Source of the DNA: Candidatus Thorarchaeota archaeon
GTDB lineage: Archaea; Asgardarchaeota; Thorarchaeia; Thorarchaeales; Thorarchaeaceae
Direction of reading: 5' to 3'
Length of the DNA: 48,808 bases
NCBI GenBank assembly: GCA_048882385.1
Contig: JBHLRQ010000014.1
Location: forward strand, 1-48,808
Shown here: piece after piece, positions 1 to 48,808 of the stretch
Layout: each line of letters begins with the position of its first letter
Numbering within the stretch: position 1 is the stretch's first letter
The notes under the pieces: generated by a model
The model's input: only the letters and a program-made list of their open reading frames with translations
Databases searched by the model: none
Told to the model about the DNA's origin: nothing
Position numbers and translations under genes: made by a program

Positions 1-552
1 GATGGTCTGAAATCGTACCTCAGTTTGTTTGATGATGTAGAAGATGAAGTGAATTTTAAATCACAGCTTCTCTATTTTATTGGAATAGGACTTGAAGCTC
101 AGGTTACTCTTCAGTACTTGTCCTATAGGACAGCACTCTATGCATTACCTGAGTTGATGCCTGATTCTGATTTGACAGACTTCGTAAATGCGGGTGAAGA
201 TGCTCTCGAAGCATTTGATACGCTGGATGATAACTCTACACTCGTGTTTCCCGGAAATCTAACTCATGCGACTGGGTTCGTAGCAACTACATTCAAAGGG
301 ATTGCTGATGCGTACAACTCTTCTGGTGACATTGATACTTCGCTTGCTGCCCATGAGAGTGATCTTGAAACAATAACTAGCAGTCTTCTCATAATAGCAG
401 ACTCATGGCAAGCTGCTGGAATGGCTCTTGATGCCATATGGCCAAGTGGATGGATTCAAACATATGGTCCCATTCTTGCATTTGCAGGGGCTGGTGTAGG
501 AGTATTGGTCCTTCTTACATTTCGATGGATTAGGAAGAAACCATCACAGTAA
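1..552 (+). CDS. C-terminal part of a membrane-anchored exported protein (5'-truncated by the window)
   Basis: Frame is open from base 1 (DGLKSYLSLFDD...). It ends in a hydrophobic TM segment (ILAFAGAGVGVLVLLTF) followed by a basic tail (RWIRKK). Confidence 0.7.
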   Translation, partial: DGLKSYLSLFDDVEDEVNFKSQLLYFIGIGLEAQVTLQYLSYRTALYALPELMPDSDLTDFVNAGEDALEAFDTLDDNSTLVFPGNLTHATGFVATTFKGIADAYNSSGDIDTSLAAHESDLETITSSLLIIADSWQAAGMALDAIWPSGWIQTYGPILAFAGAGVGVLVLLTFRWIRKKPSQ

Positions 553-553
553 A

Positions 554-2659
554 CTAAGCAGACTCGATTCCTAAAAGGTCCAACAGTTTATGGACATCAT
601 TAGTGGGTAATTTACAGTTGTAATCCACACAAACATGAGCTGTAGCCTTTCCGTTAACAACATCATTATACTTGGTATATGGTGCAAGTTTGGAGATTTC
701 GTCTGATTGTTGTTTTGTTCCTTTCAAGATGATGACCCGGTTTGGAATGAAATGTCCATGGACTGCTTCTATCATTTCTTTTGTATCAGGATTCTCTGGG
801 TTTCCTGCTATCACAATCTCGAATGACTTTCCAAGTGTGAATTCCAACGCAAGCAGCATCATTGAGAAACCAGAATAAGCACGTTGAATAAAACCTGAAA
901 ATGCTCGAATGGTTTCCGCTGCTTTTTCTTCGAGATTTGTATCCCCTAGAAATCTTGCAAGACGAACGAGATTCAATGCAGCAACTGAGTTCCCAGAGGG
1001 CATAGCCCCATCATAGGCATCTTTCTTCCTCTTTAGTAGTTCTTCGGAGTATACGCCAGTGAAAAATAATCCTCTTTCTTCATCATCCCAAAAGTGTTCT
1101 AGCATGTCAAACGTGAGGTCTCTTGCGAGTTCAAGATATTTGGTTTTGAATGTGACCTCATAGACCTCTATCAACGCCCAAACAAGATAAGCGTAGTCAT
1201 CAAGAAAAGCTCGGATGGCTACCTCTCCATCTTTGTATCTATGGAAGAGTCGCCGTTCTTCATCAATCATTGTATTGATAATGAATTCAACAGCGTTCTC
1301 TGCCGCTGCAATGAATTTTTCATCATCAAGAATTGCTCCAGCTTTTGCTAAAGCCGCAATCATGAAACCATTCCAATCCGTCAAAATCTTGTCGTCCAGA
1401 CTGGGTCTCTCTCTTGTTTCCCTATGAACGAACAGCTTCGTCTTTGCATTATCTACTAGGCGTTTCATTTCCTCTCTACTCATTGTTGGAACTGAGATTC
1501 TATCCAAGGACTCTTTGAGATATGGAATATTGAAACCAGTCTTTTTGCGTGATGCTTCATCTTCAAAATTGCCTTCCTCTTGAATATTGAAGACCTGTAG
1601 GAAAATAGAAGCTTCTTCTTCAGTGAGAACATCCTCTATTTCACTCTGAGACCAAATGTAGAACTTCCCCTCCTCACCCTCAGAGTCTGCATCTTCTGCA
1701 GAATAGAATGCTCCCTCTGGGCTCCTCAGGTCTCTAAAGACATACTCGAATATCTCTCGAACAGCTTCTGCGTACTCATTTTTCTTAGTTATCAGATAGG
1801 TTTCGGTATACGCTATCATAAGACCAGCTTGGTCGTAGAGCATCTTTTCAAAATGGGGAAGAAGCCAATTTGCATCAGTTGAGTATCTATGAAATCCAAA
1901 TCCAATGTGATCGAATATTCCTCCGTTTCTCATCGCTTGAAGCGTCTTCTCAACCATATGGAGCGCCCAATCATCTCCTGTACGTTTCCAATAGCGAAGC
2001 ATCAGCATCAAATTGTGAGGTGATGGAAATTTAGGAGCCGTTCCAAATCCTCCCCTCTTTTCATCAAATCGTTGAGAGAATTGTGAAAATGCAAGATCGA
2101 CGACATCAAGTGTCAAATCATTCTGGCTACCAAAAGACCTAGGCTCTGTGAGTGTATCCTTTATACGTTGAACTGTTTCATCGATGTTCGTCTTGTCATT
2201 TTCCCATATTTCTTTGATTCGAGGAATGAGATCCTTCATTCCCATCCTCCCATAGCGACTCTCCCTTGGAATATACGTCGCTGCATAAAATGGATTCTTT
2301 TCGGGAGTCATGAGGATGGTAAGTGGCCAACCTCCTTGACCGGTTATCATCTGAGCAACCTCCATATACACTCCATCAATATCTGGACGTTCCTCCCTGT
2401 CAACCTTGATACTGATGAACGCATCATTCATCAACGCTGCAATTTCCTCATCCTCGAACGATTCGTGTGCCATAACATGGCACCAGTGACATGTACTATA
2501 TCCTATGCTTAGGAAGACAGGTTTATCCTCTTTCTTCGCTTTCTCGAATGCCTCCTCTCCCCATGGGAACCAATCTACTGGATTGTCTTCGTGCTGGAGA
2601 AGGTATGGACTCTTCTCTTTCGATAATCTGTTTTTCTTCGAATTGTTTGTACCAGTCAC
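554..2659 (-). CDS. Thioredoxin-domain protein, YyaL/SPATA20 family
   Basis: Motifs [14 protein letters not shown], [47 protein letters not shown]. Confidence 0.93.
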
Positions 2660-2676
2660 TATGACCCCTCATTGAT

Positions 2677-3249
2677 GTGATGAAGAAAAGAATTTTAACT
2701 ATTGTTATCGGACTGTTTTTGGAGAGGCTTAATTTGGTGCAGATTGTCGAGTTCAACCGAGATGTTCACGAATCCGATCTGTACCGATTGAATGTGGAGT
2801 ATGTGACATGGGTTGCTGATATATTTCGGACTGCATTGAATCTAGATTTTGGCAAGGTTCTTGGAGATACGATTCAGGGATATGTATCTAGTTTCCTCAA
2901 AGACTTCGTGAAAATCAAACCTCCCTCTGGAATTATCCTCTTAGTTGAGGACCAAGGAAAGATGATAGGAATGGGGGCTGTACACGAATTTGTCCATGGA
3001 GTTGGAGAAATCACACGAATGTTTCTCCAATCACCATATCGAGGCAGAGGATTAGGCACCGACATATTAAACCGGCTTATCTCAAAGGGGAGGGAATTCG
3101 GTTTCAAGAAGCTTCGACTTGACACTTCAGAGCATTTTCCCTATGCTATTCAGCTATACCAGTCTGCTGGTTTCATTGAGGTGCCGCTGGATAACTTAGG
3201 TGAAGCACAACCAGAAACACAGCACACCCAAATGGAGCTTCTGCTATAG
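2677..3249 (+). CDS. GNAT-family N-acetyltransferase (true start probably ~2734)
   Basis: Motif A (YRGRGLGT) and motif B (LRLDT...AIQLYQSAGF). Confidence 0.85.
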   Translation: MMKKRILTIVIGLFLERLNLVQIVEFNRDVHESDLYRLNVEYVTWVADIFRTALNLDFGKVLGDTIQGYVSSFLKDFVKIKPPSGIILLVEDQGKMIGMGAVHEFVHGVGEITRMFLQSPYRGRGLGTDILNRLISKGREFGFKKLRLDTSEHFPYAIQLYQSAGFIEVPLDNLGEAQPETQHTQMELLL

Positions 3250-3843
3250 AACAAAGCTACTTTCTTCTTTGGAAAACCCAAGCTCTGCAAAGACCCTCGA
3301 AACCCTCTCAAGATGATGTCCTGTCGGTTCGAATCCGTGGAGATACGAGTCAAGGCAATCGACATCTTTGAGCAGTTCAGCATATTGGTCTTTGAAGACT
3401 TTCTCTTTTTCAGAGTGGCCTTCTATCGCCTTGACGATCTGCTTGACCTCTTCTTTGGTAATTACACCTAACTGATCTCCCCATACCTCATTGTATTCGT
3501 TGACAATTTCGTGTATGTATGACTTAGCCAGCTTTCCATGATCCTCCCACTTACCAGAATGGTACGAATAGACATCATGGAAAGCTGCAATCATTGCGGC
3601 AAGCTCGATATCACATCCTCGTTTTATTGCAAGCAGTTTCGCAAGTTGAGTCGTTGTATGCATGTGCAGGACACTCCAGGAGATTGGAATCCTGGATTCT
3701 CTCTCTTTATCATACATGATAGTTTCCATTCTGATCTGAAGAATCAGGAGTATCTGATTCAATCTCCAGACTGGAAGTCCTGCTTCAGGCTCACCACCGC
3801 TCATTTGTAGCATCATAATCCCTCGGTTATTACGGACATTCAT
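3244..3843 (-). CDS. HD-domain metal-dependent phosphohydrolase
   Basis: H...LAKLLAIKRG.D.ELA...AFHDV, later H and LKDVDCLD. Confidence 0.8.
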   Translation of the reverse strand: MNVRNNRGIMMLQMSGGEPEAGLPVWRLNQILLILQIRMETIMYDKERESRIPISWSVLHMHTTTQLAKLLAIKRGCDIELAAMIAAFHDVYSYHSGKWEDHGKLAKSYIHEIVNEYNEVWGDQLGVITKEEVKQIVKAIEGHSEKEKVFKDQYAELLKDVDCLDSYLHGFEPTGHHLERVSRVFAELGFSKEESSFVL

Positions 3844-3879
3844 GCTTGGAAGTTACGGTAAATAAGCGTTCCAACAGAG

Positions 3880-4095
3880 TTGCTTATGGTCAAATCGTGG
3901 ATAGTTGAATGCATTGGCGATCAAGAATCTTATCTTGTGCGAACACATGGTGAGAAATGGAGAGAATACCAAAGAATAGTTGGTTTCCTCATACCCTTTG
4001 TTCGATTCAAATCCATTGCACTTGAGGGAGTATTCTCAATCATTATCCCCATCATTATTCTGCATTTGCTGTTGAGGCTACCTATTATTCTCTAG
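3880..4095 (+). pseudogene. Short remnant resembling the C-terminus of an isoprenylcysteine carboxyl methyltransferase/PEMT-family membrane protein
   Basis: QESYLVRTHGEKWREYQRIVGFLIPF resembles the family end motif EExxLxxxxGxxYxxYxxxVxxxIP. The N-terminal TM part is absent. Confidence 0.45.
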
Positions 4096-5012
4096 GTGGC
4101 TTTCAATTTGCCATTCTCTTCAACGATTAGTCCTCTCTCTATCAGAGACGCAACATGATGTTCAATCATCCATGTTTCAAATTGCAAGAAAACCGGGGAA
4201 GGTATGGATGGATAGATGATAGGATTTGCAGTTATTTCTGGTATTGATTTTGCACCTTCAATGATTGCTGACAATACTAACTCCTCTCGCATACCAATTT
4301 GTCGTGAATATGCAGATAGCCTATCCTTGTAATTGGAAATAAGTGGGTCCTTCAAATGTCCACTGATGAGACCCTCATATTTACCATGTTGGACTTTTCT
4401 AATGGATGTCTTGAAGTCATCTATTGACGAATTTGGATGGCCATAAAACGGACCAAACTCTGTTAAATCCAAATCGGATCCGAAAATGATGTTTGGTTCA
4501 ACAATTTCTATGCACATGTGGTCTGGGAGATGACCTGGTGTATAGAGTGTTTTCAGAGTTATTTCACCTAGTCCAAATGTGTCCCCATTCTTGAGTTCCT
4601 CATCAACTCGTCCCTCATCCAACGCTCCATACATTTTTTCATTGACAAGTTGTTCCCAATTCTTTCTCACTGGATTTCCTTTATGAAAACCTAGAAATTT
4701 CTTCATCTCTTCCTTTTCATTGAACAGGGGTGCTGTAATCTCGTTTGCAGCAATTCTACAACCAGCCAACCTGTTCAATCTCATTGTATGAGTGATATGA
4801 TCTGGATGAATATGAGTCAAAATAACAGTATCAATTCTCCTAAGCTCAAGGTCCTGAGTCATTAAGAATCCACGAAGATCTTCAATTGAACAACCTGGAT
4901 CAATGACTACGATCTCATCGGCAATCACTACCAACGAATTACATCTTGGGAATGATCCGCCGATTACAACATAAACACACTCTGCAATTTTGGAAAAGGT
5001 CATGATTCTCAA
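4092..5012 (-). CDS. Metallo-beta-lactamase-fold hydrolase with C-terminal winged-helix-like extension
   Basis: IDPG, THIHPDH, TPGH, SD and SGH motifs. Confidence 0.88.
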   Translation of the reverse strand: MRIMTFSKIAECVYVVIGGSFPRCNSLVVIADEIVVIDPGCSIEDLRGFLMTQDLELRRIDTVILTHIHPDHITHTMRLNRLAGCRIAANEITAPLFNEKEEMKKFLGFHKGNPVRKNWEQLVNEKMYGALDEGRVDEELKNGDTFGLGEITLKTLYTPGHLPDHMCIEIVEPNIIFGSDLDLTEFGPFYGHPNSSIDDFKTSIRKVQHGKYEGLISGHLKDPLISNYKDRLSAYSRQIGMREELVLSAIIEGAKSIPEITANPIIYPSIPSPVFLQFETWMIEHHVASLIERGLIVEENGKLKAT

Positions 5013-5081
5013 CCTTATCCCAGAAAACGAAGCGGCTAGATAGTCCGAGTATAGGACTATCAGCCATTATCCTTCAATAAC

Positions 5082-5471
5082 CTACATTTCAGTAGGTTTG
5101 ACTTTCATCTCTGCCTCAGCGCGTTTAATGTTACGCCAGGTACCGAGAGCACTATACATTGGTACAAATGTAAATACCAGTACCAGAAACATAAGCAGCA
5201 TCACATTTACAACATCAACTCTCTGAGGACCAATTTCAGTTCCAAGCGCATCCATCCACTGTCCAGTCATGACCAAAAGGCTTGCAGGGATCATGAGGAT
5301 GAACAAAGTAAAGAAGACAAAGAAAGCTCTCCTTGGAGATGCTTGAATGAATCTAGCGAAGGCTCCTAGTTGCGGATGTTTTTGCCAGCGAGAACCTTCA
5401 TGGACCGTCCAGAAGATGAAGAATATTATGAGTAGAAACACCAATGGAATTAGGAATATCTGTAGCCACAT
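5082..5471 (-). CDS. Small membrane protein of unknown function (about 3 TM)
   Basis: 129 aa with three hydrophobic segments; fits the gap without overlap. Confidence 0.65.
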   Translation of the reverse strand: MWLQIFLIPLVFLLIIFFIFWTVHEGSRWQKHPQLGAFARFIQASPRRAFFVFFTLFILMIPASLLVMTGQWMDALGTEIGPQRVDVVNVMLLMFLVLVFTFVPMYSALGTWRNIKRAEAEMKVKPTEM

Positions 5472-5572
5472 CGCAGTAGGACTCCCTATGCGTATGTTCC
5501 CCTTCCCGTCAGGTTGTACCTATAAAAGCTGTGGTCAATGTACATTCTCATGCTGATTGTCACACTAGGTTC

Positions 5573-6517
5573 TTACTCTTTCATACTCTCTTCGGTTGCA
5601 GTGACAATGTTGTGAATGTAGAGATTGACAAAGAATTCAATACTTCTCGGTGACATATTTCTGGTAAGATTATTACAACCTGGACACCTGCAGTCTTGGA
5701 AGTTTGCTAATCTTACTGGTTCGGGTTTTAATCCCACAAGATACATCCTTCGAGCTGTCAGATAGGTCAGTGCAGATGTGTCTACGCTATCAACTTTCAC
5801 GTCTTTCATATAGTACGAAAGTAGTGACACTCTAGGAAGACCAAAGATATGCAACCACTCATTCAATGTTGCGTCACGAACATAGTTCAGATGTTTGTGC
5901 AAGAGTTCCTTATCATGATGATATAACGGAATCACCCCCCCAACAGCGAAATATCCAATCCCATTACTCCTGTAGAAATCAAGTAGGTCATCAATGGTTT
6001 CTGGTTGGTTCCCTTGAATAACAGCTATAATTTGAGTTGAGGGGACTACATCAAGAAGGTCTAGCAGATTTTGCTTGATAGTTTCAATCTTTTTGCTTGC
6101 AACTTCTGTATTATCTAATGGCAGGATTATCTCATCAGGTGCCACAAAGAAATCAGCTCCTGCAATTTCATAAGCTTCGAAGATCTGTGCATTGGTCAAT
6201 TCAATGTCGATATCAATTCCAAGATCCTGAGATATTCCTGCTTTTTTGGCCTCTATCTCGAACACACCCGTATCAATGACAAGTGAGTTCGTTTTTGGAA
6301 AACCAAGATCTACAAGTGCCTCTTTCAATGTCATACCAGAGTTTACAACTGTGTCTATCCAAAAATCATGAGAACGATACACATCATATGCTGTAAACAG
6401 TACTGAGTCAGTATATGTCCAATTAATCAATGGTTCTTCTCGGAATAGACCCACAGAGCAAAAATGGAATTTAGGGATGAGTCTTGATAGATTTTGAGAA
6501 TTCCCTCTTACCCTCAA
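5573..6517 (-). CDS. Divergent tRNA-guanine transglycosylase (TGT/ArcTGT/DpdA superfamily), catalytic domain only
   Basis: IDTGVF (cf. DSG), APD, AVIQG, AVGGVIP, LHIFG, DSVDTS, and Zn site CRCPGC...HN. Confidence 0.8.
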   Translation of the reverse strand: MRVRGNSQNLSRLIPKFHFCSVGLFREEPLINWTYTDSVLFTAYDVYRSHDFWIDTVVNSGMTLKEALVDLGFPKTNSLVIDTGVFEIEAKKAGISQDLGIDIDIELTNAQIFEAYEIAGADFFVAPDEIILPLDNTEVASKKIETIKQNLLDLLDVVPSTQIIAVIQGNQPETIDDLLDFYRSNGIGYFAVGGVIPLYHHDKELLHKHLNYVRDATLNEWLHIFGLPRVSLLSYYMKDVKVDSVDTSALTYLTARRMYLVGLKPEPVRLANFQDCRCPGCNNLTRNMSPRSIEFFVNLYIHNIVTATEESMKE

Positions 6518-6596
6518 TCACTAATGCCTCCATGCATCCGATAACTACCTTAAATCCTCGTAATCTTATTTCAGATAGATGGTATATAAACTGGTT

Positions 6597-8267
6597 TCAG
6601 CGTGCTTTGAATCGGAACTGTTTCTCATATATCTCTCGCAATTCATTCAATGTCATTACATCCATTGGTCCCTTATCTTCTCGAATTCTACTTATTCGCG
6701 CAAAGCGCAATGCTAGTCCTGAATTGTAGGTAGGACTTTCCTGAATTTCTGCAGAAACCACTTCTACTACAATTTCTGGTTTGACATGAACAACATTTCT
6801 GCTAGAAGATATTTCTAATTTCTGAAGGTCTATGGTCATTTTTTCAAATTCTTTATCAGTAAGCCCTTTGTAGGTCTTTCCAATCATTACGAACTCATCA
6901 GTATCTTCATCTCTTACAGCAAGGTGGTAGTCTGATAACCACTTACTCCTTCGACCATGTCCCCACTCTGCCGCAATAATTACCAAGTCCATAGTGTCAA
7001 GTGTATGTTTTATCTTCAACCAGAGCTTACCTCTTGTACCTGGAGTATATTGTGAGTCGACTGTTTTAGCCACTAATCCCTCATGTCCCAACTCCTGACT
7101 CTTTCGAAAATATTCTTCGACAATCTTGACATCTTTAGTAACGATTCTTTCTATAATTAATTCGAGCGGAACAGTGGTTTCCAATAACTTCCTTCGTCTG
7201 GAATATTCTTCATCAACCAGAGGAACATCGTCAAGAAGAAGGATATCAAAAAGGATGAGTTTCAACTTTGTATCTCTGTAGGCTGTATCAATATCCCTTG
7301 ACCTACCAAAACGGGTCATAACAACTTGAAATGGATATGGCTTTCCTGACCTGTCAACAGCAAGGACTTCTCCATCAAAGATTGCGTTTCTTGAATGAAT
7401 CTTCTCTTTCACGATTTTGACTATATCAGGAAGACTCTCTGTGACATTCAATAGTCTTCTAGAGAATATCCTGACTTTCTCTCCATCTTTATGTATTTGG
7501 ACTCGGGCACCATCGAGCTTCATTTCAAATGATAAATCTGGGTTAGTTTCGAATACGGATTCAACACTATCTGTGGGACTAGCGAGCATTGGTTTAATGG
7601 CACGCATGACCTCAACTCTGACCTCTTTCAATGATTTTGATCCGCTCTCAGAAGCAAGTTTTGCAACAAGGCCCAAATCTCCACAAAAACTCCATGCTCT
7701 TCTGACTAAGTCTGAGTCGATTTTGAAGGCAAATGCTATACTCTCTGCAAGAAGTCCTTCCGAGAGTCCAGTACGCATGTCGCCTAGAAACAGTGCAGTT
7801 AGGTACTTGGCTTCTCTTGGAGTTGATTCAACATATAGACTTGTCAACAAAGATTGTCTTTCTCTCATTGATCCCTTCCCTTTCACTTCTGCAATTTTTA
7901 ATGCAACTTCTTCAACTGTTTTGATTGTTAGTGGTTCAGAAAAGAGAGAGGTTTGTCTTGTATGTTCAAACTCATTCATCAGTTTTGCAACAGCCTCTCC
8001 GACATCTCCTTCGTATACTTTTGATATGCTATCGTGTTTTAACTCGAATACTGACCGTAATGCATCTATAAGTCCTCTCCACGAAATATTCAGTACTCGC
8101 TGGTCACTCTCCGCAAATATCCTTCCACTCAAGAAGAGTGCCGCCTGACTTATCTCATCAGTATCTAATTTTCGTAGAAATTCACCTGCCAACTCCATCT
8201 TCTCTTTACGTTTCGTTGTAGCAGCCACCCTATCTAGAACTTCTGCAAGAACTGCGAAGGAAGTCAT
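6597..8267 (-). CDS. lig: ATP-dependent DNA ligase
   Basis: KPMLA, EMKLDGARVQIH (motif I), FDGE, FDIL, EGLVAK, WLKIK, LRFARI. Confidence 0.96.
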   Translation of the reverse strand: MTSFAVLAEVLDRVAATTKRKEKMELAGEFLRKLDTDEISQAALFLSGRIFAESDQRVLNISWRGLIDALRSVFELKHDSISKVYEGDVGEAVAKLMNEFEHTRQTSLFSEPLTIKTVEEVALKIAEVKGKGSMRERQSLLTSLYVESTPREAKYLTALFLGDMRTGLSEGLLAESIAFAFKIDSDLVRRAWSFCGDLGLVAKLASESGSKSLKEVRVEVMRAIKPMLASPTDSVESVFETNPDLSFEMKLDGARVQIHKDGEKVRIFSRRLLNVTESLPDIVKIVKEKIHSRNAIFDGEVLAVDRSGKPYPFQVVMTRFGRSRDIDTAYRDTKLKLILFDILLLDDVPLVDEEYSRRRKLLETTVPLELIIERIVTKDVKIVEEYFRKSQELGHEGLVAKTVDSQYTPGTRGKLWLKIKHTLDTMDLVIIAAEWGHGRRSKWLSDYHLAVRDEDTDEFVMIGKTYKGLTDKEFEKMTIDLQKLEISSSRNVVHVKPEIVVEVVSAEIQESPTYNSGLALRFARISRIREDKGPMDVMTLNELREIYEKQFRFKAR

Positions 8268-8344
8268 GAGATAAACCTCAATGATAATTACATGGATGGT
8301 TACATCTATATCTAATTACGCAAGGCAAATAGTGGTCGAGTCAA

Positions 8345-8926
8345 ATGGGTAGTATCTGGTTTAGCAAGAAAGCCTTCTTATATTTTGGCGGAGCTGCAGT
8401 CATCATTTTGGGTGGTATGATTGTGTTGATATCACCCTACCACTATGTGAATTTCTCAATGTTGGAAAATCAACAACGAGGCTTTGCGATTTGGGATAGA
8501 CAAGGATACTACGAACAGCTCGAGGTTTCTGTATCAACCAGAACGGGCAATATGTCAACTATCGAGTTAGGAATTTTGCTTGTAGAAAATAGCACACTTG
8601 AAACATATATTGTAAATTTCACTTTGACTCAAGATGATTTGATTGAAACTCCTGATGCATCATTTTATGAAAGTAGTCAAGTAATCGACATATCCAGTGG
8701 GAATTATACCGTTATTCTCGATCGAACATACGGAACTACAATGGTTGACTTAGGTCTTAATCAATTGAGTGACTCTAGGACATACATCATAATCGGAGGA
8801 TCAATGAATATCATTGGTCTTATCATGGGTATTGCTGGATACCTTGTTCCAGGTACATTTCTCCCAACTGATAGCGATACAATTGTAGATTGGGGATATG
8901 ACGAGGAGAAAGACGAGTTGCAGTAG
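8345..8926 (+). CDS. Membrane protein with N- and C-terminal TM helices flanking an extracellular beta-rich domain
   Basis: Hydrophobic ends; several N-x-S/T sequons in the middle. Confidence 0.65.
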   Translation: MGSIWFSKKAFLYFGGAAVIILGGMIVLISPYHYVNFSMLENQQRGFAIWDRQGYYEQLEVSVSTRTGNMSTIELGILLVENSTLETYIVNFTLTQDDLIETPDASFYESSQVIDISSGNYTVILDRTYGTTMVDLGLNQLSDSRTYIIIGGSMNIIGLIMGIAGYLVPGTFLPTDSDTIVDWGYDEEKDELQ

Positions 8927-9027
8927 CCTCATAGAGTTTTCTTAATCTGAGTCAGTGTTACGCTAGAATAGCCTGCGTAGTACACACCCTATTCTATGTC
9001 TTAGTTCCAGTTATTTTGTTGAGGACA

Positions 9028-9261
9028 ATGGAAAACGATGAAATGAAATGGCTCCTAAAGGGCAAAGTAGTGACTGACTTCAGAGGATTCCCGGTTGGTC
9101 GGGTCAAGAAAGTTTGGTTTGATGAGACCAATGGTCCCTTAGTCATAGTTGAGAGAGGTAACGATCTAGAAACTAACAACTCGTGGGAGGCAATTCCTCT
9201 CAGATCGGTAGATTCTGTAGCAGAGCATGTGCGATTAAAGCCACCTGCTTTTGCGGAGTGA
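9028..9261 (+). CDS. PRC-barrel domain protein
   Basis: LKGKVVTDFRGFPVGRVKKVWFD...AIPLRSVDSVAEHVRL matches the PRC-barrel pattern; GAGGA precedes ATG 9028. Confidence 0.8.
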   Translation: MENDEMKWLLKGKVVTDFRGFPVGRVKKVWFDETNGPLVIVERGNDLETNNSWEAIPLRSVDSVAEHVRLKPPAFAE

Positions 9262-9607
9262 TATCATTCTGGAGTTTGATAGTATGATGCAAAAACATCA
9301 AATGGATACACATTCTCAAATAGGCACTTTCTCACCAGAATCATTGAAAGTTAATGTTTTCACGAGTTCAAACTGCGCATTTTGTCATGAAGCACTGGAT
9401 GCAGCTCATGAAGTTGCAGAAAAGTTCAAGCATCTGCAGTTACCAGTTGAGGTTATCGAAACATCAGTTGAAGAACGCCCTGAGATTATTGAACATTTCA
9501 ATGCAATCGCTCTACCGATGATTGTTGTTGGTAACTCAAGGATTATCGGACTACCTCGAAATGAGGATATTGAAAACTTGATTCACCAAATTATGCTATC
9601 ATGTTAA
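9251..9607 (+). CDS. Thioredoxin-like protein (CxxC), KaiB-like C-terminal half
   Basis: VFTSSNCAFC, then VEERPEIIEHFNAIALPMIVV...RIIG. Confidence 0.75.
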   Translation: MRSDIILEFDSMMQKHQMDTHSQIGTFSPESLKVNVFTSSNCAFCHEALDAAHEVAEKFKHLQLPVEVIETSVEERPEIIEHFNAIALPMIVVGNSRIIGLPRNEDIENLIHQIMLSC

Positions 9608-9615
9608 AATTAGAA

Positions 9616-10371
9616 TCAGAAATAATCGACTCCAAGGATCAACCAAGCATTTTCTTTTGTTATCAACCTTGATGTTTCGATATTCAGGTCAATCATGTTG
9701 AGTGCATGCATCATATCTGGGTATTCACTGTGATATCCTGAGCCAAAGACAAGTTGTCTGACACCGATATCCTGAAGAAGTGCATCTAGGAAAACACGAA
9801 GTGGCGATTCTACCAGTTTTATAAAAGTCAAAGAAAGTTCTAGCCAAATATTGCCTTTGGACATCAATGGAATAATTTGAGGGAATCCGAAGAGGCCACC
9901 CATACTGAGTATAACGAATTTTCCCTCCGAATACAAGGTTGACATCCGATCAAGAAATGTGATTGTTTCGCTTGTCATGATTTCATTGTGAAGATAAACT
10001 GGAAGATTGTGCTTAACAGCTACCTGAACTAGTGCTTCCACTGATGGATCGCTTGGGTGATATGTTACTTCATCAAGGACAAGAGCTTTGCAGCCCTCAT
10101 TTAAAAATTCAGTCAGTTTTTGTTTCGCAACATCTATGGGTCTTGGTATTATCGAACAAGCGGAGAATAAACGATCTGGGTAGATCTCAGTTGCTCTTAG
10201 ATAAAGTTCAGTACTAATCATAGGTTCATGTGGAGTTAGAACTGCTTTGTCAATTCCAAAGGTATCCATTCTGGAAATTAGAATATCCACATGTTCCTCC
10301 AGATTTTCAAATGATACATCTAACACCTCTGTACGACCCATCCCAAGGTGTGTATGTATGTCAGTGGTCAT
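9616..10371 (-). CDS. Amidohydrolase_2-family protein with degenerate active site
   Basis: DIHTH, MDTFGIDKAVL, LPVYLH, LVFGSGY, ENA. Confidence 0.8.
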   Translation of the reverse strand: MTTDIHTHLGMGRTEVLDVSFENLEEHVDILISRMDTFGIDKAVLTPHEPMISTELYLRATEIYPDRLFSACSIIPRPIDVAKQKLTEFLNEGCKALVLDEVTYHPSDPSVEALVQVAVKHNLPVYLHNEIMTSETITFLDRMSTLYSEGKFVILSMGGLFGFPQIIPLMSKGNIWLELSLTFIKLVESPLRVFLDALLQDIGVRQLVFGSGYHSEYPDMMHALNMIDLNIETSRLITKENAWLILGVDYF

Positions 10372-10478
10372 TGGATACTCCTGTCTAGAGTTCCCTGATT
10401 CGCTTTTCTATGAATGTGTTATGAATACAGGTCAGCATCAGCAGCTCTAAATACTAAATCTTCGAGAGTCCGTCTGAG

Positions 10479-11108
10479 TTGTTTGCTTTGATTGATGATG
10501 ACTTACCTAGGAGTCTTGAGAGTAGTCTTCTTGAAATCTCCGAAAACATCAACAACGATAGTTTCATGCTTATGGAATATTTAGGACCGGTTGTTGATGG
10601 GTGTCGAGCGGCTCTGAATGTAAGCATCGATAAGGCACTTGAACTTAGCAAAATGACTGAAGATGATTTTGACGAACACATTAGCTCTGTTCCAGATTCT
10701 TTCCGAGACCTTACAATCTGCATGAAAGTTTCAGATATCGATGAGGAATATTCAGTTGTCTTTGATCGAGGTAAAACTTCGGTGCACGATGAATGCATCG
10801 AACCTGATGTAGTCATTGTGTCCGAAAGTGATACATTGATAGCTCTTTTCAATAGTGATCCGAAACTCTCGCCTCCAGAAGTTCTTGGAACTAGATTGAA
10901 AATCTCAGCGAATAATTCACTGGATGTTGTCGAAGGTCTTGGTTTTCTATGTTATCCCTCATTACTTAGAGTAGCAAAATCTGGAATTGATCCTTCATCT
11001 ATTCTAAGTGAGGATGCGGATTCTGTGATAATGGTTACAGCTTCAGACTTAGTTGTGAAGATGATTCGTAGATGGATTGACACTCAACTTTCAGAGGTTG
11101 ATTTGTAA
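10479..11108 (+). CDS. Hypothetical protein with SCP2 sterol/lipid-carrier-like central domain
   Basis: YSVVFDRGKTSV...EPDVVIVSESDTLIALFN...LSP...GTRLKIS resembles the SCP2 pattern. Confidence 0.55.
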   Translation: MFALIDDDLPRSLESSLLEISENINNDSFMLMEYLGPVVDGCRAALNVSIDKALELSKMTEDDFDEHISSVPDSFRDLTICMKVSDIDEEYSVVFDRGKTSVHDECIEPDVVIVSESDTLIALFNSDPKLSPPEVLGTRLKISANNSLDVVEGLGFLCYPSLLRVAKSGIDPSSILSEDADSVIMVTASDLVVKMIRRWIDTQLSEVDL

Positions 11109-11112
11109 TCAA

Positions 11113-12261
11113 TCAGAAGAGTCCATGATAAGGGAGGACAATCTCCTTCACCCTCCGAATTGATCGTTCTAAGTCCAAAACCACCTCTTCTCTAGAGTAG
11201 TACATTTGAACTACTTCATCTACATCTCTCATTAGTTCTGGATGGTTCTCGTAACCCATCTGAGAACACACTTCAAGGAATTTATCTGGCATCTTCTTTG
11301 GAATCTTTTCGTCAAGCATTATAGCGAGGAATAGTGACCAGAGTCTCGCCACATTGACTGGATAGTAACCACCACCACCAACTGCAAGCCACCCTATATC
11401 ACAAATCTTGGAAGACAAATCGCGTAATCTTCGAACCACTGTTTCAAAGCCATGTGAAGTATAGGCAAGATGAGCTAGCGGATCCAGATAGTGTCCATCA
11501 ACTCCAAGTTGAGTAATCAGAAGATTTGGTTTGAACGATTCAAATAATGGAACTACAATTTCCTCAAAAACACGAATTAGTTCTGGAGTACCAGCACCAG
11601 GAATAAGAGGGATATTTACTGAATGCCCGACTCCATCTGCTCCACCAGCCTCGTACACAAATCCTGTTCCTGGGAATAGAGTCTTTCCGGTCTGATGAAC
11701 AGAGATAGTGAGTACGTCTTTAGATCTATAAAATGCATTTTGTACTCCGTCTCCGTGATGGGCATCCAAATCAAAGTAAAGAATTTTGACATTTCTTTTC
11801 TTTTGCAGTAGTTTGATAGCTATCACGACATCATTGTAAATGCAAAATCCTGAAGCCTCACTTTGATGTGCGTGATGAAGTCCGCCTGATATGCAAAATG
11901 CATTCGAAGCACCATCGATAATTTCTTTCATTGCATTCAGAGTTGCACCAACATATCTGGCTCCAGTATCGTGTATCTGAGGAAAAATGGGGTTATCCGA
12001 TGTTCCTAAGCCAAATTGTGGATGGGGATTATTATTGATTCCACTGTCTTCAACTGCATCGATGTATTCTGGTGTGTGAAACAACTCCAGTTCTTCTCTC
12101 GTTGCCAGAGTTGGTTCAATCTCCTTCACTTTATCTATAAGTCCCAATTCCTTCGAGAGAAGGTAAGTAAGTTTCAGCCTGTCCGGTTTTAGAGGATGGT
12201 CTTTCTTGAACTCGTATCCCAAAAGAGCATCAGAATAGGGGTAGACAAGCTTTCCTCGCAT
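11113..12261 (-). CDS. acuC: Acetoin utilization AcuC / class I histone-deacetylase-family protein
   Basis: HPLKPDR, GGLHHA, ASGFC.YND, DLDAHHGDG, FPGTG, GVD, GGGGY. Start placed at MRGKLVY (12261). Confidence 0.9.
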   Translation of the reverse strand: MRGKLVYPYSDALLGYEFKKDHPLKPDRLKLTYLLSKELGLIDKVKEIEPTLATREELELFHTPEYIDAVEDSGINNNPHPQFGLGTSDNPIFPQIHDTGARYVGATLNAMKEIIDGASNAFCISGGLHHAHQSEASGFCIYNDVVIAIKLLQKKRNVKILYFDLDAHHGDGVQNAFYRSKDVLTISVHQTGKTLFPGTGFVYEAGGADGVGHSVNIPLIPGAGTPELIRVFEEIVVPLFESFKPNLLITQLGVDGHYLDPLAHLAYTSHGFETVVRRLRDLSSKICDIGWLAVGGGGYYPVNVARLWSLFLAIMLDEKIPKKMPDKFLEVCSQMGYENHPELMRDVDEVVQMYYSREEVVLDLERSIRRVKEIVLPYHGLF

Positions 12262-12330
12262 AGTATCTCTAGCCACCAGTGAATGCTGGCTGAACAAATT
12301 GCACACCTCATAAGCATTTCTTTAAAGATG

Positions 12331-13884
12331 TTAGTACCACTCTATTGTTCCTGGAGGTTTCGAGGTTAAGTCGTAAACAACTCTATTAATCCCTTTCACT
12401 TCATTCGCAATCCTTGAAGCTGCAACAAGGAGTGTGTCCCATAAGGGAGTACTTACGGATGCAGTCATTGCATCCAAGCTCTCAACAATTCTGATTACAA
12501 CCGCTTGATCGTAAGTTCTCTCATCACCCATTACTCCTACTGTCCTTACAGGAAGCAAGACACAGAACGACTGCCAAATTGAAGAGTATATCGGATCACT
12601 CTCAAGCACTTCCTGAAGGATTGAATCCGCGTGACGTAGGATATGAAGTTGTTCTCTCGTGACAGGTCCGCTTATTCTTATTGCTAAAGATGGTCCTGGA
12701 AATGGTTGCCGTGTTATCATATGCTTTGGTATCTTCATCTTGAGTCCAACTTGCCTAACCTCATCTTTGTATAGATCCTTCAGAGGTTCGACAAGTTCTA
12801 GTTTCATCCAATCGGGTAATCTGACATTATGATGACTCTTGATTACTGCTGTGGCGTTTCCTGTTGACGCACTCTCAACACGATCAGGATAGATTGTTCC
12901 CTGGCCAAGAAAATCAAACTCGCCAAACTCTTCTTCTAGTTCTCTCGCCTTACGTTCAAAAACCTCTATGAATTTATTAGCTATGATTCTCCTCTTCTCT
13001 TCAGGATCCTCTATCCCTTCAAGAGCTTCAATAAACTCGTTTCCTGCATCTAAAGCAACAAAGTGCTCAAACTCCATCTCCTTGAATGCTCTGATAACTT
13101 CTTCTTTCTCACCAAGTCTTAGTAGTCCATTATCAACAAATACACAATATAGAGCTGCTCCAATTGCTTTCCTGATAAGATATGCAGCAACTGTTGAATC
13201 TACTCCTCCACTGGTTCCCATGAGTACCTGCGAATTGCCAACCTGCTTTCTGACATATTTCACTATATTCTCAATTTGATCCTCAGGTTTCCATGATTCT
13301 ATATACCCACAAATCTCTCTGAGAAATGCTTGTAGAATGCTTAATCCATTTGGAGTGTGCGTCACCTCAGGGTGAAACTGAACTCCAAATACTGAATTAT
13401 CACTATTAGCAAAAGCTGCAATTCGATTTTCACCACTAAGTGCGAGGGTGATTAGGTCATCTGGCAATTCACGAACCTCGTCACTGTGACTCATCCAAAC
13501 AGTCTGTGATTTCTCGAGTCCTTTAACTAGAGTGTTCTTGCTGGTAATCTTAATTTGGGTTTGTCCATACTCAGGATTTCCTCCTGGCTCAAGCAATCCT
13601 CCAAAGTGGACCGCAAGCAGTTGATGTCCAAAACAGATTCCTAGTGTTTTGATACTCCTAGATTTGATGATATTATAGTTTGATGAGAACGAATTTCCCA
13701 AGTCCATTTCTGTTACAGTTCTTGGACCACCTGAGAGGATGATCCCCTTTACTCCTTCGAGGTGCTGAATGGTAAGTTTGGTATCCTGAGGAATGATTTC
13801 TGAATAGACACCTAAGTCCCTGCATCTTCGAGAAATCAGGTGAGTATACTGTCCCCCGTAATCGATGACCAAGACTTTTTCCAC
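12331..13884 (-). CDS. guaA: GMP synthase (glutamine-hydrolysing), single-chain
   Basis: DYGGQYT, GICFGHQ, QFHPE, SGGVDS, IKSHHN, KPPGTIEW. Confidence 0.96.
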   Translation of the reverse strand: MEKVLVIDYGGQYTHLISRRCRDLGVYSEIIPQDTKLTIQHLEGVKGIILSGGPRTVTEMDLGNSFSSNYNIIKSRSIKTLGICFGHQLLAVHFGGLLEPGGNPEYGQTQIKITSKNTLVKGLEKSQTVWMSHSDEVRELPDDLITLALSGENRIAAFANSDNSVFGVQFHPEVTHTPNGLSILQAFLREICGYIESWKPEDQIENIVKYVRKQVGNSQVLMGTSGGVDSTVAAYLIRKAIGAALYCVFVDNGLLRLGEKEEVIRAFKEMEFEHFVALDAGNEFIEALEGIEDPEEKRRIIANKFIEVFERKARELEEEFGEFDFLGQGTIYPDRVESASTGNATAVIKSHHNVRLPDWMKLELVEPLKDLYKDEVRQVGLKMKIPKHMITRQPFPGPSLAIRISGPVTREQLHILRHADSILQEVLESDPIYSSIWQSFCVLLPVRTVGVMGDERTYDQAVVIRIVESLDAMTASVSTPLWDTLLVAASRIANEVKGINRVVYDLTSKPPGTIEWY

Positions 13885-13897
13885 ATGGATCTCTCCT

Positions 13898-15154
13898 TCA
13901 ACTCACATCCTTTGCAATATCAGTTCTATAGCGAACCTTTCCCTTAATATGTGAGGAATTTGTGTACGCAATCTCTCTCGCTTGTGCTACAGTATCACCT
14001 TTTCCTAGTACACTTACCGCTCTGCTCCCTGTTGTTAGCACTTGACCATCTAGTTCATAGACCGAAGCGAAGTAGATCTTAGCAGATGATGCAACACTCA
14101 TGTCGATTGGACTATCTTTAACTACATCCGGTCCAGGATAACCTTCGGGTACAACATAGACACACACTGTTGCCTTCTTTTCAAACTCTATAGTGCCTAG
14201 ATTTCCATCTATTATATTCCTGCAGATTTCATCCATTGGTGTCCTCAGAATCGAAAGAACATTCATTGCTTCAGGGTCACCGAAGCGTGCATTGTATTCA
14301 ATCACTTTGATTCCGCTTTCTGTTTTGATAAACTGTCCGTAGAGGATTCCTTTGTATTCTGATTTCGTATTTTTCTTGATTTGTTCTACGGTCGTTTGCA
14401 TTATCAGCTTTGCATTAACCAAGTCTCCATCGGTCACATAATCCAGATTGTGGTCTTCCTTTGAATACGACCCCATAGAACCTGTGTTTGGACCTTTATC
14501 TTGATCAAAAGCGCGTTTGTAGTCTCTAACAAGTGGCATCGTTACGAGTCGATTTCCATCAACAAATGCTTGTACTGTGAACTCGAGTCCAATCAGTTTT
14601 TCCTCTAAGACTACAACACCCTTATTCCAGAGTTCACTCGACACGTACTTTTCTACATCATCCTGTGAATGCAAATGTTCTCCGAAAATCTTGACTCCTT
14701 TCCCTCCAGTCAATCCATCAGGTTTTACAACAATATTCTCAAGACCAACCTTCTTCACGAATTCTCGATATTCATCCAAACTACGAGCAATAACAAATCT
14801 TGGATTTGCATTTGGGTATGTATTTTGCAGGAGGCGTCTGGCAAATGATTTGCTAGTTTCAATCATGGCTGCAGCTTTTGTTGGTCCTACACATGGAATT
14901 CCCTGATTCATCAAGAAATCTGTATAACCAGATGCAAGAGCGGCTTCTGGTCCAATAACTCCATAGTCCATTCCTATAAGATCTGAGAGTTTCAAAACAT
15001 CATTTAATGGTCCAATAGAAACTTTTTGCGCCAACTTAGCTATTCCAGGATTCCTCCTTTCCATATGAGCATGAATGTCGACGCCAGAAGCCTTTAGACT
15101 TGATGCAATTGCATGTTCGCGAGCTCCGCTGCCAACCAATAATACTCGAGTCAG
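13898..15154 (-). CDS. purD: Phosphoribosylamine-glycine ligase (probable CTG start at 15154)
   Basis: [51 protein letters not shown]. Confidence 0.94.
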
Positions 15155-16584
15155 TTTATGGTCACCCCAAATTGCTTGAAAACTACTGATCCTTCAGGGG
15201 CTTTCTGCACGTTTCCAAGCTTGTAGGACTTGTCTATGTTTGATAATATTTCAAGAGCTCTATCGCTATCTGTTTCTGAAACTACAAAAACAAATCCAAT
15301 TCCCATATTGAATGTTGAAAACATCTCTCCTAGATCGACTTTGCCAATCTCACGGATAAGCTGGAAAATTAATGGAATCTCAGGAAATTCGTTGATTGCA
15401 AAACAGTGAGGTCCCAACCTTAAGATCTTTCGAAATCCTGACCCTGTTATGTGAGCCATCCCTTTGATTTTAATTCCTTCTTTCTGCAATGCTTTAAAGT
15501 GAGGAACGTAGATTTTTGTTGGACAAAGCATCTCTTCTGAGATCAGGGAACCCCAAGGAAGTTTATCAGAAATCTTGTATTTTGACAAGAGTACTTTCCG
15601 TGCTAAAGTGAATCCATTGGAATGAAGGCCATTTGATGCTATACCAATGATAGAATCACCAGAACCAATCTCACTACCATCAATTAGCTCTGATGGTGAA
15701 GCAATACCTACTGCAGTTCCTGCAAGATCAATTCCAGGTCCGTACTGGCCCCTAATAATATCTGGAAGAATAGCTGTTTCACCACCCAAGATGGGAATTC
15801 CAGATTGCTTGCATCCTTCAAGAAGACCTTTCCCAATCTGTTTGACTATCATGTCTGGTAGAGGTTTCTCCAAGGCGAGATAATCCACAAATCCAACTGG
15901 TGTGGCACCTACACAGATGATGTCGTTCACATTCATAGCAACGCAATCAATCCCGATGGTATCATACTTGTTGGCGAGCTCTGCAATCAATACCTTACTT
16001 CCAACACCATCTGTTGACAATGCAAGGCAGAGGTCATCACGGACTCTTACAGTATTTGCATAGTGACCATAATCTTGCATCACGTTTCCCAGTTTGAACG
16101 ATTCTTTCACATATTTTCCCAGAACTTCAAGTCCTCTAGAAACTGCTGATTCATCAACACCAGCTTCGGTATAGGAACTTGGAGTCAACGTTACTTGTGT
16201 TGATACATTAAGAATCCGTGCTGCAAGGTGCGCAGCATTTTGACCATTGTCTATTCCAACAGTGGCCACTGGTACACCTTTTGGCATTTGCATGATTGAG
16301 AGGAGTGCATCAAGTCCTTCAAGTGCAACTCTGACTGGAACACCAATTACTGGTTTTTGTGTGTGAGAAGCAACAACGCCTGGTAGTGCTGCAGCAAGAC
16401 CTGCAATAGCGATGAAAACCTCTGCATCACTATTCTCAACAATTGACCTGACTCTGACAGGTTCTCTGTGCGCAGAGGCAAATTCAACATTGTATGATAT
16501 TTTAAATTCCTCAAGTACAGCTGCTGTCTTTTGGACAATTGCATCATCGCTTCGACTTCCGGCAATGATTAGCACCCTAACCAA
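15151..16584 (-). CDS. purE-purM: PurE-PurM fusion (AIR carboxylase/N5-CAIR mutase + AIR synthetase)
   Basis: N-terminal [35 protein letters not shown] (PurE). C-terminal [48 protein letters not shown] (PurM). Confidence 0.93.
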
Positions 16585-16586
16585 AA

Positions 16587-18758
16587 CTATCCCTCCAAAT
16601 ATTTACTTAGTCCCTGCGAAAATGTGGCTTTTACTTCGTCTAATGGAATCTTGAATTTCCCAAAATCAGCAATCGGGTCAGAAATTGTCAATCCTAGCTC
16701 GCATGTTGAAACTCCATGTTTCTCAGTAATCTTAAGGAATTCAGGTTGATTACTCTCTGTCACCTCAGCCAGATAACGTGCAGAAGTTTCTGAAAACAAC
16801 CTCTGTCCGAGACTGCCTACATTTCCAGGGATATAATCAAGATCCAGCTTAAATCCATACCCGTTGCCTAGTGTCATCTTCATTAGTGAAGCAGCCAATC
16901 CTCCTCTACCAACATTATTGCATGATCGAACAAGGCCCTTTTCCTGTGCTTCATGGATTATACTCATCGTTCGTTTTTCCCACAGAGGACGATACTTTGG
17001 TGGTACTCCCTTAACCTTTCCAAGAATCATTCTTTGATATTCAGTACCATTCATTTCCGGAAGAGTTTCTCCAATAAGGAAGATATTCGCCCAAGGTGTG
17101 CAGAGATTCCTTCGAATAGGTGTGAAATCTCTATCAAAGATTCCTGCAATCATGATTTGTGGAGTCGGGTTGATTCTCTTGAGCTCTCCATCTACAACTG
17201 ATTCATTGTATAGGGATACATTTCCTCCAATAATTGGTATCTCAAAATCATTAGAGAATCGTCCTAGTCCTCTCACAGATTCAACAAATTGAGCATATGA
17301 CTCAGGTCTTTCAGGATTGCCAAAATTTAGACAATCTGCAATAAAGAGAGGTTTTGCTCCCATTGAAACTATGTTCCTCAGCGATTCAGATGCAGAATTA
17401 GCTGTTCCCTCCTGTGGATCAAGATAGCACCAAAATGAATTGCAGTCACTTGTGAACGCAAGTAGTCTACTATTTGGAAATTCGAGAACACCTGCGTTCT
17501 GACCTAGGTCAACGACAGTGTTGGTCTGAACATGTTGGTCGTATTGACTATATACCCAGGACCGATCACAGATATTGATTGATTCGAGCATCTGAAGTAT
17601 TGCTTTTTGATAGTCCTCGGGTTCGATGAACCATGCCATGGAATCAGTTTGTGAAGGAATCTTACCTTCTACTCTCTCTGGCACTGGATATCCATCAACT
17701 AATAAGCTGATTGGGAGTTGCGCTACTATTTCTCCATTAAACTTCGCTGTGTAGTTCTTTTCTTTTGTAACCTCGCCAATCACAGCATATGGAGTACTAT
17801 TCTTTTCCAGGATTGTGATAACTCTTTCAAGATTCTCAGGTGCAACGATGGCTAGCATTCGCTCTTGCGATTCCGAGATTACAATCTCAGCAGGATCCAT
17901 GTCTTCTTCTCTCAAAGGTACTTTTTCAAGATTAATCTCTACTCCAGTATTACCTGCTTTGGCGAGTTCCCCTGCAGCTGATGTCATTCCACCTCCGCCA
18001 AAATCTTGGAGTCCCTCGAGTAGCTCTTCTTCCACCAGTTGTGTCAATGTATCGATTAGTACCTTCTTTGAGAGAGGATCCCCAATTTGAACTGCAGCTC
18101 TATTCTCTTCTTCATCATCAGAGAAAGTTTCTGATGCAAAACTAACACCTGCAATTCCATCTCGACCAGTTGTCGAACCAAACATCACAAGATGATGTCC
18201 AGGAGTCCTTGCTATACTTCGAATAACCTTCTCTGGTTTTACATATCCAATACATACTACATTCACAAGGCAATTCTCATCATATGAGTCATCAAACTCG
18301 ATCTCTCCTCCCACTACGGGAATACCAACGCTATTCCCATAATCCGAAATTCCTCTAACGACGTTTTCCAAGAGATATGCATTGTGTGATTTTTCAGGAT
18401 GACCGAACCTAAGACAATTCATGATTCCTATTGCCTTGCATCCTTGAGATATCACATCTCTAATAATGCCACCAACACCAGTTGCTGCTCCATTATAGGG
18501 ATCTATCTGACTCGGGTGATTGTGAGATTCCATCGCTACTCCAACAAGATATCCATCTCCAATATCGACAAGTCCTGCTCCTTCACCAATACCAAGCGCC
18601 ACTTTTTCTCCTTCGGTCTTAAAGAGATAGAACCACCGTTTACTGCTTTTATAGCTACAATGTTCAGACCAAAGTACATCAAGCATCCCCAACTCTGTCT
18701 TTGTGGGCTCTCTTCCGAGGACTTTTGTAGCATGTTCCAACTCTTTCTTGGTAATCAT
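16587..18758 (-). CDS. purL: FGAM synthase large subunit PurL (small form)
   Basis: [51 protein letters not shown]. Confidence 0.96.
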
Positions 18759-19447
18759 TTTGTAGCCCTCACAAAATTCTCAAGAATCTGGAGTCCATCA
18801 GTTGAACCCAAAATTGGTCGGGATGCTCTTTCAGGGTGAGGCATCAGTCCCAGTACATTCCCTTTCTGATTCACAATTCCAGCGATATTTTCAATCGACC
18901 CATTAGGATTCATCTCTGGTACTACTTCTCCCCCATGATTACAGTACCTGAAGGGAACACGTTTTTCGTCATTGAGGGATACTAAATCATCCTCAGAACA
19001 ATAGTAATTGCCTTCTGCATGTGCTATTGGTAATCTGATAACAGCATTTTCCATTCCCTCGGTGAACATAGTAGGTGTTGCGTTTACACTCAAGTAGATC
19101 CACTTACAAATAAACCGGGCTGAATTGTTAGGAAGTAACACTCCAGGTAGTAGTCCCATTTCTGTGAGAATTTGGAATCCATTGCAGATCCCTAAAATTG
19201 GCTTTCCATCCTCCGCAAGATCTCGTATTCCTTCAACAATTACTTCAACTGATGCAACAGCACCTGCCCTTAGATAGTCGCCATAGGAGAATCCACCCGG
19301 TATCATAATTGCATCTGCATTCTCTAGTCCAGCTAGACCTTTCCTACTTGGTACAAGATATGGATTTGCTCCGGGAATCTGAGATAGAGCACGAATCACA
19401 TCATTCTCATTGTTTGTACCAGGGAATCGAACCACAGCGATTGACAC
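18755..19447 (-). CDS. purQ: FGAM synthase glutaminase subunit
   Basis: FPGTN, PGGFSYGDYLR, GICNGFQIL, AHAEG, MPHPER. Confidence 0.96.
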   Translation of the reverse strand: MSIAVVRFPGTNNENDVIRALSQIPGANPYLVPSRKGLAGLENADAIMIPGGFSYGDYLRAGAVASVEVIVEGIRDLAEDGKPILGICNGFQILTEMGLLPGVLLPNNSARFICKWIYLSVNATPTMFTEGMENAVIRLPIAHAEGNYYCSEDDLVSLNDEKRVPFRYCNHGGEVVPEMNPNGSIENIAGIVNQKGNVLGLMPHPERASRPILGSTDGLQILENFVRATK

Positions 19448-20418
19448 TAGCTCAGTTTCACCTCATGTTTTTCAGATATAGGATTCGATAGAAGTTTGAT
19501 GTTCATTATCTCTAGATGGTTTAGAATCTCTGTGGAAAGAGGTCTTCTGAGTTCTATATTGAAAACCTTCCCAACCTTGACTTCCTCTGCTTCTGCAAAT
19601 CCTAGACGAAGTAATGCTTTCTTAGTTACTTCACCTGGTGGATTTTTAATGCCTGTCTTTGGCCTTACATATACCTGTATCATTTCCTTTCTGTTCGCAA
19701 TTTCTTCGGACTTTGCTTTGGTAATTGAACTTAGTAATTTGGAGTAGACCTCTATTAAATCTCCTTTGTCTTCTCTGAATACATCTTTATCCAGAGATTT
19801 GGATGCATTGTCCCATACTCTCATCGAATCTCCGGATAACTCATCAGCCAAGACAACATGACCAGCATTTGTGCGACCAAATTCTAATTTAAAATCAACC
19901 AGAGTAAGTCCGTTTTGTTTCAGAAGTTCTGTAAGATAGTAATTTGCTGAGAGAGTGACTGATTTCATGAACTGAAGATCCTTGTCAGAAACCAATCCGA
20001 TGCTGCGAATAGCATTGTATGAAATCAGTGGATCGTGAAGATCATCGTTTTTTAGAAAGAACTCAACAAGTGGTTCTTCTAACACTTTGCCTTTCTCAAT
20101 ACCATATCGTTTACAGAATGACCCTGCTGCTAGGTTTCTGCATACAACTTCTACGGGAAACATCTCTACCTTTCTACACAGGAGCTCTGGCCCTCCTAGT
20201 GCTCTTACAAAATGAGTGTCAATACCCTTACCTTCAAGAAAGCCGAGAAGATATTCAGTCATTTTACATGCAAGTTCACCTTTTCCCTTGAATTCCTCCC
20301 TCTTCACTCCGTCACCTGCAGTCACATAATCTGTAAACTCAATAATGATACGATCTTCTGATTTGGGATCTTGGTAGACTTTCTTTACTTTACCTTCATA
20401 CAATAAATCCATAGTCAT
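19447..20418 (-). CDS. purC-purS: PurC-PurS fusion (SAICAR synthetase + FGAM synthase PurS)
   Basis: LYEGKVK, EVVCRN, DFKLEFG, LADE, LDKDVFR (PurC). Then VYVRPKTGIKNPPGE...VKVGKVF...LLSNPISE (PurS). Confidence 0.92.
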   Translation of the reverse strand: MTMDLLYEGKVKKVYQDPKSEDRIIIEFTDYVTAGDGVKREEFKGKGELACKMTEYLLGFLEGKGIDTHFVRALGGPELLCRKVEMFPVEVVCRNLAAGSFCKRYGIEKGKVLEEPLVEFFLKNDDLHDPLISYNAIRSIGLVSDKDLQFMKSVTLSANYYLTELLKQNGLTLVDFKLEFGRTNAGHVVLADELSGDSMRVWDNASKSLDKDVFREDKGDLIEVYSKLLSSITKAKSEEIANRKEMIQVYVRPKTGIKNPPGEVTKKALLRLGFAEAEEVKVGKVFNIELRRPLSTEILNHLEIMNIKLLSNPISEKHEVKLS

Positions 20419-21488
20419 GTTAACACCTCATCTAATTTCTCTGCTTTGACCGCAGCTCGAATGTCAAACATACAGAGGTCAAGAGGCGAGTTCACGGTTT
20501 CACCAAACTTTAGTGACAGCCTTCTCATCTCTGGACTAGTTGGTCCAACGCATGGAGCTCCAGGAACCCTGGGACTGAGATCGAAGACAACGAACTCAGA
20601 AGTTTCCGTTAATGCTCCTTGTAGAGAAAATAGTCCAATCATTTTTGGTGGAAAGTGTACACTCACACCAGCAATTAGTTTCTCTGCTGCTTCATACACT
20701 AGTGGTTTCTTACTTTCCCTCATTGTCACACCCCTATGTCCTACTTCTTCATTCATGATTTTGACTTCAATCTTCATTTGCTCTTTTGCTGGAAGGCTTA
20801 GTAATCCACCAAGACTGGTCTGAACTCTGTCATCAAATCCAACAAAATCAAGATCTCCAAATGCTTGACTCATTCCATATGCTTGAAAATTAGCGTTAAA
20901 CCTTGGTGCTAGTACAAATTCCTCCATTGTTGCCTGCGAGAGTGCTTCCTCTGTGATTATGCCTTTCTCCAAGTATGCCTTGCTCTCCTTATCATAATCC
21001 GCTGGAGAACTAGCATAAAAGAAGGCCCTTTCCAATGGTTTGTCTTTCTGTTGAACCTTTATGATTACTAGACGGTCTATCGAATCAGGTGTGAATGATT
21101 TGGGAATACGAACACCTGCTTTTTCTAATAACCAATATTGATCCTTTGGAAAGCCCCTTTCCTCGACTCTCAAAAGATATCGATTACCATACAAAGGGAT
21201 TTTGAATGATGTTTCAATCTCATCATAGCCAACATAAACTGAAAATGAACGATTTGGAATCCAGACTGTATCAAGCTCTTTCAATCTCTCTTGGATTTCT
21301 TTATTCAGTATATCTTTGAACGAATCTAACAGAATGATTTCGTCGTAGAGGTGTCTACTATAGTCAGTATAGAGCTTTTCTCTGCCTTTCTGGGCAACGA
21401 CTACTGTCCGGAATCCATTTGCTTTTGCAGAAACACCTATCTCTTCTGCGCTATGCGAACCAATCATTCCAATTGTTGGTAATTTCAT
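20415..21488 (-). CDS. purP: PurP-like ATP-grasp protein (DUF1246/DUF1297)
   Basis: IGSHSA, IPNRSF.VY.G, GNRYLLR.EER, ERAFF, T.RES, SPRVPG. Confidence 0.88.
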   Translation of the reverse strand: MKLPTIGMIGSHSAEEIGVSAKANGFRTVVVAQKGREKLYTDYSRHLYDEIILLDSFKDILNKEIQERLKELDTVWIPNRSFSVYVGYDEIETSFKIPLYGNRYLLRVEERGFPKDQYWLLEKAGVRIPKSFTPDSIDRLVIIKVQQKDKPLERAFFYASSPADYDKESKAYLEKGIITEEALSQATMEEFVLAPRFNANFQAYGMSQAFGDLDFVGFDDRVQTSLGGLLSLPAKEQMKIEVKIMNEEVGHRGVTMRESKKPLVYEAAEKLIAGVSVHFPPKMIGLFSLQGALTETSEFVVFDLSPRVPGAPCVGPTSPEMRRLSLKFGETVNSPLDLCMFDIRAAVKAEKLDEVLT

Positions 21489-21500
21489 TCCGACTCACCT

Positions 21501-22454
21501 CTAAGTTAAAACCTCCTCTAATCGGTCTTGTTCAATAAGCTCACGAATCTCCAAAGCAATTCTTTTCCCCATCCACATTGGTTTACTAAATTGAAGGAAT
21601 GAATATGGTGAAGATGGAATCCAGACATTTGTCCCAGCAACAATTCTCCCACTAAACTCAAAGCTGACTATTCTCTGATTCCTGTCGATTATTGTTTCGA
21701 TGCAAAATGGGCCTGGTATTGTATCTTCTGACAACCTCTGAAACGCTTCTACAAATGCCACTCCCATATCGTAGTACTCTGCAAGTGTCGATTCACGGAG
21801 AACTAATGGCAAATTCCCGATGACAATAAAGCTAGGTTGATCGTTAAAACGTAGGTTTGCATCAGCATCTGTTTCATATCGAATGTCAGCACCAAACACC
21901 TCAATGCGGTCATGGACCAGAGAATTGAAGTATGTAACAAAGACCTTTGTTCCAACTATATACTCCTGAAATGTATACTTCTTTGAAGAATCGATTTTAT
22001 CTTGTATCTCGTCAAGGTCCTTCGCGATGAAGTATCCTGATCCACCTGCTGCTCCTGAAGTCTTAGCAATAACTGGACAATCAATCTCTTCAGTTGAGCG
22101 GAATTCACGTGGGATATAAAATCCAGCTTCTTTCAATAGTTTTGATTTGAGTTCGCGATCCTCCTCCCAACGCAGCAGTTGCTTGTTCCCAAAGAGTCGA
22201 AGATTCGAATCAAGAATTCGCTCAGCTCCCAAATATGCCACAAATGAGCCATGTGGGACTAACACTACATCATCCAAATCAATCTCAAAAATATCTTCGA
22301 ATTCGTTTACTTGAACTATTGAGTTTTTGAGTCCAAATGACTCGTAAAACTTCCGACGATCAGGTGTACAGAATAGGACTGTTTCAAATCCCTCTGACTT
22401 TGCACCTGATAGTATATTGAGGGCACTGTGACTTGCGATTGTCCCTATCTTCAT
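21501..22454 (-). CDS. purP: FAICAR synthetase PurP (formate-dependent)
   Basis: TIASHSAL, PHGSFVAY, GN.QLLRWE, GNLP.VLRES, GPFCIE, FEFSGRIVAGTN, MGKRIA.E. Confidence 0.9.
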   Translation of the reverse strand: MKIGTIASHSALNILSGAKSEGFETVLFCTPDRRKFYESFGLKNSIVQVNEFEDIFEIDLDDVVLVPHGSFVAYLGAERILDSNLRLFGNKQLLRWEEDRELKSKLLKEAGFYIPREFRSTEEIDCPVIAKTSGAAGGSGYFIAKDLDEIQDKIDSSKKYTFQEYIVGTKVFVTYFNSLVHDRIEVFGADIRYETDADANLRFNDQPSFIVIGNLPLVLRESTLAEYYDMGVAFVEAFQRLSEDTIPGPFCIETIIDRNQRIVSFEFSGRIVAGTNVWIPSSPYSFLQFSKPMWMGKRIALEIRELIEQDRLEEVLT

Positions 22455-23857
22455 TATGATATATCCCTCTCATAGTCTCTGGCATTAGACGATTCGAGTT
22501 TTTGAACTCTCTCTCGAATTGTACGTGCATGCTCTGTAGGGTACTCTCCATTCAAACACGCTAAACATAGATCTTTGAGACCTATCGCATTCTCAAGTGT
22601 ATTTGTTTCTTGATAGATGAGTGCATCAGCTTCAATAAAGGATGTGATTTCCTCTATTTTTGCAGTTGAAGCAATTAACTCGCGATCTGTTGCGATATCA
22701 ATACCATAATAGCAAGCATGGGCTTGTGGTGGACAGGTGACTGCGAAATACACCTTTGCAGCGCCTCTTCTCTTGAGATCAGAAACTATCATTTTTGCTG
22801 TTGTTCCGCGCACAACACTATCATCAACCACAAGTATGATTTTACCTTTGATTTTATCATCCAAGTAGATGTATTTGTTTCGTGCCATCGAATCCCTTTC
22901 TTCCTGAGACCTCATTATGAAAGTTCGACCAAGATATCGGTTCTTCAGGATGATTTCCCGCATTGGTACTTGTAGTTTCTCCGCCATTGCTTGGGCTGCT
23001 GGTCTGCTTGTATCTGGAACTGGTGCCACATAATCAGGATTTTCAAGGTTCATCTTTAGGAATGTGTGAGATAACGCTCTTCCCAATCTGAAACGAACAT
23101 CATAGACTAATTGATTCTCAATTGTAGCCGCTGGATGTGCAAAATAGACATACTCGAAGAAGCAATGAGTATGGAGTGAATTTTGTAATATCGAATGTGA
23201 TTCCAGAGCTCCTCCGTCTTCAAAGACCAATAACTCTCCTGGATAAACATCCCTTTCCAGGGGGATTCCAACCATATCTAATACTGTGCTCTCAGACACC
23301 ACGATTGTTTTTTTACCGGATCTTCCAAATACAAGTGGTTTGAAACCTCGACTATCTCTATAGGCAAACAACTTTCCATTCCATAATCCTACAAGACTGA
23401 ATGCTCCATCCACTTCAGACTCAAGTTGCTTGAATGCCTTGGGTAAATTGCCATTGTTCTCTTTGACATAACACAAAAGCTGTTCAGTAATGAATTCAGT
23501 ATCACAATCGTAGGTATTGTCAGTGATTGTATTGATGTTTGTTACATTTCCATTATGTGTCAAAGCTAAGCCATCTGCTTCGAATGGACCAACATATTTG
23601 TTCAAATCAGCCTCTGATACTACTCTGCGGCCGGTAGTGGGATATCTTGTGCTCCCCAATATTTGAACACTGTCTATTTCTGGAACATCAATTCTTGAAG
23701 GACTACCAATGGCTTTTGCAGTAGATACTTTTTCTGCATCGATCCAAAGAAGACCTGCTGCATCTTGACCCCTATGCGCCAAGAGCAAAAGTAGTTCCCT
23801 TGCTTTTCTCAAAGAGAATTCACCTTGAATTCCTAAAACACCGCACATACTAGTCAT
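22454..23857 (-). CDS. purF: Amidophosphoribosyltransferase (Fe-S type)
   Basis: MCGVLG (N-terminal Cys), HRGQD, HNGN, CFFEYVYFA, VDDSVVRGTT, CYYGID, LCLAC. Confidence 0.95.
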   Translation of the reverse strand: MTSMCGVLGIQGEFSLRKARELLLLLAHRGQDAAGLLWIDAEKVSTAKAIGSPSRIDVPEIDSVQILGSTRYPTTGRRVVSEADLNKYVGPFEADGLALTHNGNVTNINTITDNTYDCDTEFITEQLLCYVKENNGNLPKAFKQLESEVDGAFSLVGLWNGKLFAYRDSRGFKPLVFGRSGKKTIVVSESTVLDMVGIPLERDVYPGELLVFEDGGALESHSILQNSLHTHCFFEYVYFAHPAATIENQLVYDVRFRLGRALSHTFLKMNLENPDYVAPVPDTSRPAAQAMAEKLQVPMREIILKNRYLGRTFIMRSQEERDSMARNKYIYLDDKIKGKIILVVDDSVVRGTTAKMIVSDLKRRGAAKVYFAVTCPPQAHACYYGIDIATDRELIASTAKIEEITSFIEADALIYQETNTLENAIGLKDLCLACLNGEYPTEHARTIRERVQKLESSNARDYERDIS

Positions 23858-24462
23858 TCCTCCTTGATTATCACTCTTCTACCATCGATTTCTAATCTAT
23901 CAGTACAATAAAGTTGGACTGATTTCACGAGTATCTTATGTTCCTCGGGAAGGATTCTCTGAGCTAAAGTTTCTCCAGTATCCTCGTTAAACACTGGGAC
24001 TGCTTTCTGTAGAATCAAAGGACCATCATCCATATCCTCTGTTACAAAATGTGTAGAACATCCTGAAACTTTGACACCATGTTCAATTGCTTGATGTTGA
24101 GCTTTGATTCCTTTGAAGGATGGAAGAATTGATGGATGGACATTGATGATTCTGTTTCTAAAAGTCCTGATGAACATGTCACTAAGAATTCGCATATATC
24201 CTGCGAGAACGATAAGATCAACATTATAGTCCTTTAGAATCTGTTCCACTTTCTTATCGAAATCTTCTCTATTGGGATAAGCTTTCTTCGTCATTATTTC
24301 TATTGGAATTCCTGCCTTTTGAGCACGCTCGAGACCAAAAGCTTTTGACTTGTTGCTCAGGACAACGACTATTTCTCCTCCCAGCGTACCACGAGCTTGA
24401 GCATCAATTAATGCTTGAAGGTTTGTACCACGTCCACTGATGAGGACGCCTATCCGCTTCAT
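23854..24462 (-). CDS. purN: Phosphoribosylglycinamide formyltransferase (folate-dependent)
   Basis: LISGRGTNLQAL, LAGYMRIL, NVHPSILPSF.G, GCSTHFV...DDGP, EH. Confidence 0.95.
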   Translation of the reverse strand: MKRIGVLISGRGTNLQALIDAQARGTLGGEIVVVLSNKSKAFGLERAQKAGIPIEIMTKKAYPNREDFDKKVEQILKDYNVDLIVLAGYMRILSDMFIRTFRNRIINVHPSILPSFKGIKAQHQAIEHGVKVSGCSTHFVTEDMDDGPLILQKAVPVFNEDTGETLAQRILPEEHKILVKSVQLYCTDRLEIDGRRVIIKEE

Positions 24463-24580
24463 GCGAATGTTCCAAGAAAATCGCCACTAATATAACCTAC
24501 CACTTGCGGAGTTGGCTTCTAAATGGGTTCTAATTGACTCTGGGATCTCCGTTGACGCAATCATCATCGATCAATTGCAT

Positions 24581-25135
24581 TTAGAGGAACTCGCGAAGAA
24601 TTGTACCGATTACTGTTCCTAGGATTGTAGCTACAATGATGAGGATGAAGTAGATAATTGAGATTGATATTGCATTGAATATGAACTGACTAAGCTCAAG
24701 TTGAGGTATAAGTATACCCGGACTAATCAGAAATAATAGGAAGAACAAAAGAAAGAACACTGCAGCGATAAATGCACCCATTAACGCTGGTCCTGCTTCA
24801 GATGCTGTAAGTCCGATAGGTATTGCTACTATTATTGGAACAAGGAAAAGGAATGTAACACTATTTTCCAAATAATTCGTGACAACCAACGAGTACATGG
24901 TCGTATTTATGAAAGCAGTCAAAGCAGGAATTAAGACAAGTAGTAAATTATCTCTTCTTTTTTCAGGCATTGAAATACCAAGAACTTTCACAATGGGTTG
25001 TGGTCTGCCATCTTTTGTAATGTACTGAGGTTTTTCCTTTTCTGGAAGAGGTCTGAAGAATCCCTTCTTTTCCTCATGGTCTTCTTCTTCAGGAGCCTCA
25101 GCTCTAATCTTTTCTTCGTCTGCCATTTTTCCCAC
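24581..25135 (-). CDS. Membrane protein of unknown function (about 4 TM, charged N-terminus)
   Basis: Hydrophobicity pattern. Confidence 0.65.
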   Translation of the reverse strand: MGKMADEEKIRAEAPEEEDHEEKKGFFRPLPEKEKPQYITKDGRPQPIVKVLGISMPEKRRDNLLLVLIPALTAFINTTMYSLVVTNYLENSVTFLFLVPIIVAIPIGLTASEAGPALMGAFIAAVFFLLFFLLFLISPGILIPQLELSQFIFNAISISIIYFILIIVATILGTVIGTILREFL

Positions 25136-25272
25136 TCTGTTTAGCGTTTGAGGTTAGTCATAGAATAAAGTCTTCGCATCGCGCAAGCATCGAGATTAAT
25201 TCCATTTTTCCAGTCCAACCACAACTCCTATCTACACTTCTATACATCTAACAGATAGTCGGAGGAACTTCA

Positions 25273-26403
25273 ATGGTTGAAGGAAAACCTTTCTCAGATT
25301 CTGGTGATGATGATTATTCTTCTGAAGCATCAATGACAAGACGGAGAAAGATTGAGCATATTGAAATCTGTCTTGATGAAGAGGTTCAAGGTCAAAGACC
25401 TACAATGTTCGAAGACATCGAATTTGTTCATAATGCGTTACCCGAAATTGATAAGGATAGTATTGACCTAACAACCAATTTCTTTGGACTCCGAGCTGGG
25501 GCTCCATTAATTATCGCAGCAATGACAGGTGGACATCCTCAGACGAAAAGTGTTAACCAGAAACTTGCTAGTGCTGCTGAAGAACTCAATCTACCAATCG
25601 GTGTAGGGAGTCAGAGAGCAGGAGTTGAAGATGAGTCCTTGGCAGATACATTCAAAATAGTGCGGGAAACTGCACCATCAGTTCCTGTCATTGCTAATAT
25701 TGGCGCAACACATGTGTCTGTTGCACCTGAAGCTGTTTCTATGATTGAGGCTGATGTCTTGGCTATCCACCTTAATCCACTTCAAGAAGCTATTCAACCA
25801 GAAGGTGATTGTAACTCCGAAGGGGCACTTGAGAGCATTGCTGCAATTGTTGATTCCGTTGATGTGCCTGTAATAGTCAAAGAAACTGGGGCGGGGATAT
25901 CTGGAGAAGTTGCTAAGAGTCTGGAGGAAGTAGGTGTTGTTGGTATTGATGTAGGAGGTGTTGGTGGTACAAGCTGGGCTGGTGTAGAATACTTTCGTGC
26001 TTTGAGAGAAGATGATGATCTAAAAGCCCAATTAGGTCTTGAATTCTGGGATTGGGGAATCCCAACTGCATTGAGCGTATTGATGGTCCTTGACTCAACT
26101 GAGCTGGATGTAATAGCAACAGGAGGGATTCGAACTGGTCTTGATGTTGCAAAAGCCCTTGCTTTGGGATCGATTGCGGCTGGCGTTGCACATCCTCTTC
26201 TGAGACCTGCAGTTCATGGTAGTGCTCTTGACATCATCGTTGAGTTAGAACGTATTCTTGAGGGTCTCAAAGTTGCTATGTACCTGACTGGTTCACAAAA
26301 GGTTGAAGAGTTATCTTCGAAGCGTCTCATTCTGACTGGTAAACTCGTAGAATCGTTGAAATCTTTGGGTATTGATTATAGAAAGATTGCCAGTGGTATC
26401 TAA
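25273..26403 (+). CDS. fni: Type 2 isopentenyl-diphosphate delta-isomerase
   Basis: RKIEHI, AMTGG, GVGSQR, IHLNPLQE, VKETGAG, GGTSW, DWGIPT, GGIRTG. Confidence 0.95.
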   Translation: MVEGKPFSDSGDDDYSSEASMTRRRKIEHIEICLDEEVQGQRPTMFEDIEFVHNALPEIDKDSIDLTTNFFGLRAGAPLIIAAMTGGHPQTKSVNQKLASAAEELNLPIGVGSQRAGVEDESLADTFKIVRETAPSVPVIANIGATHVSVAPEAVSMIEADVLAIHLNPLQEAIQPEGDCNSEGALESIAAIVDSVDVPVIVKETGAGISGEVAKSLEEVGVVGIDVGGVGGTSWAGVEYFRALREDDDLKAQLGLEFWDWGIPTALSVLMVLDSTELDVIATGGIRTGLDVAKALALGSIAAGVAHPLLRPAVHGSALDIIVELERILEGLKVAMYLTGSQKVEELSSKRLILTGKLVESLKSLGIDYRKIASGI

Positions 26404-27813
26404 TCAGATCTTTCCAGCAAGTTGAAGATATTTTGACCTCATCCTTATCGCGTTGAGCATCTGGACAGCTTCTTCAATAGTATCTCCGACAGCTATTCCA
26501 TTCAACTCGAAACCACGAATAATCACTTCATACTTGTCCAAATCAGGAACATAGGCTACGACTGTCTTGTCATGTTGCTTAGCTACATTAGCCACTCGTG
26601 CACCAATCTGTAGAGAGATACCTGGTGCATAAGGGAGCAATAGCAATAGTCCTGCATCGATTGAATCAAACCCGAGCATCCTATCCAATACTCTTTCATA
26701 ATCCACATCAGCTGCACTACCTGTAAGATCACAAGGATTACGAAATGAAGCAATGCGCTGATACGCTGGAGTCATTACTTCTCTCATCTGAGATTGCTCT
26801 TCCTCAGTAAAAGGCGGCATTATCAAACCATAGTGGGACGCTTCATCGCTTGCTATCACTCCATGCCCACCACTAACTGTTAGTGTACCGACTCTGGGTC
26901 CCCTCATGTACTTTGGCTTGAATGAAAACACTTTGGCATAAGCCATTACTTCATCTTCATCTACAGCATGAATGATGCCATATTGTTTGAATGCTGCCAT
27001 AGTTACAGCTAGGTTTCCTGCTAGTGATGATGTGTGACTCTGGGTTGCTCTGTGACCTGCTTCAGATTCTCCTCCTTTTAGTACAACCACTGGCTTCTTG
27101 GGTGCTATCTTGTTACATGCGCTGACAAACTCTCTCCCTTCTCCTGGTCCAAAACCTTCGATATATGCACAGATTACGTCGATATTCTTTTCATTCCCAA
27201 AGTATTCTATGAAATCAGTCACTTTCGTTTGAGCTGAGTTGCCAATAGAAATTGCTGCTGAAATACCTACATCTCTATCTGCGAACTCTTCTAGTCGCTC
27301 AATGAGCCATCCTCCACTCTGAGAAATGATGGCCACGTTTCCTTTTCTGGGTCTCGCGACACGCTCAGATGGTAGAAAGAATGTATCCAAGACATCTGGC
27401 ACAAAGACTCCTATGCAGTTTGGACCTACCATTGTTATTTTGAATTTATTTGCAATCTCGACAATTTCCGATTGGAGACTTGCACCTGACGCACCTATTT
27501 CACTGAATCCCCCAGAAACCACAATTACAGATCTTATCTTCTTCTCTCCGCATTCTCTCAGGACTCCAGGCACATATTTAGCTGGAACTGAGATGACAAC
27601 CAATTCAATATCATCAGGAGCTTCTGTTATTGACTTATGAACAACCACACCCTCCACAGATCCTCCTTTGGGATTTATCGGATAGGTTGGTAGTCCGTTC
27701 TCAAATGCTAGTTTACGGAAGATTACATTTCCTGGACTGAAAGGATTTAATGTAGAAACACCAACAACAGCGGTTACTTTTGGATTTAGCATAGTCTTTA
27801 GACCAGTCATCAT
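26404..27813 (-). CDS. acdA: ADP-forming acyl-CoA synthetase, alpha subunit
   Basis: CoA-binding domain (AVVG.S, PINPK), SGGFSE, GPNC.G, SQSGG, SIGN, and phospho-His SHTSSL. Confidence 0.85.
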   Translation of the reverse strand: MMTGLKTMLNPKVTAVVGVSTLNPFSPGNVIFRKLAFENGLPTYPINPKGGSVEGVVVHKSITEAPDDIELVVISVPAKYVPGVLRECGEKKIRSVIVVSGGFSEIGASGASLQSEIVEIANKFKITMVGPNCIGVFVPDVLDTFFLPSERVARPRKGNVAIISQSGGWLIERLEEFADRDVGISAAISIGNSAQTKVTDFIEYFGNEKNIDVICAYIEGFGPGEGREFVSACNKIAPKKPVVVLKGGESEAGHRATQSHTSSLAGNLAVTMAAFKQYGIIHAVDEDEVMAYAKVFSFKPKYMRGPRVGTLTVSGGHGVIASDEASHYGLIMPPFTEEEQSQMREVMTPAYQRIASFRNPCDLTGSAADVDYERVLDRMLGFDSIDAGLLLLLPYAPGISLQIGARVANVAKQHDKTVVAYVPDLDKYEVIIRGFELNGIAVGDTIEEAVQMLNAIRMRSKYLQLAGKI

Positions 27814-27903
27814 GCAACCTCATGTATATTGACTGGTGTCATCATACATCCCTTATATGAACTATGCCCCTAAATCGTACAAAGGAAACTGTTTCGATAA
27901 GAA

Positions 27904-28974
27904 CTAAGGTTTCATTTGAGTAAGTATTTCCCTAGTCCTTGGTTCTGCTAACAGTACATGTTGTAATTTGCACAGTAACTTAGCAATTTCCGCATAGATT
28001 ACCTGTCTTGCTGGGTCTGAACCAGACTCTGCATTCTGGATGGCCTCTTCGACCTGCTGATTAAGTCTCTTGATGAGTCTTTTCTCAAGCTCAGGACCAC
28101 CCCAACCGAAACCATCGAAAGCAGTCTGAGCCTCCAATATTTTCTCTTTGATGTCTACCTCTTTCTCTCTAAGAATCGGTTCAACTCCAGCAAAATACTT
28201 GGCCACTGCGCGTTCAATTCGTTCCATCTCGGATGCATTTAGATAATTCTCTTGCTGCCGAGTCTTCATTAAATCTTGAAGCAACCTGGCTCCTGGTGCC
28301 TCTGTCAATAGACCTTTTGCAGTCTTTACAAGTATTCGAGCAGGTAGTTCAATAACATCTCCAAGGTATGGTGAGTCCGATTTGTATCTGTGAATCTCTC
28401 TCAATGACTCTAGCCAGAATGTTGGAAGCAGTACATGACATGATGTGCTCTTCTGCTGAATCAATCGTTGGCTCTGACCAATTAGTCCAAACTGGTCATC
28501 CTCTACATCAACCTTACGATATGCTTCGACTGGTGTTGTAGTTTCTCCACCAACAAGCGGAATGATATCACCTTCAGCTGATGCTGCAGTTTCTGTAATC
28601 TTAGCACCTGATCCCTTCTTTACAGCCTTAGTCCCTTCCAAAAGCGAAAGGATCTCTTGTGTTGCAGTTCCCGATTCAGCTTGCTTTGCTTTATCAGAAA
28701 GCTTGGGCAATAGACTTTCGACTTGTGATAGTCTCTTTACAATAAGACTCATGATATTCTGAGTCGAGGGTGGAATCCCTTTCATTGTCGTAGCTTCTTC
28801 CATCCATTTTCGTGTTCGAAGTAGTCCCTGAGTCAGTGAATCAACACGATCTGGATCTATACTCTCTTCGACTTGTGAGCTGAGCAGAAAGTGGATCAAT
28901 GTCGAGTTTAAAGTCACGATAAGGAGAAGCCTATCGATGAGGTCTTCGTACTGGAAGTTGGAAGAGTCAGACAA
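27904..28974 (-). CDS. Hypothetical mostly alpha-helical protein, third gene of the tubulin-like operon
   Basis: 356-aa ORF starting 17 bp after the tubulin-like gene; GGTGGTGA RBS before TTG; no recognised domain. Confidence 0.75.
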   Translation of the reverse strand: MSDSSNFQYEDLIDRLLLIVTLNSTLIHFLLSSQVEESIDPDRVDSLTQGLLRTRKWMEEATTMKGIPPSTQNIMSLIVKRLSQVESLLPKLSDKAKQAESGTATQEILSLLEGTKAVKKGSGAKITETAASAEGDIIPLVGGETTTPVEAYRKVDVEDDQFGLIGQSQRLIQQKSTSCHVLLPTFWLESLREIHRYKSDSPYLGDVIELPARILVKTAKGLLTEAPGARLLQDLMKTRQQENYLNASEMERIERAVAKYFAGVEPILREKEVDIKEKILEAQTAFDGFGWGGPELEKRLIKRLNQQVEEAIQNAESGSDPARQVIYAEIAKLLCKLQHVLLAEPRTREILTQMKP

Positions 28975-28991
28975 TCTGTCACCACCAGTTT

Positions 28992-30389
28992 TTATTCCAT
29001 AGTTTCTCCAGGTGTCATGTAATAGCTAAAGAGTTCGCGGAAATCGTTAATCGCATCAACGAGTTCCTTTCTTGTTGTACCCTTTGATCTCATGAACCAG
29101 CCTTGTTTTAGAGGTGAAGCACCACTGTGAAGATTGACAAGTTGAGTTGCTTCATTGATGATTTGAACGAGTTCAGGTATTTTTGGCAACCCTAGCAATA
29201 GGAGTAGGTTGGTATTCGAATCCTCTTGATTCAGATACTGAACGTAGCATGGTGTGATAGCAGCTCCTGGAGCTATGAATTTGTCAAGAGCCTCCTTCAC
29301 ATGCATTCCAAATTCTGCCTTGGCAACATGCCGCGGTCCAGACATGACATAATAAACACTCTCGGCATTGGGTTCTTCTCCTACGTCCGCATACGAGCAC
29401 TCTTTCACAGCATAATCAATCATTGTCTTTAGCTGTTTTGGCATGCTTCCTGCATCTGGAATCAGACCAATGTCTGTGTATAGTGCAGGGACAACAACTG
29501 GGTCAAGTTTTCTTGCATAGTCAGCCAAGTCTGTTGTGGGAAAGACATCCTTTGACGCCTCCCACACTCCTGGTGATAGCATTGCCTCGACCACGTCTAG
29601 AGCCAATGGATTCACAAGCTCCACAAATGCCTGCTCTGTTCTTGCATCTGCATCAGTTGCTTCTTCTAGCGTGGATGGAACCATTGTTTCAATTGAGTCG
29701 ATATCTGCAATGTCCACTTCCAATTCTCTCTGTAGATAATCAACCGTATCCCCCTTTCTCCATTGGAGAATTCTCTTCAGCATCGTTCTGTTTGAGAGAA
29801 GGATTGTTAGATCTGCTCCTCTTTCTTGAAGTTGTGCCCGAAGTAGCTTGGAAACAGCCCATATTGAGTTCAGGGCTTCGCTAGATTGCCCCTCAAATGG
29901 AAGAATACCAATAACATAAACGAAGATACGTCTGCCCTCTTCTTCTTGGAATCGTTGCTTTAAGAGTTCAATAAGTGCTGGTGTACCACCACAACCAGTA
30001 CCACCACCCAGACTCGTGAAGATACAGAAACCAGATACTCCCTCGAATCCTAGGTTGCTGAGCTGGTCGAAGATGATGTCCTTGGATTCCATGATGCTGT
30101 TATAACCATCCATGAAACGTCCTCCGACACCGATCTCACTGGCACCATATAGGAGTGTATTCTCTTTCGGAATACCATATTTCTGGCGAACCTTTGTAAG
30201 GTCAGCTCTGTCTGTATTGATGAGTAGATATCCTCTCACACGTGAGGGTAGTCTCTTATCTCTGCTTGTCTTGAGATATGATCCCACAATGTTTGAACCA
30301 CACTCGCCAATTCCAATGGCGAATACTTCGGCTGCTTTTGTTGTGTCATCACTCTCAATAGGTGCTTTGGGTGGACTGCTACCGAACAT
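28992..30389 (-). CDS. Divergent tubulin/FtsZ-superfamily GTPase
   Basis: T1 IGIGECGSNI, T2 INTDRADL, T3 GVGG, T4 signature SLGGGTGCG, T5 ILPFEG, T6 SN, T7 TDLADY; tubulin-like C-terminal helices. Confidence 0.92.
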   Translation of the reverse strand: MFGSSPPKAPIESDDTTKAAEVFAIGIGECGSNIVGSYLKTSRDKRLPSRVRGYLLINTDRADLTKVRQKYGIPKENTLLYGASEIGVGGRFMDGYNSIMESKDIIFDQLSNLGFEGVSGFCIFTSLGGGTGCGGTPALIELLKQRFQEEEGRRIFVYVIGILPFEGQSSEALNSIWAVSKLLRAQLQERGADLTILLSNRTMLKRILQWRKGDTVDYLQRELEVDIADIDSIETMVPSTLEEATDADARTEQAFVELVNPLALDVVEAMLSPGVWEASKDVFPTTDLADYARKLDPVVVPALYTDIGLIPDAGSMPKQLKTMIDYAVKECSYADVGEEPNAESVYYVMSGPRHVAKAEFGMHVKEALDKFIAPGAAITPCYVQYLNQEDSNTNLLLLLGLPKIPELVQIINEATQLVNLHSGASPLKQGWFMRSKGTTRKELVDAINDFRELFSYYMTPGETME

Positions 30390-30401
30390 TGTTTCTTTCT
30401 C

Positions 30402-33092
30402 CTATTTCTTCCTTGAATCGACCAAAGCCTGAGCACTTATTCGAATTGCCCAACTGAGGTATGAACTGATATCCTCTCGGCTATAGGTTTCTCTTATTTT
30501 CCTTATTGCGTCATCAATGAATTTGTCACGGGTTTCTGCTTTGTCCGCGGGACTGAAACCAGTCATGAACATTCTGAGTGACTTATGCCAGTCATCCATT
30601 GACACTGCTTTCTCAAGCCATTGTTTTCTCATATCACCAAGCTCGTGGAAGTTTGTGATAGCTGCATCTAGATCGGTCGCTTCTGTCAGACCTTCCTCCA
30701 ACGATTTCATCTTCTTGATGTTGAACACAATCTTGCTGAAATCATCTGGATGATTTTCCACAACTCTTTCAATTGTAGAGTAGTATTGACTTCGCTTCTT
30801 GAGCTCATTTGTATGAGTTTCACCAGCTTTTTCTGCTATGCTCTTGATCATCTGGAGCATCTCTTCTTGGATGTTAGCTAAAGTCAGACACACATCCAAT
30901 GCCTCATTCACATGTGGTGAATCAGTCTCCAGTTTTCCTGGAACTTGGTCGATAAGGACCTTCAGACGTTCAACAAACTCTGACATCCCTTGGTCCTCAA
31001 AGAGGGAAAGTGCTCCTTTGATCTGTACATAGGCTTCATCCACTCGATCTCTGATTTTCTTATGAACAGCAGGTGAAGTTGTAAGGTTCATGAGCTTGTC
31101 AAAAGCATCTGCAGCATCCTCCAACTCGGATGGTGGTTTGTCCTTCAGATTGTTAAGCATCTTCAGTTCTTTACCAAGCTTTACACCGATACTACTAGCT
31201 CTATCAAGACTAGTTATCAGTGAATCAACCTCGACTCCTAACTTCTCGATAATCTTTTCCTGGATTTTCTTCTCATATATCTCAACCATCTTCCTAGCAA
31301 TTGCAGGAAGACTGAATACATTATCTGCGGCTACTCCAACGCTGTTTAATTCACTTATGGCCTCCTGTGCAACAGGAGGTATTTCTACTCCAGCACCCAT
31401 CAGTTTGGCTGCTGCTAGTCTAATCTTGACTCCAAGTCTGTATCTGAGATTTTCAAGTGCATCTTGCGCTTTAGCAAGAATTCCATCCTTGATAGATCGC
31501 ATTTCTGACTTAATCTCTGAGAAATCATCCAATCCCTGTATCCTTGTAGAACCTTCATCAAGTTCGACTATTATTGGCATGAATATTTCTGCATAAGCAG
31601 GTTTGACTGTTTGCAAGTCATGTACGATGGCATCAATCTCCTGTTGGCATGCTTCACGGAAGGTTGCAACTCCACTCTCAACAGCTCCTCGAAGACTTGA
31701 AAGAGAGCTTAGCAAGTAGACAATTCCTCCTTCAAGCTCCTCGACTTTCGGAGCTTTCTTGCTGAGTTGTGCGTGATCTAAAACTCGGTCTGCTGATGTT
31801 GCGAGTTCATTGAATCTAGTGAGATAGTTTCTGATAGACTCAGTTATGTTCTTCCGATACTCATCATCCATTGATTTTGCTTGTAGATATATCCTAACCA
31901 TATCATCTATGTCTGCAGACTTTAGTGTCTTCTTAGAATCTGCAATGAATTGACGGACCGCAACAACATCCTTTATCCCTGAATCTTCAGGTGCTTCGGT
32001 TGCTTTCTCAACATCGTCAAGGAGTTCGAATAGACGTTCTCTTAGAGCAATCCTAACCTGGCCTTCCCATTCTACCATTTTCTGATAGCTGGATAGAAGA
32101 TTGGCTATTCCTTCTCCTTCGACACTAACATTAGGTGCAGGAGGGATTACATCCGCGGTTGTTGGAATGCCTCCTGAAACAATTTTAGCTGTGACCTCGT
32201 GACTGATGTTAATGATTCTATCTCGAAGCATATTTGCCATCTTTACTTGTGCAGAGTGAAGTTGATTCTCTAATGCAATTAGTTCTGTAAGTGTCTTGGC
32301 TTGAGATGCATCTCGAGCAATCAGTCTAAGTTCTTTGGAGAATTCGATGGGTAACTCAAGACCTAGTCTGGATGCGGTTTCTACGGATGCTTGTAACGAT
32401 TCTGTGCTACCAACTAAAGATGATCCAAGTAGTTTGCTGACTTCATCTTTCCTGCCATCCAAGAATTGGACATCTGCTTGCAGCTTCTCATTTAGAATGA
32501 TCAGGTCTCGAAGGGATAGACTAGACACATCATCATTTGAAACTGTTGTAGCAACCTCGCTTTTGTCTATTGAAATATGGCGTTCGTAGGTTTCCACTGT
32601 AGCTTTATTCTCATCAAGAGTTGATTTCACATCTCTGGCTACATCTTCTAGAATGACGAGATAGAGCTTTGAGAATGCTTTTGCAAACTCATGCAATTTT
32701 TCAAAATCTTTGAGATCTCCTGCTCCTATACCTGGAAAATTCAGAGAAGAAATTCCTTTGACTTCTTTTGGTTTTAAATCTTGAATCTTCGGTGCGATTG
32801 CCAAAGTGTCCTTGTGTTCTTTACGGAAATATTCCGCAAAATCTCGAGTTACTCTCATGAAATCGGTTTCAAGATCACTTCTAGTCTTATCGACTTGAGT
32901 TTGTACCTTTCTCTTTTTCATAAATCCAGAAGTTGCTAACTCGTTCTCCATTTTTGTCAAATTTGCGAAGATATCGTAAAGCTGTCGGACTTGACGATCC
33001 GATTGTTCTTCCATCGCAGGATTTACTGACACTAGGATTCCTTTTAATTCAGCGAGTTTGTCTAGTTCACGTCTCCAACCGCTAGTATCCAA
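30402..33092 (-). CDS. Large (896 aa) alpha-helical/coiled-coil protein, first gene of the tubulin-like operon
   Basis: Long ORF rich in E/K/L/A/D; GGAGGT RBS before TTG 33092; 12-bp gap to the tubulin-like gene; no Walker A or TM segment seen. Confidence 0.85.
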   Translation of the reverse strand: MDTSGWRRELDKLAELKGILVSVNPAMEEQSDRQVRQLYDIFANLTKMENELATSGFMKKRKVQTQVDKTRSDLETDFMRVTRDFAEYFRKEHKDTLAIAPKIQDLKPKEVKGISSLNFPGIGAGDLKDFEKLHEFAKAFSKLYLVILEDVARDVKSTLDENKATVETYERHISIDKSEVATTVSNDDVSSLSLRDLIILNEKLQADVQFLDGRKDEVSKLLGSSLVGSTESLQASVETASRLGLELPIEFSKELRLIARDASQAKTLTELIALENQLHSAQVKMANMLRDRIINISHEVTAKIVSGGIPTTADVIPPAPNVSVEGEGIANLLSSYQKMVEWEGQVRIALRERLFELLDDVEKATEAPEDSGIKDVVAVRQFIADSKKTLKSADIDDMVRIYLQAKSMDDEYRKNITESIRNYLTRFNELATSADRVLDHAQLSKKAPKVEELEGGIVYLLSSLSSLRGAVESGVATFREACQQEIDAIVHDLQTVKPAYAEIFMPIIVELDEGSTRIQGLDDFSEIKSEMRSIKDGILAKAQDALENLRYRLGVKIRLAAAKLMGAGVEIPPVAQEAISELNSVGVAADNVFSLPAIARKMVEIYEKKIQEKIIEKLGVEVDSLITSLDRASSIGVKLGKELKMLNNLKDKPPSELEDAADAFDKLMNLTTSPAVHKKIRDRVDEAYVQIKGALSLFEDQGMSEFVERLKVLIDQVPGKLETDSPHVNEALDVCLTLANIQEEMLQMIKSIAEKAGETHTNELKKRSQYYSTIERVVENHPDDFSKIVFNIKKMKSLEEGLTEATDLDAAITNFHELGDMRKQWLEKAVSMDDWHKSLRMFMTGFSPADKAETRDKFIDDAIRKIRETYSREDISSYLSWAIRISAQALVDSRKK

Positions 33093-33099
33093 GAGGTCT

Positions 33100-33105
33100 A
33101 CCTCC
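33100..33105 (-). promoter_or_regulatory. Shine-Dalgarno GGAGGT for the 896-aa gene
   Basis: ACCTCC on + strand, 7 nt upstream of the TTG start. Confidence 0.65.
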
Positions 33106-33303
33106 GTCTAGTATGGCTATTTTCTGGGTGGATGTCTTAAGTTCTTTCTGTGTGGGTCCTCCCTTTTCAACGATTGTATCATGTATTCAACTCGAATAAG
33201 ATGTCAAAAAATGCTTTTTAGGGCTGTTTTAACCATGAAAGAAACTGCCTTAAGTACTACAAAACTCAGGTATGATACTTACATAACCTCATGGAGAGAA
33301 ATT

Positions 33304-35208
33304 ATGGATAAAGGTTCGCCAGGCTCAAATGATTCCAAGGCTTTGAGTCATGAGATAATCAGTACACTTGATGCCTCTGCAGTGGATATTACATATGATG
33401 ATAAATTCCTCTATGCCGCTTGTGATGATCTTCGAGTCCGCGTATGGTCAAAAGATAACTGGCAGCTTGTAGCAGAATTAGGTGAGACTGATACTCCCCC
33501 GTTAGTTGTAGATGTTGATGACACACAAGTCTTTGCAACCTGTGAAAGACGAGTTTATGTTTGGAATAAAGCGACCTGGGGAATGACTGGTTGGTTCGAA
33601 TTAAGTTACCATGCGATAACCTCAACTCTCTCAGGAGACTACTTCTATGTTGGTTCAAGGGAAGGCAGGTTGGTTTCAATCAAGAAAGATACACATGATA
33701 CATCCAGTTGGCAACTTCACAAGTCAGATATAACTGACATCTGGTCTGATGATAAGATAATATGTACAAGTACAAAAAAGGAAGAACCTCGGGTTTGGCT
33801 CAAAGCTAAAGAAACTGCTCCATCTGAACTTGCTAGGTTGGACAAGAAAGGAAAAGGTGGAGTCATTGTTGGGAATTCCGAATTTGTGCTGGTTGGATCT
33901 CCAACAGGAGAGATAGCAGTTTATGACCGTGTTGAATGGAGTCTTGTTAGGTCTCTTGAATCAAGTGTTTCGAATTCAGTTACGTCGATGTGGGCTAGCA
34001 GTTACTATCTCATTGCTGCTTTGACTCATGGATCTCTCGTCATTTGGGATTTGAAGAGGGGTGAGGAGGTTGGAGCAGTTACACTCAACGGTCAGAAAAT
34101 CAGCTGGGTGTCAGCAGATCAAGACCGAATGTATATTGCAACCTCTGACAACATTCTTGTCATCCGATTATCATTTCGTGGTAGACCCCTCGATGTATGT
34201 ACTAATGAACTGCCTATATGGACTGATAGTCTATTGAAGACATCTCCCTATGATGTACTCGAGAGTGCGCTCGAATTAGAGAAAAAGGGAGATGAACAGT
34301 ATCAAGATGGTTTGTTTCATGAATCAGTAATTGACTATGAGAATGCACTTCAAATTCTAATTGATAATACACATGCTTTGCTTGAGGTGCCAGAGGAGCG
34401 ACAAATTCTCACAGACGAACTAAACGTGCGACTTGGCAAGGCACTATTGAAAGCCAAGATACAAGAGATTCAAGCTTTGGATCTTGAGATTCGCCAATTG
34501 ACAGAAGAACTAGAAATTCGAAAAAGAACTGATAGAGACTCTGAAGATGTAGAGAAACTTTGGACCAAAGCTGGACGAACCATTAAAGAAAGCAAGGTTC
34601 TAGCAGAAGCTCAAGCTGGAGACATGCTGAGTTACCAACTTGTTCATGTTGTGGAAACTCTAGAATCTGATCTTAACGAAGCGATGTCTAAATTTGCTGA
34701 GTTTCGCGAAACAATTACACAAGCAATGGGTCTCACCCGTCAGATTTCCAATGAATGGCGATGGTTGGAACGAAAGAGGACTAAACTTCCGGAGCGTAAG
34801 AAATTTCTCGAAGGTGCTATGGAAAAGCTATCTTCCGCTCTTGATTCAGCTGAACCTGAAGGTGAAGTTCGCCAAATCCTATCAAGTGCTCTAGAAGAAT
34901 ACAAACGACTTTACAGCCAGATAGATAGGATTGTTTCTTCTTATGATGCGGAACAAGACACGACTTTCACTTCTCGTGATGAGGCTACAGAAGCAATTGA
35001 AAGTCTTTTAGCAGTAATACCAAAAAAGATTGCAGCGCTCCAAGACATTGAAAATGAAACAGAGCGTGAATTGGAACTTCAGAGGATCATATCAGCTCTT
35101 GAACAAGCGATGGAAACTGCGAATTCTTTCAAGATGAATAAACTAACGAAATCGATTCAAACCGAGTTAGATAAGGTTCGACCTTCTGAAGATTCTAAGA
35201 AACAGTAA
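33304..35208 (+). CDS. WD40 beta-propeller + MIT/TPR-like hairpin + coiled-coil protein
   Basis: WD-like repeats (DDLRVRVWS, RVYVWN, HKSDITDIW, GEIAVYD, GSLVIWDL), then a helical C-terminal half. Start placed at ATG 33304 after GGAG (ORF track start 33181). Confidence 0.85.
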   Translation: MDKGSPGSNDSKALSHEIISTLDASAVDITYDDKFLYAACDDLRVRVWSKDNWQLVAELGETDTPPLVVDVDDTQVFATCERRVYVWNKATWGMTGWFELSYHAITSTLSGDYFYVGSREGRLVSIKKDTHDTSSWQLHKSDITDIWSDDKIICTSTKKEEPRVWLKAKETAPSELARLDKKGKGGVIVGNSEFVLVGSPTGEIAVYDRVEWSLVRSLESSVSNSVTSMWASSYYLIAALTHGSLVIWDLKRGEEVGAVTLNGQKISWVSADQDRMYIATSDNILVIRLSFRGRPLDVCTNELPIWTDSLLKTSPYDVLESALELEKKGDEQYQDGLFHESVIDYENALQILIDNTHALLEVPEERQILTDELNVRLGKALLKAKIQEIQALDLEIRQLTEELEIRKRTDRDSEDVEKLWTKAGRTIKESKVLAEAQAGDMLSYQLVHVVETLESDLNEAMSKFAEFRETITQAMGLTRQISNEWRWLERKRTKLPERKKFLEGAMEKLSSALDSAEPEGEVRQILSSALEEYKRLYSQIDRIVSSYDAEQDTTFTSRDEATEAIESLLAVIPKKIAALQDIENETERELELQRIISALEQAMETANSFKMNKLTKSIQTELDKVRPSEDSKKQ

Positions 35209-35212
35209 ACTA

Positions 35213-35842
35213 TCAAGAAGCTGCGATACCCGGTAGTGATGGATAGTCCTCTTCAAGATATGTATCATCAATTAGGTCAACCCATGGTGATGCAATGTCT
35301 TCCAATGATGGTTCAATTGCAATGGCATATTCCACTGCTTCTAGTGCAGAATTGAAATCTTCAAAGAACAAGTAGCACACAGCAAGATTATACCAAGTGA
35401 CAGCTGAGTTAGGATTGAGGTCCAGCGATTTTTCCAAGGCATCAACAGCCTCATCCCATTTCTCTTCCCCCACAAGTGCTGATGCAAGCAATTCCCATTT
35501 GCGGACATTACGAGGTTGGAGTTTAACGCTCTCTCGAAGAGCATCAATGCCTGCTGAGTTCTCGTTCAGAAGTAAATGGATGAAACCCTTGTCTGCCCAT
35601 GTTGAGGATGAGTTGGGGTCAAGCTTCAATAAACTGTTGAGTGCTTCGATTGCTAACTTAGGTTTCCCCATCTCTAGATTACATATTGCTAAGTTTTCCC
35701 AAGCCTGAGTATTACTAGGATCTACAGAGAGACCGTGTTCTAGTTTAGCCATAGCCTCGCCAAACCTTTTCTTTTTGATCAACGAAGTAGCCTGGTCAAC
35801 GAGGGCGTTGACATCTGCACTATTTTCAACGGAAGGCAACAT
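35213..35842 (-). CDS. TPR-repeat protein (about 5 repeats)
   Basis: Repeated W..LA/G...A...L.LDP/LNP pattern. Confidence 0.9.
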   Translation of the reverse strand: MLPSVENSADVNALVDQATSLIKKKRFGEAMAKLEHGLSVDPSNTQAWENLAICNLEMGKPKLAIEALNSLLKLDPNSSSTWADKGFIHLLLNENSAGIDALRESVKLQPRNVRKWELLASALVGEEKWDEAVDALEKSLDLNPNSAVTWYNLAVCYLFFEDFNSALEAVEYAIAIEPSLEDIASPWVDLIDDTYLEEDYPSLPGIAAS

Positions 35843-36021
35843 TCTGTACTCCTTAGATTCAAGCTGCGCCCATGACTCAGTATTTTTAACCCTTGTTCTA
35901 ACCGCACTGTTCCTTGGGGTGGTGGCACAACGAATCCCTCTCTACTTCCCCTTGAAAGTTTACATCCATAGTGCATGGATGACAGCAGTTTGTGCTTTGT
36001 TCGAATTATTATCACATATTC

Positions 36022-36402
36022 TCAAAGAAGAGCAATAGCTTCGATTTCAACATCAACATCTTTTGGTAGACGTGCTACTTCCACTGCAGCTCGAGCAGGT
36101 GGAGGTTCAGAAAACCATTTTGAGTATTCTGTGTTCATCTCACTGAAATCGTTCATATTTTTGAGAAAAACAGTAACCTTCAATACTTTGTTCATTGTAG
36201 AGCCTGCAGCTTCTATCACTCCCTTCACATTAGAAAGAGCTTGCCTTGTCTGTTCTGTGATTGAACCGCCTACAAGTTCACCGGTCTTTGAATCCGCGGG
36301 AATTTGTCCAGAACAGAAGACAAATCCATTTCCTATTGTTCCTTGAGAGTATGGTCCAATAGCTTTCGGAGCATCTTCAGTAACTACTTGTTCAATCTTC
36401 AT
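36022..36402 (-). CDS. ridA: RidA/YjgF reactive-intermediate deaminase
   Basis: APKAIGPYSQ, SGQIP, PARAAVEV..LP, VEIE. Confidence 0.95.
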   Translation of the reverse strand: MKIEQVVTEDAPKAIGPYSQGTIGNGFVFCSGQIPADSKTGELVGGSITEQTRQALSNVKGVIEAAGSTMNKVLKVTVFLKNMNDFSEMNTEYSKWFSEPPPARAAVEVARLPKDVDVEIEAIALL

Positions 36403-36450
36403 TGTAATTCAAGAATCACATTGCATGCTTCTCGATTAATCTAGTGGTCT

Positions 36451-37434
36451 CTACCTTCTTTCGGGTGGAGGAGGTACAGCAAAACCAGCCACAATTCTAG
36501 TACCAGTTTCACCATTCAATGCTTTCATTATGTTTGGTGGATCAGTAATTATCGCCATCTCTCCACCGTCCTTAATGAATTGTACACAGGCTTCTATCTT
36601 TGGATACATACTTCCAAGAGTGAAATGACCCTCATCCATATATCGCTGGGCTTGAATGTGGTCCATTTTGTCGATAGCTTCTTGGTTTTCCTTGCCAAAA
36701 TTGAGATAGACCTGCTCAACTGCTGTTGAGATAAGTAGGACGTCAGCTTTCAGATCAGTTGCTAGTAAAGCAGATGCTCTATCTTTGTCGATTACTGCAG
36801 CTATACCTTGGAGTTCACCTGCTTCGTTTGCGACAACTGGAATCCCGCCACCGCCAACTGCATAGACAATTATGTCATCATTCAATAGTGCTTTAATTCC
36901 TGGTAGTTCGATGATTTCTTTGGGTATTGGCGAAGGCACTACTCTTCTCCATCCTCTTCCAGAATCTTCCTTTACATCCCATCCACTTTCTTCTGATCTC
37001 TTCTTAGCTTCTTTCTCGTCCATAAACGAGCCAATGGGTTTCGCTGGATTCTCAAAGGCAGGATCATCCCTTGAAACCCTTACTTGAGTCACAATAGAAG
37101 CAACATGTCTGTTCATGTTTCTCTTGTGAAATTCGTTGTAAAGTGCTCTCTGAATCATATATCCAATTGCACCCTGAGTATCAGCTCCGCAATAATCTAG
37201 AGGAACAGGGTGTAATTCATGTTCTGCGAGTTCTGACCTTCTCAAGATAAAACCAACTTGAGGTCCGTTTCCTGAAGTGATAACGACATTCCAACCTTGC
37301 TGAATCATGTCAGCGATATGCTTGCATGTTTCTGCTGTTGCAGCGTATTGATCTGGCACTGTCTTGTGTGCTTTGTCTTTTATGAGTGAGTTTCCACCAA
37401 TTGCGATTACAGCTGTCTTTGCCATTGAAATCAT
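36451..37434 (-). CDS. arcC: Carbamate kinase
   Basis: AIGGNSL, GNGPQVG, TQGAIGY, DPAF.NP.KPIG, RRVVPSP, GGGGIPV, VIDKD, GSMYPK. Confidence 0.95.
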   Translation of the reverse strand: MISMAKTAVIAIGGNSLIKDKAHKTVPDQYAATAETCKHIADMIQQGWNVVITSGNGPQVGFILRRSELAEHELHPVPLDYCGADTQGAIGYMIQRALYNEFHKRNMNRHVASIVTQVRVSRDDPAFENPAKPIGSFMDEKEAKKRSEESGWDVKEDSGRGWRRVVPSPIPKEIIELPGIKALLNDDIIVYAVGGGGIPVVANEAGELQGIAAVIDKDRASALLATDLKADVLLISTAVEQVYLNFGKENQEAIDKMDHIQAQRYMDEGHFTLGSMYPKIEACVQFIKDGGEMAIITDPPNIMKALNGETGTRIVAGFAVPPPPERR

Positions 37435-37593
37435 CTCTATTGAACAGAGGTTTTTTTTGGGGCACTATTCCTAATTAAGGGTGACGACATGTTTAATGGA
37501 ATAGGTTTTAGCACACCTCAATGCATACTTCAGAAACCTTTTTCCGAATCCTCTGACACTGATAAATTTCAACTCTATTGAGAAGACCAAATA

Positions 37594-38613
37594 ATGCAAA
37601 CTAAAGTTAATCGTCAATGGTGTATTGCATCGCGTCCAGAGGGTTTTATCAAACCTTCAAACTTTTTCTGGAAAGAAGAACCAGTGCCAACACCTGCAGA
37701 TGGAGAATTGCTTGTCCGTAATATCTACCTTTCTCTCGATCCTGCAGCATGGGGTTGGATGCAGGAATGGATTTCATATGTTCCAGCATTGAATATCGGA
37801 GATGTAATGCATGGGATCAATCTAGGAATCATTGAGGAGTCCAGAAATGCAAAATTCAAAACAGGGGATTTCGTTTATGGAATGTTGGGTTGGCAAGATT
37901 TTGCAGTCACTGACGGGAAAGGTCTGCTGAAATTTCAAATAGATCCATCTTTTCCTCTCTCTGCGTATTTGAGTGTCTTCGGATTAACTGGACTGACAGC
38001 TTATTTTGGACTCCTTGATATTGGAAAACCCAAGGCTGGAGAAACACTTGTAGTTTCAGCTGCGGCAGGGGCTGTAGGATCAATTGTTGGGCAAATTGGG
38101 AAAATAATGGGCTGTCACGTTGTTGGCATAGCAGGAACAGACGAGAAGTGCCATTGGCTTACTGAAGAACTAGGATTTGATGCATCTATTAATTACAAAA
38201 CCGAACCACTTCGAAAGAGCCTTTTGGCACACTGTCCAAATGGAATTGATATATACTTCGACAATGTCGGTGGCGTAATCCTTGAAAAAGTCCTTACTCT
38301 CATCAATCTCAGAGCAAGGATAGTCCTATGTGGGATGATTTCTCAATACGATATCAAAACAATGGGATCCAATCTGAATCTTTCTAGCGTCATTGTCAAA
38401 CGTGCTCGTATTGAAGGATTCATTGTCACTGATTATTTCCATCGTGTTCAAGAGGCAATAGACGACCTTCAAGAATGGGTTAAAGCGGGACAGATACAAT
38501 ACCGTGACGACATCGTTGATGGATTAGAAAATGCTCCTGATGCGATTGGTAAACTCTTTGATGGGTCAAACAAAGGGAAACTCATGGTAAGAGTTCCAAA
38601 AGATCCGTTTTAG
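37594..38613 (+). CDS. NADP-dependent oxidoreductase (prostaglandin reductase/CurA-like MDR)
   Basis: YLSLDP, GLTAYFGL, VSAAAGAVGS, YFDNVGG, CGMISQY, NKGKL. Confidence 0.92.
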   Translation: MQTKVNRQWCIASRPEGFIKPSNFFWKEEPVPTPADGELLVRNIYLSLDPAAWGWMQEWISYVPALNIGDVMHGINLGIIEESRNAKFKTGDFVYGMLGWQDFAVTDGKGLLKFQIDPSFPLSAYLSVFGLTGLTAYFGLLDIGKPKAGETLVVSAAAGAVGSIVGQIGKIMGCHVVGIAGTDEKCHWLTEELGFDASINYKTEPLRKSLLAHCPNGIDIYFDNVGGVILEKVLTLINLRARIVLCGMISQYDIKTMGSNLNLSSVIVKRARIEGFIVTDYFHRVQEAIDDLQEWVKAGQIQYRDDIVDGLENAPDAIGKLFDGSNKGKLMVRVPKDPF

Positions 38614-38624
38614 CAGAAATCAGC

Positions 38625-39398
38625 TTACGATTTCTCTCTCTCCCGAAGCCATTCATCAAGATATGCTGTTTCAAGTTCATCTGCATCTGCTAGGTCTTTT
38701 CCTGTCATTCCATCAACCAATGTTTTTGTACGAACAAGAATTGTTGGATCTTTGCTTAATATCTCTTCAACAAACTCCATTGTCTTGTCCATAAGTTCTT
38801 CCTGATTCACTAGCATATCTGCAAGTCCGATTTCAAGTGCCTCTTTTGCTGAAACTGTCCTTGAAGTAAGGAGAAGATCTTTTGCTCTAGCTGGGCCAAC
38901 AAGATGTAACAGGTTGGAGGAGGCTCCAGCTCCAGGAAAGACTCCCAAGTCAACTTCAGGAAGTCTGAAAGCTGCTGTGTCAGAAAAGAAGCGGAAGTCA
39001 CAAGCTAGGGCAGCCATAGCTCCGAATCCAATTGCGTAGCCATTCACTGCAGCTATCGTAACACAGGTGCGATTTTCTCGAATTAATCGCATAGTTCGCT
39101 CGAGTAGTTTGAAGAATTCTGTTAGCTCCTCACCTTTGAGCCCCATTATTGTATCCATATCAAATCCTGCGCTAAATGCTCGGTTTCCTTCTCCTGTTAA
39201 GATGACAGCTCTGATAATTGGATTGTTGATGATTTGTGAAACTTGTTCACTGAAATCCACAAGCATTGGCTTTGTCACTGAATTTAGTTTATCAGGACGT
39301 GATATTGTGATTATTGCATGAGCATCATTGATGCTGACTTTAATTTCTCCTGTCAATAGCAAACACCCTACTTGTAGACCTTTGTACAGAACAAACAC
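38625..39398 (-). CDS. Enoyl-CoA hydratase/isomerase family protein
   Basis: RPDKLN, AFSAGFD, AAVNGYAIG.G, ALACDFR, LPEVDLG..PG. Confidence 0.9.
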   Translation of the reverse strand: MFVLYKGLQVGCLLLTGEIKVSINDAHAIITISRPDKLNSVTKPMLVDFSEQVSQIINNPIIRAVILTGEGNRAFSAGFDMDTIMGLKGEELTEFFKLLERTMRLIRENRTCVTIAAVNGYAIGFGAMAALACDFRFFSDTAAFRLPEVDLGVFPGAGASSNLLHLVGPARAKDLLLTSRTVSAKEALEIGLADMLVNQEELMDKTMEFVEEILSKDPTILVRTKTLVDGMTGKDLADADELETAYLDEWLREREKS

Positions 39399-39440
39399 GA
39401 ATAAACTCTTCCGCTGAAGGGATTTTCGTTCTAGTAGAGG

Positions 39441-39941
39441 TTATTTTGAATCGCAGGCTTTACAAGGATCACCCACATGAGCACAGAATTCCTTATGTAT
39501 GTCACACATAACTTTTGCATCTCTCATGACCTTGATGATTCGATTAATCTCGCTAGTCATTGTCTCAAAGATGTGCGCATCATCATCTCCTCTCACATCC
39601 TCGTATTCATGAATCATCACATCAGCTGATTTGTCAATTTCTCGGAGTATCTCTTTTGGAAGGACAACTTGATCTCCCCGTGATCTTTTGTCTCTCTTTT
39701 TCAATAGGTATTGCGTAATCGCTGGCTCAGTCACACCTAACATTCTAGCAATTTCTTTCTGAGTGATTTTGTGGTCTTGCATTTTCCCATTTTCATCGGC
39801 CCTCTCAACAACTTTAGTCTTCATGACTTTAGCTAGTTCTCTTCTGATGGCAGGCAGTACATACCACACCTCTACTTCTTGAGGCATCATCCAAGTTCTA
39901 CGTTTGATTTGCTTCTCTTTCTTTACCTCGCCAACAGACAA
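39441..39941 (-). CDS. Archaeal HTH transcriptional regulator (COG2522-like) with C-terminal Cys/His cluster
   Basis: MPQEVEVWYVLPAIRRELA, TQKEIARMLGVTEPAITQY, CDIH...C...C..C. Confidence 0.85.
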   Translation of the reverse strand: MSVGEVKKEKQIKRRTWMMPQEVEVWYVLPAIRRELAKVMKTKVVERADENGKMQDHKITQKEIARMLGVTEPAITQYLLKKRDKRSRGDQVVLPKEILREIDKSADVMIHEYEDVRGDDDAHIFETMTSEINRIIKVMRDAKVMCDIHKEFCAHVGDPCKACDSK

Positions 39942-40093
39942 TGTATTTTCCCCTTTGACATGTTTGTGTTCACAATAGTGAATCTACTTGGTCGATTTCA
40001 CCTAATAAGCATAATGGCGTGGTCAAACATCTTGTAACTCCAGCAATGATTAGGCTTAAGAAATCGTTCTTCAATTGAGTTTCGGGTTCACTG

Positions 40094-40825
40094 ATGATTG
40101 ATGACTTCTTAAGGAAAGCTGCGATAACCATTGAGAATTCCAACTATCTAATTGCATTGACAGGAGCTGGTATTTCAAGAGAATCCAATGTTCCAACATT
40201 CAGAGGAGAGGATGGTCTGTGGAGAAATTATAACCCTATGCAATTAGCTACACCTTCTGCATTTGCGAATAATCCTTCACTCGTGTGGGAATGGTATACC
40301 TGGCGACAGGGATTGATTGCTGAATGTGAACCTAATCCTGCTCATAGGACCCTGGTAAAATGGGAAGAGAAAGGGATTCTCAAATCACTAATCACACAGA
40401 ATGTGGATGGTCTCCACAGACGAGCAGGGTCACTAAATCTGCTTGAGGTTCATGGAGATTTGTGGGCTTTGAAATGTGTGTCTTGTACACATACTGAAAG
40501 GTTGAGTGCACCAGCCTCGGGAATTCCATCTTGTCCTCAATGTCAAAGTCATCTTCGTCCTGATGTTGTTTGGTTTGGTGAATCATTGGATTCAGGAATC
40601 ATTGCACAGGTCTATTCCGAGTTGGAAAAAGCTGATGTATGCATGGTAATTGGCACATCTGCCTTGGTTCAGCCTGCTGCATCATTTCCTTTTGTCGTGA
40701 AACAAAGAGGTGGCAAAATCATCGAGATTAACATTGAGCAAACAATTCTGACAGGTGTCGCTGATGTTCATCTAATGGGTAGAGCTGGAGAAGTATTGCC
40801 ATTAATAGATTTTCTTTTGGGATGA
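40094..40825 (+). CDS. cobB: Sirtuin NAD-dependent protein deacylase
   Basis: TGAGISRES.VPTFRG, TQNVDGLH, HG, CxxC...CxxC, LRPDVVWFGE, GTS..V.PAA. Confidence 0.95.
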   Translation: MIDDFLRKAAITIENSNYLIALTGAGISRESNVPTFRGEDGLWRNYNPMQLATPSAFANNPSLVWEWYTWRQGLIAECEPNPAHRTLVKWEEKGILKSLITQNVDGLHRRAGSLNLLEVHGDLWALKCVSCTHTERLSAPASGIPSCPQCQSHLRPDVVWFGESLDSGIIAQVYSELEKADVCMVIGTSALVQPAASFPFVVKQRGGKIIEINIEQTILTGVADVHLMGRAGEVLPLIDFLLG

Positions 40826-40890
40826 TATCCGTATATAATAGGGAACAGATAAATGAGGGCCAAAACAAAAATCGACAGAGGTAACTCTCA

Positions 40891-41886
40891 GTGAAGATCT
40901 TGGTCACCGGTGCGACTGGTTATCTTGGTGGACGTGTCCTTTCTAGATTATTAGAGGATGATTACGAAGTTATTGCATTAGTTAGGTCCTCAAGTAATAC
41001 TGAAAGTCTTCCCAAGAATATCGAGATCAGAGAAGCAGACTTGTTTGATATTTCTAGTCTCGAAAAAGCAGTTCAAGATGTAGATGTAGTATACCATTTT
41101 GCCGCTTACTTCAATTTCTATCCAAGCGATGAGGAACTAATGTTCAAAGTTAATGTTGAGGGAACTAGGAACCTGATGAGTGCCTGTGTAGGGACTAATG
41201 TTGAACGATTTATCTACTGCTCAACCGCGGAAACAATGGGAGGAATACGATTTCCACCTGGGAATGAGGACACCGAGCTCCGACCTGATTTCAGCTATGG
41301 TGAAAGCAAGATTCTCGCTGAGCAAGCTATCCGAGAAATTACAGGTGACACGGACCTTGCTCATGTCATTCTAAGACCGACAGGTGTAATGGGTGAAGGC
41401 GATCTCTATGTAATGTATGAAGTAATTCATGAATTAAATAATGGAAAGGTCATCGCCTTACCACGCGACCTGAGTGCCCAGTTTATGTGGACGCACATTG
41501 ACGATGTTGTTTCTGGATTTGTTGCAGCATTGTCACCAATGGGTGCATTGAATAACACCATTATTCTTTGTCCAGATGAGTCTATGAGTTGGAAAGAGTT
41601 TGTTGAGATTATCACCGAACTTCTTGGTGTTAAACCTCCTCGTCTTCGAGTTCCGAGAATAGTAGCAAAAATCGGAATGGCTCTATTGAGCCCATTTAAG
41701 AACCGGAAAAGGATGACCTTCTTTTGGCACACAAAGTCTGTTGATATGATGCATGTTGAACGTGTGTACTCAAACGACAAGGCAAAACGGTTGCTTGGAT
41801 GGGCGCCTCAAGTCACAATGGTTGAAGGGTTTCAGCGAGCTATTGATTGGTATTTTGAAAATGGATATCTTGAAAGGAAGTCTTGA
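40891..41886 (+). CDS. NAD-dependent epimerase/dehydratase (extended SDR)
   Basis: TGATGYLG, H.AA, NVEGT, YGESK, LRP. Confidence 0.9.
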   Translation: MKILVTGATGYLGGRVLSRLLEDDYEVIALVRSSSNTESLPKNIEIREADLFDISSLEKAVQDVDVVYHFAAYFNFYPSDEELMFKVNVEGTRNLMSACVGTNVERFIYCSTAETMGGIRFPPGNEDTELRPDFSYGESKILAEQAIREITGDTDLAHVILRPTGVMGEGDLYVMYEVIHELNNGKVIALPRDLSAQFMWTHIDDVVSGFVAALSPMGALNNTIILCPDESMSWKEFVEIITELLGVKPPRLRVPRIVAKIGMALLSPFKNRKRMTFFWHTKSVDMMHVERVYSNDKAKRLLGWAPQVTMVEGFQRAIDWYFENGYLERKS

Positions 41887-41889
41887 AAA

Positions 41890-43491
41890 ATGGATGCTAC
41901 CATTGGTCTCATCTTGATTATTCTACCTATAGCCTTGGCATTTGTCTTGCTTGTCTTTATGAAGAAAGCCGCTGATCTAACTGGAGTTATTGTTTGGTTT
42001 GTCACTCTTATCATTGCCATTATTGCCTTTCAGACAGATATTGGTATTTCACTTACAGTAAGTGTGGCTGGAATCGTCAAGTCTTTTCCAATCTCATTAA
42101 TGGTAGCTACTTCAATACTCATGATGACTTATATGCAAGAAACCGGATCATTACAAAGGCTCATTGTATTTTTCAAAACTCTGGGTGGAGGGTCTCGTCC
42201 GATGCAGATTCTGATGATTAGTTTCGGACTAGGTCTCTTCCTTGTAGGAATAGGAGCTACACCTGTTAGTATGCTTCCACCAGTGATGCTTGCACTTGGT
42301 TTCTCCCCTATGGTGGCGGTTGCTCTGCCATCAATTGGGTATGATCCCCTCACAACATTCGCATTACTAGGAGTTCCTGCTGTTGTCTTCACTGGAGAAT
42401 ATAGTGCATGGGCAATGCCTGTAACGCTTCAACAAGCGGGTTCAGTGTTTGCTTGGTTTATGCCAGTTGTAAGTATGGGCATTGCAATCTCAATGCTTTG
42501 GATTGCAGGAGGAAGAAAACTGCTATTGAGTAGAGAAGGTCTTGTTCTTGCAGGTATATGTGGACTCACAGCTGGTCTTATGGCCATCATTTGTAATGTA
42601 ATTTTCCCATTAACTACCCTGACCAATGTTTTTGCAGGATCAACTGTGCTTCTTATCCTTTTCATCTATATCCGTGTTCGTGGAAAACCATTACTCGACA
42701 GGAGTACCTTGGATGAGAAAGACTTGGCAATTGAGGATGGACTTAGTTTAAAGCGAGCTAGCATCCCATGGGTTGTGCTTGTGATTTTAAGTCTGGTTAC
42801 AAACATGATTCCACAAATCTTTCAGTTTCTGTTTGTTAACCTAGCATTTCCCCTTCAAATCGGATCATATCCGAGTGCGATTAACACCAGATTTCTTTGG
42901 CAAGCCTATACTTTGATGCTTATTTCCACGGTTGTATCAATGCCTTTCTTGAAGACTGACGGAGCAGTATTTAAGCGCACTCTATCAAGTTTCAAGAAAA
43001 GAGCACCAAGGCCAGTCTTGGCTGCGGCAATCTTTTTTGCCATGGCTGAGGTAATGAACTTTAGTGGTTGGACAGTTGACTCTGGGGGAACATGGGTGAA
43101 TCCGATCATAGCTGGTGCTCCGACAAATAATATGATCTATCTCCTTGCATCAGTGACAGCGGGCTTGGGACTCCTATATCCTCTTCTAGCTCCATTTCTG
43201 GGACTACTTGGTGGTTTTATTTCTGGTTCAGAAACCTCAGCGATTGCTATGTTTACAAGATATCATGTTGAAACAAGTAACCTGATTGCTGCTAACTCGA
43301 TTGTTGTTGCAGCATCCAATGGGATTGGTGGAGGACTCGCAAGCGTGTTGAGTCCCGCAAAGATTCAGAATGCCGCAGCAGTCATTGATGAGATTGGAAT
43401 CGAAGGAGAAGTGATTCGGTATGGTTTCGTTGTGGCTGTCCTAATGACATTAGTTACCGCTATTCTTACCTTACTTTGGGCGTTCACGTGA
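41890..43491 (+). CDS. L-lactate permease (LctP) family transporter
   Basis: Many TM segments; LG.P, LGGFISGSETSA, GG.LAS.LSPAKI. Confidence 0.8.
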   Translation: MDATIGLILIILPIALAFVLLVFMKKAADLTGVIVWFVTLIIAIIAFQTDIGISLTVSVAGIVKSFPISLMVATSILMMTYMQETGSLQRLIVFFKTLGGGSRPMQILMISFGLGLFLVGIGATPVSMLPPVMLALGFSPMVAVALPSIGYDPLTTFALLGVPAVVFTGEYSAWAMPVTLQQAGSVFAWFMPVVSMGIAISMLWIAGGRKLLLSREGLVLAGICGLTAGLMAIICNVIFPLTTLTNVFAGSTVLLILFIYIRVRGKPLLDRSTLDEKDLAIEDGLSLKRASIPWVVLVILSLVTNMIPQIFQFLFVNLAFPLQIGSYPSAINTRFLWQAYTLMLISTVVSMPFLKTDGAVFKRTLSSFKKRAPRPVLAAAIFFAMAEVMNFSGWTVDSGGTWVNPIIAGAPTNNMIYLLASVTAGLGLLYPLLAPFLGLLGGFISGSETSAIAMFTRYHVETSNLIAANSIVVAASNGIGGGLASVLSPAKIQNAAAVIDEIGIEGEVIRYGFVVAVLMTLVTAILTLLWAFT

Positions 43492-43828
43492 TTTCATCAA
43501 TCTTCGCAGCAAGAATGAAATCATTGTCAAATAAACCCTTGATTGCATGAGTCCAAAGAGTGAGCGTCACCTTATTCCAGCTGATGAATATGTCCGGATG
43601 GTGACCTTCCTGTTCTGCAATTTCTGCAACCTTATTCACGAAATCAATAGATTCCTTGAAGTTCTTGAATTTGAAGAGCTTCTCGATCTTGTCGATACTC
43701 CCTTCTGCTTTTCTCCAGCCAGGTACGACATCTAGCATCAGTTTGATTTTGCCCTTCTCTAATGGAGGTTGGTCTCCTCTGCATGGAACACACTTGAGTG
43801 AAGCGAGTTCTTTTTTCGATTTTGCCAT
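43484..43828 (-). CDS. Pterin-4a-carbinolamine dehydratase
   Basis: CVPC, FKNF...FVNKVA..AEQEGHHPDI, WTHAI.GL..NDFILAAKID. Confidence 0.93.
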   Translation of the reverse strand: MAKSKKELASLKCVPCRGDQPPLEKGKIKLMLDVVPGWRKAEGSIDKIEKLFKFKNFKESIDFVNKVAEIAEQEGHHPDIFISWNKVTLTLWTHAIKGLFDNDFILAAKIDEIT

Positions 43829-43892
43829 TATATTTCAACAACACATCTATGGATACATAAATAACTATAGCTAATTAGCAGTTTTTGAAGAT

Positions 43893-45296
43893 CTATACCA
43901 ATAGTGCAAGCTGGCTGACAATTGTTTGGTATCTTTCGTTAGCAGCAACCCTCCATAGTTGAGCTAGTTCGGTTGCAAAATGAGGTTGAAATCTCCGAGA
44001 AAAAACACTTGCTGAATAGAATTCAGTGAAGCTCTCATTCTCATGTGTAATCGGATCTACAATTGTCAGAGGCTCTCCAAATGCTCCTCTAAATTGGTTG
44101 AATTGGAGTTGATCTATAGAGCTGTTCCTATAGGCGTCGATTATATTTCTCCAACAATGAGTGGTGTTACTGATGGTCGAAAAAATGGTTGAATTCATGT
44201 ATAACCAAACCATATAGTCATCTTCTAATAGCGTATCAGTGACACCAATCTCTCCAGCTCTCATGGTCCAATTGAATTCGGAGTAGATAATATCATCCAC
44301 CTCGCCTTGCACAAAATCAAACGCCTCAACACGAACTGGAAGTCGGGGGGAAAATTCCTCTTTAAGAAGAATTGACTGACCTTGCGGAGAAAATAGAAAA
44401 TCAAGAAAGCTCTCTGCTTGGGTTATGTGGGTAGTTCCACTTGCTATTGCTACAGGAAATGGTTGGATTATGACCATATCCTTAAGATGGACTCGACTGA
44501 TTGTTGATGGGAGGACTTCATCAGTTTGACCGCTGAATGCAGTCAAGACTGCTGAGATCTCTCCATTTTCTAATGCACTAAGTGTTTCATCATCAAAAAG
44601 GATCTGCGAATTTGCATAAAGTGCAGTTAGGTTTTGAATGCCATTATCCCAACCCTGCATCTTTGTGACAAGATGGTGAAATTGATGCTTCAACCATGTT
44701 GATTGTAGAAAGTCCATTCCAATCAGAGATGAATTCCTTTCAGAGGGCCAAAAATCCGGGATGAGTAGATCCTCTATCTTTTCAGGAGTCGAGATACCGT
44801 GGTAATCCAATAATGTTTCATTTACAAGTAGTTCGAATATAATAGGTCTTATTGAATAGCAACACCACATAAGCCGTTCTTCTGAATCTCCCTTCATTGG
44901 TACACCCGCGATTGAATCAGGAATCTCCGATGCATTTAGACTCGTTATCTCAGAAAGTGAATTCGATTGAGTAAGTGCATTAATTGTTGTTTCATCCCCC
45001 ATCACTAGGTCGATTTCACCTGATTGAGAATATGAATCCCAAAAGTCAATTCCGGGATTATACCACTCAATATCACCTATATTGTTATTCTTCGCAAATG
45101 AGCTATTGAGAAATGCCTCTTCAATTTGATATGTTATCGAAACATCATCGCGAGAAAGAATATGCAGAGTTGTTTCAGGAGGAGGATTCGGTACTAAATA
45201 TGGAATGAATATGATAGTTGCTGACACCAAAATCATGATGACGATGATGACATCTGTAGATTTCTCTTTGTTCAACTTCCCTCTCAACTTCGACAA
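43893..45296 (-). CDS. Membrane-anchored ABC-type substrate-binding protein (AfuA/thiamine-binding-like), orphan
   Basis: N-terminal TM, P...EDLL.P, PVAI....AE.F.DFL.SP.GQ, RLPVR. Confidence 0.7.
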   Translation of the reverse strand: MSKLRGKLNKEKSTDVIIVIMILVSATIIFIPYLVPNPPPETTLHILSRDDVSITYQIEEAFLNSSFAKNNNIGDIEWYNPGIDFWDSYSQSGEIDLVMGDETTINALTQSNSLSEITSLNASEIPDSIAGVPMKGDSEERLMWCCYSIRPIIFELLVNETLLDYHGISTPEKIEDLLIPDFWPSERNSSLIGMDFLQSTWLKHQFHHLVTKMQGWDNGIQNLTALYANSQILFDDETLSALENGEISAVLTAFSGQTDEVLPSTISRVHLKDMVIIQPFPVAIASGTTHITQAESFLDFLFSPQGQSILLKEEFSPRLPVRVEAFDFVQGEVDDIIYSEFNWTMRAGEIGVTDTLLEDDYMVWLYMNSTIFSTISNTTHCWRNIIDAYRNSSIDQLQFNQFRGAFGEPLTIVDPITHENESFTEFYSASVFSRRFQPHFATELAQLWRVAANERYQTIVSQLALLV

Positions 45297-45483
45297 TTCT
45301 GTTCATCAATTATTTGGATTTTTTAATAAAAGAATCTACTTGTACCCAGAGAAAATCAGGAGCACCCTTCTCATCATTCTTGTCATTCGATTATATTAGT
45401 ATAGTCTGTAAAAACTCAAAGCTGACCATTCAGTCGAACTTGTTAAATCCACAAATTGACTCTACAACCTAGGAGGAGATGTT

Positions 45484-45888
45484 TTGTCAAACGAAAGTGT
45501 TGAAACTGGCAAAGTACTCGGGAGTATCTACGGATCCCTAATCATTCTTCTTGCCGTACTGCTATTCATGTCCTCAATCTTTAGTGGACTTCTTCCAGAC
45601 GCCGCGTTGAGGAGCTACTTTATCATCTATTTTGTGGGTACAATAATTGTCTTCATTGGCGCAGAGCTTGCAAGAGTATTACTGAAATCTGGAATAACCG
45701 TGGTTGGATTCTTTGTATTTCTTATCATGAACTTGCTCATGGTTATTTTTGCTGTAGCATTATTTGCTGACATTGTCACAACAGATCCTTTTGCTATTCA
45801 GCTACTTCTATTCCTCTTGATAGGAGCAGTTGCATGGTATATTGTACTAATTCTCCTTAGTATTCGTGACTGGAGAAAGAGTAGGTAG
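45484..45888 (+). CDS. Small membrane protein (4 TM)
   Basis: AGGAGG RBS before TTG; four hydrophobic segments. Confidence 0.7.
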   Translation: MSNESVETGKVLGSIYGSLIILLAVLLFMSSIFSGLLPDAALRSYFIIYFVGTIIVFIGAELARVLLKSGITVVGFFVFLIMNLLMVIFAVALFADIVTTDPFAIQLLLFLLIGAVAWYIVLILLSIRDWRKSR

Positions 45889-45996
45889 AATGAGCTAAGC
45901 CAGAATTGACATAGTCCTGGTGCATTGCACCTTCTTAGCGTGAGCTAGATGCTTTCTGCCTCTCACACAACATTCTTGTATAACAAGTATGAATGA

Positions 45997-46683
45997 ATGA
46001 TTAAGTGCATCAGCTCACTGGATGATAATTCGATGTCAAAAGGCAACCTGACTTATTGGCGGGGAACTAGTTTCTATATCAATCCAACATCACAATGTAT
46101 GAATGACTGTCTATTTTGCGTTCGTAACTACGGAGAAGGTGTATTCGGATTCAATCTGCTACTTGAGAAGGATCCCAGTCCGGAAGAACTTGTGACTGCG
46201 ATTGAAAACACCTGGAGTCCAGAATTTGATGATGCTGCTATTGTTGGATTTGGTGAACCACTTCTCAATCTCGATGCAGTTCTTGCTGGAATTAGAAAGA
46301 TCAATGAATTGAGTGATGTCAATGTTAGGTTGAACACAAACGGACAAGCACTTCTAATTCATCCAACACGAGATGTTCCTCAAGAGCTGGCTGCTGCAGG
46401 ACTCGATAGAGTCCAAATTTCGCTCAATGCTCCTGATTCCGATACGTATTTCCGACTTTGTAAACCAAAAATGGGTAGAGGAGCATATGAATCGATTCTT
46501 GAATTTACAGAGCGATGTAAACCTCTAATGAAAGTTGAATTGTCTGCAGTTGATATTCCAGGAGTAGATATTGAAGCTTGCCGAGGTCTCGCAGAACGTC
46601 TTGGAGTAGGATTTCGTGTTCGTGTTTTCAAAGGACCTGAAGGAGCATTGGAAGGAATCCTACGTACACTCACACCAAGTTGA
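45997..46683 (+). CDS. Radical SAM protein, TatD-associated type
   Basis: YINPT..CMNDCLFCVR (CX3CX2C), GFGEP, RLNTNG, ISLNA, C-terminal FRVR. Confidence 0.85.
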   Translation: MIKCISSLDDNSMSKGNLTYWRGTSFYINPTSQCMNDCLFCVRNYGEGVFGFNLLLEKDPSPEELVTAIENTWSPEFDDAAIVGFGEPLLNLDAVLAGIRKINELSDVNVRLNTNGQALLIHPTRDVPQELAAAGLDRVQISLNAPDSDTYFRLCKPKMGRGAYESILEFTERCKPLMKVELSAVDIPGVDIEACRGLAERLGVGFRVRVFKGPEGALEGILRTLTPS

Positions 46684-46731
46684 ACTTTTTAGATTGGACA
46701 ACTATATTTGCAAGGCTGATGTGTTTGTGTT

Positions 46732-47571
46732 ATGGCTCTTGCAAGAATAATAGATGGCATCTATGCTTGTACTGACGGAACCAATGGAGGGAATCATGGA
46801 GCAATCGTTCTTGATGATGAAGTCGTAATGATTGATGCAGGAATGATTCATCCGAAGAGTCGCATAACAAAGGAGTTCTTAGAGAAAGAAACTGGATTAC
46901 CAATTCTAAAACTCGTGTTGACACATCATCATAGTGATCATGTTTTTGGAGTACAATCGTATGAACCTGTGACCCTCATAGCCTCTGAACCTACGAGAAG
47001 AAGTTGTGAGGAAAACCTGAGAAATGACTGGAAAATTGAAAATCTGAAGAAAAATTATGAACCATTTAAGGATGAACGTGCTGAGTTATGGGAATCATTG
47101 AATGACCTCACTATCAGATTACCAGATGTGGTTTTCCAGAATCAACTGACTCTTGGAAATAATGACGAATTAACAATCAAATTACTCGGCGGTCATACTG
47201 AAGGATCTACTATTGTCATATCGCATCTTCATGATACTATATTCATTGGGGATCTTGTATTCAATGGAACTTTTCCATACGGTGGGGATCGAACATGCAA
47301 TCCAGATAGATGGATCTCAGGACTAGAAGAAGTTCTTTCATTAGGTCTTGATACAATCATACCGGGGCATGGTCCAGTCTGTGGATTGATTGATGTTGAA
47401 GAATATATTCAAGGATTATCAGATCTTAGAGCCAATGTCAAGGAGGCTCTGAATTCAGGAATATCTGTTGATGAATTCCTCGATTCTGACAGGATTCCCT
47501 CTCAGATAGCTTCAGGATCCGAGAGATTTGGATTGTGGACCTTGGAGCATTGGTATCGATTCTATGGATGA
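46732..47571 (+). CDS. Metallo-beta-lactamase-fold hydrolase (cyclase-like)
   Basis: IDAG, THHHSDH, GGHT.G, GDL, IPGHG. Confidence 0.88.
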   Translation: MALARIIDGIYACTDGTNGGNHGAIVLDDEVVMIDAGMIHPKSRITKEFLEKETGLPILKLVLTHHHSDHVFGVQSYEPVTLIASEPTRRSCEENLRNDWKIENLKKNYEPFKDERAELWESLNDLTIRLPDVVFQNQLTLGNNDELTIKLLGGHTEGSTIVISHLHDTIFIGDLVFNGTFPYGGDRTCNPDRWISGLEEVLSLGLDTIIPGHGPVCGLIDVEEYIQGLSDLRANVKEALNSGISVDEFLDSDRIPSQIASGSERFGLWTLEHWYRFYG

Positions 47572-48808
47572 TTGATTCTATGAAACTCTGGGAATCTACT
47601 CGGATTGGGGACCTCGATCTACCTAATCGATTAGTAATGCTAGCTACCCACATGAGCCATTGTGAGGAAAATGGAATAATCACTGACAGACTCATCAACT
47701 TTTACAGAGAACGGGCAAGGCACAAACCAGGGTTAGTAATTATTGGCGGATGCTACACAGAGCACCTTGGTATGAGTACCCCAACAATGATTGGTATTAG
47801 CAAGGATGAACACATTGAAGGCTTAAGAAATCTTGTCGACACAATTCATCAATTCAATGTTCCAGTTGCTGCTCAACTCTATCATGCAGGACGGTATGCA
47901 CATTCTATTATCATAGGTCAACAGGCTGTATCAGCATCTACAGAAATGTGTAGACTAACTCGAGAAACTCCTCGTGCATTGACCATTGAAGAGATATCCC
48001 AGACAGTCGAGAATTTCGGACTAGCTGCAAGACGTGCAAAGGATGCAGGATTTGATTCAATTGAGATTATTGGCTCTGCAGGTTATCTCATCAACCAATT
48101 TCTTGCAGAAGCTACCAATAAAAGAACCGATGCATATGGTGGTAGCTTTGAGTCACGATCAAGATTTGCATTAGAAATTGTTGAGAAAGTAAGAAGTATA
48201 GTAGGTCCTAATTTCCCAATTTTATACCGTATGAGCGGAGAAGATTTTGTTCCTGATGGTCTCACGCTTGACGACAACAAGATTCTTGCCCCAAAACTAG
48301 TAGCACACGGTGTAGACTGTTTCAATATCACAGGAGGTTGGCACGAAACTAGAGTGCCACAGATTACTATGGATGTTCCTCGAGGTGGTTTCGCTTATCT
48401 TGCTGAAGGAATTGCTGAAGTTGTAGATGTTCCAGTGATTGCCTGCAATAGAATAAACAGTGTGAGTATTGCAGAACGAATCTTGTCAAGGGGAAAAGTC
48501 CAACTTATCGGTATGTCGCGTGGGTTGATTGCAGATCCAGAACTTCCAACTAAAGCAAAAACAGGTCGAAAGCAATTCACACGCCCCTGCATTGGATGTA
48601 ATCAAGGATGCTTAGACAAAGTTTTCATGATAGAACCTGTGACCTGTGCAATTAATCCACTGGCTGGATATGAGGTTGAACGTACGCTGGGTCCAAAAAG
48701 TTCTGGAAATATTGCTATCGTTGGAGGAGGACCAGCTGGAATGGAATCCGCTCGCGTTCTTGCCATGCGGGGGTTCATTGTAACTATTTACGAGGAAAAA
48801 AGTCGCCT
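47568..48808 (+). CDS. NADH:flavin oxidoreductase / 2,4-dienoyl-CoA reductase (FadH-like), 3'-truncated by the window; not in the ORF track
   Basis: ATG 47568 overlaps the upstream TGA (alternative ATG 47580). Translates as MKLWESTRIGDLDLPNRLVM..., QLYHAGR, EIIGSAGYLINQFL, NKRTD.YGGS, GGWHE, RPCIGCNQGCLD, CAINP, IAIVGGGPAGME. Confidence 0.9.
   Translation, partial: MIDSMKLWESTRIGDLDLPNRLVMLATHMSHCEENGIITDRLINFYRERARHKPGLVIIGGCYTEHLGMSTPTMIGISKDEHIEGLRNLVDTIHQFNVPVAAQLYHAGRYAHSIIIGQQAVSASTEMCRLTRETPRALTIEEISQTVENFGLAARRAKDAGFDSIEIIGSAGYLINQFLAEATNKRTDAYGGSFESRSRFALEIVEKVRSIVGPNFPILYRMSGEDFVPDGLTLDDNKILAPKLVAHGVDCFNITGGWHETRVPQITMDVPRGGFAYLAEGIAEVVDVPVIACNRINSVSIAERILSRGKVQLIGMSRGLIADPELPTKAKTGRKQFTRPCIGCNQGCLDKVFMIEPVTCAINPLAGYEVERTLGPKSSGNIAIVGGGPAGMESARVLAMRGFIVTIYEEKSR

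Follow-up and report, generated by a model that had tools for sequence, protein, structure and literature searches.

The closest described relatives of the protein analysed here are the Asg.Tub proteins, which PMC9871819 (Santana-Molina, del Saz-Navarro and Devos, 2023) presents as a new group of CetZ-like proteins of Asgardarchaeota. As described there, Asg.Tub resembles our family in being Asgard-only, in including Heimdall- and Loki-class lineages, in its CetZ-type indels and in a placement that shifts between tubulins and CetZ; their Figure 4 shows the group at the base of the tubulins, and their own conclusion puts it closer to CetZ. The distribution, trees and indels found here agree with this description, on which we base the judgement that family and Asg.Tub are very probably identical; probably the family is also the 'CetZ-related Asgard archaeal clade' that serves as an outgroup in a recent preprint (bioRxiv 10.64898/2026.02.15.705738). 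Six accessions and three motifs had no match in the searched part of the PMC9871819 supplement. The article describes the neighbours of Asg.Tub as unknown, coiled-coil proteins, and the neighbours here are orphans too; the Asg.Tub C-terminal HMM is said to match no other family, with limited similarity to CetZ, whereas the tail analysed here matches tubulin helices H11'-H12. A fixed three-gene cassette is a further addition to that account. The branch has very probably already been named, and the tubulin-type tail match and the cassette are what the present analysis adds. Full-text literature searches returned no bench study or purification of the family.

The gene encoding the protein, P0001, lies on a 48,808-nucleotide stretch of a Candidatus Thorarchaeota archaeon contig (JBHLRQ010000014.1), called the window below (Table 1). 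We consider it probable that P0001 is an intact, likely GTP-dependent filament-forming cytoskeletal protein belonging to a separate, Asgard-only CetZ-like lineage, with a predicted tubulin-type hairpin at its C-terminus and a place in a conserved gene cassette. True tubulins are rare in Asgard archaea and the Asg.Tub-like family is common, and a CetZ-like core joined to last helices that match tubulin is relevant to the origin of tubulin and of the microtubule surface.

Table 1. Positions of the GTPase gene, its predicted structural elements and its cassette partners in the window
Feature	Coordinates	Strand	Basis or remark
GTPase gene P0001, Asg.Tub-like family	28992..30389	-	465-aa ORF; Pfam PF00091; fold Z ~35
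GTPase domain, residues 21-205	29775..30329	-	Pfam match; motif blocks in alignment
H6-H7 insertion, ~residues 207-250, family-specific, largely acidic	29640..29771	-	alignment block; low-confidence prediction
T7 loop TTDLADY, residues 285-291, acidic pair D287 and D290	29517..29537	-	alignment
Predicted H11, residues 405-420	29130..29177	-	model pLDDT 90-91; profile match to CetZ H11
Predicted short H11', residues 426-435	29085..29114	-	model; aligned with tubulin 'hWY'
Predicted H12, residues 440-457	29019..29072	-	model; superposition; profile; register; conservation
Upstream partner, 896-aa orphan	30402..33092	-	12 nt from GTPase start codon
Downstream partner, 356-aa orphan	27904..28974	-	starts 17 nt past GTPase stop codon

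Firstly, P0001 retains the nucleotide-binding and hydrolysis elements of the superfamily. Its match to PF00091 spans residues 21-205 (E 1.6e-19; 71.4 bits, cut-off 33) and recurs at the same site in a search of the whole genome, and the alignment blocks contain loops T1 (GIGECGSNIV), T3 (GVGGRFMDGY), T4 (GGGTGCGG) and T5 (ILPFEGQSSEALN), of which GGGTGCGG is the superfamily G-box GGGTG[ST]G, conserved across 118 rows. The first-pass annotation had likened GECGSNI in T1 to tubulin GQCGNQI; the cysteine also occurs in some CetZ. The T7 loop aligns with FtsZ NLDYAD and has the FtsZ-type D-x-x-D spacing, with D287 invariant and D290 kept in at least 90% of the 118 rows of the family alignment, so that on this alignment the acidic residues that activate GTP hydrolysis are present. 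With complete nucleotide-binding loops and this T7 pair, subunits stacked head to tail in a filament should each activate the GTPase of the next, as in FtsZ, CetZ and tubulin. We infer polymerisation, GTPase activity and partner binding of P0001 from homology and gene order.

Outside these elements the protein departs from each of the characterized families. Relative to CetZ it carries an insertion of ~40 residues between H6 and H7, for which the alignment gives no counterpart in CetZ, FtsZ or tubulins and of which residues 211-250 are modelled at a pLDDT of 57-61, and it has E in place of Q in T1. No match to CetZ_C (PF21011) was found in P0001 up to E 1 or in five relatives up to E 0.1, compared with E 1.8e-54 for a canonical CetZ (P0138) and with the presence of the domain in 33 of 65 distant matches. 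Likewise Tubulin_C (PF03953) gave no match in P0001 up to E 1 (an Odin-type tubulin scores E 1.2e-15), and the tubulin insertions in the T5 loop and the post-H8 'VPFPR' region are absent from the alignment blocks of P0001, as they are from CetZ and FtsZ. The Pfam search gave no match to FtsZ_C (PF12327), and the TIGR00065 equivalog reached 31.2 bits, below its cut-off of 295.2. The same genome carries two separate FtsZ genes, FtsZ1 and FtsZ2, and a search of it found no true tubulin.

While a single-sequence AlphaFold2 prediction of P0001 was unusable (pLDDT 42.7), the model that replaced it, built from an alignment of 118 relatives, reached a pLDDT of 85.1 and a pTM of 0.86. In this model P0001 adopts the two-domain fold of the tubulin/FtsZ superfamily (GTPase domain, H7 and activation domain). 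VIA-align gives Z 35.4 against OdinTubulin (rmsd 2.8 over 360 aligned residues), 35.3 against CetZ2 and 34.0 against β-tubulin, and Z 33-35 over 323-363 aligned residues for tubulins and CetZ overall. The tubulins compared, OdinTubulin (7evb), AtubA/B, BtubA/B and eukaryotic α, β and γ, share the fold at Z 33-35. The CetZ structures, with which the GTPase domain, activation domain and H11 align, give Z 34.6-35.3. A Foldseek search of the model against the PDB does not separate tubulins from CetZ, all matching at E ~1e-17.

At the level of sequence the core is far closer to CetZ than to tubulin. Full-length profile comparison (hhalign) of the family with CetZ scores 284 (probability 99.9, E 6e-38, 340 columns) and extends over residues 21-422, through H11, whereas the comparison with tubulin scores 95 and covers the GTPase domain only. 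Among solved structures the best sequence matches are to CetZ (CetZ1 4b46 and CetZ2 4b45 of Haloferax volcanii, and 3zid of Methanosaeta thermophila), a PDB profile search ranking CetZ1 (1.4e-19), CetZ (3.3e-15) and CetZ2 (3.3e-13) ahead of TubZ and tubulins. Two family members are named 'Tubulin-like protein CetZ' in NCBI records. These observations could be explained if the family lay inside the CetZ radiation, its second helix being an amphipathic segment that resembles H12 by convergence or through model bias; consistent with this, the sequences of some CetZ tails suggest a possible second helix after H11. We nevertheless regard a position within CetZ as quite unlikely, given the missing CetZ_C domain. 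In addition the family scores 282 over 344 columns against a Halobacteriota group of proteins with PF00091 as their only match (GrpH; Halobellus and a Methanosarcinales MAG), equal to its score against CetZ.

Secondly, the C-terminal tail differs from that of CetZ and recalls that of tubulin. The interval 29016-29180 on the minus strand encodes residues 404-458 (IPELVQIINEATQLVNLHSGASPLKQGWFMRSKGTTRKELVDAINDFRELFSYYM), and it was in this segment that the first-pass annotation recognized tubulin helices. The model predicts an H11-H11'-H12 hairpin on the outer surface, as in tubulin, although the network that produced it was trained on tubulins. The three helices superpose on H11, H11' and H12 of OdinTubulin, BtubA/B and eukaryotic tubulin to the last residue of H12, where model residue 459 pairs with OdinTubulin 420 and β-tubulin 424/434, and the tubulin-like packing expected by the earlier annotation is thus borne out in the model as far as that residue. 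The solved CetZ chains, by contrast, end at model residues 419-429 in the same superposition, i.e. at H11; their tails are variable and mostly acidic, as opposed to the predicted ordered H11'-H12 of P0001. To our knowledge CetZ has only H11 and no H12.

The superposition is matched by a trace in the sequence. When family residues 398-465 (118 rows) were compared by hhalign with a C-terminal profile of 19 tubulins, residues 429-459 aligned to tubulin 'hWY-geG...Y' with a score of 24.9 (P 1.5e-4), at an hhalign probability of only 51%. None of 200 column-shuffled profiles reached this score (mean 9.7, sd 2.0, max 16.7), a null that is lenient because shuffling of columns destroys helical periodicity, and the reversed tail profile scored 9.7 against tubulins. 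The comparison also drew on the Odin-type tubulin of locus L088, which ends ...HYVNAGTSKSNLKEARDNFDRIIKIYKEI, and on a eukaryotic β-tubulin (part of P0224). The motif W-[FY]...G...A..[DN]..L...Y is common to family and tubulins, and hhalign places it with the same one-residue gap that had been proposed by eye. In this register Y457 pairs with β Y422 and Odin Y418, which brings residue 459 opposite 424/434 and 420, the exact ends of the structural alignments. By these comparisons the tail shows a faint similarity in sequence to tubulin H11'-H12 that nonetheless exceeds chance. CetZ tails score 8.5 against tubulin tails, and the contrast with the family's 24.9, in a register that agrees with the superposition residue for residue, argues against convergence within CetZ.

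The helix that precedes this segment has a different affinity. Residues 399-422 align with CetZ H11 and not with tubulin H11 (score 20.0, P 7e-4), and the PDB profile search aligned the H11 region with residues 351-377 of CetZ1 4b46. The I-x-E-L-x3-I-x-E pattern that the first-pass annotation read as a tubulin signature is accordingly real when set against eukaryotic β-tubulin but is not specific to tubulins. Its description of the protein as a mosaic stands insofar as a CetZ-like core is followed by a tubulin-matching H11'-H12; an intermediate position between CetZ and tubulin, the other half of that proposal, is supported only in part, given profile scores of 284 and 95 and the unstable tree described below.

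Conservation within the tail follows the predicted packing. Across 115 rows W431 and F432 of H11' are invariant, as are the succeeding K436 and G437, and the buried face of H12 (L443, A446, D449, L453, F454, Y457) is conserved, while the exposed face is variable, with 1.75-3.0 bits at positions 441, 444, 445, 448, 451 and 452. A conserved docking surface on the exposed face fits badly with this variation, and the different partners that the first-pass annotation read from the H12 charge are putative. The proposed replacement of the acidic H12 and tail of tubulin is confirmed by charge. The segment that starts at W431 and runs to the C-terminus has a net charge of -1 in P0001 and of between -2 and +2 among 11 family members, compared with -19 and -20 in two eukaryotic β-tubulins; but the value is only -3 in three prokaryotic tubulins, so that the long acidic tail is likewise missing from Asgard and bacterial tubulins.

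Thirdly, the position of the family in the superfamily tree depends on the sequences included. The main maximum likelihood tree (52 rows, 380 columns, LG+C20 PMSF), whose data set omits α, γ, δ and ε tubulins and artubulins, places the family in one group (97/87) with tubulins and the Halobacteriota proteins, separate from the CetZ_C-carrying clade of CetZ (95/92). Four of five tree variants (111 rows, 52 rows, without tail columns and without tubulins) put the family outside the CetZ clade, in agreement with the earlier expectation of a branch outside CetZ/FtsZ. Omission of the C-terminal columns leaves the topology unchanged (SH-aLRT 86), and with tubulins omitted the family and the Halobacteriota group are sisters (99/94). 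In the fifth variant, from which the Halobacteriota group was removed, tubulins, the family and CetZ collapse to an unresolved trichotomy, so that the expected proximity to tubulins is recovered in the main tree but lost with that group.

Taken at face value the main tree would make Asg.Tub, together with the Halobacteriota group, the closest surviving archaeal sister of tubulins, with the hairpin as a shared derived feature. The basal placement in the published Figure 4 and the alignment of the tail with tubulin H11'-H12 rather than with CetZ tails point the same way, and in AU tests on the 52-row subset an exclusive clade of family and tubulins costs just 0.26 lnL (p-AU 0.35). We think this relationship unlikely, however. 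The three stems joined in this grouping are long (1.28, 2.39 and 1.40), making long-branch attraction a likely source of the tubulin grouping. None of the four constrained alternatives was rejected, the remaining three being family with CetZ (AU p 0.059, short of rejection at 0.05), tubulins outside all CetZ-like groups (0.20) and tubulin with CetZ (0.17). The family's profile score against tubulin is lower than that of CetZ against tubulin (133), the tubulin-type insertions are absent, and the T7 loop is of FtsZ type. The conclusion of PMC9871819 itself, in the part cited, weighs against the relationship, as does the tubulin sampling of the data set.

The Halobacteriota group, possibly the 'Halo.Tub' of PMC9871819, resembles the family in its two-helix tail and in the E of T1 but comes from another phylum. 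Its tail matches tubulin H12 weakly (score 14.1, P 0.04) and the family tail not significantly (11.4), and consequently it is not established that the second helix arose only once. In the reading that we prefer, the family would be a separate archaeal branch with the Halobacteriota group as its sister, and not a demonstrated intermediate toward tubulin. The hairpin may date back to the CetZ/tubulin stem and have persisted in tubulins and the Asg.Tub-like lineage, while in canonical CetZ only H11 may be left of it, followed by a variable tail.

If the tail does form an H11'-H12 hairpin, there would be an archaeal precursor of the outer microtubule surface beyond the tubulin clade. A stronger proposition, which we hold to be unlikely, is that this hairpin and that of tubulin are true homologues and that Asg.Tub and its Halobacteriota sister are the nearest surviving archaeal relatives of the tubulin stem. 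Were this so, the outer surface through which the microtubule binds its partners would be older than tubulin itself and would already have been used in Asgard archaea with the 896-aa and 356-aa proteins, as a primitive system of filament and associated proteins.

Of 400 Asgard genomes, 124 carry the family and 8 a true tubulin. In the genome families with true tubulins (f10, f21, f28 and f29) the Asg.Tub-like family was found in 0/12, 0/14, 0/3 and 0/4 genomes, respectively. Conservation is strong, with 50-60% identity between Asgard classes, and the named database matches are nearly all Asgard, one cluster including records labelled Bathyarchaeota and Thermofilum.

Finally, the gene is inherited across Asgard lineages as part of a cassette with two orphan proteins, which supplies two candidate filament-associated proteins; those of 896 and 356 residues may act on or with the filament. 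Pfam and NCBIfam searches of both gave sub-threshold noise only, and in the ESM Atlas the 356-aa protein had no usable match and the 896-aa protein had none beyond the Thorarchaeota cluster to which it belongs. The two are unrelated to each other (hhalign probability 1.3). The ORF adjacent to OdinTubulin (~445 aa) is not detectably related to either partner (hhalign probabilities 7.8 and 0.1). Divergent WD40-like and TPR genes were also considered as parts of the module and set aside, as they occur at Thorarchaeota loci only (43/80 and 40/80) and not at L063-L083. The complete three-gene cassette is present at 72 of 80 loci, the other 8 being cut by contig ends. Of another 10 loci, which represent eight other groups at GTDB-family level, nine hold all three genes; the 356-aa gene is missing only beside a second gene copy, and the 896-aa gene is present at all ten.

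The 465-residue GTPase (Table) matches the Pfam Tubulin/FtsZ GTPase domain over residues 21-205 (E 1.6e-19; 71.4 bits, cut-off 33), while none of Tubulin_C, CetZ_C and FtsZ_C was matched in it (Pfam, E up to 1) and the FtsZ model TIGR00065 gave 31 bits, below its cut-off of 295. The surrounding genome (3.7 Mb, 256 contigs, the window being contig C14) carries two ordinary FtsZ genes besides this gene, and Tubulin_C has no match anywhere in it. Translation of residues 404-458 returns the same letters that the first-pass annotation had quoted for the C-terminus.

Table. Features of the window
Feature	Position (nt)	Strand	Remarks
GTPase ORF, 465 aa	28992..30389	-	site of interest at the ORF 3' end
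GTPase residues 404-458	29180-29016	-	
Upstream partner ORF, 896 aa		-	ends 12 nt before GTPase gene
Downstream partner ORF, 356 aa		-	starts 17 nt after GTPase gene
675-aa WD40-like protein	33181-35208	+	divergent from cassette
209-aa TPR protein	35213-35842	-	comes after 675-aa gene
397-aa protein	11113-12306	-	full histone-deacetylase domain (E 8e-89); adjoins purine cluster
Purine-biosynthesis gene run	12331-24462	-	long run (Pfam)
AIR carboxylase fused to AIR synthase-like domain	15151-16584		within purine run

The AlphaFold2 model computed with the 118-row family alignment A1 (pLDDT 85.1, pTM 0.86) predicts helices at residues 405-420, 426-435 and 440-457, with block pLDDT values of 90, 91, 83, 92 and 93 across residues 401-450 and low confidence for residues 211-250; a single-sequence fold (pLDDT 42.7) was discarded. 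OdinTubulin, CetZ and the tubulins tie against this model in Foldseek (about 1e-17) and likewise in VIA-align Z, and it is the aligned ranges that differ. Superpositions on CetZ stop early (CetZ2 4b45, Z 35.3, 326 aligned, model residues 20-423; CetZ 3zid, Z 34.8, 19-429; CetZ1 4b46, Z 34.6, 20-419), whereas model residues 20-459 superpose on OdinTubulin (7evl, Z 35.4, 360 aligned, rmsd 2.8, chain to 420), BtubB (5o09, Z 34.3, 356 aligned, rmsd 3.1, chain to 424) and beta-tubulins (Z about 34, chain to 424 or 434).

The tails were also compared as profiles by hhalign, residues 398-465 of the family being set against the final 78 columns of an alignment of 19 tubulins (whole-genome matches supplied Asgard sequences, and a single database search supplied Asgard, verrucomicrobial and eukaryotic beta-tubulins). 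Family residues 429-459 pair with the tubulin pattern 'hWY-geG...Y' with a one-residue gap (score 24.9, P 1.5e-4, probability 51%), a score attained by 0 of 200 column shuffles (maximum 16.7). In this register family Y457 equals beta-tubulin Y422 (sequential numbering) and Odin Y418, therefore residue 459 equals 424 (434 in alpha-based numbering) and Odin 420. These pairs are the exact ends of the structural alignments, and thus two independent methods agree to the residue. Family and CetZ tails align only at H11 (residues 399-422, score 20.0), and CetZ against tubulin tails gives nothing (score 8.5). W431, F432, K436 and G437 are invariant in the family, in which H12 is conserved on its buried side and variable at its exposed positions. 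The tubulin-type C-terminus proposed in the first-pass annotation is thus borne out by the predicted helices, their superposition to residue 459 and the profile match in the same register, and the tail very probably forms, as modelled, a tubulin-type H11'-H12 hairpin on a CetZ-like core. Two-helix ends also occur in other archaeal proteins matching PF00091 only (P0134, P0161, P0210 and a Halobacteriota group including P0142, P0146 and P0170), the second helix bearing tubulin-H12-like patterns such as 'EGISESEF...' or '...NLDEYL'; the Halobacteriota group, the sole one compared, aligns weakly with the tubulin tail (score 14.1, P 0.04).

Full-length profile comparisons point the opposite way to the tail, towards CetZ. 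The family aligns with 34 CetZ over 340 columns (residues 21-422; hhalign score 284, probability 99.9, E 6e-38) and with the Halobacteriota group, drawn from Halobellus and one Methanosarcinales MAG, over 344 columns (282), but with tubulins over only 154 columns confined to residues 38-207 (95); CetZ against tubulins gives 133 over 193 columns. A PDB profile search places CetZ1, CetZ and CetZ2 at the top (1.4e-19 to 3.3e-13), before TubZ, OdinTubulin (3e-8) and beta-tubulin (1e-7). In the alignment blocks loop T1 reads GIGECGSNIV, with E replacing the Q of others and a cysteine that some CetZ share, and T4 reads GGGTGCGG; T5 has the FtsZ/CetZ length, T7 (TTDLADY) is FtsZ-type, the tubulin insertion after H8 is absent, and an insertion of ~40 residues between H6 and H7 is family-specific.

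The full tree has 111 rows (26 FtsZ, 4 TubZ-like, 29 CetZ, 21 family members and distant relatives, 14 tubulins, 11 Halobacteriota group, 6 others). Partial sequences were excluded from it, as were most near-identical CetZ and 100 of the 118 family rows, and its sample is without alpha, gamma, delta or epsilon tubulins or artubulins. The quick tree supports CetZ (SH-aLRT 95) and a clade of family, tubulins and Halobacteriota group (91), as does the careful tree (52 rows by 380 columns, LG+C20 PMSF; 95/92 and 97/87), in which the triple clade has no resolved inner order and stems of 1.28, 2.39 and 1.40. The topology is kept without the tail columns (support 86); removing the tubulins leaves family plus Halobacteriota group at 99/94, and removing only the Halobacteriota group yields a trichotomy. 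In AU tests an exclusive family-tubulin group costs 0.26 lnL (p-AU 0.35), tubulins outside all CetZ-like groups 4.8 (0.20) and tubulin with CetZ 5.5 (0.17). The constraint joining the family with CetZ costs 6.75 lnL (p-AU 0.059), and none of the four constraints is rejected. From topologies and AU tests we infer that the family is probably a separate branch outside canonical CetZ. Its placement with tubulins is, as judged from these sequences, prone to long-branch attraction. Of the suggested intermediate lineage between FtsZ/CetZ and tubulin, the position outside the CetZ clade was recovered in four of five tree variants, but the tubulin link dissolved into a trichotomy without the Halobacteriota group and the core is closer to CetZ; an intermediate towards tubulin is possible.

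Of 8000 candidates scored in a word-indexed search with the protein, 152 matched at E up to 1e-3. The 120 matches listed are 97-49% identical; those with a named source belong to Thor-, Loki/Prometh-, Hermod-, Hod/Heimdall- and Asgardarchaeia records and are labelled 'hypothetical' except two, 'Tubulin-like protein CetZ'. An exhaustive phmmer scan of 1.84 billion cluster representatives gave no more than 100 matches at E up to 1e-3, of which 4 fall at or below 1e-30, those outside the family matching over the GTPase domain only; a cluster at 44% identity is Baldrarchaeia, apart from a few records under other labels. The A1 HMM, built from 118 members, detects the family at E up to 1e-40 in 124 of 400 Asgard genomes: 74/85 in the window's own GTDB family, 20/22, 15/19, 5/5, 4/4 and 2/2 in others, 1/1 in three, and 0/135 and 0/31 in two large ones. 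True tubulins (Tubulin_C) occur in 8/400, in four GTDB families where A1 did not find the family. Beside each Odin-type tubulin gene (loci L086-L091) lies a conserved ~445-aa ORF with no detectable likeness to either cassette partner.

Santana-Molina et al. (2023; PMC9871819) describe 'Asg.Tub' as a CetZ-like group of Asgard archaea whose placement is unstable, with CetZ-type indels, coiled-coil neighbours, limited C-terminal likeness to CetZ and a C-terminal HMM that matched nothing, which the authors conclude is nearer CetZ than tubulin. Full-text literature searches returned that name from this paper only, and no bench study of the family. By description, the window gene is very probably an ordinary ortholog of this already named, uncharacterised family.

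Both flanking partners are without a family match in database searches. Among 80 loci fetched from 117 relatives found in 185,579 species genomes, 72 hold the three genes in the same order; in the other 8 the contig breaks off next to the GTPase gene. The partners are only 26-29% identical where the GTPases are 59-63% identical. Eight other GTDB families supplied another 10 loci, of which 9 have all three genes, the exception being a second gene copy with the large partner only. Outer genes (WD40-like, TPR, acyl-CoA synthetase-like) are common to closer relatives only, WD40-like and TPR genes standing beside the cassette in 43 and 40 of the 80 loci, in Thorarchaeota only, and being absent at loci L063-L083. 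The conserved cassette most likely encodes a filament system. Second copies of the GTPase gene occur in nine genomes, all of GTDB family f11; at the one such locus examined (L127, G067:C1:2891428-2904738) the copy adjoins a large-partner homolog and no small partner is detectable. The window's 675-aa protein has weak, sub-threshold WD40-type matches.

Outside the archaea, the 438-aa protein P0173 of the bacterium Microbulbifer epialgicus matches PF00091 and, weakly, Tubulin_C (5e-6), and may be a bacterial tubulin outside Verrucomicrobia. Elsewhere in the window the purine run includes GMP synthase, GARS, FGAM synthase parts, SAICAR synthetase fused to PurS, two adjoining DUF1246/DUF1297 (PurP-like) genes, an amidophosphoribosyltransferase-like gene and a formyltransferase.
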